In this document: positions 1 through 64,000 of the stretch, one piece after another
Layout of the letters: each line of letters starts with the position of its first letter
How positions within the stretch are numbered: position 1 is the first letter of the stretch
DNA from: Clostridium sp. CAG:524
GTDB taxonomy: Bacteria > Bacillota_I > Bacilli_A > RF39 > UBA660
Length of the DNA stretch: 64,000 bases
Direction: 5' to 3'
Assembly: GCA_000434555.1 (NCBI GenBank)
Contig: FR880111.1
Coordinates: 2,161-66,160 of the forward strand
Made by a program: the position numbers and the translations under genes
The notes under the pieces: generated by a model
Seen by the model: only the letters and a program-made list of their open reading frames with translations
The model's database searches: none
What the model was told of the DNA's origin: nothing

Positions 1-653
1 AATACACCTGTCATTACTAAGTCTAAATTAAATACTTGTGAACCATATAATATTAAATAACCAATTCCTGCTTTAGAAGTTAAGAATTCTCCCATAATTA
101 CGCCAATTAAACACATTGATATATTTATCTTAAATGTATTTAGTATTGTCTTTTTATTTTCTTGTAACACCACATTTAATAATATATCTTTTTTAGATGC
201 ACCAAATGTTTTTAATAATTTTATTTTTAATTTATCTGTACTTACAAATCCATTATATATTGTTTGTATACTTACTATTAATGAGATAAGTATAGCCATT
301 AATATAATACTTTTTATATTAGCACCTATCCATATTATTATAATAGGGCCAAGTGCTACTTTTGGAAGACTATTTAATATTGTAAGATATGGATCTAATA
401 CTTTAGCAATAAAACTATGATTATAAAGTATAATTGATATTAATAATGATAGTATACTTGTTATTACAAATGATATTAATGTTTCTTTTACAGTAACAAA
501 TATGTGAGTAAATAAATTATTTTGAATATATAAATTCTTAATAGTAATAAGTATTTTTTTAGGTGAGCTAGTTATAAATGTATTAATTATGTTTTTATTT
601 GATAATATTTGCCATATAAGTATAAATAGTATGAATATTGATATTTGAGTCAT
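1..653 (-). CDS. ABC transporter permease, NitT/TauT (nitrate/sulfonate/taurine) type; 3' end cut by window edge
   Basis: Absent from the ORF track because it runs off the window. My own minus-strand translation from ATG 653-651 gives MTQISIFILFILIWQILSNK...LPKVALGPIIIIWIGAN...MCLIGVIMGEFLTSKAGIGYLILYG. The protein is polytopic and lies directly downstream of the ATPase gene in the same operon. Confidence 0.75.
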   Translation of the reverse strand, partial: MTQISIFILFILIWQILSNKNIINTFITSSPKKILITIKNLYIQNNLFTHIFVTVKETLISFVITSILSLLISIILYNHSFIAKVLDPYLTILNSLPKVALGPIIIIWIGANIKSIILMAILISLIVSIQTIYNGFVSTDKLKIKLLKTFGASKKDILLNVVLQENKKTILNTFKINISMCLIGVIMGEFLTSKAGIGYLILYGSQVFNLDLVMTGV

Positions 654-705
654 AAGAATAATTATTTTATTTCTTTTAATCTTTTTTAAAAAGTCTTTTT
701 GTTCT

Positions 706-1461
706 TTACTCATTATTATCAATTTCCTTCCATATTAGGTCATAATATTCTCTAAATAATGGGTCTTTTCTATTTTCAATTGGACCTTTTTTATCTTGTA
801 AAGTAATTGTATGTATATTTTTAATAACAGCAGGTCTATTTGAAAGAACTATTATTTTATCACACATAGAAATTGCTTCACTAATATCATGTGTTACGAT
901 TAATACTGTTTTTTGTTCTTCTTTTATTATATTGTAAACATCATTACTAACTTTTAATCTTGTTTGATAATCTAATGCACCAAATGGCTCATCTAAAAGT
1001 AATATATCAGGATTACAAGCAAGAGTTCTAATAAGAGCTAGTCTTTGTTTCATACCACCAGATAGTTCATTTGGATATTTATCTTTAAAACTATAAAGTC
1101 CATATTTTATAAGTAAATTTATTGTAAAATCTTTTGTATTATCATTTAACTTTTTAGATATTTTAAGACCTAATATTGCATTATCATATATTGTTAACCA
1201 TGGAAATAAGCATGCATCTTGAAGCATATATCCAATAGTAATATTATCTTTTATAGATATATTTCCAGAGTATTCAGTTTCAAGTGATGAAATAATATTT
1301 AATATTGAACTTTTACCACATCCGGATGGACCAATTATACCTATAAATTCATTTTTATATAAGTCAAAGGATATATTATCAAGTGCTTTAGTTTCACCAT
1401 GTATTGAGTGATAAGTTTTACTTATATTATTAAGTGATAGTAATTTATTTGTTGAATTCAT
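706..1461 (-). CDS. ABC transporter ATP-binding protein (NitT/TauT family)
   Basis: Walker A is GIIGPSGCGKSS. ABC signature LSGGMKQR and Walker B LLLDEP are both present. It overlaps the upstream binding-protein gene by 17 nt. Confidence 0.9.
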   Translation of the reverse strand: MNSTNKLLSLNNISKTYHSIHGETKALDNISFDLYKNEFIGIIGPSGCGKSSILNIISSLETEYSGNISIKDNITIGYMLQDACLFPWLTIYDNAILGLKISKKLNDNTKDFTINLLIKYGLYSFKDKYPNELSGGMKQRLALIRTLACNPDILLLDEPFGALDYQTRLKVSNDVYNIIKEEQKTVLIVTHDISEAISMCDKIIVLSNRPAVIKNIHTITLQDKKGPIENRKDPLFREYYDLIWKEIDNNE

Positions 1462-2428
1462 TTGTTATTAATATATTAGAATCTAGTTTATTATTTATAA
1501 ATTTACCATAGTAAAGTATATCTATTAATTTGTCATAATCTTTACTATTAACATATGTATTATCATACCATGAGTCTGCATTTTTATATCTATCTATTAG
1601 TATTGCTAAATCTTTTAAACTTGTATCAGGAAATTGATTTATTATTACTTTTGCGATAGTTTCACTGTCATTTTCTCTAGTGAATTTTATACCTTTATTA
1701 AGAGCATTATTAAATCTTTGTATCAATCCTTTATTGTTATTTATAAATTCTTCACGAGCATAAAATGCTGTATATGGAACTATTCCTGATAAGTTACCAA
1801 GTGATGTAAGAGGGCAACCATATCCTTGCTTTTCTATATTTAAAGCATTTGGTTCAAATAGATTTACAAAGTCTCCTTGACCACTTATATAAGAACCTGT
1901 AAGAGCACTAAACTCTATACTTGTATCAATATTAATATCACTTTCATTAATACCATTTTCATGAAGAGCATATTTAAACATTAATAATGGCATACCACCA
2001 TTTCTACCAGCAAGTATCTTTTTACCTTTTAAATCATTAAGTGTAAAATTGTCTTTTAGTTTACAGTCTCCAACTATAAATTGTCCATCTCTTTTAGTTA
2101 AAGATGCGAATGTAAGTAGTTTTTCTTTAGAATTATTATAAATGTAAACAGTTGCCTCAGGTCCAGAAAATCCAATATTAACATCTTTACTTAATACAGC
2201 TGTTCCAACTTTATCAGCACCAGGAGTAAGTACTACTTCAATATCAATATTCTCATCTTTAAAGTATCCATTTTCTATAGATACATACCATGGAGTATAA
2301 AATACAGAATGTGTTACTTCTGCAACAACTAACTTTTTATTTTTAGATTCTTTTTCTCTTATACCAATTATTATAGTTAAAACTATTATTGCGATTAATG
2401 AAAAGATAGTTAAAAATATTTTTTTCAT
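1445..2428 (-). CDS. ABC transporter substrate-binding protein (NMT1/SsuA-like), membrane-anchored
   Basis: N-terminal hydrophobic anchor IFLTIFSLIAIIVLTIIIGI. First gene of the binding-protein/ATPase/permease operon. Size and periplasmic-binding-protein-like composition fit. The family call is from context plus general similarity. Confidence 0.65.
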   Translation of the reverse strand: MKKIFLTIFSLIAIIVLTIIIGIREKESKNKKLVVAEVTHSVFYTPWYVSIENGYFKDENIDIEVVLTPGADKVGTAVLSKDVNIGFSGPEATVYIYNNSKEKLLTFASLTKRDGQFIVGDCKLKDNFTLNDLKGKKILAGRNGGMPLLMFKYALHENGINESDINIDTSIEFSALTGSYISGQGDFVNLFEPNALNIEKQGYGCPLTSLGNLSGIVPYTAFYAREEFINNNKGLIQRFNNALNKGIKFTRENDSETIAKVIINQFPDTSLKDLAILIDRYKNADSWYDNTYVNSKDYDKLIDILYYGKFINNKLDSNILITNEFNK

Positions 2429-2546
2429 ATATCCTCACTTTCATATTTAATATATTCAAATATAATAAATTTGTTATTTATATATTGAATTTTTTTATTT
2501 ATCATTATATAATTAGTTTGTATAATGTGAAGGTAAGGAGGATGTA

Positions 2547-3662
2547 ATGAGGTGCTTAGCAAATGTTTTTTTAAAACAAAAAGCTAAATGCATTCTTAGA
2601 AATGTTGATATACTTGTTTCTAAAGAACTAAAACCTTATCCTAAAGATATAGAATGTTTTGAAATTTGTGTCGATAAGTTTTATGAATATTTTATATTTG
2701 GGAGAAGAGATATTACTAATACTTTAAATGAGTATGAAGATATTTTTAATAAGTATGATGTTGATAATATTGTAATAAAAAGAATGCTTTTACTTATATT
2801 TGAAAATGTTGTTGATTATTTAGATATTATCAATAATCCAGTGGAATTTGAATGGTATTATTTAGTTGCTAAAATGATGCTTTTATGTATTATGTTAGAA
2901 GAACTAACTAATTCGCTTACAGTTCCTAAGGTAGACTATTATACTGCGATTAAATTATTAGAAAAAAAGAATAGTTATTTATTTGATGATGAATCTAAAA
3001 AACTATTTAATGATAATTATTTAAAGATAATTAAGAATATCACTAAAAGTGTTAGTTCTAGTAAGAAATGTTTAAACATGCTATCAAAAAGTCCATTAAA
3101 AGTATATTACGATTACATGGGTAATATAGATGGGTATAATTTATTTATTTCTAAAGTTAATTTTGATAAAAAATACTTTGAAGGAATAGATGAATCTCAT
3201 GCTTTTGATGCTTTTGTTAAATATGGATTTGCTCTTGATTTTAAGTATATTGAAGCAGAACATATATCTTTTGAAGTTATTAAAAATGTTTTTGATAATA
3301 AACCTAATACATTATATTTCGTAAAGCTTCCAAATGATTTCTTTAAGCTTAAAACTAATATTACTAAAATGTATAATATTGTAGAACCTAAAACAATACG
3401 TAATTTTGTATTCTTAGTTCCATATAAGGAATTTATGAATAGAGATGTTAAAGTAAAAGAACTAAAAAATTATGGATTTAAATTAGGTGTATATGATTTT
3501 AATACAGTTGAAAGTAAAAGTCTTAAATTAAAGAACGTAATTGATTATGTTTATTTTAAGCATAATAAGGTATCTAATTATAATAGTATTGTTGAATTTT
3601 CACACAATATAGGAGCAACAATAATAGAAAATGATGGTAATACTTATAAAGTGTACAAATAG
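2547..3662 (+). CDS. Cytoplasmic protein of unknown function; C-terminal half resembles a degenerate EAL (c-di-GMP phosphodiesterase-like) domain
   Basis: RBS AAGGAGG at 2533-2539. No TM segment. C-terminal strings LKNYGFKLGVYDFNTVESKSLKLKNVIDYVYFKHN and SIVEFSHNIGATIIENDG align by eye with the EAL blocks l+..G..ialDDFGtGyssl..l..l..d.iKiD and ivkaii.la..lgi.viAEGVE, but the catalytic residues are replaced. It is 7 nt upstream of the next gene, so it is co-operonic with locus A. Confidence 0.55.
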   Translation: MRCLANVFLKQKAKCILRNVDILVSKELKPYPKDIECFEICVDKFYEYFIFGRRDITNTLNEYEDIFNKYDVDNIVIKRMLLLIFENVVDYLDIINNPVEFEWYYLVAKMMLLCIMLEELTNSLTVPKVDYYTAIKLLEKKNSYLFDDESKKLFNDNYLKIIKNITKSVSSSKKCLNMLSKSPLKVYYDYMGNIDGYNLFISKVNFDKKYFEGIDESHAFDAFVKYGFALDFKYIEAEHISFEVIKNVFDNKPNTLYFVKLPNDFFKLKTNITKMYNIVEPKTIRNFVFLVPYKEFMNRDVKVKELKNYGFKLGVYDFNTVESKSLKLKNVIDYVYFKHNKVSNYNSIVEFSHNIGATIIENDGNTYKVYK

Positions 3663-3669
3663 GTGAATC

Positions 3670-4362
3670 ATGAATAATAATGTAATAAAAGTTAAAGCAG
3701 AAAAAATATATAGAGGAAAACTTTTATCAAGAGTTATTAAGATGGGATTACTTATTTTATTACTATTTTTTTCATTATTATATTTAGTACTATATGTTGT
3801 CAATAGTAATGGATATTTTACTATTAAATTAGACAAGAATTTGAAAGCTGAAAGACATATACTTTTATCTTCTGACTCAGAATTTTCTACTGAAACTGTG
3901 GAAATTAAAGTAAAAGGATTAGAGTATATGGATAATATTACTGAATCATGGATACCAATGGATGAAGTAATAAAAAAAGAGGGCGATAATAGTGGTGATA
4001 ACTATATTGCTTATACATACTTTATAAAAAATGATGGAGAACAAAAAGCCGATTATAAAAGTAAGATTGTTGTCGAATCAGTTATAAAGAATGTAGATGA
4101 TGCTGTTAGGGTTGCGGTATTTACTAATGGCGAAAAAAAAGTTTATGCTAAAAAGGCAAAAAATGGTAAAGAGGAGCCAAATACAATTGCGTTTTTATCA
4201 AATCATTTAATTATGGAACAAGAAAGAAATGGGTTAGAACCTGGACAAATGGACAGGTATACAATTCTTGTTTGGTTAGAAGGAAAAGACCCGGAATGCA
4301 TCGATGACATTATTGGCGGAGAAATGAAAATGTCAATGGTAATCACTGAAAAAAGTGAATAA
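3670..4362 (+). CDS. Membrane-anchored paralog of the locus-A secreted family (TapA-like role possible)
   Basis: N-terminal TM is MGLLILLLFFSLLYLVLYVV followed by NSNGYFT, a variant of the SYAWF motif. The C-terminal motif YTILVWLEGKDPECIDD is shared with the 4377, 8897 and 10065 products. Confidence 0.6.
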   Translation: MNNNVIKVKAEKIYRGKLLSRVIKMGLLILLLFFSLLYLVLYVVNSNGYFTIKLDKNLKAERHILLSSDSEFSTETVEIKVKGLEYMDNITESWIPMDEVIKKEGDNSGDNYIAYTYFIKNDGEQKADYKSKIVVESVIKNVDDAVRVAVFTNGEKKVYAKKAKNGKEEPNTIAFLSNHLIMEQERNGLEPGQMDRYTILVWLEGKDPECIDDIIGGEMKMSMVITEKSE

Positions 4363-4376
4363 TTTAGAGAAAGGAA

Positions 4377-5480
4377 ATGTATATGGAAAATCAAAATGAT
4401 AATTCTACAAATAATACTTTTCAACAAGCAGAAGTAGTTACTCCTGTTGAAAATAAAGTTGTAGAAGAAACTAAAAAAGAAAAAAAAGAAGAATCTAATG
4501 ATGGTAGAAAAAAGATTCTTACAGCTTTCTTAATGTTAATAGTAACAGCTATTTCATTAACAACAGCATCATATGCATGGTTCACAGAAAATACAACTGT
4601 AACTGTTGATAGTATTGATGTTAATGTTAGTGCAGCAAATGGTATCCAAGTTTCTGTTGATGCTGTTAACTGGAAAGCTAATATTACTACTGCAGAAATA
4701 ACTGGTTCTGCATATCAAGGTAATACTAATCAATTACCTAGTCAAATTGTACCAGTTTCAACAATCGGAGAAGTTGATACAACTACAGGATTTATGAAAA
4801 TGTTTAAAGGAAGTATTGAAGCTGATGCTGGTACTGCTCATGGTTATAAAATAGTTGCTTCACGTTCAACTGAACAAGCAGGCACACTTGGAGACTTTAT
4901 AGCATTTGACTTATTCTTACTTGCTACACAACCAACAACTGTATATTTAACAACAACTTCAGATGTTATTGCTAGTGGAGCTGACACTGGACTAAAAAAT
5001 GCAGCTAGAGTTGCATTCCTATATGAAGGTAGTGCAGCTACTGGTGCTAGTGCTGATGCTATCGCACTTAAAGGTGCTACATCTCATGGAAATGGAAATA
5101 CAAATATATTCTGGGAACCAAATAACAATATACATAAACCAGGAGGAGTTGCTCAAGCGCAAAACTACGGACAAACTAGTTTTACAACTAATACAGTAGT
5201 TCCAAATTATTTAGGTATTAAGGCTGATATTACTGCAGAAACAGCACTTGATTATCAATCTAATAGTGCTACATATTTTGATACTGTTACACCTGATATA
5301 ACAACTCCAGAAGATAATAATGCTAATGGAGAATATAAAACACTATTTAATTTAGCAGCTGGTATTAATAAAGTAAGAATATATGGATGGGTAGAAGGAC
5401 AAGATTACGACTGTGAAAACAACGCATCTGGTACTAATATCAAATTTAATATTCAAATATCTAAGAATGCTAATCCATAA
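4377..5480 (+). CDS. SipW-dependent-type signal peptide protein, TasA/camelysin-like; candidate major fibre subunit
   Basis: Hydrophobic segment ILTAFLMLIVTAISLTTASYAWFTENTTV ends in the SipW-cognate motif. The mature part is rich in Ala/Thr/Gly/Asn. C-terminal motif is VRIYGWVEGQDYDCENN. The gene lies immediately upstream of a SipW-type peptidase. ATG at 4383 has better RBS spacing than 4377. Confidence 0.7.
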   Translation: MYMENQNDNSTNNTFQQAEVVTPVENKVVEETKKEKKEESNDGRKKILTAFLMLIVTAISLTTASYAWFTENTTVTVDSIDVNVSAANGIQVSVDAVNWKANITTAEITGSAYQGNTNQLPSQIVPVSTIGEVDTTTGFMKMFKGSIEADAGTAHGYKIVASRSTEQAGTLGDFIAFDLFLLATQPTTVYLTTTSDVIASGADTGLKNAARVAFLYEGSAATGASADAIALKGATSHGNGNTNIFWEPNNNIHKPGGVAQAQNYGQTSFTTNTVVPNYLGIKADITAETALDYQSNSATYFDTVTPDITTPEDNNANGEYKTLFNLAAGINKVRIYGWVEGQDYDCENNASGTNIKFNIQISKNANP

Positions 5481-5498
5481 TAGAGAAAGAGGTGTAGA

Positions 5499-6053
5499 AT
5501 GAAAGGGAAAAAAATATTTAAGGTTATTTTAGATGTGTTAGTGTGGATAATTATTATCCTTGCTGCTAGTGTTACTTTGATTACACTAACTTCTCGTGAA
5601 AAAGGAGTTTCTCAAGTATTTGGATATGTGCCATTAAATATTCAAACAGGATCAATGGAACCTACAATTATGACTGATGATTTAATCATCACAAAACAAT
5701 ATGATGGTAAGAGTGAACTTAAAGAGGGAGATGTTATCTCATTTAGAGCAACAGAACAAGATACTTATATCATTAAAACACACCGTATTAAGTCTGTTTT
5801 AACTGTTAATGGTATGACTTCATATGTTACTCAAGGTGATAATAATACCGGTGAAGATCCTCAACAAGTAGCTCCTGGTGATATTATTTCTGTATGGAAT
5901 GGAACAAGAATTCCTAAATTAGGAGCTGTTCTTACATTCTTAAAGACTAAAGTTGGATTCTTTGTATGTATAATATTACCACTTGCAGCATTCTTTATAT
6001 ATCAATTATATAAATTTATAATGCTATTACTTGATTATAAAAAAGTTAAATGA
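5499..6053 (+). CDS. Signal peptidase I, SipW/ER-archaeal type (copy 1)
   Basis: N-terminal TM. Catalytic Ser box GSMEPTI, His box IIKTHRI, then TQGDNNTGEDP. C-terminal TM is FFVCIILPLAAFFIY. This layout is typical of SipW/Sec11-type peptidases. Confidence 0.8.
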   Translation: MKGKKIFKVILDVLVWIIIILAASVTLITLTSREKGVSQVFGYVPLNIQTGSMEPTIMTDDLIITKQYDGKSELKEGDVISFRATEQDTYIIKTHRIKSVLTVNGMTSYVTQGDNNTGEDPQQVAPGDIISVWNGTRIPKLGAVLTFLKTKVGFFVCIILPLAAFFIYQLYKFIMLLLDYKKVK

Positions 6054-6068
6054 TTTGTTATATAAATT

Positions 6069-6091
6069 GACTACGAAAGTAGTCTTTTTTA
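6069..6091 (+). terminator. Rho-independent terminator after locus-A module 1
   Basis: The sequence is gactac-gaaa-gtagtc followed by tttttt. Confidence 0.6.
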
Positions 6092-6115
6092 TTGTAGTAA
6101 AATATTGTATTTTTC

Positions 6116-6163
6116 TTGTAATTCTATATTCAAATATGATAAAATTAATATGAATATAGAATT
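6116..6163 (+). promoter_or_regulatory. Putative sigma-A promoter overlapped by a perfect 13-bp inverted repeat (candidate operator) for locus-A module 2
   Basis: The -35 is TTGTAA at 6116-6121. An 18-nt spacer leads to the TGn-extended -10 TGATAAAAT at 6137-6145. Inverted-repeat arms are aattctatattca (6120-6132) and tgaatatagaatt (6151-6163). Confidence 0.4.
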
Positions 6164-6183
6164 AAGAATAGAGGTGAAGAGAA

Positions 6184-7764
6184 TTGTCAACATATATGAG
6201 ATTTTTATATGACTTTATGGAACAATTCTTTTCTGGAGTTATAAATATTTTTATGGGTGTTGTTAGAGGATTTGGAAAGATGTTTAACTTTAAAGCATAC
6301 TTATCAATACTTAAAGAATATTCTTCAGAATTTTCAGTTGGTCAATGGATATTAGTAGGAGTAGCAGTACTTTTAGTATTCGCTTTTTTAGCAGGAATAT
6401 GTTTCTTAATATATCTACTTATAAGAAAATATTTAAGATTTAGAAAAACACTTGTTGAACAAGAAAGTTTGCTTGAAGAAGTAGCTAAACTTGATAGAGA
6501 TGTTATAAGACTTAATCAAGAAAAAGAAGAATTATATGCTTTAAAAGTTTCTCAAATAGGACTTACTCCACAAGTCAGTGGAAGTAATATAAAAATGGAT
6601 ATGCCAAAAGAAATTAAAGAAGAAAATGGTGAAGAAAGTGCTGAAGGTGAAAAAGCTGAAGAAGTTCCAACTGAAGCAGCTAATGGAAGCAGATTCTTTA
6701 AATTAACTCAAATAGATGAGGAGTATGCTAATAAGACACCTGAAAACTTTGGCAATACATTTACACTTGAAGAATTATGTGAAACATTTAGAAATTTTGC
6801 AGCATCAAGAATGAAACTATATTATAAAATTAAAATTATTAGATTATTTGTAGCAGCTCTTGGAGCAACAAGACTTGTAATTTTACAAGGTATCTCTGGT
6901 ACAGGTAAAACATCACTACCATATGCGTGGGGTAAATTCATAAGTAGAGATGCAACTATCGCATCAGTACAACCATCATGGAGAGATAGAACTGAACTTT
7001 TTGGATACTTCAACGAATTTACTAAGAAGTTTAATGAAACAGAAGTTTTAAAAGCAATGTATGAAGCAAGCTATAATGATGAAATGTATTTAACAATACT
7101 AGATGAAATGAATATCGCTCGTGTTGAATACTATTTTGCGGAAATGCTATCAATATTAGAAATGCCTTCTCGTGATGAATGGGTAATTGACTTAGTACCT
7201 AATGTATGGCCAAACGATCCAAAACATTTACCTGATGGAAAACTTAAAATACCAGATAACATGTGGTACATTGGTACAATCAATAACGATGATTCAACAT
7301 TCATGGTTACTGATAAAGTTTACGACCGTGCTATGCCAATAGACATAAATGATAAAGGTCAAGCATTTGATGCTCCTGATACACCTGGTATTAGAATTAA
7401 CAGTAGTTACTTAGAAAGCTTATTTAATAAAGCAAAAGCAGAACATCCAGTATCACAAGATACATTAAATAAACTTGAAGACATGGATAATTATGTTATT
7501 GAACATTTTAGACTTGCCTTTGGTAATCGTATCGTTAAACATATCAAAGAATTCGTTCCAGTTTATGTAGCGTGCGGTGGTACTGAACTTGATGGATTTG
7601 ATTATATTCTTTGTAAAAAAGTCTTAAGAAAATTTGAACAATTAAACTTATCATTCATTCGTGATGAAATAGATGGATATGTTAAATTTTTAGATAAGAC
7701 ATTTGGCAAAGAAAATATGAGTGAATGTAAAGAATATTTAGCAAGACTTAAGAAAGCAATGTAA
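6184..7764 (+). CDS. Membrane-anchored McrB-like AAA+ (AAA_5/GTPase-type) NTPase with coiled-coil linker
   Basis: TTG start 7 nt after GAGGTG. TM WILVGVAVLLVFAFLAGICFLIYLLI is followed by the basic stretch RKYLRFRK, which places the C-terminal part in the cytoplasm. Coiled coil is LVEQESLLEEVAKLDRDVIRLNQEKEEL. Walker A is LQGISGTGKTSL. McrB-type blocks are SVQPSWRDRTELFGYF, LTILDEMNIARVEYYFAEMLSILE and WYIGTINNDDSTFMVTDKVYDRAMPI. Confidence 0.75.
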   Translation: MSTYMRFLYDFMEQFFSGVINIFMGVVRGFGKMFNFKAYLSILKEYSSEFSVGQWILVGVAVLLVFAFLAGICFLIYLLIRKYLRFRKTLVEQESLLEEVAKLDRDVIRLNQEKEELYALKVSQIGLTPQVSGSNIKMDMPKEIKEENGEESAEGEKAEEVPTEAANGSRFFKLTQIDEEYANKTPENFGNTFTLEELCETFRNFAASRMKLYYKIKIIRLFVAALGATRLVILQGISGTGKTSLPYAWGKFISRDATIASVQPSWRDRTELFGYFNEFTKKFNETEVLKAMYEASYNDEMYLTILDEMNIARVEYYFAEMLSILEMPSRDEWVIDLVPNVWPNDPKHLPDGKLKIPDNMWYIGTINNDDSTFMVTDKVYDRAMPIDINDKGQAFDAPDTPGIRINSSYLESLFNKAKAEHPVSQDTLNKLEDMDNYVIEHFRLAFGNRIVKHIKEFVPVYVACGGTELDGFDYILCKKVLRKFEQLNLSFIRDEIDGYVKFLDKTFGKENMSECKEYLARLKKAM

Positions 7765-7779
7765 TAAGAAAGGATTTGT

Positions 7780-8892
7780 ATGAATAAGAATGAATTATTA
7801 AATTTATTAGATGACACTGATAGTAAAGCTATAGAACAATTTTGTGGTTCGAATGATTCACATGTTGTTATTAATTCATCTTTTCAAAGTGTTGAATATG
7901 ATTATTCATGGATAGATAAGATAGAAGAAACACTTGTATATCTAGATAATATCATTAGAAATCCTAAAAGATTTATCATGCAGGAAGAAGAAGTTGTTCC
8001 TGTTGAAAAAGCTAAAAAAATAAGTCAAGAAACAATTAAACATTTAGCTCAACATACAGATTTAATACAAGATGTAGACGAAGATGGTACTATTACACCA
8101 AGTAAAGTACTTAACGTACATAAAGAAGAAAGTTTTGATATTTATGAGAATAGATTTATAATTTCACTCTTAAATAATCTAAATTACTTCTTTACTTTAA
8201 GAAAACAAGTTACAGCAAGTGGCAGTTATGCTAAAAAGAAAAAAGTAATGACTTACACAGGTAAAACTAAACTTGGTAATGAAGAAGTAAATATAAGTTT
8301 AAATATGCAAACAAACTTCTCTGAAGATTTAGGTGGTGTTTCAAGCAGTGGTGAATCAATCGAACAAAGAATTGCTAAAATAGAATTAGTAGTAGGAGAT
8401 TTCTTAAAAACACCATTTGTAAAAGAATTAGCTAACGCAGCACCTGTTAAATCACCAATAAGAAAAACAAACACTATACTTAAGAATCCTAACTTTCAAA
8501 AAGCATTAGAATTATGGGAATTTATTGAACAATATGACGTTAAAGATAAAAAAGAAACAAATGACTCTAAAGAAAGTGTTGATGAAGAAAAAACTAAAAA
8601 TAGAATGGATGGAGCATTCTTTTTAGATTATGTTATTCTAAATGAACTTGATAATAATAAAACATATAAAAAAGATCAAATAAATAGATATGCTCTTAAG
8701 AAATTAATGGAAGACTTTATCGCTAATAATAGAAATCATTCTATGAAAGAATTTAAGAAAATATTACAAGAAGAATTTAAACTCGCATTAGAAAAAGAAG
8801 AAAAAACAGATAAAGAAATTATTAAGAGATTTAAAAATTTATTAAAACATTATAGAAAAAATAAACAAGATGCATTTGCATATTTGAGGTAA
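7780..8892 (+). CDS. Partner of the McrB-like NTPase; weak McrC/DUF2357-like N-terminal motif, no recognisable nuclease domain
   Basis: 15 nt downstream of the NTPase gene. The FDIYENRFIISLLNNL motif resembles the D.xENRf block of McrC/DUF2357-type partners. The C-terminal third is Lys/Glu-rich and probably helical. I see no convincing PD-(D/E)xK motif and no TM. Confidence 0.45.
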   Translation: MNKNELLNLLDDTDSKAIEQFCGSNDSHVVINSSFQSVEYDYSWIDKIEETLVYLDNIIRNPKRFIMQEEEVVPVEKAKKISQETIKHLAQHTDLIQDVDEDGTITPSKVLNVHKEESFDIYENRFIISLLNNLNYFFTLRKQVTASGSYAKKKKVMTYTGKTKLGNEEVNISLNMQTNFSEDLGGVSSSGESIEQRIAKIELVVGDFLKTPFVKELANAAPVKSPIRKTNTILKNPNFQKALELWEFIEQYDVKDKKETNDSKESVDEEKTKNRMDGAFFLDYVILNELDNNKTYKKDQINRYALKKLMEDFIANNRNHSMKEFKKILQEEFKLALEKEEKTDKEIIKRFKNLLKHYRKNKQDAFAYLR

Positions 8893-8896
8893 TAAG

Positions 8897-10054
8897 ATGA
8901 ATAAGGATATGAATAAGAAAATTAGTAGTACAATTATTAAAATGATAGCTATAATTGTTTCTATCTTTGTTTTTTCTTATGCATGGTTTGTTCATAATGA
9001 AAATACTCACATTAATGCAATTGAGATTGGAACTGCTAAAACTAACAATATTCAAGTTAGTGAGGATGGTGGTAATAATTGGGGTACTTCTCTTAGTATA
9101 GATGTTGGAGAAGGGTTCAGATTTGATAATGAAGTTACAAGTGATGGTATTAATTTTTATAAAGCTAATCTTAAAAATGATGATGGCTATCCTCTTCATT
9201 TTATAAATGCTACTGTTAATAAAGATTATTTAGATTTTGATTTATGGTTTAAAAATGATACAAGTGTTAAATTATTTTTAGACGATAATTCAAGAGTTTA
9301 TCCAGAATGTGGTACTGATGAATCAGATTTGATATGGGATGAAGTTACTGGTAGTTTAGATTCTATAACAAGAGTTAGTGCCTATGGTAACTTTAGTAGA
9401 GATTTAATCGCAGGAGCAGTTAGAGTTGCATTTATAAAATATAATTATGATGAAGAAAATGATGAATATATTTTAGACAATACACCTAGTCTTGTATGGG
9501 CACCTAATCCTAATTATGAAATTATATCAAATGGAGAAGATTTACTTACAGCATCAATTACATCAACTAATAAACAAAGTTATAAATATTTAAAAGTAAA
9601 TAGTGGAAGTAATTTTGTAGAAAGTGATATTCCTAATTTAATAGATACTATTCATGCTAAATATAGTAGTAAAATGGCTAATGGAGATACGCCACTTGTT
9701 ACTATTGAAACTACAGATGGAGTAGAAAAAAAAGCTGGATTAAAAATAAGAGTATGGGTAGAAGGAAATGATAGAGATGCTAATAGTGCTTTAAAAGGTG
9801 GCATATTTAAATTTGATTTATCATTCATAGGATTACAAAAGAAAGATAACACTAATATTCCAAATGTAAGTAAAAATGGTAATTCAATAAGTGGTATCAA
9901 TAATACCATGGAATATTCAATAGATAATGGAAATAAATGGATAAGATATAATGGCAGTGATGATTTATCATTTAAAAGTGGTACTCATGTATTAGTTAGA
10001 TATAGTGAAACTAGTGATTACTTTGTATCTAATTATGTGGAACTAGATTTTTAA
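8897..10054 (+). CDS. SipW-dependent-type signal peptide protein, locus-A paralog
   Basis: Signal segment is IIKMIAIIVSIFVFSYAWFVHNENTH. Motif LKIRVWVEGNDRDANSALKGG is present. An extra C-terminal module (ISGINNTMEYSIDNGNKWIRY...VLVRYSE) is shared with the 10065 product. Only 4 nt separate it from the previous gene. Confidence 0.7.
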   Translation: MNKDMNKKISSTIIKMIAIIVSIFVFSYAWFVHNENTHINAIEIGTAKTNNIQVSEDGGNNWGTSLSIDVGEGFRFDNEVTSDGINFYKANLKNDDGYPLHFINATVNKDYLDFDLWFKNDTSVKLFLDDNSRVYPECGTDESDLIWDEVTGSLDSITRVSAYGNFSRDLIAGAVRVAFIKYNYDEENDEYILDNTPSLVWAPNPNYEIISNGEDLLTASITSTNKQSYKYLKVNSGSNFVESDIPNLIDTIHAKYSSKMANGDTPLVTIETTDGVEKKAGLKIRVWVEGNDRDANSALKGGIFKFDLSFIGLQKKDNTNIPNVSKNGNSISGINNTMEYSIDNGNKWIRYNGSDDLSFKSGTHVLVRYSETSDYFVSNYVELDF

Positions 10055-10064
10055 GAGGTGTATT

Positions 10065-11114
10065 ATGAGTAATAAGTCATTTTTTAAAATTATATTGTTA
10101 ATTGGATTTACAGTTATTCTTATAATAAGTTCTTATGCATGGTTTCAAGATAGATCTAATCCATCTATAAGCTTATCTAATATTCAAGTTTCAGCAGCAG
10201 AAGGTCTTGTTATTAAATTACAACCGGATAGTGCAGCAAGAAATACTGTTAGTTTAAATAGTGTTCTTGAAAATTTTAATGAATTTGAACTTAAACAAGT
10301 GTCAAGTGTTGATGCAGTTAATTTCTATACGATAGACTTTAACGAAGGTTTAACTTTAACTGACCCAGAATTTATAAAACTTCCTGAAGTAAATGGTAGT
10401 GTATCTCAAATGATTGAAAATGGTTATATTGATTTTACTTTCTATTTACAAACTGAAGATTATCCAAAACATGTATATGTACATAGAGATACATCTGTTA
10501 CAGGTCCTGCTTATGATGCCCTTAGAATAGCACTTACTTATCCAACCACAGATAATACAACATCAACAATTATATTTGGAAAAACACCTGAAAATGGTAT
10601 TACAGATGAATATACTACAAATGCAATTATAACAGCAGGTAAGTTTAAATTTGGTAATATACCTAGTAGTTTCTATACAACACAACTTGTTCGTAATTTT
10701 AGTTATAAAGATGGTGGAAGAAGTAATAGCGATAGTGATACGATTGATACTAATAAAGTATTATTTACAATACCAGCTAATAGTAGAATGGCTATAAATT
10801 TGAAAATATGGTTAGAAGGCGGAGATATAGATTGCACCAATGCACTTGCATCAACATTTCTAAATGTATTATTTAAATTTGGTAGTGCTAATGAATTACT
10901 AGCAGCTCCAACATTAACAGGAAATTCTAACTATACAATAACTGGCCTTGATACTACAATGGAATGGGCCACAACAAATACAACAACAACAGTATGGACA
11001 CCTGTAACAAATAGTAATATGCAATTTACCGGTTATCAATCAGTATATGTTAGAATTAAAGAAGTAGTAGGTGTTTCACCAGAAAGTTATGCTACTCTTG
11101 TAACATTCCAGTGA
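10065..11114 (+). CDS. SipW-dependent-type signal peptide protein, locus-A paralog
   Basis: Signal segment is IILLIGFTVILIISSYAWFQDRSNPS. Motif INLKIWLEGGDIDCTNALAS is present. The C-terminal module is ITGLDTTMEWATTN...VYVRIKE. Confidence 0.7.
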   Translation: MSNKSFFKIILLIGFTVILIISSYAWFQDRSNPSISLSNIQVSAAEGLVIKLQPDSAARNTVSLNSVLENFNEFELKQVSSVDAVNFYTIDFNEGLTLTDPEFIKLPEVNGSVSQMIENGYIDFTFYLQTEDYPKHVYVHRDTSVTGPAYDALRIALTYPTTDNTTSTIIFGKTPENGITDEYTTNAIITAGKFKFGNIPSSFYTTQLVRNFSYKDGGRSNSDSDTIDTNKVLFTIPANSRMAINLKIWLEGGDIDCTNALASTFLNVLFKFGSANELLAAPTLTGNSNYTITGLDTTMEWATTNTTTTVWTPVTNSNMQFTGYQSVYVRIKEVVGVSPESYATLVTFQ

Positions 11115-11122
11115 GGTAGCAT

Positions 11123-11698
11123 ATGAAAAAGATATCAATATTATTAAGTATATTAGTTATAATCTTACTTACAGTAAGCGCATATGCATGGATGCAAACA
11201 GAACCATCACTAGGAGAAAATATAGAATATAATAGAGATTTCTATGTAACTGATAGTGATATACAAGTTAAACTATATGCACTTATTGATAATAAATATG
11301 TTTTACAAGGACAATATTCAGACGATGAATTATTAAATTTAGACTTAATGTATCCAGGTAAAACACAAAGATATAGATTTGAACTTACTAATATTAATCC
11401 AACACCAGCAAGAGTAAAGATAGTATTTACAGAAATAACTGGAAATATAAATTTACTTAAAAATTATTTAAAGATAGGTATTACTAATCCAATAATTGAT
11501 AACTTTAAATTATCAGACAGATTAGAACATAATGAAGAGGATGATAGATACTTCTTTGATTTTGCAAATAGTGTTACTATCCCAGCAGAATCAACACTTA
11601 ATTATTATTGGAATCTAGAAATAGACATAGATGCTCCAAATTCATTACAAAATACAAATTTAAAGATTAACAAAATTATGTTTATAAAACCATCATAA
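11123..11698 (+). CDS. Small SipW-dependent-type signal peptide protein (TasA/camelysin-like beta-sandwich size)
   Basis: Signal segment is ISILLSILVIILLTVSAYAWMQTEPS. The protein is 191 aa. YPGKTQRYRFELTNINPTPARVKIVF resembles the PG..-containing strand of TasA-family proteins. Confidence 0.6.
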   Translation: MKKISILLSILVIILLTVSAYAWMQTEPSLGENIEYNRDFYVTDSDIQVKLYALIDNKYVLQGQYSDDELLNLDLMYPGKTQRYRFELTNINPTPARVKIVFTEITGNINLLKNYLKIGITNPIIDNFKLSDRLEHNEEDDRYFFDFANSVTIPAESTLNYYWNLEIDIDAPNSLQNTNLKINKIMFIKPS

Positions 11699-11714
11699 TT
11701 TAGAAAGGATTCAT

Positions 11715-12260
11715 ATGAAAAAAGTAATAAAGAAAATATTAAACATACTCAAAATAATTATATTAATATTACTAATACTATTTGCACTATTCACAGTATA
11801 TCAAAAAGTATTTCCTAATAATCCTAGTGCTTTTGGATTTAGAACTTATTCTATTATTACTAAAAGTATGGAACCAGTTCTAAAAAAAGGAGATGTAATA
11901 CTCGTTCAAGAAAGAAATACAAGTTCATATAAAGTAGGAGATATAATTACATTTAAGGGAACGAGCGGAGACTTAAAAGGAAAGATAGTTACACATGAAA
12001 TAGTTGGAATTAAACTAGAAAATGGAAAAAATATATTCTATACTAAAGGTATACAAAATATAAGTGAAGACCCAGCTGTTTATGAAGATGAAATATTAGG
12101 AAAATATATATATAAATTTAAATTCTTTAGTTTAATAGAAAGAATAATGGATACTAAAATAGGATTTATATTAATTATAATAATTCCACTAGGATATATT
12201 TATTTTTATGAAATTAGAGATATAATTAAAGATATAAAAAATATTAAGAATAAGGAGTAA
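11715..12260 (+). CDS. Signal peptidase I, SipW/ER-archaeal type (copy 2, diverged)
   Basis: N-terminal TM. Ser box is KSMEPVL and His box is IVTHEIV. The GDN box is replaced by TKGIQNISEDP. C-terminal TM is IGFILIIIIPLGYIYF. Confidence 0.75.
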   Translation: MKKVIKKILNILKIIILILLILFALFTVYQKVFPNNPSAFGFRTYSIITKSMEPVLKKGDVILVQERNTSSYKVGDIITFKGTSGDLKGKIVTHEIVGIKLENGKNIFYTKGIQNISEDPAVYEDEILGKYIYKFKFFSLIERIMDTKIGFILIIIIPLGYIYFYEIRDIIKDIKNIKNKE

Positions 12261-12267
12261 CATATAC

Positions 12268-15200
12268 ATGAAAGATAGCATTAATAAAATTTATAATGCG
12301 ATTATCAATTATATAATTGATTTCTTTCATGTGTTTAAAAAAAGATTTAATAAATTTAAAAGAAAAACTAAACGTAAACTTAGAAAACTATATTATTATG
12401 AAATACTTGGTGTTATAGCTGTATCAGTTTACTTCTATAGATTCTTATGTAAGATATATAAAAAGCCTATATTTAAAAAGTTTAGAAATAAAAGTAAACT
12501 TTTATATAAGAAATCTCTTGTTAAACTTGAAAAAGCTAAATATGATTATGAAACATATTTACTTGAGATAAGATATGATACTAAAGATAAAATGGATAAT
12601 GTAAAGAATAAATATTCTAAATATTGTACTAAAAGAATTCTTGCGAAAAGTTTTGTATTAATAGCTTTATCTGTATTTTTGATATATGATACATATTCAT
12701 GGTTCTATAATGAATATGTAAGTAAGGGTACTAAGATTAGTTTGGGTACAGTAGAACATATAGTTAATCAATATGATAAGAATGGTAATTTAATTGGAAT
12801 AGAAGGAGATATTGTTACTGTTGTTGAAGAAGATAACTTAGCAAATACTTTTAAGAATACAAGATATGTTGAAATAAAAAATACTGGTTCTCTTAACTTA
12901 GATTATAATTTAACATTTACATTAGATGGTACTATGTCTAATGCTGGTGTACTTTATTATAGAGTAATTGATATTACTGAAGATGTAATTAATACTACTA
13001 TTACAAGTGGTTCTAATACTAAACTTGAAGCTTATGCTAAAAATAATCCAACACCTAATAATCTTGAAACAGATGCAGTTAATCCAGTTTCAAATATGAC
13101 AACAATACCACAAGTATTAATAAAAGGTGAAATTGATAAAGATGAAGATAACCTTGAAAATAATTATAGATATTTTAGAATAGATTATGGTATGTATCAA
13201 AGTGTTAATTCTGCACTTTATTCTGGTGCTTCAGTTGCTGTTCATGCAAAGGTGTATTGTACTCAAAGAGGAATAGACGCAAGCCTTATAAATGAAGGAC
13301 AAATATGGTTAGTTGAAAATGAAGAACAATTTAGAGATGCAGTACTTAATGCTTTAAGTGGAGATACAATTAAACTAGCAGATGACATTACTATAAATGG
13401 AAGTGTAGATTTACAAAGAAGAGTTGGTATAGATGTAGATACATATAATTTACATGTTACTGGAGATCTTGTTTATGATTTTGTAGAACTTGGTAAACTA
13501 AAGATTGATACATCTAAAGGCGGTAAAATAGATGTAGATAGTAGACTATATGTAAATGCTCCTAAATCACAAATACATTTTACAGGTCTTAATAAAGACT
13601 ATGATATTTTTGTAGGAGGAGAATTTACTGTAAATGGTATACAAAATGAAGAAGAAGATGGAGTCCTTTTAGAAGCAGTAAGAATTGTTAAAAATAAGAT
13701 AGGTAATATTCCAGCAGATATAATAGTACTATCAAATACAAGACTTACTATTGCACCTAATGTAGAACTTAATTATGTAATTGGTGCTCCTGGAAGTACA
13801 AACATAGAAATATTAAACAATGGTACAATTACTCAAATACAATTACAAGATATGAATCTTATTGATTCATTCTCAAAATATCAAATATATATTTACAACT
13901 TAAATACAATACTTGGAGTACTTGGAGGTTCATCAATAATCTTACCATCAAACTCAACTCCATATACAGGACCTAATACAGGTAATACATTAATTATAAG
14001 AGGAGTTAGTTCAAATGATATAACTGTTTCAGGTAGTGATCACTATACTGGAGATGATATCAATCAAGGAGCTCCAGAAGATTCAGTCGTACCAATACAA
14101 GGAGAAGTAGATTCATATTATGTTTATATAAGAGATAATAAAGAAACTTTAGAAGGACTTTTAAAAGCATATTTTGATGAAATAGATGCGGCTACTACAA
14201 CTGATAAAATAACCGCTATTAAAAAGTTAGTAATTTATACATTAAATCAAGCATATTTTGAAAATGATGACTTCAATTATATAGCAAGTGATGCAATGCC
14301 TAATATAGAATATTTAGGACTTCAAAATGCAACAATAAGTGATAATAAAACAATTAATAAAATAGCTAGTAATACATTAAAAGATAAAACATCAATAAAA
14401 ACATTAATATTATCAAAAACACTTACTACTATTGGTGATAATGCATTTGCAAATGTTAACTTAGGTAGAATAAGTACTAATAGAACATTTAGATTTTTAT
14501 CAATACCAAGTTCAGTTACAAGTATAGGTTCAGGAGCCTTCAAAAATGCAAAATATGTTAACTTTGAAGGACAAATACCTCCATCAGTTGCAAGTGGAGC
14601 ATTTAACAATGTATCTAATGGTACAAAATTCTTTGTTCCAGAAGGAGCAATAACAGCATATAGAGATGCTAATAACATTAATGAAGCATATATATATTAT
14701 GCAGCAACACTATCAGACAATAAAAGATATTTCTTATATGATTATAAAGATGGATATGGAATATCATACTTTATAAATAGTGTATCTGTTGGATCTAATT
14801 TAACAATACCAAATACAATAACTATGAATTCTATTACTAAAGACATAACCGCTCTTGGATATAATTCATATAGAAATTTAATTACACCAGCAACAGGTAC
14901 TAGTGTAGTTATTCCAAATACAGTTAAATTAATAGATAGTTATGCATTCTATGAAGATAATATAATAGATATAAATTTATCTAATGTTGAAATAATTAAT
15001 TCCTATGCATTCTACAAAACAAAACTTACTAAACTAGAATCTAATACAATAACTACTATTGGAGACTATACTTTCTATGAAAATCCTATTACATATATAT
15101 CACTTGGTAAAATAGAAAAAATAGGTAAATATGCATTTACTAATAATACAACATTATATGAAATGGATTTAGGTCCAGTTAAGAGTATAGGTGATTATGC

Positions 15201-18200
15201 ATTTTATAATTGTCCTCAACTCGGTAGAGTATGGTTTAGAAATATGACTACTGTTGTTGTTAACAATGGTAAAAGTATAGACCTAACAGTTGGTGAAAAT
15301 GCTGTATTTACTAATTGGGGAATGTATCTTGATGGAAGACTTAGGGTATATGTTCCAGATGGTAATGATAGTGAAGGATTTAATTATCTTGAAGGATATA
15401 AAAAATTATTCCAAGGAAGTAGTGCATTTATTTATCCAATGGGAACTATTATTGGTAACTATAAACATGTAGCTATACCTTATGATTGGGGAGAATATAG
15501 TGTTAAAACTGTTACTAAGAAAAATGGTGCTGGAAATGATGTTACAGCTTATGAAATAATAGAATATCATGGAGCTGATTTAACAAGTAGTTATCAACTT
15601 CCAGATATAATAACTGTAGGTGATGGACTTAGTGCTTCAATAAGTGGTAATTCATGGCAACAAGGTACTGGATATAGATATGGTGGAACACTTACTATAA
15701 CAAATAATATGGATACAGCTGTTACAGATTGGACAGTTAGATTAGCACTCCCAGATGGCGTTACATGGGGAAGTACATACACAAATGCAGTAGAAAATAT
15801 AGATGGAAATATAGTAACATTATCTAATGCAACGTATAATGGAACAATAAATCCAAATAGTAGTATAAATATATCGTTCTATTATGATACAATTAGTCAA
15901 AGCCTAAGTGCATCAATACTTAGTACTTATTCCTCTAGTACACCAATCATGAATATAATATCAATAGGAAAATATGCTTATAGACATACAATTTCAAAAG
16001 AAAATCAAACAATAGATTTAGTCGCAAATAACTTACTTAACATTGATGCCCATGGTTTAGAAAACATTAGTGTTAAATCGCTTACATCAAGTAGTTTAGT
16101 ATCCATAGGTGATTATGGACTTTATAATACAGCACTTCAAATAGTAACACTTCCTAATCTAAATTCACTAGGTAATTATGCTATGTCAGGAATGGATACA
16201 CTATATAGCGTTAACTTAGGTAATATAAGAGTTATGGGAGAGAATGCTATTAGTAATAATCCTAACTTAGAACAAGTATTCATAGGTACAACTGATACAG
16301 ATAATATGTCAGTTCATAGTACTGCAATGAGTAATATAGGTGCTAACACTAATAATAGACTTAGAATATATGTACCTGATACAAAATTAGATTTCTATAA
16401 AACATTATTTAGTACATATTCTGATTATATTTATCCAACTGGTACAATAGTAGGAAGTTTCGTTAATACACCAATTCCATTTGACATAGGAGAATATAGT
16501 GTACGTGAAATTACTGTTAAAGATAGAAATAATAATGATGTAACAGGTTATGAAATAATAGAATATCATGGACCGGATATATCAAATACATTCATGATAC
16601 CAGAAACAGTTACAATAAATGGAGAACAAAAAGATATTATATCTATAGGTTCTTATGCATTTAAACATACAAAAGTAAATGGTACTGGTAGTGATATTAT
16701 TAACAATAAATTGTTAGTTATTAATGATCATGCATTCGAAAATATTAAAGCCATAAATTCATTTACTTCAAATAGCTTACTTGATTTAAAAAGCTATGCA
16801 TTTAATAATGGAAGCCTTATATCTGTAAATACACCTAATTTAAGAAGTATTGGATCATATGCTCTTGCTAATATGAATGGTTTATATAAAATAAATCTTG
16901 GTAAAGTATATAATATGGAAGCAAATTCAGTATATAACTTACCAAACTTAGTTCAAATATTCTTTACACCTCCAGAAGAAACTAAAGTATTTGATCAGTA
17001 TGCATTTACTGATGTAGGAACTCTTACAAGTAATAGAATAAGATTTTATGTTGCTGAATCAGTAATAAGTAGTGAAACACAAATTCCAACTACAACAGCT
17101 ATCAATGTTACAGATACATGTAATAGAACATTAACAAACAGAAGATATACTTATACATGTACAGTTACTGTTAGAAATAATACAGGACATGAATTATCTA
17201 ACTGGACAACATCAATACATCTAGGTAATGTTTCTTTCCAATCTGCAACAGATGTTTCATATGAAAATTCATCATCAAGTGTTAAATTTACCAATACAAG
17301 CGCAAATGGTAATTTAGCAAACGGAGAAAGTACAACATTTACATTTGTAGTTAGATCTAATAATAACTATTCAGCTTGGACTTACTTAAACAACCATTTA
17401 TTTGATTCAACTGGTACATACTATACAACTAATACAACAACTAAAAATGATTATTTAACTGATATATATGCTAATTCATTTAGGACAGAATATAAAGATT
17501 ATTTCTATGATTATGGAACAATACTTGGTGATTATAGTAGTTCATCAATGCCATATAATATAGGTGAATATAGCGTTATATTAAGAGACCACACTACTAA
17601 ATCTGGCGAAACAGTTACAGGATGGGAAATAGTTGAATATCATGGTGCTAACTTAAATTCAAGGTATATAATACCAACATCGCTTACAGTAGATGACAAA
17701 ACTTATGATGTTATTGGAATAGGTGATAGAGCATATAGATGGGCTACAATGGATTCAGGAGGACAATTTGATATTGTTACTACATCTATTAGATATGTTT
17801 ATGAATATGCATTTTATAATTTAAATGGTGTTCATGAAATTAATTTACCTAACACTGACTTTATTGGAAATTATGCATTCTTTAATAATAAATTATATAA
17901 AGCAACAACAACTAGTTTAATTGAACTTGGTGCCTATGCTTACGCTAACAACACAAGTCTTAATTATGTAAATGCGGGACCAGTTACAAGTATAGGTGAA
18001 GGTGCATTCTATGGATGTATAGGCATGGAGCAAATGTTCTTCACATCAACTGAAGCTGATAGTGGCGCAAGTGGAATGAAAATAGGAGTAGGAGTTAACT
18101 CATTCTATAATGTAGGTACTACTCTTGGAAAAAGATTTAGAATTTATGTTCCAGATGGAACAATAGGTACTTCTGATGTTACATATCAAGAAGCATATAA

Positions 18201-19596
18201 AAAGACATTCCCATCAAATGTAAAAGATTATATTTATCCAACTGGATATATTATTGGTAGTTATAAATATGGAGCACTACCATACGATATAGGTGAATAT
18301 AGTGTACGTGAAGTAACACTAAAAAATATGTATAATGCAGACGTAACAGGTTGGGAAATAATAGAATATCATGGACCGGATATAACTTCAACATTTGAAA
18401 TACCAAATACAATTACCGCAGGTGGTCAAAACTTAGATGTTGTATCAATTGGTACTTATGCTTATTATGGAGTAGATGTACAAACTGGAGAAAGATGGAT
18501 AGTAAATCTACCTAATAGTGTCGTATTAATAGGTGATTATGCATTCTATAAAACAGATGTTACAAGAGTATCTGGAAATCAAATAACAAGACTTGGTAAA
18601 TATTCATTCGCTGATTGTGAAAAACTTACTAATGCAATATTTAATAGTGTTGTAATAGCCGATGATTATTGTTTATATAGTTGTGGAGCTATATCATATA
18701 TTCAATTTGGTACAGGTACTACTTCTATCAATGATTATGCATTATATAACCCATATCAAGGTGGACCAAATACAACACTTAGTATGCAAGTAAGTTCAGT
18801 TCCTACAACAGCGTCAACTGCACTACCAGAATATGAAACTGTACTTTTTGGTATATTCTATAGATCACATTTTACATATTCAGTTCCATCATCAGTATTA
18901 AGCGATTTCGAAAGTACTACACCATGGAGATATCATAATTCATCAAGTGCTCAATACTCTTCTGACTTCTTATATATACTTGATAATAATAATCAAATAA
19001 GAATAACATCATACACAGGAAATAATAATACTGTTACAATACCAGATACACTAGATGTAAATGGAGTAAGTAGAAGAGTTACTAATATAGCACCAGATGC
19101 TTTTGATGGTAACAACTATGTTAGAAACTTAACACTTCCAGCTTACTTAAGTGAAATACCTGGTGGATTCTTAGATGGTAATACAGAAATAACTAATATA
19201 TATGTAAGTGCTAATAATACATCATTTACATCAGTTAATGGAGTATTATTTGATAAAGATGAAACAACATTAATAAGATATCCTAATGGAAAAGGAAGTC
19301 AAAATTATACTGTACCAAATACTGTTAAAACAATTGCTTATAGAGCATTTGCTAATCAAACAAATTTATATACTATAAGAATGGGTAATAGTTTAGAAAG
19401 TATAGGTGCTTATGCATTTACAGGATGTACTAATTTAGCTACTTATACATTCTATACAGATGTACCTAAATTAACAGCTTATGCAACATTTGAAAAAGTA
19501 TATAATTTAAATATATATGTACCAACAAACTACTATAACAACTATAATACAGATGTATATTTCAAACGATATAATAGTTACTTAGTAGAGAATTAG
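12268..19596 (+). CDS. Giant (2442 aa) surface adhesin: long N-terminal membrane region with SipW-type motif, TasA-like segment, BspA-type leucine-rich repeat blocks, CBM-like beta-sandwich inserts
   Basis: Two hydrophobic segments are present, and the second ends in FLIYDTYSWFYNEY. VEIKNTGSLNLDYNLTF is TasA-family-like. There are many BspA/TpLRR-type repeats (IGDYAFYNCPQLGRVWF, IGSYAFKHT, IGNYAFFNN, IGAYAFTGCTNL). CBM2/3-like inserts are GGTLTITNNMDTAVTDWTVRLALPDGVTWGSTY and YTCTVTVRNNTGHELSNWTTSIHLGNVSF. Confidence 0.8.
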   Translation: MKDSINKIYNAIINYIIDFFHVFKKRFNKFKRKTKRKLRKLYYYEILGVIAVSVYFYRFLCKIYKKPIFKKFRNKSKLLYKKSLVKLEKAKYDYETYLLEIRYDTKDKMDNVKNKYSKYCTKRILAKSFVLIALSVFLIYDTYSWFYNEYVSKGTKISLGTVEHIVNQYDKNGNLIGIEGDIVTVVEEDNLANTFKNTRYVEIKNTGSLNLDYNLTFTLDGTMSNAGVLYYRVIDITEDVINTTITSGSNTKLEAYAKNNPTPNNLETDAVNPVSNMTTIPQVLIKGEIDKDEDNLENNYRYFRIDYGMYQSVNSALYSGASVAVHAKVYCTQRGIDASLINEGQIWLVENEEQFRDAVLNALSGDTIKLADDITINGSVDLQRRVGIDVDTYNLHVTGDLVYDFVELGKLKIDTSKGGKIDVDSRLYVNAPKSQIHFTGLNKDYDIFVGGEFTVNGIQNEEEDGVLLEAVRIVKNKIGNIPADIIVLSNTRLTIAPNVELNYVIGAPGSTNIEILNNGTITQIQLQDMNLIDSFSKYQIYIYNLNTILGVLGGSSIILPSNSTPYTGPNTGNTLIIRGVSSNDITVSGSDHYTGDDINQGAPEDSVVPIQGEVDSYYVYIRDNKETLEGLLKAYFDEIDAATTTDKITAIKKLVIYTLNQAYFENDDFNYIASDAMPNIEYLGLQNATISDNKTINKIASNTLKDKTSIKTLILSKTLTTIGDNAFANVNLGRISTNRTFRFLSIPSSVTSIGSGAFKNAKYVNFEGQIPPSVASGAFNNVSNGTKFFVPEGAITAYRDANNINEAYIYYAATLSDNKRYFLYDYKDGYGISYFINSVSVGSNLTIPNTITMNSITKDITALGYNSYRNLITPATGTSVVIPNTVKLIDSYAFYEDNIIDINLSNVEIINSYAFYKTKLTKLESNTITTIGDYTFYENPITYISLGKIEKIGKYAFTNNTTLYEMDLGPVKSIGDYAFYNCPQLGRVWFRNMTTVVVNNGKSIDLTVGENAVFTNWGMYLDGRLRVYVPDGNDSEGFNYLEGYKKLFQGSSAFIYPMGTIIGNYKHVAIPYDWGEYSVKTVTKKNGAGNDVTAYEIIEYHGADLTSSYQLPDIITVGDGLSASISGNSWQQGTGYRYGGTLTITNNMDTAVTDWTVRLALPDGVTWGSTYTNAVENIDGNIVTLSNATYNGTINPNSSINISFYYDTISQSLSASILSTYSSSTPIMNIISIGKYAYRHTISKENQTIDLVANNLLNIDAHGLENISVKSLTSSSLVSIGDYGLYNTALQIVTLPNLNSLGNYAMSGMDTLYSVNLGNIRVMGENAISNNPNLEQVFIGTTDTDNMSVHSTAMSNIGANTNNRLRIYVPDTKLDFYKTLFSTYSDYIYPTGTIVGSFVNTPIPFDIGEYSVREITVKDRNNNDVTGYEIIEYHGPDISNTFMIPETVTINGEQKDIISIGSYAFKHTKVNGTGSDIINNKLLVINDHAFENIKAINSFTSNSLLDLKSYAFNNGSLISVNTPNLRSIGSYALANMNGLYKINLGKVYNMEANSVYNLPNLVQIFFTPPEETKVFDQYAFTDVGTLTSNRIRFYVAESVISSETQIPTTTAINVTDTCNRTLTNRRYTYTCTVTVRNNTGHELSNWTTSIHLGNVSFQSATDVSYENSSSSVKFTNTSANGNLANGESTTFTFVVRSNNNYSAWTYLNNHLFDSTGTYYTTNTTTKNDYLTDIYANSFRTEYKDYFYDYGTILGDYSSSSMPYNIGEYSVILRDHTTKSGETVTGWEIVEYHGANLNSRYIIPTSLTVDDKTYDVIGIGDRAYRWATMDSGGQFDIVTTSIRYVYEYAFYNLNGVHEINLPNTDFIGNYAFFNNKLYKATTTSLIELGAYAYANNTSLNYVNAGPVTSIGEGAFYGCIGMEQMFFTSTEADSGASGMKIGVGVNSFYNVGTTLGKRFRIYVPDGTIGTSDVTYQEAYKKTFPSNVKDYIYPTGYIIGSYKYGALPYDIGEYSVREVTLKNMYNADVTGWEIIEYHGPDITSTFEIPNTITAGGQNLDVVSIGTYAYYGVDVQTGERWIVNLPNSVVLIGDYAFYKTDVTRVSGNQITRLGKYSFADCEKLTNAIFNSVVIADDYCLYSCGAISYIQFGTGTTSINDYALYNPYQGGPNTTLSMQVSSVPTTASTALPEYETVLFGIFYRSHFTYSVPSSVLSDFESTTPWRYHNSSSAQYSSDFLYILDNNNQIRITSYTGNNNTVTIPDTLDVNGVSRRVTNIAPDAFDGNNYVRNLTLPAYLSEIPGGFLDGNTEITNIYVSANNTSFTSVNGVLFDKDETTLIRYPNGKGSQNYTVPNTVKTIAYRAFANQTNLYTIRMGNSLESIGAYAFTGCTNLATYTFYTDVPKLTAYATFEKVYNLNIYVPTNYYNNYNTDVYFKRYNSYLVEN

Positions 19597-19616
19597 AAGT
19601 AGAAATACTTCTTTTT
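19596..19616 (+). terminator. Rho-independent terminator ending locus A
   Basis: The sequence is gaagta-gaaa-tacttc followed by ttttt. Confidence 0.6.
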
Positions 19617-19702
19617 CATTGAAAAAATGTTTTAAAATATTTTCATTTGTTCGCTTTTAATAATATATCTTAAATGTTATAATGATTAAGAGGTAAAGAA
19701 AT

Positions 19703-21781
19703 ATGACATTAAATGATAAACAATTAGAAGCAGTAAATCACACTGAAGGACCTTGCTTAGTACTTGCAGGGGCTGGTAGTGGTAAAACAAGAGTACTAAC
19801 TGAAAGAATAATTAAATTAATAGATGATGGAGTAAGTCCTTATAATATACTAGCTATAACATTTACTAATAAAGCAGCTAAAGAAATGAGAGTAAGAGTT
19901 CAAAATAAAATAGGTGATGTAGCAAATTCAATATTTATTGGTACATTTCATTCTTTTGGACTTAGAATATTAAGAGAAAACTATGATGCGATAGGTTATT
20001 CATCAAATATAACTATACTTGATACAGATGATACTAAATCATTAATAAAAAGAATATTAAAAGAGAATAGTTTTGATCCAGCTGATTATGATATAAAACA
20101 TATTATAAGTAAGATAAGTAGTGCTAAAAATGATGGAATAAGTCCACTTGAATTTTCTAAATTATTTTTAAATGAACACGATAAAGTTATAGGTCTTGTT
20201 TATGAAAAATATTTAAAATTATTAAAAGAAAATAATTCAGTTGATTTTGATGACTTATTATTAAAACCAGTTGAAATATTTAAGAAAAGAAAAGATATAT
20301 TAGAAAAATATCAAGAAAGATTTAGATATATTTTAGTAGATGAATATCAAGATACTAATAGTATTCAATATGAATTATGTAAGATGCTTGCTAAAAAGTA
20401 TAATAATATCTTTGTAGTAGGCGATGCTAATCAATCAATATATTCGTGGAGAAATGCTGACTATAGAAATATACTTAATTTTGAAAAAGATTATAAGAAT
20501 GCACATGTAGTATTACTTGAAGAAAATTATAGAAGTACAAACACTATATTAAAGGCAGCTAATTCTGTTATTAAGAATAATAATGAAGGAACTAAATTAA
20601 ATCTATGGACTTCTATAGGTGATGGAGAAAAAGTAGAATATATAAGAGTTGAAGACGAAATCAAAGAAAGTAGTTTTGTTATAAATAAGATAAAAGAACT
20701 TGTGAGTGAAGGTTATAGTTATAGTGATTTTGCTGTTCTTTATAGAACTAATGCTCAAAGTAGAACAGTTGAAGAAGCATTTGTTAGAAATAATATTCCA
20801 TATAATATAATTGGTAGTTATTACTTCTATAATAGAAAAGAAATTAAAGATTTAATCGCATATTTAAATTTAATATATAATACTAATGATTCAGTTAGTT
20901 TAGAAAGAGTAATTAATACACCTAAAAGAGGTATTGGTACTAAAACTATTGATAATATACGTGAGAAAGCTAATATGAATGATATTTCATTATTTGATGC
21001 GATAGATAGTGGTAAAGAACTTGAGTTTAAGAAACTTATTCTTGAACTTATTGAAGACTCTAAGACTATGAATCTATCTGATTTAATTGAAGATGTACTT
21101 GTTAAGACAGGACTTAGGCGTGAATACGAACTTGATAAATCTATTGAAAGTGATACTAAAGTAGAAAACTTAAATGAATTTAAGAGTTTAGCAGTTAATT
21201 TTGAAGATAATGGTATTTATGATTTATCAACATTTTTAGAAAATATTATGCTTGTTAGTGATAAAGGTCAATATGCTGAAGATGATAATAATGTTAATAT
21301 TATGACACTTCATTCAGCAAAAGGACTTGAATTTAATATTGTATTTATACTTGGTATGGAAGAAGGTATTTTCCCTCATAGTAGAAGTTTTGAATCAGCA
21401 AAAGAACTTGAAGAAGAAAGAAGACTTTGCTATGTTGGTATAACTCGTGCTAAAAAGAAATTATATTTATTAAGTGCTCGTACAAGAACTTTATATGGTA
21501 GAACAAGTGGCACTATTGAAAGTAGATTTATAAAAGAAATAGATCCAACACTTATAAATATTAAGAATGAAAGTGTAAAGAAAGATGAAAATAAAAAAGT
21601 AAGTAATATGTATAGTAATAAAACTGTAGATGGACTTAAAGCAGGTGATACAGTTATTCATACAATCTTTGGAGAAGGCGTAATTATAAAGATAAGTGGT
21701 GATATTGCTACTATAGCATTTAAATATGGAGTTGGCATTAAGAGTATAGCTGCTAATCATAAATATTTATCTAAAAAGTAA
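19703..21781 (+). CDS. pcrA: ATP-dependent DNA helicase PcrA (UvrD/Rep superfamily 1)
   Basis: Motif I is LVLAGAGSGKTRVLTERI and motif II is YILVDEYQDTN. Also present: VGDANQSIYSWRNA, LEENYRST, TLHSAKGLEF and YVGITRAKKKL. The length is 692 aa. Confidence 0.85.
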   Translation: MTLNDKQLEAVNHTEGPCLVLAGAGSGKTRVLTERIIKLIDDGVSPYNILAITFTNKAAKEMRVRVQNKIGDVANSIFIGTFHSFGLRILRENYDAIGYSSNITILDTDDTKSLIKRILKENSFDPADYDIKHIISKISSAKNDGISPLEFSKLFLNEHDKVIGLVYEKYLKLLKENNSVDFDDLLLKPVEIFKKRKDILEKYQERFRYILVDEYQDTNSIQYELCKMLAKKYNNIFVVGDANQSIYSWRNADYRNILNFEKDYKNAHVVLLEENYRSTNTILKAANSVIKNNNEGTKLNLWTSIGDGEKVEYIRVEDEIKESSFVINKIKELVSEGYSYSDFAVLYRTNAQSRTVEEAFVRNNIPYNIIGSYYFYNRKEIKDLIAYLNLIYNTNDSVSLERVINTPKRGIGTKTIDNIREKANMNDISLFDAIDSGKELEFKKLILELIEDSKTMNLSDLIEDVLVKTGLRREYELDKSIESDTKVENLNEFKSLAVNFEDNGIYDLSTFLENIMLVSDKGQYAEDDNNVNIMTLHSAKGLEFNIVFILGMEEGIFPHSRSFESAKELEEERRLCYVGITRAKKKLYLLSARTRTLYGRTSGTIESRFIKEIDPTLINIKNESVKKDENKKVSNMYSNKTVDGLKAGDTVIHTIFGEGVIIKISGDIATIAFKYGVGIKSIAANHKYLSKK

Positions 21782-21912
21782 ATACAGTGTATATTGACAA
21801 AATATTAACAACTATAAAAATATATTAAATAACGATGAGAATCATTAACTGAGTTACGACTAAAATAGTTAAGTTATATTACTTAACTATTTTAAATATA
21901 AAAAAATATCTT

Positions 21913-22123
21913 TAGAAGAATATAAAGATACAATAGAAGAAGTTTACTGTAAGATAGACAACACATTAGTTCAAGGATTAGAATATGTTAATGGAGACTA
22001 TACTTATAGATATATGAAGCAGTAAGATATAGTACAGGTTCTGACTTAGCATGGAATAATATAGATAAAACATATGCAAGAATAGATAGCAGTATTAACA
22101 AAGGATATTTTACGAAAAAATAA
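21913..22123 (+). pseudogene. Decayed remnant of a DUF285/BspA-type surface-protein paralog (frameshift plus internal deletion)
   Basis: Frame A reads EVYCKIDNTLVQGLEYVNGDYTYRYMKQ*, against YFCKTSDTLTQGLEYVNGQYTYGYMKEG in the 26091 gene. Frame B reads GSDLAWNNIDKTYARIDSSINKGYFTKK*, against SGLAWSNIS ... DKTYARIDGGTSRPGYFTD. The whole repeat region is missing. Confidence 0.6.
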
Positions 22124-22154
22124 AAGGATAGGTATTAAACTATCCTTGTTTTTT
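22124..22154. terminator. Hairpin terminator, possibly bidirectional
   Basis: The sequence is aaggatag-gtattaaa-ctatcctt then g-tttttt. An A-run lies upstream for the minus-strand gene. Confidence 0.55.
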
Positions 22155-22395
22155 AATTGGCTTTATCAACCAAATCCTTATGTTTATGATAGAACTCTAT
22201 AAGAGCATTATCATATTCATCTTTTGACTTTAAAGGTTCATAATATTCTTCATTATCTTTTAAAACTATCTTTTGTATTAATAAATTTCCATCATCATTT
22301 GAATCTACTAAGTAAGCATATTTAACATCACCAATAGTAATAATATCTACTTCATCATACTCTTTACCATCTATTTCCACTGTATTAATTATCAT
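22153..22395 (-). CDS. Small acidic protein, DUF1292-like
   Basis: 80 aa. The pattern EIDGKEYDEV...YAYLVDSNDDGNLLIQKIV...EYYEPLKSKDEYDNALIEF resembles DUF1292 proteins. It overlaps the upstream gene by 4 nt. Confidence 0.45.
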   Translation of the reverse strand: MIINTVEIDGKEYDEVDIITIGDVKYAYLVDSNDDGNLLIQKIVLKDNEEYYEPLKSKDEYDNALIEFYHKHKDLVDKAN

Positions 22396-23141
22396 TTTAA
22401 TCCAACACCTTCTTCTTTTTCTTGTATTTCTTCACTAACAATTTGATCGAATACACTTTGTTCATGTGCATAATGATTTATAGCTGATTGTAAATCAGGA
22501 TTACCTTTTTTATCCACATATCCACGTTTTACTAACCATTCATTTAAAGTATTTATATCTTTAAAATCCTTTTCAGCATAACTTCCTTCTTCAGCATATT
22601 TTTTAATACCAGATATAACTAAATCAATATTTGTTTCACCATTTTGACCAACTTTATTATTTAAATGTTCTCCCATATCTTCACATACTGAAACAAATGT
22701 TATATCAAGTAGTCTATCATCAAGTGATACTAAATCTTTAGCAATACCATCTTGATCATAATAATATGTATTAGCATTTCTTTTAGTATTTTGTGAAACA
22801 ATACCGATATTTGTACTGTCATATCTTGGATTAAAATCATCACCTTTAACGTATACAATAGAACCTACATCTTTACCAAAATCATGTAATGAACCTTTTG
22901 GCGTAATATCAATAGTTCTAGCAGCTAGAGTAATACCACCAGCAGCAACAATAGCAGCAAGAGCAACTATATATCCATTAGGATTTTTCTTTTTTCTTCT
23001 AGGTCTTCTTCTAGTTACACTTGTCATTGTACTTGATTCATAATTATTAACTATTTTCATAGCATCTCTTTCTTTGAACATAGCATTAATGTCACTCATA
23101 TCAATACCATCATCATAACTTTTAAATTTATTATTTGTCAT
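22392..23141 (-). CDS. Membrane-anchored hypothetical protein
   Basis: Basic stretch RRRPRRKKKNPNG is followed by TM YIVALAAIVAAGGITLAA. I recognise no family. Confidence 0.5.
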   Translation of the reverse strand: MTNNKFKSYDDGIDMSDINAMFKERDAMKIVNNYESSTMTSVTRRRPRRKKKNPNGYIVALAAIVAAGGITLAARTIDITPKGSLHDFGKDVGSIVYVKGDDFNPRYDSTNIGIVSQNTKRNANTYYYDQDGIAKDLVSLDDRLLDITFVSVCEDMGEHLNNKVGQNGETNIDLVISGIKKYAEEGSYAEKDFKDINTLNEWLVKRGYVDKKGNPDLQSAINHYAHEQSVFDQIVSEEIQEKEEGVGLK

Positions 23142-23250
23142 ATCTTACCTCTATATAAAATATATAAATAATTTAACAAAAAGTCAATGTTTGTATGTAA
23201 ACTATTTAAAATATATGTTATAATCATAATTAGAATAAAGAGGTTAAAAT

Positions 23251-25845
23251 ATGTTTAAAGAAATGAAAATGAGACAACTTCAAAAACGAGCTAATGCATT
23301 TGTTAATTCTTTAGAAGGTAAAAGTGATAAAGAAGTAGAACAAGCATACTTAGATAATAAAGAATTTACTAATAATGAAATTGTACTTAGTTTTTTATTT
23401 TTTAAACATCCATCATTAATAAGAATATTACCACTTGATTTTCAAAAATCACGTATCAATAGTAATCTTTCAATGTTTAGAAGTGGTAGTAATGAAGCAC
23501 GTAAGTCACTTGTAAGTGACTGGATAAAAGATAATAAATTCTTTATGAATGCTACTAGTATTGGTATGGATGATGAAGAATACAATAACTATTTAAAAAT
23601 ATATTTTAATCAAAAAGAAGATATAGTAAAACTATATATGGATGATTTAAGACGTGTAGTTGAAATATTATATCGTGAAGATGCTCGTGAAACAGAAAAA
23701 ATGATAAGTGAAGAAGCAAGTAAATTCACAACTAGACAATGGGATTTTATTGTAAAAGCAGAACCATCATTAATCAAATATGCCCCTAGTGATGTACAAG
23801 ATAAATATTCACTAGATGAAAAATATATAAAATACATAAGTGGAGATGCAAAGCATAAATATATAGATGAACAAATAAAGAAAATAAAAGATAATAATGA
23901 ATTATTAAATGAAGCACCTATAGATATAAAATGCGAATATATAAATAGATATCCATTTATGATTAACTATATAAGTAGTAATTCACTTATAGAATTATTA
24001 AAATATGATATAAACTTTATTAGATACATCAATATAACATCATTTAAAAGAGAAGAAGATAAAAGCATAGAAATAATATATGAAATACTTTCTAATATAG
24101 AAAATAAAAGTGTAAAAGATATAGTAGATATAATGATAGATAAAGGGCTATTTAATGCCAAAGGTAAAGTATTTAGATATGATCCTAAAAGTAATGATGT
24201 TACATATCAATATACAAAAAGACTAATTAGAATTTTACAAAATCTAAGTATAGAGCAAATAATACCACTAATACAAATAGATTCTAATTATGTTCTTCCA
24301 TATGTAGTACCAGTGTATAATGACAATACTGACTTGCGAGATAAAGAAAAAATAGTCGTTGACGCTGACTTTAGATGTTTAAATTTACTTAAAGCATATT
24401 ATGGAGAAGAAATATACAATAAATATTATAAAGTAGTTAATAAAATATATAATGATTTCTTAGCTAATTTAAATAGTTATGATTATACAAAAGATCACGA
24501 TTCAATATTTGATCTCTTTAAAATACTATTCAATAAAAATATAATATTAAATAATTCATTTGATAAAATAAGTGTATATATAGGTATGTCAATATTTTAT
24601 AAAGGCAAAGAAACTGATAGAACTCGTAAAGTAACAACAAAAGTATTAAATGAACTACTAACTAATGCATATAAAAGAAATGTAAATATAAGTAAACCAT
24701 TATATGATATATCATCATTAGAAATATTTGATGAAAGATTATCATTTATACCATATAACTTACTTAGTGATTTTAATGACTATAATTTTACTAATTTTAG
24801 TACATTATTATATATTGCTAAAAATGAAACTAATGTAAGATTATTTAAATATTATTTAGATATAGTTTTTAGTATATATGGAGAAAACAAAGAATCACTT
24901 TATAGAGCAATAGAAAACTTTACATATTATAAAGAAATAATAAGAGATATTATAGATAAAGATTTAAATGATGAAGAAACTAAAAATCTTATAGATTTAA
25001 TCGCAACATTTGGTAACTTTAATAATATTACTAAAAAGAGTGAACTATCTAGTTATGATTTAACAACAGTAAAAAACTTTGTAAGTGAATTATCAATGCT
25101 TAAAGATACAGATACAAGTATTTATAGTAATTTACTTAGTAATTACTTATTTGGTAAAGCATATGATATACAAGGAAATCATGGCTATTTAGAAATATCA
25201 ACTATAAAACAACTAATTAATATATTTGATATAGAATCATTAGAAAACTTTGAAATAGATGGTTCTAAAGTATTTAATAAAGAAGAAATAGATTTCTATA
25301 CATTATTAATAGTAATGTTTAAAAATATATCTCTTGATATAGTATTTGAATATGTAAATAATTTAATGAATGATAATTATAAAAGAAATATAATGTTTAG
25401 TATCAATTTCTTTAATAAAATAAAAAAATATAAAAGAAATATCATTAATGATAATATTGTTACTATTAATGATATTATAGAACTATATAATGAAAGTCCT
25501 GATGTAGTAAAATATGAAAATAAAAATGGCGTTGATATTTATACAGTAGTAGGTCAAGATTTCAAAGTACTTTGTTCAGCTAATGATGATGGTATTAATT
25601 ATAGATATGTAAATGTATCATCTTTAGGATTAAATTCATATGGTTATGGTAAATTAGTAAATGATTATAGTGTTAGATTTAGTGAAGATAAAGATGGATA
25701 CATCATTAAAGTAAATAAAGATAATAAAGAAAAAATAAATATGAAAGCAGAATCTATAATAGTTGTAGGTAAACTTACTGATGATTTAATTAATATTGCT
25801 AAAACTAATAATTTAAAGATTATTTATGTAGAAGGTAGGTGGTAA
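23251..25845 (+). CDS. Large cytoplasmic hypothetical protein (possible DUF4116-like helical repeats)
   Basis: 864 aa and no TM. Recurring segments such as HPSLIRILPLDFQ, EPSLIKYAPSDVQ and YDINFIRYINITS are present. The family call is weak. Confidence 0.5.
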   Translation: MFKEMKMRQLQKRANAFVNSLEGKSDKEVEQAYLDNKEFTNNEIVLSFLFFKHPSLIRILPLDFQKSRINSNLSMFRSGSNEARKSLVSDWIKDNKFFMNATSIGMDDEEYNNYLKIYFNQKEDIVKLYMDDLRRVVEILYREDARETEKMISEEASKFTTRQWDFIVKAEPSLIKYAPSDVQDKYSLDEKYIKYISGDAKHKYIDEQIKKIKDNNELLNEAPIDIKCEYINRYPFMINYISSNSLIELLKYDINFIRYINITSFKREEDKSIEIIYEILSNIENKSVKDIVDIMIDKGLFNAKGKVFRYDPKSNDVTYQYTKRLIRILQNLSIEQIIPLIQIDSNYVLPYVVPVYNDNTDLRDKEKIVVDADFRCLNLLKAYYGEEIYNKYYKVVNKIYNDFLANLNSYDYTKDHDSIFDLFKILFNKNIILNNSFDKISVYIGMSIFYKGKETDRTRKVTTKVLNELLTNAYKRNVNISKPLYDISSLEIFDERLSFIPYNLLSDFNDYNFTNFSTLLYIAKNETNVRLFKYYLDIVFSIYGENKESLYRAIENFTYYKEIIRDIIDKDLNDEETKNLIDLIATFGNFNNITKKSELSSYDLTTVKNFVSELSMLKDTDTSIYSNLLSNYLFGKAYDIQGNHGYLEISTIKQLINIFDIESLENFEIDGSKVFNKEEIDFYTLLIVMFKNISLDIVFEYVNNLMNDNYKRNIMFSINFFNKIKKYKRNIINDNIVTINDIIELYNESPDVVKYENKNGVDIYTVVGQDFKVLCSANDDGINYRYVNVSSLGLNSYGYGKLVNDYSVRFSEDKDGYIIKVNKDNKEKINMKAESIIVVGKLTDDLINIAKTNNLKIIYVEGRW

Positions 25846-25847
25846 TA

Positions 25848-26015
25848 ATGATAGATAAGATCAAAGATAAAATAAATATTTTAAAAATGGATACCACTAC
25901 CTGTAAAAAATTAATTAATAATTATGTTTCTATAAAGAAAGTACAAGAATTAAATGAGAATAATCCTTCTTTTAAAAAAATAAATGATAAGAAAAAAGAA
26001 GAAATTTATGATTAG
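25848..26015 (+). CDS. Candidate small ORF (55 aa) coupled to the upstream gene
   Basis: Below the ORF-track cutoff. The ATG lies 2 nt after the upstream stop. Translation is MIDKIKDKINILKMDTTTCKKLINNYVSIKKVQELNENNPSFKKINDKKKEEIYD. It is followed by the hairpin gagaga-tgaataa-tctctc. Confidence 0.3.
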   Translation: MIDKIKDKINILKMDTTTCKKLINNYVSIKKVQELNENNPSFKKINDKKKEEIYD

Positions 26016-26075
26016 GAGAGATGAATAATCTCTCTTATTCTACTTTATGAAGATATTTATTTTTAATATGAAATA

Positions 26076-26084
26076 TGCTACAAT
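26076..26084 (+). promoter_or_regulatory. Extended -10 element (TGCTACAAT) placed for a leaderless transcript of the 26091 gene
   Basis: TG at 26076-26077 and TACAAT at 26079-26084. The ATG at 26091 is exactly 7 nt downstream. There is no Shine-Dalgarno sequence upstream. Confidence 0.35.
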
Positions 26085-26090
26085 ATATTT

Positions 26091-28349
26091 ATGAATAAGA
26101 TAATAAATGGTAGTAATAAATATTTATTAATAATTGAAATGCTAGTAGTAATTAGCATTGTTTTAAGTATAACATATTCTAATTATTTTGTAGAATCAAG
26201 TAATCATAGAGCAGCTGAAATGTATATAGGAAGTCTTAAGTATTCTATGAAGATAGATTCTAATGAAACAAATACTTTATCACTAAAACCTGGTGTTACT
26301 GTTATTGATGTTGATGTAAACAATTTAAATCCTGTTGATACTTATTATAAATTACTTTATTTAAATAATTCTAATTTAGAAATAAAATATTTTAGTGAAA
26401 CAAAAGATACTGATGAAGTTAAAACAAGTTATAAAAGTCCTAATGATAGTGTTACAAGTAGTAATACTAATAATTTAAAATTATTTATTAGAAATAATAG
26501 TGATACTAATCAAGATGTTAGCTTTTCATTAAAAGGTGGTTATATAAATAATACACTTAGTGATATAAGCGTACCTAGTGGTTATAGTGAAATAACTATT
26601 GATAATAGTAGTAATAATACATATTTTTGTAAGACTAGTGATACCCTTACACAAGGACTTGAGTATGTTAATGGGCAATATACTTATGGTTATATGAAAG
26701 AAGGACACAATTCTTCATCTGGTCTTGCTTGGAGTAATATTTCAAATGATGGATGGGGCGTACAACTAACTGATAAAGCAAGTACAGACGCTATAACTAG
26801 TAAAATATGCTCATATATAAATAATAAACCATTAGTATCGGCTGCTGGTACATTTAATAAAAGTAAAGCAACAATATTGAATTTAGATGGCTTAAATACA
26901 AGTAATATAATAAATATGAATGGGATGTTTAGTAATACTCAGATAACAACATTAGATGTAAGCAAATTTAATACAAGTAATGTAAAAGATATGGGTTGGA
27001 TGTTTTCTGGTAGTCAAGCAACAGCATTAGATTTAAGTAATTTTAATACTAGTAATGTAACAAATATGGAAGGAATGTTTAATAAAAGTGAAGCAACAGC
27101 ATTAGATTTAAGTAATTTTAATACTAGTAATGTAACAAATATGCGTTGGATGTTTTCTAACAGTCAAGCAACAACATTAGATTTAAGTAATTTTAATACT
27201 AGCAATGTAACAAATATGGAAGAAATGTTTTATAAAAGTCAAGCAACAACATTAGATGTAAGCAGTTTTAATACAAGTAATGTAACTAACATGAAGTATA
27301 TGTTTGGTAATATTCCAGCAATAACGATAGATGTAAGCAAATTTAATACAAGCAAAGTAACTAATATGTATGCCATGTTTTATAGAAGCCAAATAACAAC
27401 ATTAGATTTAAGTAGTTTTGATACAAGTAATGTAACTGATATGAGTTTTATGTTTAATAACTCTATCAAATTGAAAACTATATATGCTAGCAACAAATTT
27501 AAAACTGATTTAGTTACATCAAGTAGTAATATGTTTTATAATTCTACTTTATTAGTTGGAGGTTCAGGCACAACTTATAATTCAAGTTATGTTGATAAAA
27601 CATATGCTAGAATAGATGGAGGAACAAGTAGGCCTGGGTATTTTACTGACATTGCTAACAAGCCTTCTACTTTTGGAACTGATGATTGGGCAACAATAGT
27701 TAACTCAGTAAAAGCAGGTAATACTAATCATTATAAAGTAGGTGATACTAAGATAGTAAATTTAGGAACATATGGTACTCATACAATACGTGTATCAAAT
27801 ACTACAACACCAAGTGAATGTTCAAATACAAATTTTTCACAAAGTGCATGTGGATTTGTACTTGAGTTTGAAGATATAATTACAACGCATGTGATTAATA
27901 CAACAAGTTCAAATAAAAATGGCTGGCCTGCAAGCAGTATGAGAACATTTGTAAATAATGATATATATAATGCATTACCAGCTGATTTAAGAAATGGAAT
28001 AATAAATACAACAACAATATCTAGTCATGGAAGTAGTGATTCAGCTAACTTTTTATCTACTGATAAACTATATTTACTTGCTACAGCTGAATTATATGAA
28101 AATGGTGAAGACATTGACACAGCTAAAAATTTGACTAGGCAACTTGACTATTATAAATCAATTGGTGTTACTATAAATAGTTATTCTGGAGCAATAAAAA
28201 AAAGTGGAACTACCGCAACGGACTGGTGGTTACGTTCATTTTATAAAACAAATAATCAACATGTATATAGCGTACTAAGAACAGGAAGAGTTGCTCACAG
28301 CATGGCTAGTTTATCAATAGGCGTTTCACCTGCATTTAGAATAGACTAA
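26091..28349 (+). CDS. DUF285/BspA-family repeat surface protein with pilin-like hydrophobic N-terminus and C-terminal WWLRS-motif domain
   Basis: The N-terminus NGSNKYLLIIEMLVVISIVLSI resembles a type IV pilin methylation motif (..LIEMLVVI..). Eight 25-aa repeats of the form LDLSNFNTSNVTNMxxMFxxSxAT are present. The C-terminal domain contains TATDWWLRSFY. Confidence 0.75.
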   Translation: MNKIINGSNKYLLIIEMLVVISIVLSITYSNYFVESSNHRAAEMYIGSLKYSMKIDSNETNTLSLKPGVTVIDVDVNNLNPVDTYYKLLYLNNSNLEIKYFSETKDTDEVKTSYKSPNDSVTSSNTNNLKLFIRNNSDTNQDVSFSLKGGYINNTLSDISVPSGYSEITIDNSSNNTYFCKTSDTLTQGLEYVNGQYTYGYMKEGHNSSSGLAWSNISNDGWGVQLTDKASTDAITSKICSYINNKPLVSAAGTFNKSKATILNLDGLNTSNIINMNGMFSNTQITTLDVSKFNTSNVKDMGWMFSGSQATALDLSNFNTSNVTNMEGMFNKSEATALDLSNFNTSNVTNMRWMFSNSQATTLDLSNFNTSNVTNMEEMFYKSQATTLDVSSFNTSNVTNMKYMFGNIPAITIDVSKFNTSKVTNMYAMFYRSQITTLDLSSFDTSNVTDMSFMFNNSIKLKTIYASNKFKTDLVTSSSNMFYNSTLLVGGSGTTYNSSYVDKTYARIDGGTSRPGYFTDIANKPSTFGTDDWATIVNSVKAGNTNHYKVGDTKIVNLGTYGTHTIRVSNTTTPSECSNTNFSQSACGFVLEFEDIITTHVINTTSSNKNGWPASSMRTFVNNDIYNALPADLRNGIINTTTISSHGSSDSANFLSTDKLYLLATAELYENGEDIDTAKNLTRQLDYYKSIGVTINSYSGAIKKSGTTATDWWLRSFYKTNNQHVYSVLRTGRVAHSMASLSIGVSPAFRID
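26868..27467 (+). repeat. Eight in-frame tandem 75-nt (25-aa) DUF285 repeats; central copies nearly identical at DNA level
   Basis: The unit gcaacagcattagatttaagtaattttaatactagtaatgtaacaaatatg recurs with very few changes at about 27020, 27095 and 27170. The outer copies are more diverged. Confidence 0.8.
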
Positions 28350-28356
28350 ACAAAAA

Positions 28357-28383
28357 AGATAATCACACTTAGATTATCTTTTT
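28357..28383. terminator. Bidirectional hairpin terminator between convergent genes
   Basis: The sequence is agataatc-acactta-gattatct then tttt, with an upstream A-run. Confidence 0.6.
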
Positions 28384-28401
28384 AATTTCATATAATATAA
28401 A

Positions 28402-28971
28402 TTAATCAGCAATATCATTATTTTCAAATTTAATATTTAAAAATTTTCTACTAGCTAAATAGTCTGCCATATGTACAAAACATTGATACTTAGTTTTAGG
28501 TCTTTGTAATACTTCATTACCATTATAATCAGTTGTCCATGGTCCCATGTGTGTTTCAACACAACTACAAACTAAATTTAATTCATCATCAGTAAGTTCT
28601 AATTTATCTTTATTATCTCTTACAAATTTACTTATTTGAAGTGGATGATCAAATGCAGTATACTTATCATGATTAATACCATTTTTAAGTCCATCATGTA
28701 TAGTAAGAGCAAACAATAATAAGTCTTTTTCATCACTTGTAAAATTATTAATAGCTGAATCTTGTAATAATTCATAAGCAATTCTTACTGCTGCCTTAGT
28801 ATGTCTAACAAGACCTTTATCACCCAAAGTAAATTCTGGATGATATTTACCAGTAGATGATGCAGGTATATGATAGAAATAATCTGGTAATAAATCTAAT
28901 ATTGTTATAAGACTATTTCTTATTCTTTCATTTTTTATATAACTTATTTCTTTATTAAATTCTATGTGCAT
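28402..28971 (-). CDS. HD-domain phosphohydrolase
   Basis: GKYHPEFTLGDKGLVRHT and LTIHDGLK supply the H...HD metal-binding pattern. The length is 189 aa. Confidence 0.7.
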   Translation of the reverse strand: MHIEFNKEISYIKNERIRNSLITILDLLPDYFYHIPASSTGKYHPEFTLGDKGLVRHTKAAVRIAYELLQDSAINNFTSDEKDLLLFALTIHDGLKNGINHDKYTAFDHPLQISKFVRDNKDKLELTDDELNLVCSCVETHMGPWTTDYNGNEVLQRPKTKYQCFVHMADYLASRKFLNIKFENNDIAD

Positions 28972-29023
28972 AATTAAAACCTCTATTAAATTATAATATA
29001 AAATTATATTTTTTTCTATATAA

Positions 29024-29914
29024 ATGTGTTATGATCTAAATATGAAAGAAGAAATTATTAATATAAGTAAAAATATAGATATTGATATAATTGGATTTTG
29101 TGATACAAAGAACTTAATAGTTCCATATGATAAATATAAATTACAAGACGAACTTAGTTACAAAAGTACTTTTCAAGTAGGTAATATTGCTGATAAAGAT
29201 TTATCAAATGAAAAATATAATATATATAATACTGCTATAGTGATAGGTGTATCATATAAAAAAGTAGATATGAGCGATAAATCTAAAGTATATTTAAGTA
29301 GTTGTAGTATAGGTGAAGACTATCATATTGTACTTAAAAATAAACTTGAAGTAATAAAAGAATATCTTGAAGCAAAGGGTTATATTGGCAAAATATTTGT
29401 TGATAATAATCCTCTTGATGAAAGACTTTTAGCATATAATGCTGGTCTTGGATTCTTTGGTATAAATAATTTATTAATAAATGAAAAACTAGGTTCATAT
29501 TTTTATATTGGAGTACTACTAACAAATGCATCTATTTCTAGCAATAAAATAATAGATAGTAAATGTATAAATTGTGGACTATGTAAAAAAGTATGTCCTT
29601 TAGGAGCAATAAATGATAATAATATACTTGATTCTACTAAATGTATAAGTTATTTAAACCAAAAGAAAAATATAACAGAAGAAGAAAGCGAATACTTTGA
29701 TAATTGTATTTATGGATGTGATAAATGTATAAGTATATGTCCTTATAATAAAAATATAGAAGTTCTTAATAATGAAGGAATAAATCCATATGAATTTTTA
29801 AATATGGATAATAACGAATATGATAAAAAATATTCTAATAAATCTTGCTACTGGAGAGGCAAAAAAGTTCTTGATAGAAATATAAATATTTATTTAAATC
29901 ATTTGAAAAAGTAA
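29024..29914 (+). CDS. queG: tRNA epoxyqueuosine(34) reductase QueG (short form)
   Basis: GEDYHIVLKNKLEVIKEYL and DERLLAYNAGLGFFGINNLLINEKLGSYFYIGVLLTN are present. Two 4Fe-4S motifs are CINCGLCKKVCPLGA and CIYGCDKCISICPYN. The start may be ATG 29042 (MKEEIINIS). Confidence 0.75.
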   Translation: MCYDLNMKEEIINISKNIDIDIIGFCDTKNLIVPYDKYKLQDELSYKSTFQVGNIADKDLSNEKYNIYNTAIVIGVSYKKVDMSDKSKVYLSSCSIGEDYHIVLKNKLEVIKEYLEAKGYIGKIFVDNNPLDERLLAYNAGLGFFGINNLLINEKLGSYFYIGVLLTNASISSNKIIDSKCINCGLCKKVCPLGAINDNNILDSTKCISYLNQKKNITEEESEYFDNCIYGCDKCISICPYNKNIEVLNNEGINPYEFLNMDNNEYDKKYSNKSCYWRGKKVLDRNINIYLNHLKK

Positions 29915-29956
29915 TAATATTGTGTTAAAATTATATTAATGATAAGGAGAAGAAAA

Positions 29957-30472
29957 ATGAAAAAAAGTGATAAAAAAGTAACTGGTCGTAACTATTTTAT
30001 AGTTATAGTTGTATCTATACTTATAATGGTAGTTGTGTTATATGCTAGAACATTTTATTTAAATTATAAAAATAATAAAGTAAATATAAGTATATTTGAT
30101 GATCAAAAAATTAATCAAATTAATAGTGATGACTTTGATTATGCATTAAGTGAAACTAGTAGTGAAATGATATTATATGTAAGTTACACAGGATCAAGTG
30201 AAATAAGAAATATAGAAGATAGATTATATAAAGAAATAGAAAAGAAAAATCTTACTGATAAAATAATTTATTGGAATGTAACTAATAGTAAAAATAGTGA
30301 ATATATAAACACTTTAAGAAAAAGATTTCCTGAAATAAAAGATCAAATTAATACAGCACCATTATTTATATATATTAAAGATGGAAAAGGCGTTGAAGCC
30401 ATGAGCAGTGAACTAAAAAAAGTTGACTATAAAGTATTTAATAAATTGGTGAGTAAGTACAATATTGAATAG
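29957..30472 (+). CDS. Membrane-anchored hypothetical protein (thioredoxin-fold-like size, no CxxC)
   Basis: Start chosen at ATG 29957, 6 nt after AAGGAGA. The track start 29939 lacks an RBS. TM is YFIVIVVSILIMVVVLYA. I recognise no catalytic motif. Confidence 0.5.
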   Translation: MKKSDKKVTGRNYFIVIVVSILIMVVVLYARTFYLNYKNNKVNISIFDDQKINQINSDDFDYALSETSSEMILYVSYTGSSEIRNIEDRLYKEIEKKNLTDKIIYWNVTNSKNSEYINTLRKRFPEIKDQINTAPLFIYIKDGKGVEAMSSELKKVDYKVFNKLVSKYNIE

Positions 30473-30492
30473 AAGCTTTTAGCTTCTTTTTT
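30472..30492 (+). terminator. Rho-independent terminator
   Basis: The sequence is gaagct-ttt-agcttc followed by tttttt. Confidence 0.55.
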
Positions 30493-30652
30493 ACTAAAAT
30501 TGCTTGATTTTCACCTGAAATTATTATAAAACGATAAAAAGTGGTGAAAATCTGATATATTGATCATAAAAAACTAATGAATATTTACTATCAAATAAAT
30601 ATTCATTTTTATTTTGATTTATGATAAAATTATTTTAATAGGAGAATAAGAT

Positions 30653-32260
30653 ATGAAAGAGTATTTAATTATTTCTATAAAAGATAATGTTCTTACATAT
30701 GATTATAGAAATATTGATGAATCATTAAATAAATATATTAATAAGAATGAGTTTATTAATAATACTCTATATTTTTCTATGAAATATTATAGTAATAATT
30801 ATGAAAAAGTTATTGATTTAATAAAAAGAAACTATAGTGGAATTGACACTATGAATGTAAGACACCTAGTAACATTTAAATATGTTGTTATTATGATGAT
30901 AAGACTTAAAATGTCTTATTTAAAATTAGATATACCATCTACTATAAGTTTATCTGATTATGAATTATTTTTAACAGTTAATACATTAAAACAAATAGAT
31001 TGTTATTTTATGCCAATATTTATTAAAGAAAAATTTAATAATAAAAATGTAGTAGTTAATCTATATAATCATAATAAAATAAGTGATAGATTTATGATAT
31101 CACAAGATTCACTTGACTATGAAACTTTATATTATAGAAAGACACTTGAAATAAAAGAAGAATATCCAGGTATTTTAGATGATATAAAAGAATTCCTAAG
31201 AATAAATTATAATTTAAAATCTATACATATATATGTATTCTCTAAAGATTTAATAAATAATATAATTAATCTTGTTAAAAATGATGAATCAAGAAATATA
31301 ATAGTATTCTTACATCAAGGAAAAGATAAAGGTAATTTTATTGTTAATAACTTTGCTTGGTTAAAAGAATTAAATAAAAAATGTAAAAAAGATTATACAT
31401 GTGAATTTAGAATATTATATTCTAATGATTTTATACGTAATAATTTATTTAAGCAACTTACATTTAATAATTTAAAACTTATGTCTATAATGGCAGTATA
31501 TGTAAGTGTAGTATGTTTACTTATATTTAAATCATATGAATACATAGAAAAGATGGCTATTGATGAAGTAAATCAAGAAATAATAAATAGTTCATTTGCA
31601 CTACCTAATAATGATTCAAAAGAAGAACTTACTAATGGTGGAGTAGAACTTGATCAAAAATTAAATGATAAACAAGTAAAAGATAAATATTCATTTGATA
31701 AAGTATTTCCTAAACTTAAAAAAATCAATAAAGAAACAGTAGGTTATTTAGTAGTAAATGGTACCAATATAAATTATCCTTTAGTACAACATAGTGATAA
31801 TAGTTATTACTTAAAAAGAGATTTCTATAAGAAAAAAACTAGTATGGGATGGATATATTTAGATTATAGAAATGATATAGAAAATCTTAATGATAATAGT
31901 ATTATATATGGACATAGTATGTTAAATGGTACAATGTTTGGTACATTATATAGAGTCATAAATAGTAGTTTTAGAAAAAATAATGAAAACATGATTATAT
32001 CATTAGATACACCAACTAAATCATATAAATTCAAAATATTCTCAGCATATAGAGTAGATTATACTACTGACTACTTAGTTAATAACTTTAATAGTAAAGA
32101 AGAATTTGATTCTTTTGTTAAATTAATAAAAGGAAGAAGTTCATTTAAAGCAAAAGATAAAGTAGAATATGGAGATAAAATACTTACACTATCAACTTGT
32201 GCTGGTGGCGGTAATAGAAGAATGGTAGTACATGCAGTACTTATAAAGGATGGTGAATAA
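30653..32260 (+). CDS. Class B sortase domain fused to a ~290-aa N-terminal cytoplasmic domain of unknown function
   Basis: TM is LMSIMAVYVSVVCLLIF at about residue 285. SrtB-type blocks are VGYLVVNGTNINYPLVQHSDNSYYL, catalytic His IIYGHSM, catalytic Cys LTLSTC, and Arg in GGGNRRMVVHAV. Confidence 0.8.
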   Translation: MKEYLIISIKDNVLTYDYRNIDESLNKYINKNEFINNTLYFSMKYYSNNYEKVIDLIKRNYSGIDTMNVRHLVTFKYVVIMMIRLKMSYLKLDIPSTISLSDYELFLTVNTLKQIDCYFMPIFIKEKFNNKNVVVNLYNHNKISDRFMISQDSLDYETLYYRKTLEIKEEYPGILDDIKEFLRINYNLKSIHIYVFSKDLINNIINLVKNDESRNIIVFLHQGKDKGNFIVNNFAWLKELNKKCKKDYTCEFRILYSNDFIRNNLFKQLTFNNLKLMSIMAVYVSVVCLLIFKSYEYIEKMAIDEVNQEIINSSFALPNNDSKEELTNGGVELDQKLNDKQVKDKYSFDKVFPKLKKINKETVGYLVVNGTNINYPLVQHSDNSYYLKRDFYKKKTSMGWIYLDYRNDIENLNDNSIIYGHSMLNGTMFGTLYRVINSSFRKNNENMIISLDTPTKSYKFKIFSAYRVDYTTDYLVNNFNSKEEFDSFVKLIKGRSSFKAKDKVEYGDKILTLSTCAGGGNRRMVVHAVLIKDGE

Positions 32261-32916
32261 TGAAAAAGAAAATATTTGTAATACTTATTAGTATATTTGT
32301 AATGATTAGCTCAGTAAATGCAACATGTGATGATAATGAAAGAAATAGACTTAAAAGTTTATCAAAAGATATAACTTACGAAACTTCTTACAGCATAAGT
32401 ACTAAAACATTTACAATTAAATTTTATAACGTATTTCCAGGATTAATAATAGGAATTAATGATGGTACAATTAAAGGTGGAGATAATAATGACAGTTATA
32501 GTGTTACAATTGATAATATTAAAGAAGGTGAACATTTAACAGCCGACATATACGATAGTATAGGTTGTAATGAAAAATTAAATACATTATTTATAACATT
32601 ACCATATTACAATAATTTTTATGGAACACAAAAATGTGAAAAATATGTTGGAAAGCTAACACAATGTACATATAAGTTTCTATCATACGAATTAACAGAA
32701 GATATATTAGACGGAGCAATAAAATCAATAGATACAGAAATTAAACCTGTTATCCCTGAACCTGTCGTAAAAAAAACATTTTTTGAAAAAGCATATGAAA
32801 CAGTAAAAACATTTCTTACTGACTGGGGAATTAACATTGGCTTATTCTTATTCTTTGGAATAGTTACAGCAGTAATAGGAGAAAAAATATATAGAAAGAT
32901 AAAACATGGTATATAA
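32260..32916 (+). CDS. Secreted/C-terminally anchored Cys-containing protein, paralog 1
   Basis: TAATG overlap with the sortase gene. Sec signal is IFVILISIFVMISSVNA followed by TCDD. The C-terminus is FFEKAYETVKTFLTDWG, then TM INIGLFLFFGIVTAVIG, then the basic tail KIYRKIKHGI. Confidence 0.6.
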   Translation: MKKKIFVILISIFVMISSVNATCDDNERNRLKSLSKDITYETSYSISTKTFTIKFYNVFPGLIIGINDGTIKGGDNNDSYSVTIDNIKEGEHLTADIYDSIGCNEKLNTLFITLPYYNNFYGTQKCEKYVGKLTQCTYKFLSYELTEDILDGAIKSIDTEIKPVIPEPVVKKTFFEKAYETVKTFLTDWGINIGLFLFFGIVTAVIGEKIYRKIKHGI

Positions 32917-32942
32917 AAATTATCATGTTTTTAAATATTTTA

Positions 32943-32971
32943 ATGACATTTTAATGCAGTTATGTTATAAT
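32943..32971 (+). promoter_or_regulatory. Internal sigma-A promoter (-35 ATGACA, 17 nt spacer, TGn-extended -10 TGTTATAAT)
   Basis: ATGACA at 32943-32948 and TATAAT at 32966-32971, preceded by TGT. The RBS GTAGGTGA follows. Confidence 0.55.
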
Positions 32972-32996
32972 TTTTCTAGAATAAAGTAGGTGAAAT

Positions 32997-33686
32997 ATGA
33001 GAAAGGTTAATTTAATTTTATTTAGTATTTTATGCTTATTTATTTTTACTTTTAAAGTAGATGCAGTATGTAATGATAAGGCGTTAAATGAATGGGCTAC
33101 AAATGCTACAATTGAATATATGGAGGATGTTGATATAAGAGATCCAGAAGATAATCTTATACATAGTAAGGAATACTTGTATCTATTATTTATTTCTACT
33201 CAAAATGAAAAAGGAAAAATAATGGTAAAAGATTCAGAAGATGAAAATGAATATGAAATAAAATATGATGATGAAATATTTTATGGATATGTAGTAGGTT
33301 CATATTTGCATATGAATGAAAAAACATATACATTTACATTATATGGGGCAGAGAACTCTGCATGTCCTAATGAAAAGCTTAGAACGATAGAATATAAAGT
33401 ACCTGCATATAATGTATATTCAAGATCAAAATATTGTTTAGAAAATCCAACAGAAGATATTTGTAAAACTAATAGTAATGAAATGAAAGATGTAAGTGAC
33501 AAAGAATTTATTGAGATTATTAATAAAAAAGAAGAAGAACAAAAAATTGCTAAAATGAACTTTTTTGAAAAAGCATTATATTATTTAAAGAAAAATTGGT
33601 ACTTTATAGTAATACCTATAGTATTAGTTTCTGCTTTCTATGCGATTAGAATTTATATATTAAAGAAGAAGGTGGATGAAGAATGA
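32997..33686 (+). CDS. Secreted/C-terminally anchored Cys-containing protein, paralog 2
   Basis: Signal is LILFSILCLFIFTFKVDA followed by VCND. It shares the YN.Y....C and FFEKA + TM + basic tail layout with the 32260 product. An ATGA overlap links it to the next gene. Confidence 0.6.
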   Translation: MRKVNLILFSILCLFIFTFKVDAVCNDKALNEWATNATIEYMEDVDIRDPEDNLIHSKEYLYLLFISTQNEKGKIMVKDSEDENEYEIKYDDEIFYGYVVGSYLHMNEKTYTFTLYGAENSACPNEKLRTIEYKVPAYNVYSRSKYCLENPTEDICKTNSNEMKDVSDKEFIEIINKKEEEQKIAKMNFFEKALYYLKKNWYFIVIPIVLVSAFYAIRIYILKKKVDEE

Positions 33687-36600
33687 AAATAAAAAATAGT
33701 AAATATTATAAATTTTTAGTATTACTTTTATTTAGTTTTTCAAGCATTATGTATATTAAAGGTGATGGTGGAGGAAGCATTACTATCACTGGTTCAGGAA
33801 AAAAATTTACGGATATAAGTTTTTGTGGTAATACAGTTATAAAGAGTGATGCTAAAACCAAAACAGTTACAGGTCAAGGAAAAGATAAAGGTACAGCAAT
33901 GGCAAATGCTATTAAAGCTAGAAAAAGTGCTATTAACTCCTTACCAAGTGGCTCAACAGTAATAGATAGTTCATCAGCTGTTACATGTCATGTGTCTCCT
34001 ATTTCTAATGGCGGAAATAAAGGTGGAAGTGGAAATGGTAGCAGCATAGGCGGCGGTATTATTATGGAAGATATGAATTATATAGAAGATGACATATATA
34101 CAGTTGAAAAAATGTCATCGAATTCATGTATGAGATGCTGTTCAGGAAAAAATTGTAGTTATAAATGGGGAAATCCAAATAAATATAGAACTTGTCAAAG
34201 ACAATCAGGAGTTGCTAATGAAGCAAGTTGTAGAGCAAAAAATAATAAGACTACTAAAAAACCTGGAGCAACAGTACCAGCTAATGGATGCTATTGCTGT
34301 GGTGCTTCCTCACAGGGATGTAAATATGTATGGAAGAAAAAAGGTGACCCAATAGGAGGCTGTGCAGCACAATCTAAAACATATGCTGAATGTACTGGAC
34401 AAAATGTAGCAATAAAAGGATACGTTTGTAAAGCAAGTTATACATATACTCCAGCCGGAAAAGTTAATAATGGAAGAGCTCAATTACCAACATATAAATA
34501 TGATGCGACAGACCCAAATTTTGCTAATATAAGTGAAGATGCTTATTGCTTACAAAAAGGTCGTCCAGGACCAGATAGTTCATCATGGTCATATACAGCA
34601 CTTGATAATTTTGATATTTCATCTTGTAAGACTAGTGGAGATAATTATCAATGTGGTCTAGCTGAAATAATGTGCCAAACAATGGATATAAGTGTAGATG
34701 AAAATGGAAAGTTTACTGTAAAAAACAACGGAAAATATTCATATTCAACAGTATCAACTGCGCTTAGAACATGGGTAGCTTATGATAACTCATCAATACA
34801 TGATGGAGGAGGAGTAAATACAGGCGGTTCTGGTGATGATGGATTTGATTATTATTCAAACACAGATGTATACTCAAATAGTGCTAATTATTTTTTAAAT
34901 AAAGGCGGAGAAGTTAAAAAATGTGGTAATTCATGTCCAGAAGGTTCTGAAAACTATGGAGTATTATGTTATGGCGATACAAATGAACAAAAAAATATAC
35001 AAGGTGTAGTTGACTTATTACAAAATACAAGGAGTGGAACATCTTGTTTAGATAAACTTAATAAAACATTAAATGGAAATAGCGGTGAAGACGGAAACGA
35101 TGCAACTGAAGGTGAATTAAGTTATGGAAAGCCAGGCATCGATATTGATTTAGATAAAAATTCGCAAACTGCAAATGTAAAAGTAACATTTAGTAAGATG
35201 AAAGTTGGTACAACAATAATATCAGAAAGTACAACTAACGTAGAAGTACCTGTTAAGTATTGTACTGAAGGTAGCTCAGGATGTACTGTTATTATTGAAG
35301 CATTTGACGCTAAAGGAAATAAAATAGCTGACGGCCAAATGGGAAAATGTGCAAAAAATTATTGTGAAGTTAAATACAAATATAAACAAATGTGCGAAGA
35401 AAAAACTCAAACAGCACAAGATAATTATATTACAGCTAAAGTAACTGTTTATACAACAAGTGGAGCAAAGGGAGATAATAAAGCAGGAGCTTTAATAAAA
35501 AATTACGCTAAAGCAAGCGGAGAAGTTTCTCAACAATTTGTATCATTTGATGTAAAAGGCGTACAAGATTTATTAAATGGAAATCCTAGCAGTGGTGGAA
35601 GTACAGGTGGAACTGAAACAACTACTGAACTTTCAAAAGGACCTGTTTATACTGCTAAGAAGTCAATCGTATGTCCATGCGATAACAAAAAAAGGTGTGA
35701 TGATTTTAAAGTTGTAAATACACTACCAAGTAAATGTACTGATTATGATAATTTTAATCAAGGACTTTATGATACATATGATGAAGGTAAACTAGAAGAA
35801 CCTTACATGAACTGTATCATGAATGCATGTAATGTTAGCCAACGTAATCAATATGATTTTAGTAAAGAATATGGAGTTGACGTTGGAATTTGTAGAATAT
35901 TCTGTCGTGAAGAAGTAGAATTTTATTTGGCAAATAAAACTAGAGTTTATGCAGGAATGCAATTTAAATATAAAATTGATGAAGTTCCAGGAGTTGCTAA
36001 GAAGAGAAAATTAACAAATGGTAACTCGCTAACATCAATGGTACTTCAAAAGAGACAATGTGCTTCTGAAATATATTATGATCATAGAAATCCATGGTAT
36101 AATTATTCAACTAAAGATTCAAAATATGATAGTTATATTAAGGCAGGATATGATACATGGCAAAAAATGTATGGTAAGGCTGTAAAAGATATGGTTGATG
36201 CATGGAGTAGTTGGAAAGCATATGAAACATTGCATAAAAAAGAAGGATGGGGAACATGCAATCCATATTTAGATCATGCACCTGATGTTAATTGTTATAG
36301 TAGTGGTAGTGGATGTCCAAGTTCATGTCCTGTATCACAAACATTACCAGGATTTGACTATGTATATTTATGGCCTCCTAAAGGTTCAACAGTAAATAAC
36401 ACCAAATCTGATACTGGAAATCCAGGATATAGTTATAATAATAAGAGTGAAGACACTAATAATAAAGTAACATTTAATGTAAATAATCGAAATAACAGGC
36501 CTAGCGACCAAGATGGAAAATATAATCAAAGCAATGGTTCAACATCAAATGTGTGTGGCTCATATACATGTACTGATTCCAAAGGTAAAAAGGATACATG

Positions 36601-38083
36601 CTATAAATATAGTTGTACAGCAGGAGCAGCATCAGGATGTAAGAAAGGTGAACCAGGAAAAGATAAATGTAAAGTTAAAAATCAAGAGGCAGCATTATGG
36701 AGCGCATTTAAAGCAGCTGTTAATAATATTACGCAGTTAGTATATGAATTAGAAAACTGTAACTTATATAAAACTGAAGATTTAAAATTATATTATGATA
36801 GTGCAAGTTATGTAGATTTTAGCGGATATACTCCTCATAGACCAAAGTATCAAGGTACTTATACATCAGCAATTGATGGAGGTACAACAAAAGATTATAT
36901 TCTTAAACTTGCTAACTGTAAGAGCGAAAAAGGATGTATATCTTTAGACCTTGAATATGCAGATAAAAAATATGGTGCTGAAACAACATTTGGTAAAGAA
37001 GTAGAAATTGTAGCGCAAGATAAAAATATAAAAGAACAAGATTTAACACAAGACGCATGGTGCATTAATAGTAACGCTGGTGAAAAGAAAACTGGTAACT
37101 CATATAATGCAAGTTGTTATCCAGGACCTGGCAATACGGATGTTGATTTAACAGGAAAAAATGTAAAAGGAGAACATGATTTAGTATCTTGCAAAGGATA
37201 TGATACTAACGCACAATGTAAAGTAAATCAAGTTACAGGTGAAAAAATTGAACTTCCAATCAATGACTTTGCAATATTCACAGTAGTAAGTGAAGCTGAT
37301 TTCTGGCAACCTAAGAGATATTCAACAGAAGTTTATACAGGTAATGTATTTGAAAGCGGTTCATCATACGGAGCTTCAACAACAAGCTTACCACCATATG
37401 TTTTCCCAGTAAGCATGGATAAAGAAAGCGGTGGTAAAACAGGAGCATATGATGTAAAACATAAATATAGTTACGTTGGTTCTGCTTTAAGTAAAGCACA
37501 ATTATTAAATGAAAACTATTATGAATTTACTTGTCAATATGAAGTATACAATATTACTAACTTATATGATTGTAAGGTTGGTACTGATGCAAATAAAAAT
37601 GCTGACTTAGAAACATGTAATAATAAGTGTTATGAAATAAAAGATGGAGTACCAATCATTCGTGATTGTGCAAGTTGGAATAATAGAACTAATGATTCTA
37701 AAGGATATGGATTTGTTTATAGAAATGTTGAGCTAAGTAAATTATTCCCAGCGCCAAGAAAAGTTGGAAATAACTGGTATACTCACGATAGTGAACGAAA
37801 AGCCATAGAGGCAACAGCAAGTGATATGTATACAGACAGTGAAAAATATTTAGAATATAGTTTCATATTAAACAGTGATTCTATCAAGAAACTTAGAAAA
37901 TATAACAAAGATAGAAATGGCGCCGGAGGTTACATTGACAATACTCTTAGGGGATGTACTATAACTGATGGATTCTATAATTGTTCAAGTTCATTCTTAG
38001 ACTTAATTAGAGATGATTCAAATAGTTTTGGAATAAAAGTTAATAAATCTGATGGAATATCAAGATATAGACAAGGATATTAA
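33683..38083 (+). CDS. Giant (1466 aa) Cys-rich secreted protein of unknown function
   Basis: Signal peptide is YKFLVLLLFSFSSIMYI. Dozens of Cys are present (not counted). A duplicated motif appears as CMRCCSGKNCSYKWGNPNKY and CYCCGASSQGCKYVWKKKGDP. There is no C-terminal TM or sorting signal. Confidence 0.7.
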   Translation: MKIKNSKYYKFLVLLLFSFSSIMYIKGDGGGSITITGSGKKFTDISFCGNTVIKSDAKTKTVTGQGKDKGTAMANAIKARKSAINSLPSGSTVIDSSSAVTCHVSPISNGGNKGGSGNGSSIGGGIIMEDMNYIEDDIYTVEKMSSNSCMRCCSGKNCSYKWGNPNKYRTCQRQSGVANEASCRAKNNKTTKKPGATVPANGCYCCGASSQGCKYVWKKKGDPIGGCAAQSKTYAECTGQNVAIKGYVCKASYTYTPAGKVNNGRAQLPTYKYDATDPNFANISEDAYCLQKGRPGPDSSSWSYTALDNFDISSCKTSGDNYQCGLAEIMCQTMDISVDENGKFTVKNNGKYSYSTVSTALRTWVAYDNSSIHDGGGVNTGGSGDDGFDYYSNTDVYSNSANYFLNKGGEVKKCGNSCPEGSENYGVLCYGDTNEQKNIQGVVDLLQNTRSGTSCLDKLNKTLNGNSGEDGNDATEGELSYGKPGIDIDLDKNSQTANVKVTFSKMKVGTTIISESTTNVEVPVKYCTEGSSGCTVIIEAFDAKGNKIADGQMGKCAKNYCEVKYKYKQMCEEKTQTAQDNYITAKVTVYTTSGAKGDNKAGALIKNYAKASGEVSQQFVSFDVKGVQDLLNGNPSSGGSTGGTETTTELSKGPVYTAKKSIVCPCDNKKRCDDFKVVNTLPSKCTDYDNFNQGLYDTYDEGKLEEPYMNCIMNACNVSQRNQYDFSKEYGVDVGICRIFCREEVEFYLANKTRVYAGMQFKYKIDEVPGVAKKRKLTNGNSLTSMVLQKRQCASEIYYDHRNPWYNYSTKDSKYDSYIKAGYDTWQKMYGKAVKDMVDAWSSWKAYETLHKKEGWGTCNPYLDHAPDVNCYSSGSGCPSSCPVSQTLPGFDYVYLWPPKGSTVNNTKSDTGNPGYSYNNKSEDTNNKVTFNVNNRNNRPSDQDGKYNQSNGSTSNVCGSYTCTDSKGKKDTCYKYSCTAGAASGCKKGEPGKDKCKVKNQEAALWSAFKAAVNNITQLVYELENCNLYKTEDLKLYYDSASYVDFSGYTPHRPKYQGTYTSAIDGGTTKDYILKLANCKSEKGCISLDLEYADKKYGAETTFGKEVEIVAQDKNIKEQDLTQDAWCINSNAGEKKTGNSYNASCYPGPGNTDVDLTGKNVKGEHDLVSCKGYDTNAQCKVNQVTGEKIELPINDFAIFTVVSEADFWQPKRYSTEVYTGNVFESGSSYGASTTSLPPYVFPVSMDKESGGKTGAYDVKHKYSYVGSALSKAQLLNENYYEFTCQYEVYNITNLYDCKVGTDANKNADLETCNNKCYEIKDGVPIIRDCASWNNRTNDSKGYGFVYRNVELSKLFPAPRKVGNNWYTHDSERKAIEATASDMYTDSEKYLEYSFILNSDSIKKLRKYNKDRNGAGGYIDNTLRGCTITDGFYNCSSSFLDLIRDDSNSFGIKVNKSDGISRYRQGY

Positions 38084-38103
38084 GAAAGGAGAGTAATGAT
38101 TAA

Positions 38104-39237
38104 ATGAAGGAATCAGTTTGGGGATATTTAATACTAGTTCTTGGAATAGTTGTAATCGTTATTCTTCTTCTAATCCAAAGAATTACAACGACAACAGAAG
38201 AAGATTTCTATTTAGGACGTGAAGTAATGGAAGCATCAATGCTTGACGCAGTAGACTATGGTACTTTTAGAACAACCGGTAAAATAGTAATGTCAAAAGA
38301 AAAGTTTGTTGAAGTATTTATACGTAGATTTGCTGAAAGTATCACAAATAATAAAGATTATCAACTAGATTTTTATGATATATATGAAGAACCACCTAAA
38401 GCAACTGTTCGTGTAAGAACAGTAAGTGGTGATACAACATTAAATTCTGATACATTTGATATTAAGCTTGATACTTATATGCATGGTATATTAGAAAGCG
38501 TTTATGGTACTGAACCTGGTACTAATAGTACTCCAACTACACCAGGTAAAGGTAGTGGAACAGCTGGAATGGGTGCACTTACTCCATATGATGAAGCAGA
38601 AGAAGAAGAAGTTGAAGAGGAAGAAGAAACAAAAGAGGCACCACCACTATCTTGCGATGTACAAACTAAAAATACAAATTATAATACTAAATTTGCTAAT
38701 GGAGCTAACTTACGTGATTATGGATGCGGTTATACATCAATATCTATGGTAGCTAGAGCATTTGGTAAAAATGTATCACCAGAACAAGTTGCTAATGATA
38801 TTTGGGATGGACCAAATCATAATTCAAGTACACTTGCTGGTCAAGATTCTGAAGTTTGTGGAAAAAATGGTGCTAGTACAAGTACTTGTGGTAGAGTTAC
38901 TACTGGTACACTAACAAATGATAAATTGCTTGGAAAATATGGATTAAGTGGCAATGTACTATTTAATCAAAATACAAGTGAAGCAGATAGAAAGAAAGCA
39001 ATAACAGATGCATTGAATCGTGGAGAAGCAATTATCCTTAGAATACCTAATCACTATATAGCAATTTCCGGTTCACCAGATAACATTCAATTATGTAATC
39101 CTTGGGATAGAGAACAAAATGGTACTTATACAGTGGACAGTCTATTTAGTAATAGTGCTATTACTAACTGGCATGGTAAATGTGGTAGTACTAATGAATG
39201 TGGTATATGGTATGGTGCTTCATATTCAACTAAATAA
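38104..39237 (+). CDS. Pseudopilin-like N-terminus fused to a C39-like (papain-fold) cysteine peptidase domain
   Basis: The N-terminus is MKESVWGYLILVLGIVVIVILLLI. The linker is acidic (EAEEEEVEEEEE). The Cys box is DYGCGYTSISMVARAFG. The His/Asp boxes are IPNHYIAISGSPDNIQLCNPWD. Confidence 0.6.
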   Translation: MKESVWGYLILVLGIVVIVILLLIQRITTTTEEDFYLGREVMEASMLDAVDYGTFRTTGKIVMSKEKFVEVFIRRFAESITNNKDYQLDFYDIYEEPPKATVRVRTVSGDTTLNSDTFDIKLDTYMHGILESVYGTEPGTNSTPTTPGKGSGTAGMGALTPYDEAEEEEVEEEEETKEAPPLSCDVQTKNTNYNTKFANGANLRDYGCGYTSISMVARAFGKNVSPEQVANDIWDGPNHNSSTLAGQDSEVCGKNGASTSTCGRVTTGTLTNDKLLGKYGLSGNVLFNQNTSEADRKKAITDALNRGEAIILRIPNHYIAISGSPDNIQLCNPWDREQNGTYTVDSLFSNSAITNWHGKCGSTNECGIWYGASYSTK

Positions 39238-39263
39238 AGAGCAATTAAAAAAGTGTTGTTAAT

Positions 39264-41801
39264 TCAACGCTTTTTTCTTATGTAAATAATTGTTACTATA
39301 AACGCTAAACTAGAAATAATAAGTCCAACAATAAATCCACTTGGAACATAGTTCATTTTTATATTATGTTTACCTTTATCTAAATCTAAACATATAAATG
39401 AATCAAAACATATATCATAATTTACTTTATTATCATCAACATAGATATTCCATCCTTTATCATATGGAATAGTTAATAATAATACATTTTTATCATTATT
39501 AACATCTATATTTCCTTCTATATGATTATCTTTATTATACTTAGTTATATTAAATTCATTTTTCTTAAGTTCATTAATTGTTTCAATATAATTATCATAA
39601 TCTATTTGATACCATATTAATGAATCATATTTTATTTTAGTAGCATTTGATTTAATAACAATTTTATATTCATCATTCTTCTTAATAAATAATGGTATTT
39701 GTTTATTATATACATTCTTTATTTCTTTATTGTTAATATAAACAGTATAAGAACCATCAAAAATGTTATTATTAAACATTATTGAATCAGGATTATTTTT
39801 TTCAGTTAGTTCAATATTCGGAATAAGAAATGCATCATTACTAGCTTTACCACTAATTACCGCATAGAAATTTTTATCTGGTATAATGTATTTTTTATTA
39901 TTATCAATTTTAATATTTGCATTATATATTTTAATATTATTATCTATTTTATATGTTTTAATATCAGTATTTAACATTGAATTAATTAAATTTTCAGTAT
40001 TCTGATAAGAACTATTACTTTCTTTAAATTTCTTATTATAAATCATATATCCTAAACTTAATGCATCTTTATTTAAATACATGTAAGGATTTTCATTATA
40101 AACATTTTCATAATACATTTCATCTTTACTACCATTTATATATTTTATACCAAGTAATGATGTTAAATATGGATTATAATTATTAAATTTTACATTTGTT
40201 TCATGTTTAACACTATATCCAAATTTTCTTAAAAAATTTAATATTTTAGCATTTCTAACTGAATTAAAATGATTTATGCCATTATAATTCAATAGGGAAG
40301 GTGAATTATATACAAGTTCGAAATCTACTTCAATTCTATAAAAATTATTATCTTTATTTTCAATTTCCTTTATCTTGTTTATTGCATCTTTATATTTATT
40401 TAAATATAATTTATAGTCTTGTATTTCAGGATGAATTTGAAGTATTGTAAAAGTTAAAATTATATTAAAAGTTATTTCAGTAAAGAATAAAATTAACAAT
40501 AATGTTTTAGTTTTTTTATTCTCAATTAAGAATACATACAATATAAGTAGAAGAAAACTAAATATTAGAGAAAAAATCTTAAAGCCATTATTACAATCAA
40601 TTTTTGATATAGGGTATAATGTTAATAATATAAAAGATATTATAATAATTAAATTCTCTTTTATATTAGTTTTATAAGTAATATTAGTTATTTCCTTCAT
40701 AGCAACAGTTATTAAAAAGAAAGAAAATGTAAATATATATCTATTAGGATACCAAATAGGTCTTTGAAATAATTGCCAGGCAAAATCTAATAAATTAAAA
40801 CTTATACTAAGTAAAAAGAATAATATGAAAATTAATGTAGTAATTCTTTCTTTTTTAGATATTTTTTTATTAAAGAAATATTTTATTACTAATATTATTA
40901 CAAATAATGAAACATATATATTAACCATACCATATTCTAAATCATAATTAGATGTAGAACCTGGTAAGAATTTATAAAATATATTTAAGAAGTTCATATT
41001 AAATTTGAAATATTCTGTTTTACTAGATGCATAGAGTAATGCTTTTCCTTTTAATAGTTCACTTGCTTCAGGAATAATTATTATCATACACATAAATCCT
41101 GAAAGTAAACTTGATATAATAAAGTCTTTAATAATATTTTTATCTAATTTATAAATAACAATATTATATATAAAATATAACAATGAGAATATACATACCA
41201 TATAACCAATATAAAAATTAGATATTATTGATAATGTAAGTGATATTATATAAAGTCTATTTTTTCTTTCATAAATTAATTTATCAAGACCTAAGATTAC
41301 TATAGGAAATAAAACAACTGTATCAAAATACATGTAATTAAAGAAATAGCATACATTATAAGCCATTAACGCATAACTTATACTAAATATAATATATCTT
41401 AAATTAGATTGATTTTTAAATTTATATTTTAAGTATTTACACATTGTAAATCCAGAAAGACCAATTCTTAAAAGAATAATAAATGTATAATATTCTAATA
41501 TATTTTCACTAGTACTAAATATACAAAGTAGGTTAGTTGGATTAAACATATAATATATACTAGTCGCATAAAAATTATATCCAAGTAATCCTTTAAATGA
41601 ATAGAATAGACTTTCATTACCAAGAAGAACATTTTTATAATAACTAGTAAATCCAGCATATTGATAATACCCATCATATTTTGATAGAACTTGTCCACCA
41701 AAAGGATATATCTTACAAACTAGACAGCATATTAACATTATTAATATTGGTACTATAAAAGCTAAAATTTCAGGTAAATGTTTTTTAAAATTCTTTTTCA
41801 T
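39264..41801 (-). CDS. YfhO-like polytopic membrane protein (GT-C type glycopolymer glycosyltransferase family)
   Basis: 845 aa. More than 12 N-terminal TM helices, a large extracytoplasmic domain and a terminal TM, which is the YfhO family layout. The neighbourhood is teichoic-acid related. Confidence 0.55.
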   Translation of the reverse strand: MKKNFKKHLPEILAFIVPILIMLICCLVCKIYPFGGQVLSKYDGYYQYAGFTSYYKNVLLGNESLFYSFKGLLGYNFYATSIYYMFNPTNLLCIFSTSENILEYYTFIILLRIGLSGFTMCKYLKYKFKNQSNLRYIIFSISYALMAYNVCYFFNYMYFDTVVLFPIVILGLDKLIYERKNRLYIISLTLSIISNFYIGYMVCIFSLLYFIYNIVIYKLDKNIIKDFIISSLLSGFMCMIIIIPEASELLKGKALLYASSKTEYFKFNMNFLNIFYKFLPGSTSNYDLEYGMVNIYVSLFVIILVIKYFFNKKISKKERITTLIFILFFLLSISFNLLDFAWQLFQRPIWYPNRYIFTFSFFLITVAMKEITNITYKTNIKENLIIIISFILLTLYPISKIDCNNGFKIFSLIFSFLLLILYVFLIENKKTKTLLLILFFTEITFNIILTFTILQIHPEIQDYKLYLNKYKDAINKIKEIENKDNNFYRIEVDFELVYNSPSLLNYNGINHFNSVRNAKILNFLRKFGYSVKHETNVKFNNYNPYLTSLLGIKYINGSKDEMYYENVYNENPYMYLNKDALSLGYMIYNKKFKESNSSYQNTENLINSMLNTDIKTYKIDNNIKIYNANIKIDNNKKYIIPDKNFYAVISGKASNDAFLIPNIELTEKNNPDSIMFNNNIFDGSYTVYINNKEIKNVYNKQIPLFIKKNDEYKIVIKSNATKIKYDSLIWYQIDYDNYIETINELKKNEFNITKYNKDNHIEGNIDVNNDKNVLLLTIPYDKGWNIYVDDNKVNYDICFDSFICLDLDKGKHNIKMNYVPSGFIVGLIISSLAFIVTIIYIRKKR

Positions 41802-41877
41802 ATCACATCACATAAAATATTTTATCAAATTAATAAAGTAAATTATACCTATTTTTAATTTTATAATAAATAATATA

Positions 41878-41907
41878 TTGAAAAGAAATTATCTAATGTG
41901 TTATAAT
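41878..41907 (+). promoter_or_regulatory. Sigma-A promoter of the Tad-like locus (-35 TTGAAA, 18 nt spacer, TGn-extended -10 TGTTATAAT)
   Basis: TTGAAA at 41878-41883, TG at 41899-41900 and TATAAT at 41902-41907. Confidence 0.55.
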
Positions 41908-41926
41908 TAATTAGAATAGATAGTAC

Positions 41927-42760
41927 ATGAAGTCTATGGAGGGAAAAAGAATGGAAAATATAAAAGTTGCACTTAAAAGATTTTTAAAAAATAAAAATAC
42001 AGTTACTATTATTGCATTACTAACTTCACTTGCGATTCTATACTATGCATATAATTTAAGAATTAAGAAAGCTACTGAACCAATTAGTGTTCCATATGCA
42101 GTAAGAAGACTAGAGCCAAGAACTTTAATTGAAAATAAAGATGTTGGTATTAAACAAGTACCAGGTGGAATGGTAAATGGACGTGATGTAATTGCTAGTT
42201 CATCATTAATAGTTGGAAAATATGTATCAGAAAAAGTTGAAATACCACTTGGAAGTTTATTTTATAATGAAACAGTTGTTACTTGGGAACAACTACCATC
42301 AAGTTTATTTGAAGATATTCCTAATGATTACACAGTTATAACAATGCCAGTATCATTAGAAACTACATATGGTAATTCAATATTTACAGGTAACTATATA
42401 GATTTATATTTTGCTGGATATGACTATGATGATAAATTAATTGTAGCTAAGTTCATTGAAAGCATTAGAGTACTTGCTGTAATTGATGGACATGGAAATA
42501 ATATATTTGAAAAGAGTTCAAATGTTGAGCCTCCATCATACTTAATGTTCTCAATACCAGAGGATTTACACTTACTACTTAGAAAAGCAATATATAAAAA
42601 AGTTAATTTATTCCCAGTACCTAGAAATGCAGAATATTCTTTAAAACCAAACCCAACTAAAGTTAGTAGTACATATATTAGAAAATTAATTGAACAACAA
42701 ACTATTGATGTAAGTGAGAAAGATTTAGAATTAAATCCAATACAAGGAGGTAATCAATAA
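41927..42760 (+). CDS. CpaB/RcpC-like Flp pilus assembly protein (SAF domain), copy 1
   Basis: N-terminal TM is VTIIALLTSLAILYYAY. The SAF-like segment is RLEPRTLIENKDVGIKQVPGGMV. The probable true start is ATG 41951, 7 nt after GGAGGG. Confidence 0.6.
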   Translation: MKSMEGKRMENIKVALKRFLKNKNTVTIIALLTSLAILYYAYNLRIKKATEPISVPYAVRRLEPRTLIENKDVGIKQVPGGMVNGRDVIASSSLIVGKYVSEKVEIPLGSLFYNETVVTWEQLPSSLFEDIPNDYTVITMPVSLETTYGNSIFTGNYIDLYFAGYDYDDKLIVAKFIESIRVLAVIDGHGNNIFEKSSNVEPPSYLMFSIPEDLHLLLRKAIYKKVNLFPVPRNAEYSLKPNPTKVSSTYIRKLIEQQTIDVSEKDLELNPIQGGNQ

Positions 42761-43554
42761 TGAATGCATTAAAAAAGTTCGTAACTAATAAAACATTCGT
42801 AACAATTGCATTAGGAGCAGCTTGCTTAATCATTTTATATGTTGCATACACATATAGGGTTGGTAAAGAAATAAATAAAGTTAAAATATATGTTGCAAAA
42901 GAAAATATTCCTGCAAGAACAGAAATAACTGATAATTTAATTGAAGAAGTAGAAGTTGCATCTTCAATGTTAAGTAAAGATGTAATTCGTGATGTTAATA
43001 GTATAAAAGGAAAATATGTAAATTATAATACATATATTCCAGCTGGAAGTCCATTTTATGCATCAGCCATAATTGAATGGAAACAAATGCCTGATTCAGC
43101 TTGGTCAAGCATACCTACAGGAAATACAGTTTTCTCATTACCAGTGAATACAACTACAACATATGGTAACTCAATATTTCCAGGTGATAAAATAGATTTG
43201 TATTATGAAACTAAAGATGGTTCTGGAATGTATGTGTTTGGTAAACTAATCGAAGGAATTACAATACTTGCTGTTAAAGATGAAGATGGTGAACACATAT
43301 TTAAAAAAGGATCAAACCAAAAAAATGCTAGTGCATTAATATTTAGTGTTTCTGAAGAATATCATATTCTTTTAAGACAAGCTACATACTTAGATGGTTC
43401 TTTAGTTCCAGTACCTAGAAATAAAAATTATAATAAAAAAACTAATATAACAAGTGAGTATCTAAGACATTTAATCGAAAATAAATGTAGAATCATCAAT
43501 CCAGATGTTGTTGATACACCAGATGCTGGTGATGAAAATATAAAAGTAAAATAA
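42760..43554 (+). CDS. CpaB/RcpC-like Flp pilus assembly protein, copy 2 (paralog)
   Basis: TAATG overlap with the upstream gene. It has the same layout and shared strings with copy 1: TTYGNSIFPGDKIDLYY against TTYGNSIFTGNYIDLYF, and LVPVPRN against LFPVPRN. Confidence 0.6.
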   Translation: MNALKKFVTNKTFVTIALGAACLIILYVAYTYRVGKEINKVKIYVAKENIPARTEITDNLIEEVEVASSMLSKDVIRDVNSIKGKYVNYNTYIPAGSPFYASAIIEWKQMPDSAWSSIPTGNTVFSLPVNTTTTYGNSIFPGDKIDLYYETKDGSGMYVFGKLIEGITILAVKDEDGEHIFKKGSNQKNASALIFSVSEEYHILLRQATYLDGSLVPVPRNKNYNKKTNITSEYLRHLIENKCRIINPDVVDTPDAGDENIKVK

Positions 43555-43587
43555 TGATTTAAAGAAAAAATATAGAAAGGGATTCTA

Positions 43588-44928
43588 ATGGATAATGTTG
43601 TTTTTTCACAAATAGATTTTGGATTATTTATGCCTCTTTTAGAAAATGACGATATAACAGATATTTCATATTCTAATGGTGGTAAACAATTATGGGTAAA
43701 AACATTAAGTAAAGGTGTTTATCCAGTACACATTGATGGTATAAATAATGAAGTTGTAGAGAAATTAGCATTTCAATGTTCTAACGTTATGGGTAAGACA
43801 TTTAACATGGCTCATCCACTCTTAGATGCTGAAAGTGCTGAACTTCGTCTTAACTTTGTTCATGAATCTATTGCTACTAATGGCATAGCTCTTCTAATAA
43901 GAAAAACACCAGCAATGATAAGACTTAATAAAGATAAACTTGTTAAAGAAGATTATGTATCAGTTAAATTACATGACTTCTTAATTACATGTGTTACTGG
44001 TCACTGTAACATACTTGTTAGTGGAGAAACTGGTTCAGGTAAAACTGAGTTTATCAAATATCTTGCTAGTAAAATAAAAGAAGATGAAAAAATAATAACA
44101 ATAGAAGATACATTAGAACTTCACTTAGATAAAATATATCCAGATCGTGATATTGTAGCGATGAAAACAAATAATATTGCTTCATATTCTGATGTTCTTG
44201 TTGCTTGTATGCGTCAAAACCCAAGATGGATTTTACTATCAGAGGTTCGTTCAGCAGAAGCTGTTCTTGCTGTTCGTAACTCAATTTCTTCAGGACATAA
44301 TATCTTGTCAACAATACACTCAGACAAAGCATCAAGTATTCCAATGCGTTTATATTCACTTCTTGAATCTAGTCAAGATATAAATCAATTTGTTGCATCA
44401 ATGCATAGATATATTCAGCTTGGTATACATATAAAAGGATTTTTTTCTAAAAAGTATAATAGATTTCAAAGAGAAATTACACAAGTGGTTGAATTTTACG
44501 TTGATGATGAGGATAATGAAGCTAAAGTAAATGTACTTTATTCAAGAGATTTAATGGATAATGAAGTGTATAACAACCCAACTCAGCATTTAATTGATTA
44601 TCTAGCAAGCCAAGGTGTTATGATGCCTGAAGACCCATTTATACCAAAAGGTAGTGAGCTTAAATCAAGTGAAGAAAAAACAACTAGTGAAAATACTGAA
44701 ACAACAAATACTGATTTAAATAATAAACCTGCACAAACAAATAATGTAAAAGAAACTAAAACCACTGCTACTGCTAGCAATATAGTATCTGAGGTTCCAG
44801 TTCAACCAGGAATCACTCCAGTAAACAAAACACAAGAAATTAGTAATATCAATCAAAACGTAAATCCTGTAAATACAGGTGTAAACAATGTAAATAACAA
44901 TTCCAATCTTGAAATTGTTGAGATATAG
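43588..44928 (+). CDS. CpaF/TadA-type (VirB11-like) secretion ATPase with low-complexity C-terminal tail
   Basis: Walker A is VSGETGSGKTEF and the Asp box is IITIEDTLELH. Walker B is RQNPRWILLSEVRSAEA and the His box is SSGHNILSTIHS. The last ~100 aa are Thr/Asn/Val-rich. Confidence 0.85.
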   Translation: MDNVVFSQIDFGLFMPLLENDDITDISYSNGGKQLWVKTLSKGVYPVHIDGINNEVVEKLAFQCSNVMGKTFNMAHPLLDAESAELRLNFVHESIATNGIALLIRKTPAMIRLNKDKLVKEDYVSVKLHDFLITCVTGHCNILVSGETGSGKTEFIKYLASKIKEDEKIITIEDTLELHLDKIYPDRDIVAMKTNNIASYSDVLVACMRQNPRWILLSEVRSAEAVLAVRNSISSGHNILSTIHSDKASSIPMRLYSLLESSQDINQFVASMHRYIQLGIHIKGFFSKKYNRFQREITQVVEFYVDDEDNEAKVNVLYSRDLMDNEVYNNPTQHLIDYLASQGVMMPEDPFIPKGSELKSSEEKTTSENTETTNTDLNNKPAQTNNVKETKTTATASNIVSEVPVQPGITPVNKTQEISNINQNVNPVNTGVNNVNNNSNLEIVEI

Positions 44929-44939
44929 GAGGTGGAAAA

Positions 44940-45839
44940 ATGTATATTGAGATATTTGTTATTGCTGCTATAATTGCATTCATATATTTCTATCGTAAAA
45001 ATACTGGCGATAATTCATATAAATTTTTAGCAAATCAAGTAGCTGGCACATATGAAAAATATGCTCCATATTCATTTAAAGTTGTTCGTGAGAAAGCAAA
45101 AGAACTCGGACAAGAATATACAACACGTCAGTATGTAATTCAAATAGCATTATTTGGAGTAGGTGCTGCATTTATATCATATTTATATTTCTATAGTATT
45201 ATATGGAGTATAATTTATGCTACATGTGCAATACTTATTATTCCATATTTAACGTTTATGAGGTGCAAAAAAGCCTATAGTGAATTTATATTTGAGCAAA
45301 TACAAGTATATTCAACTAACGTAATTATGGAATTTAATACAACACAATCATTTGTTAAAGCGCTTGAAGGAGTAAGAGATTCTGGAGTTCTTGAAGAACC
45401 ACTTCTTGGAGATGTAAAAGAAATGATTAACATGTCATATGAAAATGGTACGATAGATGAAGCCATTAGATTCATGAATGAAAAATATGATTACTATGTA
45501 ATAAAGAATATGCATCAATTATTCATTCAAATTACAAAAGAAGGTTCTAAAGATTCAGGTGTTGCACTTGAAGGTATGCTTCAAGACATAGATATGCTAG
45601 TTGAAAATGTATATCGTGATAGAATAGATAGAACATCATTCTATAAACAATTTGTAACCTTCGGATTAGCACTATATCTATTAGTATTATTAGTTCAATT
45701 ACTTCTTGGTAACAACTCATATATAAAACTATTAAATAATCCTTTAGTTGTTATATTATTACATGGAGTAATACTTATAAACTCATATTTCTTACTATCA
45801 GGTATTAAGTATTATCATGAGGATGTGGGGGCTGAATAA
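44940..45839 (+). CDS. TadB-like (T2SS F-type) inner-membrane platform protein
   Basis: The topology is one N-terminal TM, two TM helices, a soluble helical domain and two C-terminal TM helices. It sits immediately after the ATPase gene. Confidence 0.6.
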   Translation: MYIEIFVIAAIIAFIYFYRKNTGDNSYKFLANQVAGTYEKYAPYSFKVVREKAKELGQEYTTRQYVIQIALFGVGAAFISYLYFYSIIWSIIYATCAILIIPYLTFMRCKKAYSEFIFEQIQVYSTNVIMEFNTTQSFVKALEGVRDSGVLEEPLLGDVKEMINMSYENGTIDEAIRFMNEKYDYYVIKNMHQLFIQITKEGSKDSGVALEGMLQDIDMLVENVYRDRIDRTSFYKQFVTFGLALYLLVLLVQLLLGNNSYIKLLNNPLVVILLHGVILINSYFLLSGIKYYHEDVGAE

Positions 45840-46630
45840 TGGAAATATTAATTGTTGGTATTATAATGATATTCTTATTTAATTATTTAAATTTGTTTAA
45901 TTTTAATAAGTTTGTCAGCGATAATAAATCTGTATTTAATAAATTAAAAGAAGACGATTACGAGTTCTTATTAGTTGCAAAGTATGGCGATAAAGTTGAT
46001 CCTATTTTAAGATATCAAAAAAGAGTTAAAACAGCTATCGTTACAATGTTAATAGGAACAATAGCAGCTATGACACTTGCAAATGATATTAATTTTGCAT
46101 TAAAGTTAGTTATAGCATTTGTAATTACTTATCTTATGTTTAAAGATGAATATAATAGGCTTAAATCATTTTATAAAGTGCATTTACATGATATAAACTT
46201 AAAATTACCATATTATTTAAAAAGTTTAGAAATATTAATTCAACATTACACTGTACCAGTTGCATTAACCAGAAGTTTAGAACAAGCTCCAGAAATGTTT
46301 AAACCTGGTCTACGTGAATTAATTGCGTCTATTGATGCTGGAGATTCTTCAGTTGAACCATATATGGCATTTGCAAAACGATATCCAGTTAGAGATTCAA
46401 TGAGAATGATGAGACTTCTTTATAGACTTAGTTTAGGTAGTCAAGAAAGAAAGCAAGAACAACTTGAAACCTTCTCAAGAACTATATCAGCATTACAAGC
46501 TAAATCAAGAGAAACTAAATATAAAGAAAGACTTGATAAGATGGAAAAGAAAACAATGACAATGCTTACTGCAACAGGAGCAGGTGTTATGATTATATTA
46601 CTACTATCAATCATGCAAATTATGGGATAA
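45839..46630 (+). CDS. TadC-like (T2SS F-type) inner-membrane platform protein
   Basis: 1-nt overlap with the tadB-like gene. The TM/soluble-domain layout is similar. Confidence 0.6.
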   Translation: MEILIVGIIMIFLFNYLNLFNFNKFVSDNKSVFNKLKEDDYEFLLVAKYGDKVDPILRYQKRVKTAIVTMLIGTIAAMTLANDINFALKLVIAFVITYLMFKDEYNRLKSFYKVHLHDINLKLPYYLKSLEILIQHYTVPVALTRSLEQAPEMFKPGLRELIASIDAGDSSVEPYMAFAKRYPVRDSMRMMRLLYRLSLGSQERKQEQLETFSRTISALQAKSRETKYKERLDKMEKKTMTMLTATGAGVMIILLLSIMQIMG

Positions 46631-46645
46631 TAATGTAAATTATAC

Positions 46646-46674
46646 TTGAATATAAAAATATTGTATTGTATAAT
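46646..46674 (+). promoter_or_regulatory. Strong internal sigma-A promoter for the pilin candidate (-35 TTGAAT, 17 nt spacer, -10 TATAAT)
   Basis: TTGAAT at 46646-46651 and TATAAT at 46669-46674. The RBS AAAGGAGGA follows at about 46689. Confidence 0.6.
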
Positions 46675-46704
46675 TAACTTAGATAATAAAGGAGGAAGAT
46701 ATAA

Positions 46705-46989
46705 ATGAAGGAAGCTACAGGAGAATTAAATATGACAGTTGTAACATTAGTAGCGGTTGCTGCAGTTGCTGCATTATTCTATTTCTTTTTATGGCCAATG
46801 ATTCAAAAAATGGTTGCTAATCAAACATGTAGTACATATGGTAATGGTTGGACAGCTAAATATGTTAAAGAAATTTCAGGAGCAACAGGAACTGATGCTA
46901 AGGTTAATGAGTATATGTGTTGTCCAAAAGATTCAAGTGGCAATGTTGTAGAAGATACTACAAAATGTATCAGTATTGAAAATAAATAG
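46705..46989 (+). CDS. Small pilin candidate (Flp-like size, non-canonical leader, 5 Cys in the C-terminal part)
   Basis: 94 aa. MKEATGELNMTVVTLVAVAAVAALFYFFLWPMI is a short charged leader ending in Gly followed by a hydrophobic helix. The C-terminal part contains the Cys-bearing strings CSTYGNGW, YMCCPKD and TKCISI. The gene has its own promoter and is followed by a hairpin. Confidence 0.55.
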   Translation: MKEATGELNMTVVTLVAVAAVAALFYFFLWPMIQKMVANQTCSTYGNGWTAKYVKEISGATGTDAKVNEYMCCPKDSSGNVVEDTTKCISIENK

Positions 46990-47027
46990 TAAATATTTGT
47001 ATATCAAAAATTAATATTAAATAAAGT

Positions 47028-47064
47028 GGCTATAGGTGATGTCATGTCACTTGTAGCTGTTTTT
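47028..47064 (+). terminator. Imperfect stem-loop plus T5; candidate partial terminator/attenuator after the pilin gene
   Basis: ggctataggtgat-gtcat-gtcacttgtagct forms a 13-bp stem including G.U pairs. It is followed by g-ttttt. Confidence 0.45.
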
Positions 47065-47084
47065 AATAAAGAGGGAAGTGTAAA

Positions 47085-47609
47085 ATGAGAGAATCTATTG
47101 GAGGATTATGGCTATTTAGTATAGTAATAACATTTATTGTTTTATTTGTAAGTTTCCTTGCATATTCAATTAGTTATACTAGAGCATTTAAGGTTAAAAA
47201 TGAAATAATTAATTATATTGAAAGAGCGGAAGGATTTACTAAGTCTGATAGGGATATCCGTTCTATTACATATGAAGAATTATCAGCTATGGATAATCCA
47301 ACAGTAGATATTCAAGCATATGTACAAATACAAAATATTGGTTACAATTATTCTATAGCAGATCAAGTTGATTGTAGTCAATATGGATATGGACATAATC
47401 AAGTTGGAGGTTATTGCCTTAAAAGATTTTGCCCTAATAATGAAAATGGTGCTAAAATATATTACAAAGTAACTACATTTATAGCATTTAAAATTCCAAT
47501 ATTAAATTTTATATTTAAAATTCCAATCACTGGAGAAACAAAAGCATTATATTATGATCAAACGTCTGCAATAGAATGTGATGAAATGCGTTATGGTTAT
47601 CAAAACTAA
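47085..47609 (+). CDS. TadE-like pseudopilin / minor pilin candidate
   Basis: The N-terminus is MRESIGGLWLFSIVITFIVLFVSFLAYSI. The extracellular part carries Cys in DCSQYGYGHNQVGGYCLKRFCPNN and IECDE. Confidence 0.5.
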   Translation: MRESIGGLWLFSIVITFIVLFVSFLAYSISYTRAFKVKNEIINYIERAEGFTKSDRDIRSITYEELSAMDNPTVDIQAYVQIQNIGYNYSIADQVDCSQYGYGHNQVGGYCLKRFCPNNENGAKIYYKVTTFIAFKIPILNFIFKIPITGETKALYYDQTSAIECDEMRYGYQN

Positions 47610-47624
47610 GGAGGTTATAAAAAA

Positions 47625-48569
47625 ATGAATGTAATGGTTGTTAATAAATACAAAGAACTTCTAATGGGACTTAACATTGAAGTTATGAAGTCCATGGAAG
47701 GTGTATTTAATGTAGATGAAATTATTGATACTTTCACTAATTTCTATTATGATAAAATGATTTTAGATATTACAGCTATTCGTGATTATCAAAATACAGA
47801 TAATTTACAAAAACTAGCTATGAATATCAATATGGAAAATGTAATATTATTACTTGATGATAGTCCTGAAACTGAAACTAAATCATATTTATCTAAATTA
47901 ATATCACTTGGTATTTACAATTTTACTCGTAATGCTGAAGGTATTAATTATTTGCTTGTTCACCCACATACATATAGAGATGTAGTAAATATTCATAATT
48001 TACAAGATTTAGATGGTGGATATGGTGAAGGTGGAGATACTACTATAACTAATAATTATAGTGGTAAAATGAGAATTATTGGATTTAAAAATATGACTCA
48101 ACACGCTGGAGCTACAACACTTATATATTTACTTAGAAAAGCTTTATCAGGTAATAAAACAGTTGGAGCAATTGAAGTAAACAAAGTAGATTTCTTGTAT
48201 TTTAATGATAAAGAATTAGTTAGTACAACTACATCTGAGTTACCTAAAGAACTTATGAAAAAACAATTATGTGACATAGTTTTAGTAGATTTAAATGATT
48301 ATGATGATGTATCTATATGTTCACAAGTATATTATCTAATAGAACCATCAACTATTATGATAAATAAGATGTTACGTAAGAATAAATCTGTTCTTGAAAC
48401 ACTTAAGAATGAAAAAGTAGTACTTAATAAATGTGTTTTAAATAGTGAAGATGTTGCTACATTTGAATATGAAACAAAACTTAAAGTGTTTGCGACTATA
48501 CCACCAGTTGATGATAGACAAGAAAATATAGAACCAATCAATAAATTTATTGAAAAAATGATTTTATAA
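47625..48569 (+). CDS. TadZ/CpaE-like protein: receiver-like N-domain plus degenerate ParA/MinD-type ATPase domain
   Basis: MRIIGFKNMTQHAGATTLIYLLRKAL occupies the position of the deviant Walker A but has no Lys-Gly-Gly. IVLVDLND is Walker-B-like. The N-terminal ~120 aa are CheY-fold-like (MILDITAIRD). Confidence 0.5.
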   Translation: MNVMVVNKYKELLMGLNIEVMKSMEGVFNVDEIIDTFTNFYYDKMILDITAIRDYQNTDNLQKLAMNINMENVILLLDDSPETETKSYLSKLISLGIYNFTRNAEGINYLLVHPHTYRDVVNIHNLQDLDGGYGEGGDTTITNNYSGKMRIIGFKNMTQHAGATTLIYLLRKALSGNKTVGAIEVNKVDFLYFNDKELVSTTTSELPKELMKKQLCDIVLVDLNDYDDVSICSQVYYLIEPSTIMINKMLRKNKSVLETLKNEKVVLNKCVLNSEDVATFEYETKLKVFATIPPVDDRQENIEPINKFIEKMIL

Positions 48570-48639
48570 TAGTCTATAATATTGACAAAATAGTATAATT
48601 TATATTAAAATTGATATAGAGAAGGAGAATGAAATAAAT

Positions 48640-48996
48640 ATGTTAGATTTAATTTATACGTTAACTATTAATTCAGCAAATGATTTGTGTAAACAAATGG
48701 AACCTATTCTTCGTTTAGTTGGTATTGTTGTATTTGCTATTAAGGTTGTTGTACCTATTATATTAATTGTTGTAGGTATGTTAGACCTAGCTAAAGCAGT
48801 TACTGAAAAGAATGAAGATAATATTAAGAAAGCACAACAAGCATTAATTAAAAAGGCTATTGCTGCTGTTATCGTATTCTTAATAGTTACTATTGTTGCT
48901 TTACTAATGAATTTAATAGGTAATAAAGATTATGAAAAATGTATGACATGTATTAATGATCCATGGTCATGTAGTACTGGACAAACAGGACAATAA
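48640..48996 (+). CDS. Small two-TM membrane protein with Cys-rich tail (VirB2/TrbC-like topology)
   Basis: The first TM is LRLVGIVVFAIKVVVPIILIVVGML, followed by a charged loop. The second TM is AIAAVIVFLIVTIVALLMNLI. The tail is CMTCINDPWSCSTGQ. Confidence 0.45.
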   Translation: MLDLIYTLTINSANDLCKQMEPILRLVGIVVFAIKVVVPIILIVVGMLDLAKAVTEKNEDNIKKAQQALIKKAIAAVIVFLIVTIVALLMNLIGNKDYEKCMTCINDPWSCSTGQTGQ

Positions 48997-48998
48997 TT

Positions 48999-49023
48999 AA
49001 AAGTTCAAAAGAACTTTTTTTTT
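48999..49023 (+). terminator. Strong rho-independent terminator ending the Tad-like locus
   Basis: The sequence is aaaagttc-aaaa-gaactttt followed by a T-run. Confidence 0.7.
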
Positions 49024-49099
49024 GACCATTAAAATGTAAAGTGCGAGTATAAATTGAAATATTATTAATAAAATGGTATAATTTATTTGAGGAATTAGT

Positions 49100-51145
49100 A
49101 TGAAAAGGAAATTTGATTTTAAAAAGATATTAAAAAGTATTAAAAAGTTTATTACAAAGTATGCAAGTACTAATATTTTATTTTTAAGTTATGTAATAAT
49201 AAGTTTATTATTAGGATTTGCAATTAGATTATTTACTATAGGAGCACCTATATATTTTAGAGCAACAATAGCTGATTTAATGTTTGTTCTATTTGTTGGA
49301 GCATTTGGCTATTTAATAAGGCCTAGGTATCAATTTAGGTATTTTTTGATATGGATATTATTTTATACATTCTTATGTATAGGTAATACAATATATTACC
49401 AATTTTATCAATCATTCTTATCAGTAAATCTTATAAGTACTGCATCAATGCTTGGTGAAGTAAACGATTCAGTATTCGATAAACTAAATGTATATCAATT
49501 TTTATATTTGATATTTCCTTGTATATTTATATTTATACATACAAGGCTTAGTAAAAAGAACTATTATTTTGAAATAGAAAAGACTAATAAAGATAGAAAG
49601 AATTTTATATATACACTAGGAGCATCTGTAATATTTATAGTCATTATTGCATGTGGACTTACTGGTACAGATACTAGTAGACTTATTAAGCAATGGAATA
49701 GAGAATATTTAGTACGTCAATTTGGTATATATTCTTATACAGTAAATGATTTAGTACAAAGTGTGCAACCTAAAATAAATACTTTATTTGGTTATGATGA
49801 AGCAGCATTAAATTTTAGAGAATTTTACGCTTGTAAATTTGAAAAAGAAACTAAAGTAAATAAATATACTAATAAATTTAAAGGCAGAAATGTTATATTT
49901 ATTCATGCTGAAAGCATGCAGAATTTCTTAGTTAATTTAAAAATAAATGGCGAAGAAGTTACACCTAATTTAAATAAACTTGCTAGTGAGGGAATGTATT
50001 TTGATAGATTTTATCCTCAAATAAGTATAGGTACTTCTAGTGATACAGAATTTACATTAAATACTGGTCTTATGCCATCATCAAGTGGTACAGTTTTTGT
50101 AAACTATTACAATAGAAAATATTATGCATTACCTAATTACTTTAATGAGATGGGCTATTACACATTTAGTGCACATGCTAATGCAGCTGATTATTGGAAT
50201 AGAAAAACTATGCATAAGACACTTGGCTACAAAGATTTCTATGCTAAAGATACATTTGATGTTCCAACTGATACAAAATCTAAAGATTGGGTAGGACTTG
50301 GACTTAGTGATAAATCATTCTTTAATCAACTAATACCTATCTTAAAAAATATAAAAGAAACTAAATCACCATTCTATGGTACAGTTATTACATTATCAAA
50401 TCACTCACCATTTAATGATTTAACTAAATATGATCCATTTGAAGTAACAATGAAATACACTTACACAGATGAAAAAGGTAAGAAACAAGAGGGAGTAGCT
50501 CCATATTTAGAAAAAACATCTATGGGAAATTATATAAGAAGTGCACATTATGCTGATGCAGCTTTAGGCGAATTTATAAATTTACTTAGAGATAATGGAC
50601 TACTTGATAATACAATGATCATGTTATATGGTGATCACGAAGCAAGACTTTCTAAGAACCAATTTAATCTATTATATAATTATGATCCAGTAACACAAGA
50701 TATTAAAGACGAAAATGATCCTACATATGTAAGTATGGAAAACTATAATTATGATTTACTTAAAAATACACCATTTATAATATGGAATAATAAAGAAAAA
50801 TATAAAAAGACTATAAGTAATGTTATGGGAATGTATGATGTTCTTCCAACTATGGCCAATATGTTTGGATTTAAAGAAAAATATGCTCTTGGTCATGATA
50901 TATTCAGTGATAATGAAAAAATAGTAGTATTCCCTAATGGTAATGTTCTTACTAATAAAGTATACTATAGCAGTCTTAATGATGAATACGTAGCACTTAC
51001 AGATGAACCTATTAGTGTTGATTATATTGATAGTCTAAAGACTTATGCTTCTAATATACTTGAAGTATCTAATGGAATTGTAACACATGATTTAATAAAA
51101 AATGAAGAAGATAAAATAGGAGAATGCAAAAATGAAAAAAAATAA
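49100..51145 (+). CDS. ltaS: Lipoteichoic acid synthase family protein (LtaS-type sulfatase-fold)
   Basis: Five N-terminal TM helices. The extracellular domain carries FIHAESMQNF, the catalytic-Thr block GTSSDTEFTLNTGL, and MLYGDHEA. Confidence 0.8.
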   Translation: MKRKFDFKKILKSIKKFITKYASTNILFLSYVIISLLLGFAIRLFTIGAPIYFRATIADLMFVLFVGAFGYLIRPRYQFRYFLIWILFYTFLCIGNTIYYQFYQSFLSVNLISTASMLGEVNDSVFDKLNVYQFLYLIFPCIFIFIHTRLSKKNYYFEIEKTNKDRKNFIYTLGASVIFIVIIACGLTGTDTSRLIKQWNREYLVRQFGIYSYTVNDLVQSVQPKINTLFGYDEAALNFREFYACKFEKETKVNKYTNKFKGRNVIFIHAESMQNFLVNLKINGEEVTPNLNKLASEGMYFDRFYPQISIGTSSDTEFTLNTGLMPSSSGTVFVNYYNRKYYALPNYFNEMGYYTFSAHANAADYWNRKTMHKTLGYKDFYAKDTFDVPTDTKSKDWVGLGLSDKSFFNQLIPILKNIKETKSPFYGTVITLSNHSPFNDLTKYDPFEVTMKYTYTDEKGKKQEGVAPYLEKTSMGNYIRSAHYADAALGEFINLLRDNGLLDNTMIMLYGDHEARLSKNQFNLLYNYDPVTQDIKDENDPTYVSMENYNYDLLKNTPFIIWNNKEKYKKTISNVMGMYDVLPTMANMFGFKEKYALGHDIFSDNEKIVVFPNGNVLTNKVYYSSLNDEYVALTDEPISVDYIDSLKTYASNILEVSNGIVTHDLIKNEEDKIGECKNEKK

Positions 51146-51743
51146 GGGTAGAGGAGTAATTGTTATATTTATAATAGTAGGTATTATATTATTTGGATAC
51201 CTTGGATATAGAGTTAAAAATGATTTCTTTAAAGGCTCAGAAAGAAAGAAACTTGATTCTATAGAATTATATGGATATACTTTATCTAAGAATGATACAG
51301 AGATTTATAAAACATATTTTAAAGAGCTTAGTAAGGTATTAAATGAAAAAACTATAGATTATACTGAATATGCTAAATTAATCTCAAAACTTTTTGTAAT
51401 TGACTTGTATACTCTTGATAATAAATTAGCTAGTACTGATATAGGAGGTCTTGAATTCTTACATAAAGATTTAAAAGATAATTTTAAAGAAAATATGGGA
51501 AGTACATTATATAACTTTGTTGAAAGTAATATAGATGGAAAAAGAACACAAGAACTACCTATTGTAAAAGATGTAAATGTAAGCGATGTATTTGAAACAA
51601 AATACACATATAATAAAACTGAATATGATGCATATATAGTTAGTACTGACATTACATATGAAAAAGATTTAGGATACCCTAAAAGTATGAAATTAACTAT
51701 TATTAAAGATAATAACATATTGTATATTGTTAAAGGCGAGTAA
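51132..51743 (+). CDS. Membrane-anchored hypothetical protein
   Basis: 14-nt overlap with ltaS. TM is VIVIFIIVGIILFGYLGY. No family recognised. Confidence 0.5.
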   Translation: MKKNKGRGVIVIFIIVGIILFGYLGYRVKNDFFKGSERKKLDSIELYGYTLSKNDTEIYKTYFKELSKVLNEKTIDYTEYAKLISKLFVIDLYTLDNKLASTDIGGLEFLHKDLKDNFKENMGSTLYNFVESNIDGKRTQELPIVKDVNVSDVFETKYTYNKTEYDAYIVSTDITYEKDLGYPKSMKLTIIKDNNILYIVKGE

Positions 51744-51816
51744 TTCGTCTTTTTCTTTTAATTCTATGGCTTTTATTTATTATTTATGTTATCATTATAT
51801 ATAATAGGAGTGAATA

Positions 51817-52512
51817 ATGAAAAGGGAATTATTTTATATAAAAGATTTAGATGAATTTACATTATTAGATTTTGCTATTATAGTAATACTTATAGTAAAT
51901 TTATTTTTACACTTAAAAGGATTTAATGAAATATTTTTTAGTATATCAACACTAATATGTTTTTTACTATGTATGTTAAAAGTATATCTATATTTTAAAG
52001 AGAATAAGAATGATGGATATATTAATACAATAAGACATCCAATTATAATAAATGATAAAGATATATACATTCTTCATGATAATTTTAACTTTATTAATAT
52101 AGTAGCTGCTATACTTGTTATATTGTTACTTTCAGTTGTAGTAATGTCTATATTTATTAAATCGTTTAATCTTTTTGATACAATTGTTAAGTATTTATCT
52201 TTATCAAGTATATATATATTCTTAATTGATATCTTATTTATAACAGCGATAGTTATAGTTGAAAGTAAATTTATTTTTAGAAGCTTAAATATCAAATATA
52301 TAGAAAAGAACATAAACAATTTAGATAAAATAATTAATTCTAAAAAGTTTAAAATAGATAAAATAGAAGATATTAGTTTAACAAATAATAATACTTACAT
52401 GGCAATGTATGAAAATGCTATTAACAATATTATATTTGATTCTAAATATGAAAGATATAATGATTTAATATTACTTATTAATGAAAGATGTAGTTTAACG
52501 GAAGAAAAATAA
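51817..52512 (+). CDS. Polytopic membrane hypothetical protein
   Basis: Four hydrophobic helices and no recognisable motif. In particular there is no GxGD prepilin-peptidase motif. Confidence 0.45.
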   Translation: MKRELFYIKDLDEFTLLDFAIIVILIVNLFLHLKGFNEIFFSISTLICFLLCMLKVYLYFKENKNDGYINTIRHPIIINDKDIYILHDNFNFINIVAAILVILLLSVVVMSIFIKSFNLFDTIVKYLSLSSIYIFLIDILFITAIVIVESKFIFRSLNIKYIEKNINNLDKIINSKKFKIDKIEDISLTNNNTYMAMYENAINNIIFDSKYERYNDLILLINERCSLTEEK

Positions 52513-52537
52513 ACATTCAATTAAATATTGAATGTTT
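52511..52537 (+). terminator. Hairpin terminator
   Basis: The sequence is aaacattcaat-taaat-attgaatgttt. The stem ends in a T-run. Confidence 0.55.
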
Positions 52538-52545
52538 TTAAATCC

Positions 52546-52570
52546 TAAAAAAAAGATTCTATTGAATCTT
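52546..52570 (-). terminator. Rho-independent terminator of the minus-strand LCP operon
   Basis: On the minus strand the sequence is aagattc-aata-gaatctt followed by tttttttt. Confidence 0.6.
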
Positions 52571-54485
52571 AATTATTTGTATCATTAGTACTATCTTTTG
52601 ATATAGGTGGAGTAGTAACTGGTGTTACTGCTTTCTTTTTTACGTATATTGTAAGTGTACTTAATTGATCAAGTATTATTTTAGTATGCTCTTTTTGACT
52701 ATAGAATCTATAATTTGAATAATCACTTATATCAACTGTTTTATTTGTATCAACATCTATAAATGATAATTTTAATGAATTTCTTGATGCATAACTCTTA
52801 AGTTCACTTACTGTATATTTAGATACATCAGCAAGAGTAGCTATTGTATTTTGCTTATATTTACCATTTCCTATTAAAGTTGCTTCATATGGCTTATTTA
52901 AGTCGAATGAGGCTGTCTTTATAAGAGTAGGTTTAGTTTTACCTAAATTAATATTAATTGCTTTCTTAATATCATTTATACTTCCTGTATAAGGTATTTC
53001 TACAGCTGGATAACTCTTAGATGCTGGTTCATATACTTTTCTCCATACACCATATGTCTTAAGTTGCATTCTCTCAACATTTACTAAGTTAGTACTATCA
53101 CTTATTACTAATGATTTACCTAAATTATATAATGATAAAATATCTTTATTTGTAATATTAGTTTGGAAATTTGATTTAATTGAATTTAGTATATTTATTG
53201 CTTCATCAGGATTAGTTAATTTCTTTGTAGCTGCATTTACTATACCAAGTATAACTTTAATTTGATTTTTACCTCTAGTAAAATCATTTCTTTTTCCTTC
53301 TGTCCAAGTAGGGCAGTGATTTTTCATTCCTTTGCTATCTTTAGCACTATGTCTATTTCTTGATAAAGCTAAGGCTTGTTCACCATTTAAATGTTGCATA
53401 CCTTTTTCAACAAATACTGTTTTATCTCCCCAAACTCTTGAACTATTTTGTTCACAGAATGAGTATGGAACATCTACATCAATTCCACCAACAGCATCAA
53501 CTAATTGAACAACTCCTTTAAAGTTTATTTTAGCATAATAGTCAATATTAACACCAAATAAGTTTTCCATTGTTTTAACAGCACATGACGCTGAACTTCC
53601 CCAAGTGGTAGTATTTATTCTTCTATAACTTCCATTAGAACAAGCTGTCTTTAAATAAGTATCTCTAGGAACTGATGTAATAGTAGCCCTTAATGTATCA
53701 GGATTAAATGTTACTAGCAATAATACATCACCATTATATCCTGATGTAACACCATCTTTAGAAGAATCTACACCAATTAATAACATTGTAAATGGTTTTG
53801 TAAGAGAAGCTTCATTACTCTTAATATCATCATCATTAGAACTTTTATATTCTTTTTCAGCTTTATATATGACTTTAGTTTCTTCACTAATATTTTCATA
53901 TCCTTCAAGAGAATAGAACATATCAGCATAGTTTGCACTAAAGAATGCAGCATCAACTTCTTTATTTTTTAAAGCATATAATAATTCAATAGTTGAATTA
54001 TAAGTTTTTATTTCATTATTATCACCAAGTTTTAGTTCTTTTATTTTTTCTTGAGGTAACTCGTATCCTTCTTCTTTACCATCACTAGCAATACCAATAA
54101 CTTTTTTCTTTAAATCTTTTTCGCTATTTAATGATTTATCATAAGTAACAAGTGAAGTATATTTTATATTTGTATTATCAGTATAATTCATTGACTTATA
54201 TATCTTCTTTAAATAATAAGAACCATATAATTCAGCTGATATAAATACTATACTTATGAATACTGGTATCAAAAATGATTTCATTGATTTCTTTTTAATA
54301 CTTCTAAGTTCTAAATAACTTAATAATAAGAAGAAATAAATAAGTATCACTATAGCATATATTCTATAGAATGTTTCAACACCTTCATAGAATGTAAGAG
54401 AGTAAGCTAAGTATCCTATTGAAAACAATGAGAGCAATATAATTATTATAGATAACATAGCTTTAAATATTTTTTTATTTTTCAT
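52569..54485 (-). CDS. LytR-CpsA-Psr (LCP) family glycopolymer transferase with extended N-terminal membrane/extracellular region
   Basis: The LCP blocks FTMLLIGVDSSKDG and GDVLLLVTFNPDTLRATITSVPRDTYL are present. There are three N-terminal TM helices. Confidence 0.8.
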   Translation of the reverse strand: MKNKKIFKAMLSIIIILLSLFSIGYLAYSLTFYEGVETFYRIYAIVILIYFFLLLSYLELRSIKKKSMKSFLIPVFISIVFISAELYGSYYLKKIYKSMNYTDNTNIKYTSLVTYDKSLNSEKDLKKKVIGIASDGKEEGYELPQEKIKELKLGDNNEIKTYNSTIELLYALKNKEVDAAFFSANYADMFYSLEGYENISEETKVIYKAEKEYKSSNDDDIKSNEASLTKPFTMLLIGVDSSKDGVTSGYNGDVLLLVTFNPDTLRATITSVPRDTYLKTACSNGSYRRINTTTWGSSASCAVKTMENLFGVNIDYYAKINFKGVVQLVDAVGGIDVDVPYSFCEQNSSRVWGDKTVFVEKGMQHLNGEQALALSRNRHSAKDSKGMKNHCPTWTEGKRNDFTRGKNQIKVILGIVNAATKKLTNPDEAINILNSIKSNFQTNITNKDILSLYNLGKSLVISDSTNLVNVERMQLKTYGVWRKVYEPASKSYPAVEIPYTGSINDIKKAININLGKTKPTLIKTASFDLNKPYEATLIGNGKYKQNTIATLADVSKYTVSELKSYASRNSLKLSFIDVDTNKTVDISDYSNYRFYSQKEHTKIILDQLSTLTIYVKKKAVTPVTTPPISKDSTNDTNN

Positions 54486-54502
54486 ATCGTAACACTTCTT
54501 TC

Positions 54503-55978
54503 TTATTTCTTTTTACTTTTCTTTTTATTTTGTTTACCTTTTGTTTCTTCTTTTGATGTATCTTCTTCTTTTACATCTTCCTTTTCATTTTTAGCAGTTT
54601 CTATCTTTTCTAATTCTTTTTGTTCTTCTTGCTTTCTTTGTTCTTCAAGTAACATTAATCTTCTTTGTTTCTTTCTCTTTTTAGTTTTACTTATTTTTGA
54701 TATTAGTATACATATTAATATTAAAAATATAATAATTGTTTCACTAAATAATAGGATTAACATTTTTTTATATTGTTTTAATTTAGAATCACAATTAGGT
54801 GTTTCATCTTTTATTTCTTCTTTTTCATGGAACCTTATTATTGTATTATTAATTTTATCATATGTAAAGTAATTATCTTTTCCAGTGTCAAGGTCTTTAG
54901 CGTGTATTATATAAAATTCATTAGTTTCATCAGTATATGCTTCAAATTCAACTTCATTTATTTTTACTGTTGTTTTTGTATATCCATCAAATTCTTTATC
55001 AAGAGGTAGGGGATATATCTTATTTTGATTAAGTGTTGTTTCACTATATTCTTTATATTGATTAGTATTACTATCATATGTATATAATTTAATATTACCA
55101 TCTATATCTTTAAGACCAACTAATGTAAAGTTGTTTGTTTTATTAATAAATCCTGGTACTTTTTGATCATTAATTGTTACTTCAGTTTTTTCATAATTCT
55201 TAGGTGCTTCTAATTTACTTTCTCTTTTTACTACGGTATAATCTTTGTCATTTATTTTTACATTTATTGGATTTGGATCACTTACATTAACAATTATTGT
55301 ATATGTTTTAGTACTTCCATTTTCGGCAGTAACTGTTACTTTTATTTTATTTTCTCCTTCAGTAACATCATGCGTTCCAGTTCCACTTACACTAGCTTTT
55401 GAATCTTCTTTAGAAGCATTTACTTTAACCTTTTCAGTATTAGATGTAGCTTCTACTTTATACTCAGTTGTATTTTTATTAAATTCTGGTTTTAATTTTA
55501 ATCCATCAATTGATAAACTTTTTAAGTTATTATTTTTTGAATATGTAGATTCTAGTTGTGCTTGTGTTATTATCTTTACACTTTTAGTACCTTTAGAAAG
55601 TGACATTGTTTTTTCAGTTCCATAATCATAAACAGCAGCTGATTTAACTGTTACAGATGTATTACCAGTAGCTATTGCTTTAAATTTATATGTATATGTT
55701 TTTGATTTTATCTTACTATCTCCATAATCTTTTACAGTAGATGGTCCTGACATTAGTTTAAGCTTTTTAGTATCATAACTAATAGTCCATTCCCAAACTC
55801 CTAAAACATTTGAAGATGATACTTTTACATTAACTGTAAAAGTATTTCCAACTACAACTCTATTAGTACCTGATGTAACTTGTATATTTGCTGATGCAGC
55901 ATTTACTTTAACTATATTTGTAAATAATAGAAGTAGTGTAAATATACTTGCTAATAATATGTTAATTCTTTTTTTCAT
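54503..55978 (-). CDS. Membrane-anchored cohesin-like plus cadherin-like beta-sandwich protein
   Basis: A signal peptide is present. The cohesin-like segment is NIQVTSGTNRVVVGNTFTVNVKVSS...WEWTISYDTKKLKL. The cadherin-like segment is NNLKSLSIDGLKLKPEFNKNTTEYKVEA. A C-terminal TM is followed by a Lys/Glu-rich tail. Confidence 0.6.
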   Translation of the reverse strand: MKKRINILLASIFTLLLLFTNIVKVNAASANIQVTSGTNRVVVGNTFTVNVKVSSSNVLGVWEWTISYDTKKLKLMSGPSTVKDYGDSKIKSKTYTYKFKAIATGNTSVTVKSAAVYDYGTEKTMSLSKGTKSVKIITQAQLESTYSKNNNLKSLSIDGLKLKPEFNKNTTEYKVEATSNTEKVKVNASKEDSKASVSGTGTHDVTEGENKIKVTVTAENGSTKTYTIIVNVSDPNPINVKINDKDYTVVKRESKLEAPKNYEKTEVTINDQKVPGFINKTNNFTLVGLKDIDGNIKLYTYDSNTNQYKEYSETTLNQNKIYPLPLDKEFDGYTKTTVKINEVEFEAYTDETNEFYIIHAKDLDTGKDNYFTYDKINNTIIRFHEKEEIKDETPNCDSKLKQYKKMLILLFSETIIIFLILICILISKISKTKKRKKQRRLMLLEEQRKQEEQKELEKIETAKNEKEDVKEEDTSKEETKGKQNKKKSKKK

Positions 55979-55988
55979 TTATCTCTCC

Positions 55989-58175
55989 TTATAATTCTTT
56001 ATCTCCAAGTAAATATTTTTGTACTTGTAATAAATCTAATATTGTAACCTTTCCATCATTTGATGTATCAGCGGCTATTAATGCTTCAGTTGATAACTTT
56101 TTATCTCCAAGTAAATATTTTTGTATTTGTAATAAATCTAATATCGTTATCTTTCCATCTCCTGATAAGTCTCCATTAACTATCATTGTAAAGCTTTTTT
56201 CTTCCATAGCAGTTTTTATTGTAATTTTAGTACCTGTAGTAATTAATGAATTATTATTTAATTCTTTATTATCATTAGTTATTATTACATTTAATGCTTT
56301 TGCTGAATATAATTTATCTTTTATAAGATTTACTTTAGTATCATGTTTAATTTTTACTATGTATCCTTCATCACTACCAATTCCTGCATTTTGAAGAGCA
56401 TCGCTTACTGTTGTGTTATCCTCAACTTTTATTATTGTAACAGTGTATTTCTTTTCTTCTTTTGTTTCTGAAAGTACTGTTATTGTTATATCAGTTTCAT
56501 TATCTTTTAATTCGTATTTACCAGTTCCTGAAATAGAGGAAGCACTACTTTTTTGAGTAGCTTTTATATTTACTTCTTTTACTGTATTTGGAATGTATGA
56601 TTGATATGTAAGTATATCTTCATCAAATTCTGGTGTTATTTTGTATCCTTCAATTTCTAATGATTTTAAATCATTATTCATATCTCCGCTTTTAGGAAGT
56701 GAAGTGTATTCTGGCATATCATTATAAACAGGAATTTCAAATGTAAATTTTTGATTTAGAACATTTGCTTTTTTAAGAGCATCATATGTTTTGTTTCCTT
56801 CAGTTGCTGGTGCTTGTATATTTGTTTGATATTGATGAGTATATTTACTATAGTGAGCATCAGGACCAACATTAAACTTTTGATAGTATAAAGTACCTTG
56901 TCCTGCGTTTACATATCCTTTAGCAAGCAAGCTACTTCCTTCTAAAATAGATGTTTCAACATTATCCCAAACTTCACCACTTCTACTAATAAGTTTAGCA
57001 GCATAGGCAAGACCTCTTGTTATTGCTGAATATTTAACTCCACCAACTGTTGTTTCATAAGCACCAATATTGAAGAAATTATAATATCCTTTATAAGTAT
57101 TACCTTTCCATGTAAATTCTGTCCCATTTACTGAATCACTTCCATTAGCGCCAACTTCTATTCTAATTCTAGTCGCAATATGAAGTGGGCTAATCTTATG
57201 ACTTTTACCAGCTTTAAACATTGGAATAGTATATTTATCATCACCAAGTTTACCACTACCGAAAACTGATTTTATAAGAGCTGGATATTCATTTTCAAGA
57301 GTACTATCATATTTTAAATCTTCAAACATAAATATTCTTTCTTCTGTAAGCCAGTTTCTAGGGTCAAGATAGAAAGCAATAACTCCAGTATTTACTTTGA
57401 ACCATGAACTACCTTCAGCAGGTCTATTTGATGTTCTATAATTATCATTTGTTGTCTGCATATAATTTTTTCCTTCTTCACCATTTACAGCAGAAGAAAA
57501 TTTTATATTTGTAAATGCAGGTTTAAACTGCCAATTAGGATATTTACTATGAAGATAGGTTAGATATGGAATATATGAATCTGGAAAATTAGCTTTCTTA
57601 AGTGTTTCAGCATATTCTTTATCTTCTTTTGTTATATCTTCTTTTCTAGTAACATATTTTTTACATATATATCCTTCTTTATTACCATAATAATTTATTT
57701 GATACCATTTACCTCCAGAACATCCACTTGAGTTTCCGTTTACTTCTTTTACAATTGTTACATTTACTCCAAGCGATAAAGTGTCAAGTAAACTGCCTGA
57801 TGTAGCTGCCTTATTTCTAACTCCTACATTATTACCATTGACTCTAGCACTATAATCTATAACGTTTATACCAGTAAAAGTATTATCAACGAACCTAACA
57901 TAATCACTACATACATAAGCTTCTTGTTCTTTATAAATTATTTTATACCATTTATTTGAACAACCACTTCCAGTATATAATGTTTTATCAACAACTGTTA
58001 TTTGTGTTCCAGCATTAACAGTTGCAATTATTGATGAATCACTTTTAGTATTATGTTCCTTTCTTATTCTTACTGAACTTCCTTTTATTTCCGCATCAAA
58101 TGCAGCTTTTATATTTAATGGAACAAATAAGAATAGGGCTAGTAAAAGTATAAATATATATTTCTTCTTATTCAT
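55989..58175 (-). CDS. Secreted cell-wall hydrolase candidate: 2x SH3b, glucosaminidase-like domain, cadherin-like domain, C-terminal dockerin
   Basis: SH3b-like segments are VRIRKEHNTKSD...NKWYKIIY and VGVRNKAATSG...GKWYQINYYG. GH73-like strings are HIATRIRIEVGANGS and YYNFFNIGAYE. The dockerin duplicates are DLSGDGKITILDLLQIQKYLLG and DTSNDGKVTILDLLQVQKYLLG. Confidence 0.6.
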   Translation of the reverse strand: MNKKKYIFILLLALFLFVPLNIKAAFDAEIKGSSVRIRKEHNTKSDSSIIATVNAGTQITVVDKTLYTGSGCSNKWYKIIYKEQEAYVCSDYVRFVDNTFTGINVIDYSARVNGNNVGVRNKAATSGSLLDTLSLGVNVTIVKEVNGNSSGCSGGKWYQINYYGNKEGYICKKYVTRKEDITKEDKEYAETLKKANFPDSYIPYLTYLHSKYPNWQFKPAFTNIKFSSAVNGEEGKNYMQTTNDNYRTSNRPAEGSSWFKVNTGVIAFYLDPRNWLTEERIFMFEDLKYDSTLENEYPALIKSVFGSGKLGDDKYTIPMFKAGKSHKISPLHIATRIRIEVGANGSDSVNGTEFTWKGNTYKGYYNFFNIGAYETTVGGVKYSAITRGLAYAAKLISRSGEVWDNVETSILEGSSLLAKGYVNAGQGTLYYQKFNVGPDAHYSKYTHQYQTNIQAPATEGNKTYDALKKANVLNQKFTFEIPVYNDMPEYTSLPKSGDMNNDLKSLEIEGYKITPEFDEDILTYQSYIPNTVKEVNIKATQKSSASSISGTGKYELKDNETDITITVLSETKEEKKYTVTIIKVEDNTTVSDALQNAGIGSDEGYIVKIKHDTKVNLIKDKLYSAKALNVIITNDNKELNNNSLITTGTKITIKTAMEEKSFTMIVNGDLSGDGKITILDLLQIQKYLLGDKKLSTEALIAADTSNDGKVTILDLLQVQKYLLGDKEL

Positions 58176-58307
58176 AGTTACTCCTTATCATTCTATATAA
58201 TAAATAATTATACCAAAATTCTACATATTTTTCATTATATTTAGGGAAATTTACATTATTTAAACAAGAAAAAACTAAATAAATTTTAATTTACTTAGTT
58301 CATATGT

Positions 58308-58931
58308 TTACTCTCTACCTGAATATGTATCAACTACTAATTTATTATTGTATTCTTTGAATGTAAATTTTTGTGTAGTGTTATTGTTAATACTATCATC
58401 TACATCACTAGTTTCTGTAATGTTAACATTATATGATAGATTTCCTATTTTAGTGATATTGTTTATTTTAGATATGTAACATTCTCCGCCACCTTGACTT
58501 TTTCTTACATAACCACTTTTATCTTTGAAAATGTATCCATCAGTTTCTTTTTTAAAGTATTCTTCTGTTACATAATTAAGCATTGCATTTTTAAAGTCAT
58601 CATATTTAACATTAGTGATAACCATTTCTGTTGCTTCATCATATATTTGTTTACTTTCATCAAAACCTAGATTTAAGTAATCTAAGATGTTATCAGTATG
58701 AAGTGCACAATCTACTTCAAGAAACTTTTCAATAGTTTTTTTGACTTTTTCATCTTCATCACTTACTTTTTGTGTAGTCGTTGTAGTAGTAGTCTTACTT
58801 TGACTATTAATATCATTATTAGCTTTCTTATTGTTAATTAACATATATATTATTACTCCTAGTAAAATGATGATAACTATTAATGCAATGATTAATAGTA
58901 TTGATTTTGTAGAATTTTCTTTTTCTTGCAT
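58308..58931 (-). CDS. Membrane-anchored hypothetical protein
   Basis: TM is ILLIIALIVIIILLGVIIYMLI. A Thr-rich linker follows. No family recognised. Confidence 0.5.
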   Translation of the reverse strand: MQEKENSTKSILLIIALIVIIILLGVIIYMLINNKKANNDINSQSKTTTTTTTQKVSDEDEKVKKTIEKFLEVDCALHTDNILDYLNLGFDESKQIYDEATEMVITNVKYDDFKNAMLNYVTEEYFKKETDGYIFKDKSGYVRKSQGGGECYISKINNITKIGNLSYNVNITETSDVDDSINNNTTQKFTFKEYNNKLVVDTYSGRE

Positions 58932-59063
58932 TTTCCCCTCCTTATTATCTTAATTTTATCATTTCATATTTACTTTTTCAATTAAATATTAGTCAATAAT
59001 AGTGTTTTTATACTATTTTAATGGAAAAAATAAAATTATTAGTTTATAATAATTAATAGGGAG

Positions 59064-60170
59064 TTGAAAAAGATGAATTTTGAAGTTAATGGATATAATA
59101 TATTTATAATAGTAGCGGTATGTTTTTTGTCTTCACTTATATTTGTACAAATAATGAAGAAGGTAGCAATATTTCTAAAAGTACTTGATGTACCAAATGA
59201 TCCTAGAAAGATACATAAGAAGCCTATGCCTTTACTTGGAGGACTTGGTATATTCTTTGCATTTTTACTTGGATATATGTTATTTGCTCCTAAAAATAAT
59301 CTTATGATTGCTGTTTTAATAGGTTCGTTCTTAATTATGCTTTTAGGTCTATTTGATGATATGACTAAGAGTGAGACACCAATGCCTAATAAATATAAAG
59401 TTCTTGTTCAATTAATAGTTGCTGCAATAGTTGTATTTTATGGTGGACTTGAACTTACTAAAATTACTTTGTTTGGTATGACTATTACGTTTACAAGCAT
59501 TCCATTTTTAAGTGAGTTTCTTTCTATACTTATTATAGTTGCGACTATTAATGCAATTAACTTAATTGATGGACTTGATGGATTATGTGCTGGGATTAGT
59601 TCTATATATTTTTTAACTATTGCGATAATTGGATTTATTCTAAACAAATTTGGAGGACTTGATGTAATATTATCACTTATTATGTTAGGCTCTACACTTG
59701 GATATTTAGTTCATAATTTTCCACCAGCAAGAATATATCAAGGAGACGCTGGAAGTACATTCTTAGGATTTATGATAGCTGTTATATTCTTACTTGGATT
59801 TAAAACAACGACATTAACTTCATTAATTATACCAATGCTAATACTTGCAATTCCAATTATGGATACTTTATTTGCAATAATAAGAAGAAAACTAAAAGGA
59901 CAAAGTATTGATCATGCTGATAAAGAACATCTTCATCATCAATTACTAAAACATTTTTCTAAAAAGAGTTCATTACTTGTTATATATGCGATTAATATAT
60001 TATTTTCAGCAACAACAATATTCTATGTTTTAGGAAATAAAAAAACAGTTATATGTTGTTATGTAGTTTTAATGTTTATTGTATTATTTTTAATACTTAA
60101 AACTGATATTGTGTTTGACTGGACAAGTAAAAAAAATAAAAAGAATAATAGAGGTGAGGAAAATAAATGA
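59064..60170 (+). CDS. Glycosyltransferase family 4 polyprenyl-phosphate HexNAc-1-phosphate transferase (TagO/WecA/MraY-like)
   Basis: MPLLGGLGIFFAF and INAINLIDGLDGL are present and the protein is polytopic. The likely true start is ATG 59073, 9 nt after AGGGAG. The track start 59064 is a TTG. Confidence 0.8.
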   Translation: MKKMNFEVNGYNIFIIVAVCFLSSLIFVQIMKKVAIFLKVLDVPNDPRKIHKKPMPLLGGLGIFFAFLLGYMLFAPKNNLMIAVLIGSFLIMLLGLFDDMTKSETPMPNKYKVLVQLIVAAIVVFYGGLELTKITLFGMTITFTSIPFLSEFLSILIIVATINAINLIDGLDGLCAGISSIYFLTIAIIGFILNKFGGLDVILSLIMLGSTLGYLVHNFPPARIYQGDAGSTFLGFMIAVIFLLGFKTTTLTSLIIPMLILAIPIMDTLFAIIRRKLKGQSIDHADKEHLHHQLLKHFSKKSSLLVIYAINILFSATTIFYVLGNKKTVICCYVVLMFIVLFLILKTDIVFDWTSKKNKKNNRGEENK

Positions 60171-61135
60171 AAGTAGGTGTACTTGGAGCAGGGGCATATG
60201 GACTTGCTCTTACACATATTTTAGTAAACAATAAAGTTGAAGTAACTATGTGGACACATGACGAAAATGAAAGAAAAACTCTTGATGAAACAAGAAAATC
60301 AAAAAAATTAAATGATTACAAAATACCAAATGAAATAAAATTCACTTGTGATTTGAATGAAGCAGTAAATGACAAAGATTTAATCGTTATGGCTATTCCA
60401 GCATTTGCTTTTGAAGATGTAACTATTAAACTTAGTAAATATATAAAGAAGAAACAACCAGTATTAATTGCTACTAAAGGTATCCAACAAAATACATGTT
60501 TGTTTTTAAATGATGTATTTGCTAAATATTTAAAGAATGGTATAGCTGTTATAAGTGGTCCTACTTTTGCAGTGGATATAATTAAAGATTCACCAGTAGG
60601 ATTCAGTTTAGCAACAAAAAATAATAAAACTGAAATGGTTGTTCGAAAGTGTTTTCAAAATTCGACAACTAAGTTTAGAAGAACTAAAGATATAGTAGGT
60701 ATCGAAATATGTGGTAGTATTAAAAATGTTATGGCTATTGCTTCTGGTATGCTTGAAGGTATGGGTGTAACAGATTCAACAAGAGCACTTTTCTTAACTG
60801 AAAGTATGAATGATATTAAAGAATTAATTGATGCTTTAGGTGGCAAAAAGAAATCAATATTATCCTTTGCTGGATTTGGTGATATCTTAATGACATGCAC
60901 TAGTAAGAATTCAAGAAATTTTAGTTTTGGATATTTAATAGGTAGTGGAGCTACTAATGAAGAAGTAAATAAATATTTAGAAACTACTACAGTTGAAGGA
61001 ATGTATACATTAAAGTCAATACATAAACTTGTTAGACGTAAGAAAGTAAAAATGCCTATAATAAACTTAATACATGATATTATAGAAGGTAAAAAAGATA
61101 AAGAAGAAATGTTAAAATTTTTAATTAATAAATAA
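60167..61135 (+). CDS. gpsA: NAD(P)H-dependent glycerol-3-phosphate dehydrogenase
   Basis: The Rossmann motif is KVGVLGAGAYGLALT. Also present: ATKGI, ISGPTFA and CGSIKNVMAIASG. It overlaps the upstream gene by 4 nt. Confidence 0.85.
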   Translation: MKVGVLGAGAYGLALTHILVNNKVEVTMWTHDENERKTLDETRKSKKLNDYKIPNEIKFTCDLNEAVNDKDLIVMAIPAFAFEDVTIKLSKYIKKKQPVLIATKGIQQNTCLFLNDVFAKYLKNGIAVISGPTFAVDIIKDSPVGFSLATKNNKTEMVVRKCFQNSTTKFRRTKDIVGIEICGSIKNVMAIASGMLEGMGVTDSTRALFLTESMNDIKELIDALGGKKKSILSFAGFGDILMTCTSKNSRNFSFGYLIGSGATNEEVNKYLETTTVEGMYTLKSIHKLVRRKKVKMPIINLIHDIIEGKKDKEEMLKFLINK

Positions 61136-61158
61136 AAAGACTAGTGAATAGTCTTTTT
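61136..61158. terminator. Bidirectional hairpin terminator between convergent genes
   Basis: The sequence is aaagacta-gtgaa-tagtcttt then tt. An A-run lies on the other side. Confidence 0.6.
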
Positions 61159-61168
61159 AAAATGTTAT

Positions 61169-62971
61169 TTATTTTAAGTTGCCTTTTTGATCAATAAAGT
61201 GATAATTAGCTTTCATTTTATTAACATACATTTTAGTAGATTTACCAAATGGAAATTTTATATCACTTTTATTTTTTTCTTCTACTGAAGCATATATATC
61301 TTTTGAATTTAATAATATTAATTTATATTTTAATGATTTTTTTGATAAGTTACTATCTTGTTTATTATCTGATACTTTATATACATTTTTAATATTATTC
61401 TTTTCTAAATATTTTTTAACAACACCATCATTATCAAGATAAGCAACTTTAGTATTTTTAAATTTTATACTTGATAGAGTAGATAAAATTATTAATTCTT
61501 GTTGTTTTGGATGTTTTATGAACATATGTATTGTATGAATAATATATCTATATATTTTCAATAATATATTTTTAGTTATAACTAAATTATTTCTTGTTAT
61601 ATAAACATAATAATTGAATAACTTATATCTTAATGTACTTTTAGTTATTATTTTATATTCTAAAGTACCACATATAATTATTTTTTCATTATTTATAAGT
61701 ACTTTTATCTTATTAGTTTCATCTTTCAATATTCTAAATTCTAATGATTTCATAATAGGGGAATATTCTATGAAATTTTCAAATTGTTCAATTTTATATT
61801 CTTTGATATCATAGTTCAAATTTCTATTATTTGTTTTTATTTGAACATTTGCTATATTTAATATATTTTCTGGTAATTCTATTTTAACAATAAATTCATT
61901 ATTATTATCTTGTATTTCATATAAATTAGTATATATATCACTTATATCACATACTTCTATATTTTTAAATAATAATTTATTATCTTTTATTTGATAATAT
62001 TCATTTGTTTTATTATTATATTTTATATTTAATGCTTGCATTTTATCATAAAGTGACATTATTTTTTGTTCTAAAATAATATAATCATCAATTTCATCTA
62101 ATAATGATTTTATTATATTATTATTTTCTTCTTTTTCATCTTTAGTCATGTTAGCATCAAATGATTTATTTATTCTTGACTGTAAGTGATACATTACAAA
62201 ATATTCTGCATAAGGTATTGCCTTACCAAACATTTTCTTAGATAATTCCATTACAAATACATAAACTTCTTTTAATGTAAGAGTATACCAGTTCTTATTT
62301 AATGTTTGTGTTTGTATGGAAGAATTTCTTGTTTTTCTTTTTCTATATAAATAATTAGATGAAGCAATTGCTCCATATTTCATCTTTTTTCTTTTAAATA
62401 AAACTTCAGTCATGAATTTAGCATCTTCTGAATACTTAAGTTTTTCATCGAATGTTATATCTTTTATAGCTTCTCTTCTAATTAATGAAGCAGCAGCACT
62501 TAATTGAAGTAATTCATGTTCCTTTGTTATATCAATTATTCTATCTCCTGCATCAAATCTAAAATCTGTTACATGATATCCATGAGCAGCTTCAAAAAAT
62601 TTCTGCCTAAATCCAACTACATCTATTTCAGGATGATTATCTAACATTTCACATCCTTTTCTAAATGCATCTTTCTCAAACTTATCATCTGAATCAATAA
62701 AATTAATATATTCTCCAGTAGCTATCTTTATTCCTTCATTTCTTGCTGAAGAAACACCACCGTTTTCTTTTTTGATATATTTTATATTATCATATTTATT
62801 TTTATATTTTAAACATATTTTTTCTTCATTATATGGACTACCATCATTTATTAATATTAATTCTATATTCTCAAACCCTATTGTTTGATTTATTATACTT
62901 TTTATTGTATCTTCAATATATTTTTCTACGTTATATATTGGTATAACTACACTTACTTTATATTTTGACAT
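61169..62971 (-). CDS. Family 2 (GT-A) glycosyltransferase with long C-terminal extension
   Basis: VSVVIPIYNVEKYIEDTIKSIINQT, GGVSSARNEGI and INFIDSDD (DxD) are present. Confidence 0.8.
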   Translation of the reverse strand: MSKYKVSVVIPIYNVEKYIEDTIKSIINQTIGFENIELILINDGSPYNEEKICLKYKNKYDNIKYIKKENGGVSSARNEGIKIATGEYINFIDSDDKFEKDAFRKGCEMLDNHPEIDVVGFRQKFFEAAHGYHVTDFRFDAGDRIIDITKEHELLQLSAAASLIRREAIKDITFDEKLKYSEDAKFMTEVLFKRKKMKYGAIASSNYLYRKRKTRNSSIQTQTLNKNWYTLTLKEVYVFVMELSKKMFGKAIPYAEYFVMYHLQSRINKSFDANMTKDEKEENNNIIKSLLDEIDDYIILEQKIMSLYDKMQALNIKYNNKTNEYYQIKDNKLLFKNIEVCDISDIYTNLYEIQDNNNEFIVKIELPENILNIANVQIKTNNRNLNYDIKEYKIEQFENFIEYSPIMKSLEFRILKDETNKIKVLINNEKIIICGTLEYKIITKSTLRYKLFNYYVYITRNNLVITKNILLKIYRYIIHTIHMFIKHPKQQELIILSTLSSIKFKNTKVAYLDNDGVVKKYLEKNNIKNVYKVSDNKQDSNLSKKSLKYKLILLNSKDIYASVEEKNKSDIKFPFGKSTKMYVNKMKANYHFIDQKGNLK

Positions 62972-63091
62972 AATAACTCCTTTTTAACAATTTCTTTATA
63001 TATTATAAGATATATATTATCAAAAGTAAATCAAGTACTTTTATTTATTTATTATTTTATGTTATACTTTTTATAGGAGATAGAATTATTT

Positions 63092-64000
63092 ATGGATAAA
63101 TGTAGCGTAATTTCTTTAAAAAATATTGATAAGATTAAATCAATTAAGAGTGAATATGTAATTATAAGTGATAAAAAATATGATGTTGATTATGATAAAA
63201 TAATTAGTTTTATGGAAGAAAACAATTATGAATTATATGCTTTATGTCCTTATAGTGATAATAAAAGTTTAATAAAAAAATATGATATAGTTAATACTGA
63301 GAGTGGTTACTTTAATTTTTATTTAGAAAGTTTTATTATTAAAAAAAGTTTACTTGATAAATGTAATTATAATAGTGAATATGGTATTCTTATGTATCTT
63401 TATGATAATGTTAAATCTTATTATCAATCTAATGAGAGAATAGATATAGATATTGTTTATACTGATAAAAATAAGAATAGTTTTTATATTGATAAATCAT
63501 GGTATTTAGAAGATATGAAAACATTATGTAAATTATCAAAAGAGTGTAAAAATAGTGGTAAGAATTACTTATTTAATATGTATTTACTTAAATTATCTTA
63601 TAATATTAGACAAGTAGAGAATAGTATTATTAATGAAAGTGAATATAATGAATTTATTAAGTTATCTCATGAATTTTTAAATAATATAGATGATAAATAT
63701 ATTAATACTAATAATGTAAAACTTAATATAAATATAAATAAAAATATAGTATATTACATACTTAATATTAAATATGAAAGTGTAAAGTATAAGTTAAGTG
63801 ATGGTTATATAAAATGTAAATATAATGTAGATAATGTTAAATCTAATTCAATAGTGGTACATTGTATTAATTATAAGAAAGGTTATTTATATTTTGATTG
63901 CTCTTATGATAAAACATGCTTTGAATTATCAAATGTTAATATTTATGGAAATGATAAAAAAATAGATTACGATAAGACAGATATTTATATGGGAAATAAG
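63092..64000 (+). CDS. Hypothetical protein, 3' end cut by window edge (envelope-glycopolymer neighbourhood)
   Basis: Absent from the ORF track. The reading frame is open from ATG 63092 to the window end (303 codons) and begins MDKCSVISLKNIDKIKSIKSEYVIISDKKYD. AGGAGA lies 8 nt upstream. No family recognised. Confidence 0.5.
   Translation, partial: MDKCSVISLKNIDKIKSIKSEYVIISDKKYDVDYDKIISFMEENNYELYALCPYSDNKSLIKKYDIVNTESGYFNFYLESFIIKKSLLDKCNYNSEYGILMYLYDNVKSYYQSNERIDIDIVYTDKNKNSFYIDKSWYLEDMKTLCKLSKECKNSGKNYLFNMYLLKLSYNIRQVENSIINESEYNEFIKLSHEFLNNIDDKYINTNNVKLNININKNIVYYILNIKYESVKYKLSDGYIKCKYNVDNVKSNSIVVHCINYKKGYLYFDCSYDKTCFELSNVNIYGNDKKIDYDKTDIYMGNK

Follow-up and report, generated by a model that had tools for sequence, protein, structure and literature searches.

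Does the gene cluster at positions 41927-48996 of the DNA analysed here, a 64,000-nucleotide stretch of Clostridium sp. CAG:524 (contig FR880111.1; the window), encode a Tad pilus or a machine of another kind? The nine open reading frames that an earlier note on this DNA had listed for the region were all found, all on the plus strand. Their order is the same across about 80 species-level genomes of low-GC Bacilli from the gut, all uncultured. Of 76 related loci, all 76 have the order cpaB-ATPase-tadB-tadC, and about 41 of 53 retain the four downstream genes. The genome collection yielded more than 500 related places, and thousands of homologs of the locus proteins, every one of them unannotated.

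41878-41907, plus strand: promoter-like site TTGAAA-18-TATAAT 5' of cpaB1 (11/12, with TG; consensus match only)
41927-42760, plus strand: CpaB/RcpC-like protein 1, N-terminal TM, SAF-like and RcpC domains
42760-43554, plus strand: CpaB/RcpC-like protein 2, paralog with about 39% identity to copy 1
43588-44928, plus strand: secretion ATPase of the CpaF/VirB11/FlaI group (Pfam T2SSE, 2.9e-27)
44940-45839, plus strand: TadB-type inner-membrane platform protein, highly diverged T2SSF family member
45839-46630, plus strand: TadC-type platform protein, paralog of the preceding tadB product
46646-46674, plus strand: promoter-like site TTGAAT-17-TATAAT 5' of the 94-aa gene, followed by a strong AAGGAGG ribosome-binding site
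46705-46989, plus strand: 94-aa candidate major pilin; conserved N-terminus MKEATGELNMTV and hydrophobic helix, variable C-terminal part with 4 conserved Cys
47027-47064, plus strand: intrinsic-terminator-like hairpin 3' of the candidate pilin gene, 14-bp stem and U5
47085-47609, plus strand: 174-aa pilin-like protein, candidate minor pilin, DUF4320-related; MRESIGG, TM and conserved AF.VKNEIIN.IE..EGFT helix, 2-4 conserved Cys
47625-48569, plus strand: 314-aa TadZ/CpaE-like protein; N-terminal alpha/beta domain, C-terminal MinD/ParA fold with degenerate Walker A
48582-48611, plus strand: promoter-like site TTGACA-18-TAAAAT 5' of the 118-aa gene (11/12)
48640-48996, plus strand: 118-aa member of the T4SS_pilin (VirB2-like) family of Gram-positives, two TM segments forming a hairpin with conserved Cys on either side (before TM1, after TM2)

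The locus is a predicted pilus-assembly cluster of the Tad type, highly diverged and conserved on the chromosome of a large uncultured low-GC gut group. Its machine parts are recognisable in the predicted proteins; the putative pilus subunits match no known pilin family. It is a variant of the Tad-type machine; among the differences are putative pilins unlike Flp or TadE and the lack of a nearby peptidase.

The assembly machine

Both CpaB-like proteins are related to CpaB/RcpC. The first matches TIGR03177 (5.3e-06) and Pfam RcpC (0.0048) below cutoff, aligns with proteobacterial CpaB in hhalign (96%, E 4.6e-09), and its family HMM finds the annotated CpaB of pXO1 at 1.4e-38. The corresponding values for the second are 1.6e-13 for TIGR03177, 2.8e-06 for RcpC and 7.4e-35 for pXO1 CpaB. 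The sole PDB match of a joint profile was RcpC 9gzr (E 0.25). As most orthologs align with a gap over the first 8 residues, translation of the first copy probably starts at Met9 (41951). The motifs TTYGNSIF.G..IDLY and PVPRN, from which the paralogy had been proposed, are seen in both sequences and conserved across orthologs, and the duplication recurs in 51 of 68 relatives, the other 17 having a single copy.

The Walker A (GETGSGKT), Walker B region (ILLSEVR) and His box (TIHS) of the ATPase are intact and its catalytic motifs invariant; the C-terminal tail is variable and of low complexity, ending in a conserved LEIVEI. Its top PDB match is CpaF (3.6e-18; hhalign, 99.8%), and the best solved relatives are CpaF, afGspE and FlaI. 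Identity to CpaF is only 23-26%, and no specific grouping with CpaF was seen in the tree. Pfam, PDB profiles and the (poor) AF2 model all failed to recognise the two platform proteins directly, and their assignment comes solely from profile-profile comparison. The enlarged TadB profile matches proteobacterial TadB (96%, E 4.9e-09, 208 columns) and the TadB family HMM finds a 'type II secretion system F family protein' of the Priestia koreensis plasmid (2.3e-13). The enlarged TadC profile aligns in hhalign with that of TadB (95.5%, E 1.4e-08, 220 columns) and with canonical TadB and TadC (89.8%, E 1.8e-06), which points to a diverged TadB/TadC pair.

Monoderm wall genes (LtaS, LCP, YfhO, TagF-like, DltA/B-like) surround the locus and no secretin was found at it, and the idea of a Tad-type (type IVc-like) machine in a cell-wall-bearing monoderm is supported. 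Since the chromosomal neighbours LtaS and p203 are fixed across dozens of species, the locus is not mobile. It probably encodes a type IV filament machine belonging to the Tad lineage, carried on the chromosome, inherited vertically and suited to a monoderm whose wall contains teichoic acid.

With the Tad/Flp (type IVc) systems of Aggregatibacter actinomycetemcomitans and Caulobacter crescentus (Cpa) the locus shares a single motor ATPase of the CpaF/TadA group, a TadB/TadC paralog pair, CpaB/RcpC, a MinD/ParA-type TadZ/CpaE-like protein and, as candidates, a small major pilin and larger pilin-like proteins. In contrast to these systems, it lacks a linked TadV and TadE/TadF homology as well as secretin, RcpB and TadD, the absence of the last three being expected in a monoderm. 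Its CpaB is duplicated, its ATPase is distant from CpaF, and its TadZ-like gene lies downstream and lacks the Walker A Lys. The candidate pilin has a Cys-bearing C-terminal part instead of the G/xTAIEYGL Flp motif, and a VirB2-like protein is added.

Plasmid-borne relatives

The nearest annotated relatives of the window proteins are encoded by 'VirB11' modules of pXO1, of the pXO2/pAW63 type, of Listeria pLM1686 and of a P. koreensis plasmid. Plasmid typing classified pXO1, pXO2 and pLM1686 as conjugative and the Priestia plasmid as mobilizable. HMMs built from the window families matched the modules at 2e-50 to 6e-62 (ATPase), 1e-9 to 8.5e-17 (TadB), down to 1.4e-18 (TadC) and about 1e-38 (CpaB). 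The modules have in common with the window a DUF5411-like protein, the ATPase, TadB-like, TadC-like and DUF4320-like proteins and a large surface protein upstream. CpaB is found in pXO1 and P. koreensis only, and the DUF4320-like protein of pXO1 is not annotated in the downstream set but present upstream. All of these modules are plasmid-borne, and those of pXO2 and pLM1686 adjoin conjugation genes, whereas the window locus is chromosomal, belongs to the core genome, and combines a Cys-rich cargo cluster and sortase with no conjugation genes. The modules further differ in having one CpaB or none, a MinD-like ATPase that is intact and encoded between cpaB and the motor gene, tiny Flp-sized pilins (47-80 aa) and a small polytopic candidate peptidase.

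These relationships raise the possibility that the locus was domesticated from part of a Gram-positive conjugation system (T4SS), its ancestor being a mating-pair or adhesion module carried by conjugative plasmids of Firmicutes and not a classical Tad system, with the ATPase as VirB11 equivalent and the 118-aa protein as VirB2-like pilin. VirB11 is indeed the top NCBIfam match of the ATPase (108 bits), whose closest annotated relatives are on the pXO1, pXO2, Listeria and Priestia plasmids. In our tree it forms one Firmicutes clade (90% bootstrap) with ATPases annotated as "VirB11" on conjugative plasmids of Bacillus and Listeria, the tree not settling placement relative to CpaF or TrbB/VirB11. 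The ATPase of pAW63/pXO2 has been named VirB11 in the literature (PMC9673590), a TrbC/VirB2 gene lies a few genes downstream of the homologous module of pXO2, and the 118-aa family matches T4SS_pilin in 17 of 25 orthologs. The earlier note had held that clustering of ATPase and platform proteins with conjugative T4SS would speak against a Tad system. The ATPase does group with the plasmid ATPases, but the same plasmid modules hold homologs of TadB/TadC and DUF5411-like proteins, most of them also DUF4320-like proteins, and those of pXO1 and P. koreensis CpaB as well, and are thus themselves Tad-like rather than VirB-like. To our knowledge, VirB11-containing (VirB/D4) systems have no TadB/TadC platform. 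Moreover, VirB4, VirD4, a VirB6-like protein and a relaxase are absent from the window and the 10 kb beyond, and the fixed neighbours argue against mobility. We therefore consider a conjugative origin unlikely and retain the Tad-lineage filament machine as the preferred reading.

Pilin-like proteins and the upstream cluster

In 46 orthologs of the 94-aa protein, residues 1-40 show a mean identity of 72% compared to 28% for the remainder. The N-terminal MKEATGELNMT is invariant, and Cys conservation is 100% for C42, 91% for C72 and 80% for C73 and C88. The protein has no Pfam family, and Flp homology was not detected by hhalign (probability at most 1.2%), so that the former designation "Flp-like" fails at the sequence level. 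The promoter and hairpin reported to flank its gene were both found as a promoter-like site and a hairpin of -18.4 kcal/mol (z = -5.23; 0 of 200 shuffles as stable), which likely attenuates read-through into the downstream genes. The invariant N-terminus, variable Cys-bearing C-terminus, promoter-like site and strong hairpin make this protein a candidate major pilin.

The label "TadE-like" for the 174-aa protein had to be replaced: hhalign gave 0.2% against TadE, which was rejected, and 80.8% (E 1.3e-05) against DUF4320-like proteins of Firmicutes plasmids. Its family HMM finds a Listeria plasmid homolog (3.7e-06), the gene occurs in 1 or 2 copies in relatives, and C97 and C111 are 100% conserved. 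The TadZ-like protein with a degenerate P-loop was borne out. Its motif IIGFKNMTQHAGATT has Ala in place of the Walker A Lys, and H160, A161, G162 and T164 are invariant in 36 homologs. Residues 150-314 were modelled by AF2 at pLDDT 80-92, while the N-terminal domain could not be modelled. Foldseek matched the model best to Mrp/MinD-type HypB (2.9e-05), followed by ParA-like proteins, FlhG, FleN and BcsQ; no sequence-level link to CpaE/TadZ was found. The 118-aa product, formerly just a small two-TM protein, does have two TM segments and now also a family, PF18895 (0.0018 for the window protein, best ortholog 9.2e-07). The number of copies per locus is 0-4 (1 in 24/53, 2 in 16/53, none detected in 11/53). 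C17, C101 and C104 are conserved to 100%, 98% and 93%, and the several Cys noted in this protein and in the putative pilins are thus a conserved trait of all three families.

The absence of Flp/TadE homology, the absence of a linked peptidase and the conserved VirB2-like operon member count against a Tad-pilus explanation, as do the failure of direct searches to recognise TadB and TadC, the lack of a specific grouping of the ATPase with CpaF and the missing sequence link between the TadZ-like protein and CpaE/TadZ.

Synteny in relatives indicates that the system reaches upstream to 30653, so that its boundary had been drawn too narrowly. In relatives, genes for a class B sortase, two small anchored proteins, a Cys-rich protein and a pilin-like DUF5411 protein lie next to the locus; in the window this region reads:

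30653-32260, plus strand: accessory gene for a 535-aa protein in which one TM separates an N-terminal cytoplasmic domain from a class B sortase domain at the C-terminus
32260-32916, plus strand: 218-aa protein, signal peptide, Cys-containing ectodomain, C-terminal TM, cytoplasmic tail (...RKIKHGI); syntenic
32997-33686, plus strand: 229-aa protein, signal peptide, Cys-containing ectodomain, C-terminal TM anchor
33683-38083, plus strand: 1466-aa secreted protein with 61 Cys (4.2%), candidate pilus-associated adhesin
38104-39237, plus strand: DUF5411 pilin-like domain fused to a Peptidase_C39_2-like domain, candidate minor pilin; MKESVWG, TM and conserved helix
39264-41801, minus strand: YfhO-family membrane protein (Pfam YfhO, 4.2e-157)

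The sortase domain is well supported (NCBIfam TIGR03064, 167.9 bits, cutoff 153.75; Pfam Sortase, 9.6e-13); the gene is tied to the pilus genes by synteny only, lying upstream of them in 19 of the 49 relatives with enough flank. Among these 49, the 229-aa protein was found in 43 and the 1466-aa protein in 28, its orthologs having 1000-1400 aa and 39-73 Cys. For the latter neither a Pfam or NCBIfam match nor a known domain or sorting signal was detected; Bacillus and Listeria plasmid modules encode a large surface protein at the same position, upstream of DUF5411. The tail of the 218-aa protein is conserved in 29 orthologs. The fusion protein (DUF5411, 3.9e-49; Peptidase_C39_2, 1.6e-06) has homologs in pXO1 and the P. 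koreensis plasmid. A DUF5411 gene lies immediately 5' of cpaB in 57 of 68 relatives, with C-terminal extensions varying from 135 to 573 aa. The YfhO gene, missing at this position in nearly all relatives, splits the locus here but does not belong to the system.

A filament is predicted here from gene content, homology, conservation and synteny. In such a machine, a hexameric CpaF/VirB11-group ATPase would dock on the platform of the two paralogous TadB/TadC-type proteins and, driven by ATP, lift membrane-embedded pilin subunits into a helical fibre. Since a single ATPase is present, it may power both extension and retraction, as CpaF does. The fibre would consist mainly of the 94-aa protein, presumably highly expressed from its own promoter and insulated by the terminator hairpin, and the DUF5411 and DUF4320-like proteins may prime or cap assembly. 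On the outer side of the membrane, the CpaB/RcpC paralogs, with one TM anchor each, could enclose the fibre in a ring or conduit. The MinD/ParA-like protein, which is catalytically dead, might serve as a positioning or scaffolding factor like TadZ, and the 1466-aa protein and its partners would be likely adhesive cargo for attachment to host or partner surfaces.

Instead of a long adhesive fibre, the machine could build a short pseudopilus that works as a piston, as in type II secretion, exporting the 1466-aa protein together with its partners or pushing them across the thick wall, or a DNA-uptake pilus. The tight linkage of the Cys-rich protein, the small anchored proteins and the sortase to the machine genes in many species would fit the former. 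As to the latter, a report on Liberibacter mentions Tad-type pili in DNA uptake (PMC8513845), and retention of the locus in small genomes (longest contigs about 1.3-1.4 Mb) fits a nutritional or uptake role. However, the 1466-aa protein carries a standard Sec signal peptide and requires no dedicated route across the membrane, and the core genes are unlinked from the cargo genes in 12 more distant relatives. Furthermore, no ComEA or ComEC gene was found in the window, and the strong variation of the C-terminal half of the 94-aa protein between species is expected of an exposed fibre surface. This makes a piston or uptake role improbable compared with the adhesive fibre.

Prepilin maturation and Gram-positive counterparts

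The reported lack of an A24 peptidase in the window was reproduced: no ORF of at least 90 aa matched Pfam Peptidase_A24, and no polytopic ORF with a GxGD-type motif was present in the window or 80 related loci. The called genes within 10 kb beyond either window end (about 84 kb in total) included none either. Such an absence from the locus is not unusual, since tadV may be a "loner", one prepilin peptidase can serve several systems and no such gene is present in MSH loci (PMC6668835). The three pilin-like families have the short leader M[KR]E[SA]xxG in common, which suggests that a prepilin-type peptidase encoded at another site cuts after Gly. We know of no type IV filament system studied that does not use such an enzyme. 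That the subunits are matured without an A24 peptidase, uncleaved or cut by a different enzyme in a peptidase-independent filament system, is very unlikely: the unusual leaders (MKEATG/ELNMT, no Glu at +5, no Flp G/xxxxEY) and the candidate peptidase of the homologous Bacillus plasmid modules, missing from RF39-type loci, would agree with it, but the search covered the loci and their flanks only, and the 12 distant relatives have even their pilin genes apart from the core, which makes scattered genes normal for this lineage.

In Bifidobacterium breve UCC2003, tadV is unlinked to the Tad locus, which encodes canonical Flp/PilA pilins and TadE/TadF/TadG. As predicted for the window locus, this is a Tad pilus without secretin in a Gram-positive host associate. 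The same holds for Bulleidia extructa, whose tadV is the first gene of the operon (PMC12786226). Its locus, too, has TadE/TadF/TadG and canonical Flp/PilA pilins, whereas the window locus has no recognisable counterpart of any of these. Comparable in its described gene content is the Tad-like cluster with unrecognisable pilins of TANB77, an uncultured clade of gut Clostridia that, like the Bacilli considered here, consists of reduced-genome Firmicutes (PMC11680825). Its order CpaB-TadZ/CpaE-TadA-TadB/C is followed by several small one-TM 'pilin-like' proteins unrecognised by sequence methods, with no peptidase listed; it differs in a fused TadC-TadB, in the size of its ATPase (640 aa) and in having two MinD-like proteins encoded upstream of it (PMC11680825).

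Core machinery of the locus

Our analysis reproduced the nine consecutive plus-strand ORFs of 41927-48996, with coordinates identical to those in the earlier note. Its core interpretation as a Tad-like pilus locus was right, and the finding is real. Two cpaB genes are followed by the ATPase gene, the tadB- and tadC-like genes and four smaller genes. The ORFs that are referred to individually below are:

43588-44928, +, secretion ATPase
46705-46989, +, 94-aa candidate major pilin
47085-47609, +, 174-aa pilin-like protein
47625-48569, +, 314-aa TadZ-like protein
48640-48996, +, 118-aa protein with two transmembrane (TM) segments

Judged by its sequence, the ATPase fits a TadA/CpaF-type secretion ATPase of the T2SSE superfamily with intact motifs. 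It matched T2SSE with an E-value of 2.9e-27 (Pfam), its best PDB match was CpaF (3.6e-18) followed by an archaeal GspE, by FlaI and then by VirB11, and the comparison with CpaF reached 99.8% in hhalign. No variation was seen in Walker A (with Lys152), Walker B and the His box. Residues ~360-446 form a low-complexity tail rich in Thr, Asn and Val. The length and sequence of this tail vary between species (ATPase proteins of 341-484 aa), and its end ...LEIVEI is conserved. This C-terminal end may serve for docking, carried by a flexible linker.

Both CpaB paralogs indeed contain TTYGNSIF.G..IDLY and PVPRN, as the earlier note had observed. The matches of the two proteins to TIGR03177 (1.6e-13 and 5.3e-06) and RcpC (2.8e-06 and 0.0048) were below the curated cutoffs. 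The CpaB profile aligned with proteobacterial CpaB at 96% (hhalign) and had RcpC as its sole match in the PDB, and the annotated CpaB of pXO1 was matched by the CpaB HMMs at 1e-38 and 7e-35. These matches point to a CpaB/RcpC protein in the locus, the assignment of the second copy being based on NCBIfam, Pfam and HMM matches.

The two polytopic platform proteins were more difficult to place. Pfam and PDB profile searches with both gave no match, and profiles restricted to RF39 sequences aligned weakly (8.7-14%) with canonical TadB/C. On a Priestia koreensis plasmid, the proteins at the places of TadB and TadC were matched by the family HMMs with 2.3e-13 and 1.4e-18, the former being annotated as a T2SS F family protein by NCBI. 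When the TadB profile was used for an exhaustive HMMER search, 293 representatives were returned; none of 10 full-length remote ones matched the T2SSF family of Pfam, and these remote homologs were used only for broadening the profile. Only after enlargement with remote and plasmid homologs did the profiles reach 90-97% against canonical TadB/C: 96-97% at E ~1e-9 to 1e-10 for TadB (96% at 4.9e-09) and 89.8% at 1.8e-06 for TadC against TadB/TadC. The two enlarged profiles aligned with each other at 95.5%, and unrelated controls stayed near zero. Based on the plasmid HMM matches, the remote homologs and the enlarged-profile alignments, we accept the two as a paralogous TadB/TadC pair, an assignment recognizable only by profile-profile comparison. 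The AF2 model of the TadB-like protein, computed from a shallow alignment (46 sequences of 76-96% identity), had a mean pLDDT of 58, and its Foldseek matches were discarded as meaningless due to the poor model.

In the 314-aa protein the degenerate P-loop recognized in the earlier note was confirmed. It reads IIGFKNMTQHAGATT, with Ala at the position of the Walker A lysine, and is invariant in homologs. The C-terminal half was confidently modelled with a MinD/ParA fold (Foldseek 2.9e-05; matches to Mrp/MinD, ParA, FlhG, FleN and BcsQ), and the N-terminal domain had a pLDDT of ~30. A link to CpaE was not found by sequence (1.1% in hhalign; no match in the PDB profile search). TadZ/CpaE proteins combine a MinD/ParA-type part and an atypical Walker A with an N-terminal receiver-like domain; with reservations, the modelled fold is consistent with a TadZ-like protein.

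Candidate pilin subunits and the prepilin peptidase

Residues 1-40 of the 94-aa protein, which include the almost invariant MKEATGELNMTV, share a mean identity of 72% compared to 28% for the remainder, which is the conservation pattern of a type IV pilin. Its gene also bears signals that suit the expression of a major subunit. As described before, a promoter and a hairpin flank the gene. Upstream are the promoter-like TTGAAT-17-TATAAT and, as a strong ribosome-binding site, AAGGAGG; downstream is a 14-bp hairpin with U5 (47027-47064), for which we calculated -18.4 kcal/mol and z = -5.2, none of 200 shuffled sequences being as stable. In the 94-, 174- and 118-aa proteins, the Cys residues that had also been pointed out earlier are 80-100% conserved across orthologs.

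Two of the earlier family assignments were not supported. The Flp motif G/xTAIEYGL is absent from MKEATGELNMTVV of the 94-aa protein, Pfam gave no match, and profile similarity was seen neither to canonical Flp (1.2% in hhalign), the compared genes of which carry ESGATAIEYGL, nor to Flp-like pilins of Firmicutes plasmids (0.2%). Likewise, the 174-aa protein had been termed TadE-like. It aligned with TadE at 0.2% (hhalign), and a Pfam match was obtained for 0 of its 25 orthologs. It is related to DUF4320-like proteins encoded by plasmids (80.8% in hhalign; HMM 3.7e-06). PDB profile searches with this protein and the 118-aa protein returned noise only.

For the 118-aa protein, which had been described as a small protein with two TM segments, the TM hairpin stands, and the protein probably belongs to the T4SS_pilin (VirB2-like) family. 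The window protein itself matched PF18895 at 0.0018 with 18.7 bits, under the cutoff of 26.6, and 17 of 25 orthologs matched the family (best 9.2e-07). Its HMM did not match the TrbC/VirB2 protein of pXO2.

A third pilin-like family, DUF5411, was outside the list of the earlier note. In 57 of 68 relatives its gene immediately precedes cpaB; in the window it maps to 38104-39237 and has a C39-like domain attached. The DUF5411, 94-aa and 174-aa families share the start M[KR]E[SA]..G and continue with a hydrophobic helix. This common start resembles a class III leader of the short kind, which would be cleaved after the Gly (Gly6 in the 94-aa protein). The attached C39-like domain was considered as leader peptidase, the 174-aa protein having GG at positions 6-7. 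It was rejected as a general mechanism because DUF5411 proteins of most relatives comprise 135-160 aa without this domain, and because the domain would be extracellular.

The claim that a prepilin peptidase is missing holds for ~84 kb, but was demonstrated for this region only. Among window ORFs of at least 90 aa no Pfam match to Peptidase_A24 was obtained, ad hoc A24 HMMs gave no match, polytopic ORFs carrying a GxGD-like motif were detected neither in the window nor in 80 related loci, and no A24 peptidase gene was found within 10 kb past either window end. The ORF at 51817 was dismissed as a peptidase candidate; it lacks the motif as well as any family match and is conserved in the closest relatives only. 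It has been reported that tadV may be a "loner", that peptidases can be shared between systems, and that MSH loci occur without a peptidase (Denise et al., PMC6668835).

Small polytopic proteins of 172 and 181 aa are encoded in the homologous modules of the P. koreensis plasmid (L081, 2461-2979) and of pXO1 (L082, 17270-17815), respectively. Their TD(V/L)K and (P/S)GDTKM sequences align with both catalytic Asp motifs of A24 peptidases. Pfam gave no match, and the alignment with A24 reached 2.8% in hhalign, which is poor statistical support. These proteins may represent a very divergent prepilin peptidase family, a counterpart of which was not found in the window.

Two further N-termini in the window are of a similar kind. 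A 752-aa surface protein with DUF285/PARCEL repeats (26091-28349, +) starts with MNKIINGSNKYLLIIEMLVVISIV, which resembles a type IV prepilin leader and helix except that the Glu is out of register. A genuine class III signal here would require a prepilin peptidase encoded at another place in the genome. A 203-aa protein without known domain (51132-51743, +) has a class III-like MKKNKGRG followed by a hydrophobic helix and is conserved downstream of ltaS in ~20 relatives.

Conservation and relation to plasmid-encoded modules

Exact sequences of the locus proteins were found in public contigs, ranging from hundreds per protein to at least 1000, the latter for the 94-aa protein; most of these contigs come from gut metagenome assemblies. 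The carriers are uncultured, have small genomes (longest contigs ~1.3-1.4 Mb, maximum ~1.37 Mb for a contig with the identical ATPase) and are apparently common in the gut. The G+C content of the window is ~25%, and neither tRNA genes nor Rfam families were found in it. Scanning one genome per species resulted in more than 500 places with ATPase relatives, the best 80 of which were used for the synteny counts. These 80 are labelled as metagenome-assembled genomes of Bacilli, Mycoplasmatota/Tenericutes, "Clostridium sp. CAG:1000/628", Erysipelotrichaceae and Ca. Onthocola, which presumably correspond to RF39-type orders in GTDB. Ca. Onthocola is placed in "Bacilli incertae sedis" by the NCBI taxonomy.

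Among the best 80 of the more than 500 places, the order cpaB(-cpaB)-ATPase-tadB-tadC was present in all 76 loci (76/76), with two cpaB copies in 51 loci and one in 17. The four genes 3' of tadC were found in ~41 of the 53 loci with enough flanking sequence, and the 118-aa protein in 42 of these 53 with 1-4 copies. In 12 more distant relatives the operon stops after tadC and is followed by housekeeping genes, and hence split loci exist in the lineage. Neighboring genes encode wall functions (LtaS, LCP, YfhO, TagF-like, DltA/B-like and GT4), which indicates that the organism is a walled monoderm and that the locus is chromosomal and vertically inherited. ATPase identity between species ranges from 59 to 96%. 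The machine is kept across the whole group and is probably central to attachment to the host or to partner cells.

Among annotated genes, the ATPase is closest to those of the "CpaF/VirB11 family" on pXO1, pXO2-type, Listeria and Priestia plasmids (26-35% identity). According to the earlier note, clustering of the ATPase and platform proteins with conjugative systems rather than Tad would refute its reading. This objection holds by half: window ATPase and Firmicutes plasmid ATPases form one clade with 90% bootstrap support in a neighbor-joining tree, yet the plasmid modules are themselves Tad-like in content. The clade is about equidistant (23-26% identity) from proteobacterial CpaF and TrbB/VirB11, and the tree, built without archaeal, PilB or PilT outgroups, joins it to neither of the two. 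The modules encode a DUF5411-like protein, the ATPase, TadB- and TadC-like proteins and tiny pilins of Flp size, and most of them DUF4320-like proteins; only those of pXO1 and P. koreensis also have CpaB and a MinD-like ATPase. Plasmid typing classified pXO1, pXO2 and the Listeria plasmid pLM1686 as conjugative and the Priestia plasmid as mobilizable. In the conjugation literature the ATPase gene of pAW63/pXO2 is named VirB11 (PMC9673590). In contrast to a conjugative type IV secretion system, VirB4, VirD4 and relaxase were not found at the locus, and their Pfam families had no match in window ORFs of at least 90 aa or in called genes 10 kb beyond.

A competence (ComG) pseudopilus is characterized by the ComGA ATPase, a two-domain ComGB and pilins with G/FTL.E, and the locus has none of them. 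The ComGA model scored 75 bits on the ATPase, below the VirB11, TrbB, TadA and FlaI models, the platform consists of two single-domain proteins, unlike the single ComGB, and the G/FTL.E N-methylation motif is absent from the three pilin-like N-termini. An origin from an integrated conjugative element or a phage was ruled out by gene content and fixed synteny.

On gene content, the locus belongs with Tad. The composition of the plasmid modules suggests that the long-known "VirB11" conjugation genes of pXO1, pXO2 and Listeria plasmids are Tad-like pilus modules, and that Tad-like pili take part in conjugation or aggregation of Gram-positive bacteria. We consider it improbable that the locus and these modules constitute a distinct Firmicutes branch of type IV filaments, with the gut lineage maturing its subunits without a classical A24 peptidase. 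Such a branch would join a motor, platform and CpaB of Tad type to a VirB2-like protein with two TM segments and have its own pilin families (DUF5411, DUF4320-like and 94-aa). As a missing link, it would connect Tad pili with the part of type IV secretion that is devoted to pilus biogenesis, and some Gram-positive conjugative plasmids would build Tad-like mating pili.

As a Tad-like pilus locus, the cluster is still a predictable variant of a known machine. Tad operons are already known in reduced Erysipelotrichales (PMC12786226), and a comparable Tad-like cluster with unrecognizable pilin-like genes occurs in the uncultured gut clade TANB77 (PMC11680825). Our literature search did not find a description of the locus of this lineage. 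Every homolog of the locus subunits that we found was unnamed or "hypothetical". The subunits are thus invisible to current annotation, and the locus offers candidates for surface antigens and adhesins of an abundant uncultured lineage.

Upstream cluster and further surface proteins

The limits of the locus had been drawn too narrowly, as it extends upstream to 30653. Five genes are located immediately 5' of cpaB in relatives, the last one being the DUF5411 gene. Apart from the DUF5411 gene, this upstream cluster (30653-39237 in the window) comprises:

class B sortase extended by a long N-terminal part (match to TIGR03064 exceeding the cutoff)
two small proteins containing Cys, each with signal peptide and C-terminal anchor
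large protein without known domain (1000-1466 aa, 39-73 Cys)

The plasmid modules carry a gene for a large surface protein (Ig-like, thioester-domain or SLH-associated) just upstream of DUF5411. Judged by synteny, the large Cys-rich protein is likely an adhesin presented by the fibre. C-terminal sorting signals of the LPXTG or NPQTN type were not found in the window; a C-terminal TM segment with basic tail is present in the 218- and 229-aa proteins only and lacks a recognizable sorting motif. In the 218-aa family (window 32260-32916 and orthologs) the cytoplasmic C-terminus ...YRKIKHGI following the TM anchor is nearly invariant, which hints at binding of a cytoplasmic partner, e.g. the N-terminal domain of the sortase or the MinD-like protein.

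In this genome the DUF5411 gene and the first cpaB gene are separated by yfhO on the opposite strand (39264-41801, -). Nearly all relatives lack yfhO at this position and have DUF5411 and cpaB adjoining. A second YfhO gene is located ~17 kb upstream of the window start.

Another surface-structure gene cluster (2547-19596, +) contains about ten ORFs without known domains and the following genes:

5499-6053, +, S26 signal-peptidase-like gene
11715-12260, +, S26 signal-peptidase-like gene
12268-19596, +, 2442-aa protein with BspA-type LRR and CBM2

Its arrangement resembles that of SipW-type fibre or sorting loci, and at least two further assemblies share the conserved cluster. Furthermore, two surface proteins with cadherin-like domains are encoded at 54503-58175 (-), one of which additionally contains SH3_3 and a type I dockerin, a domain that is unusual outside the cellulosome-producing Clostridia.
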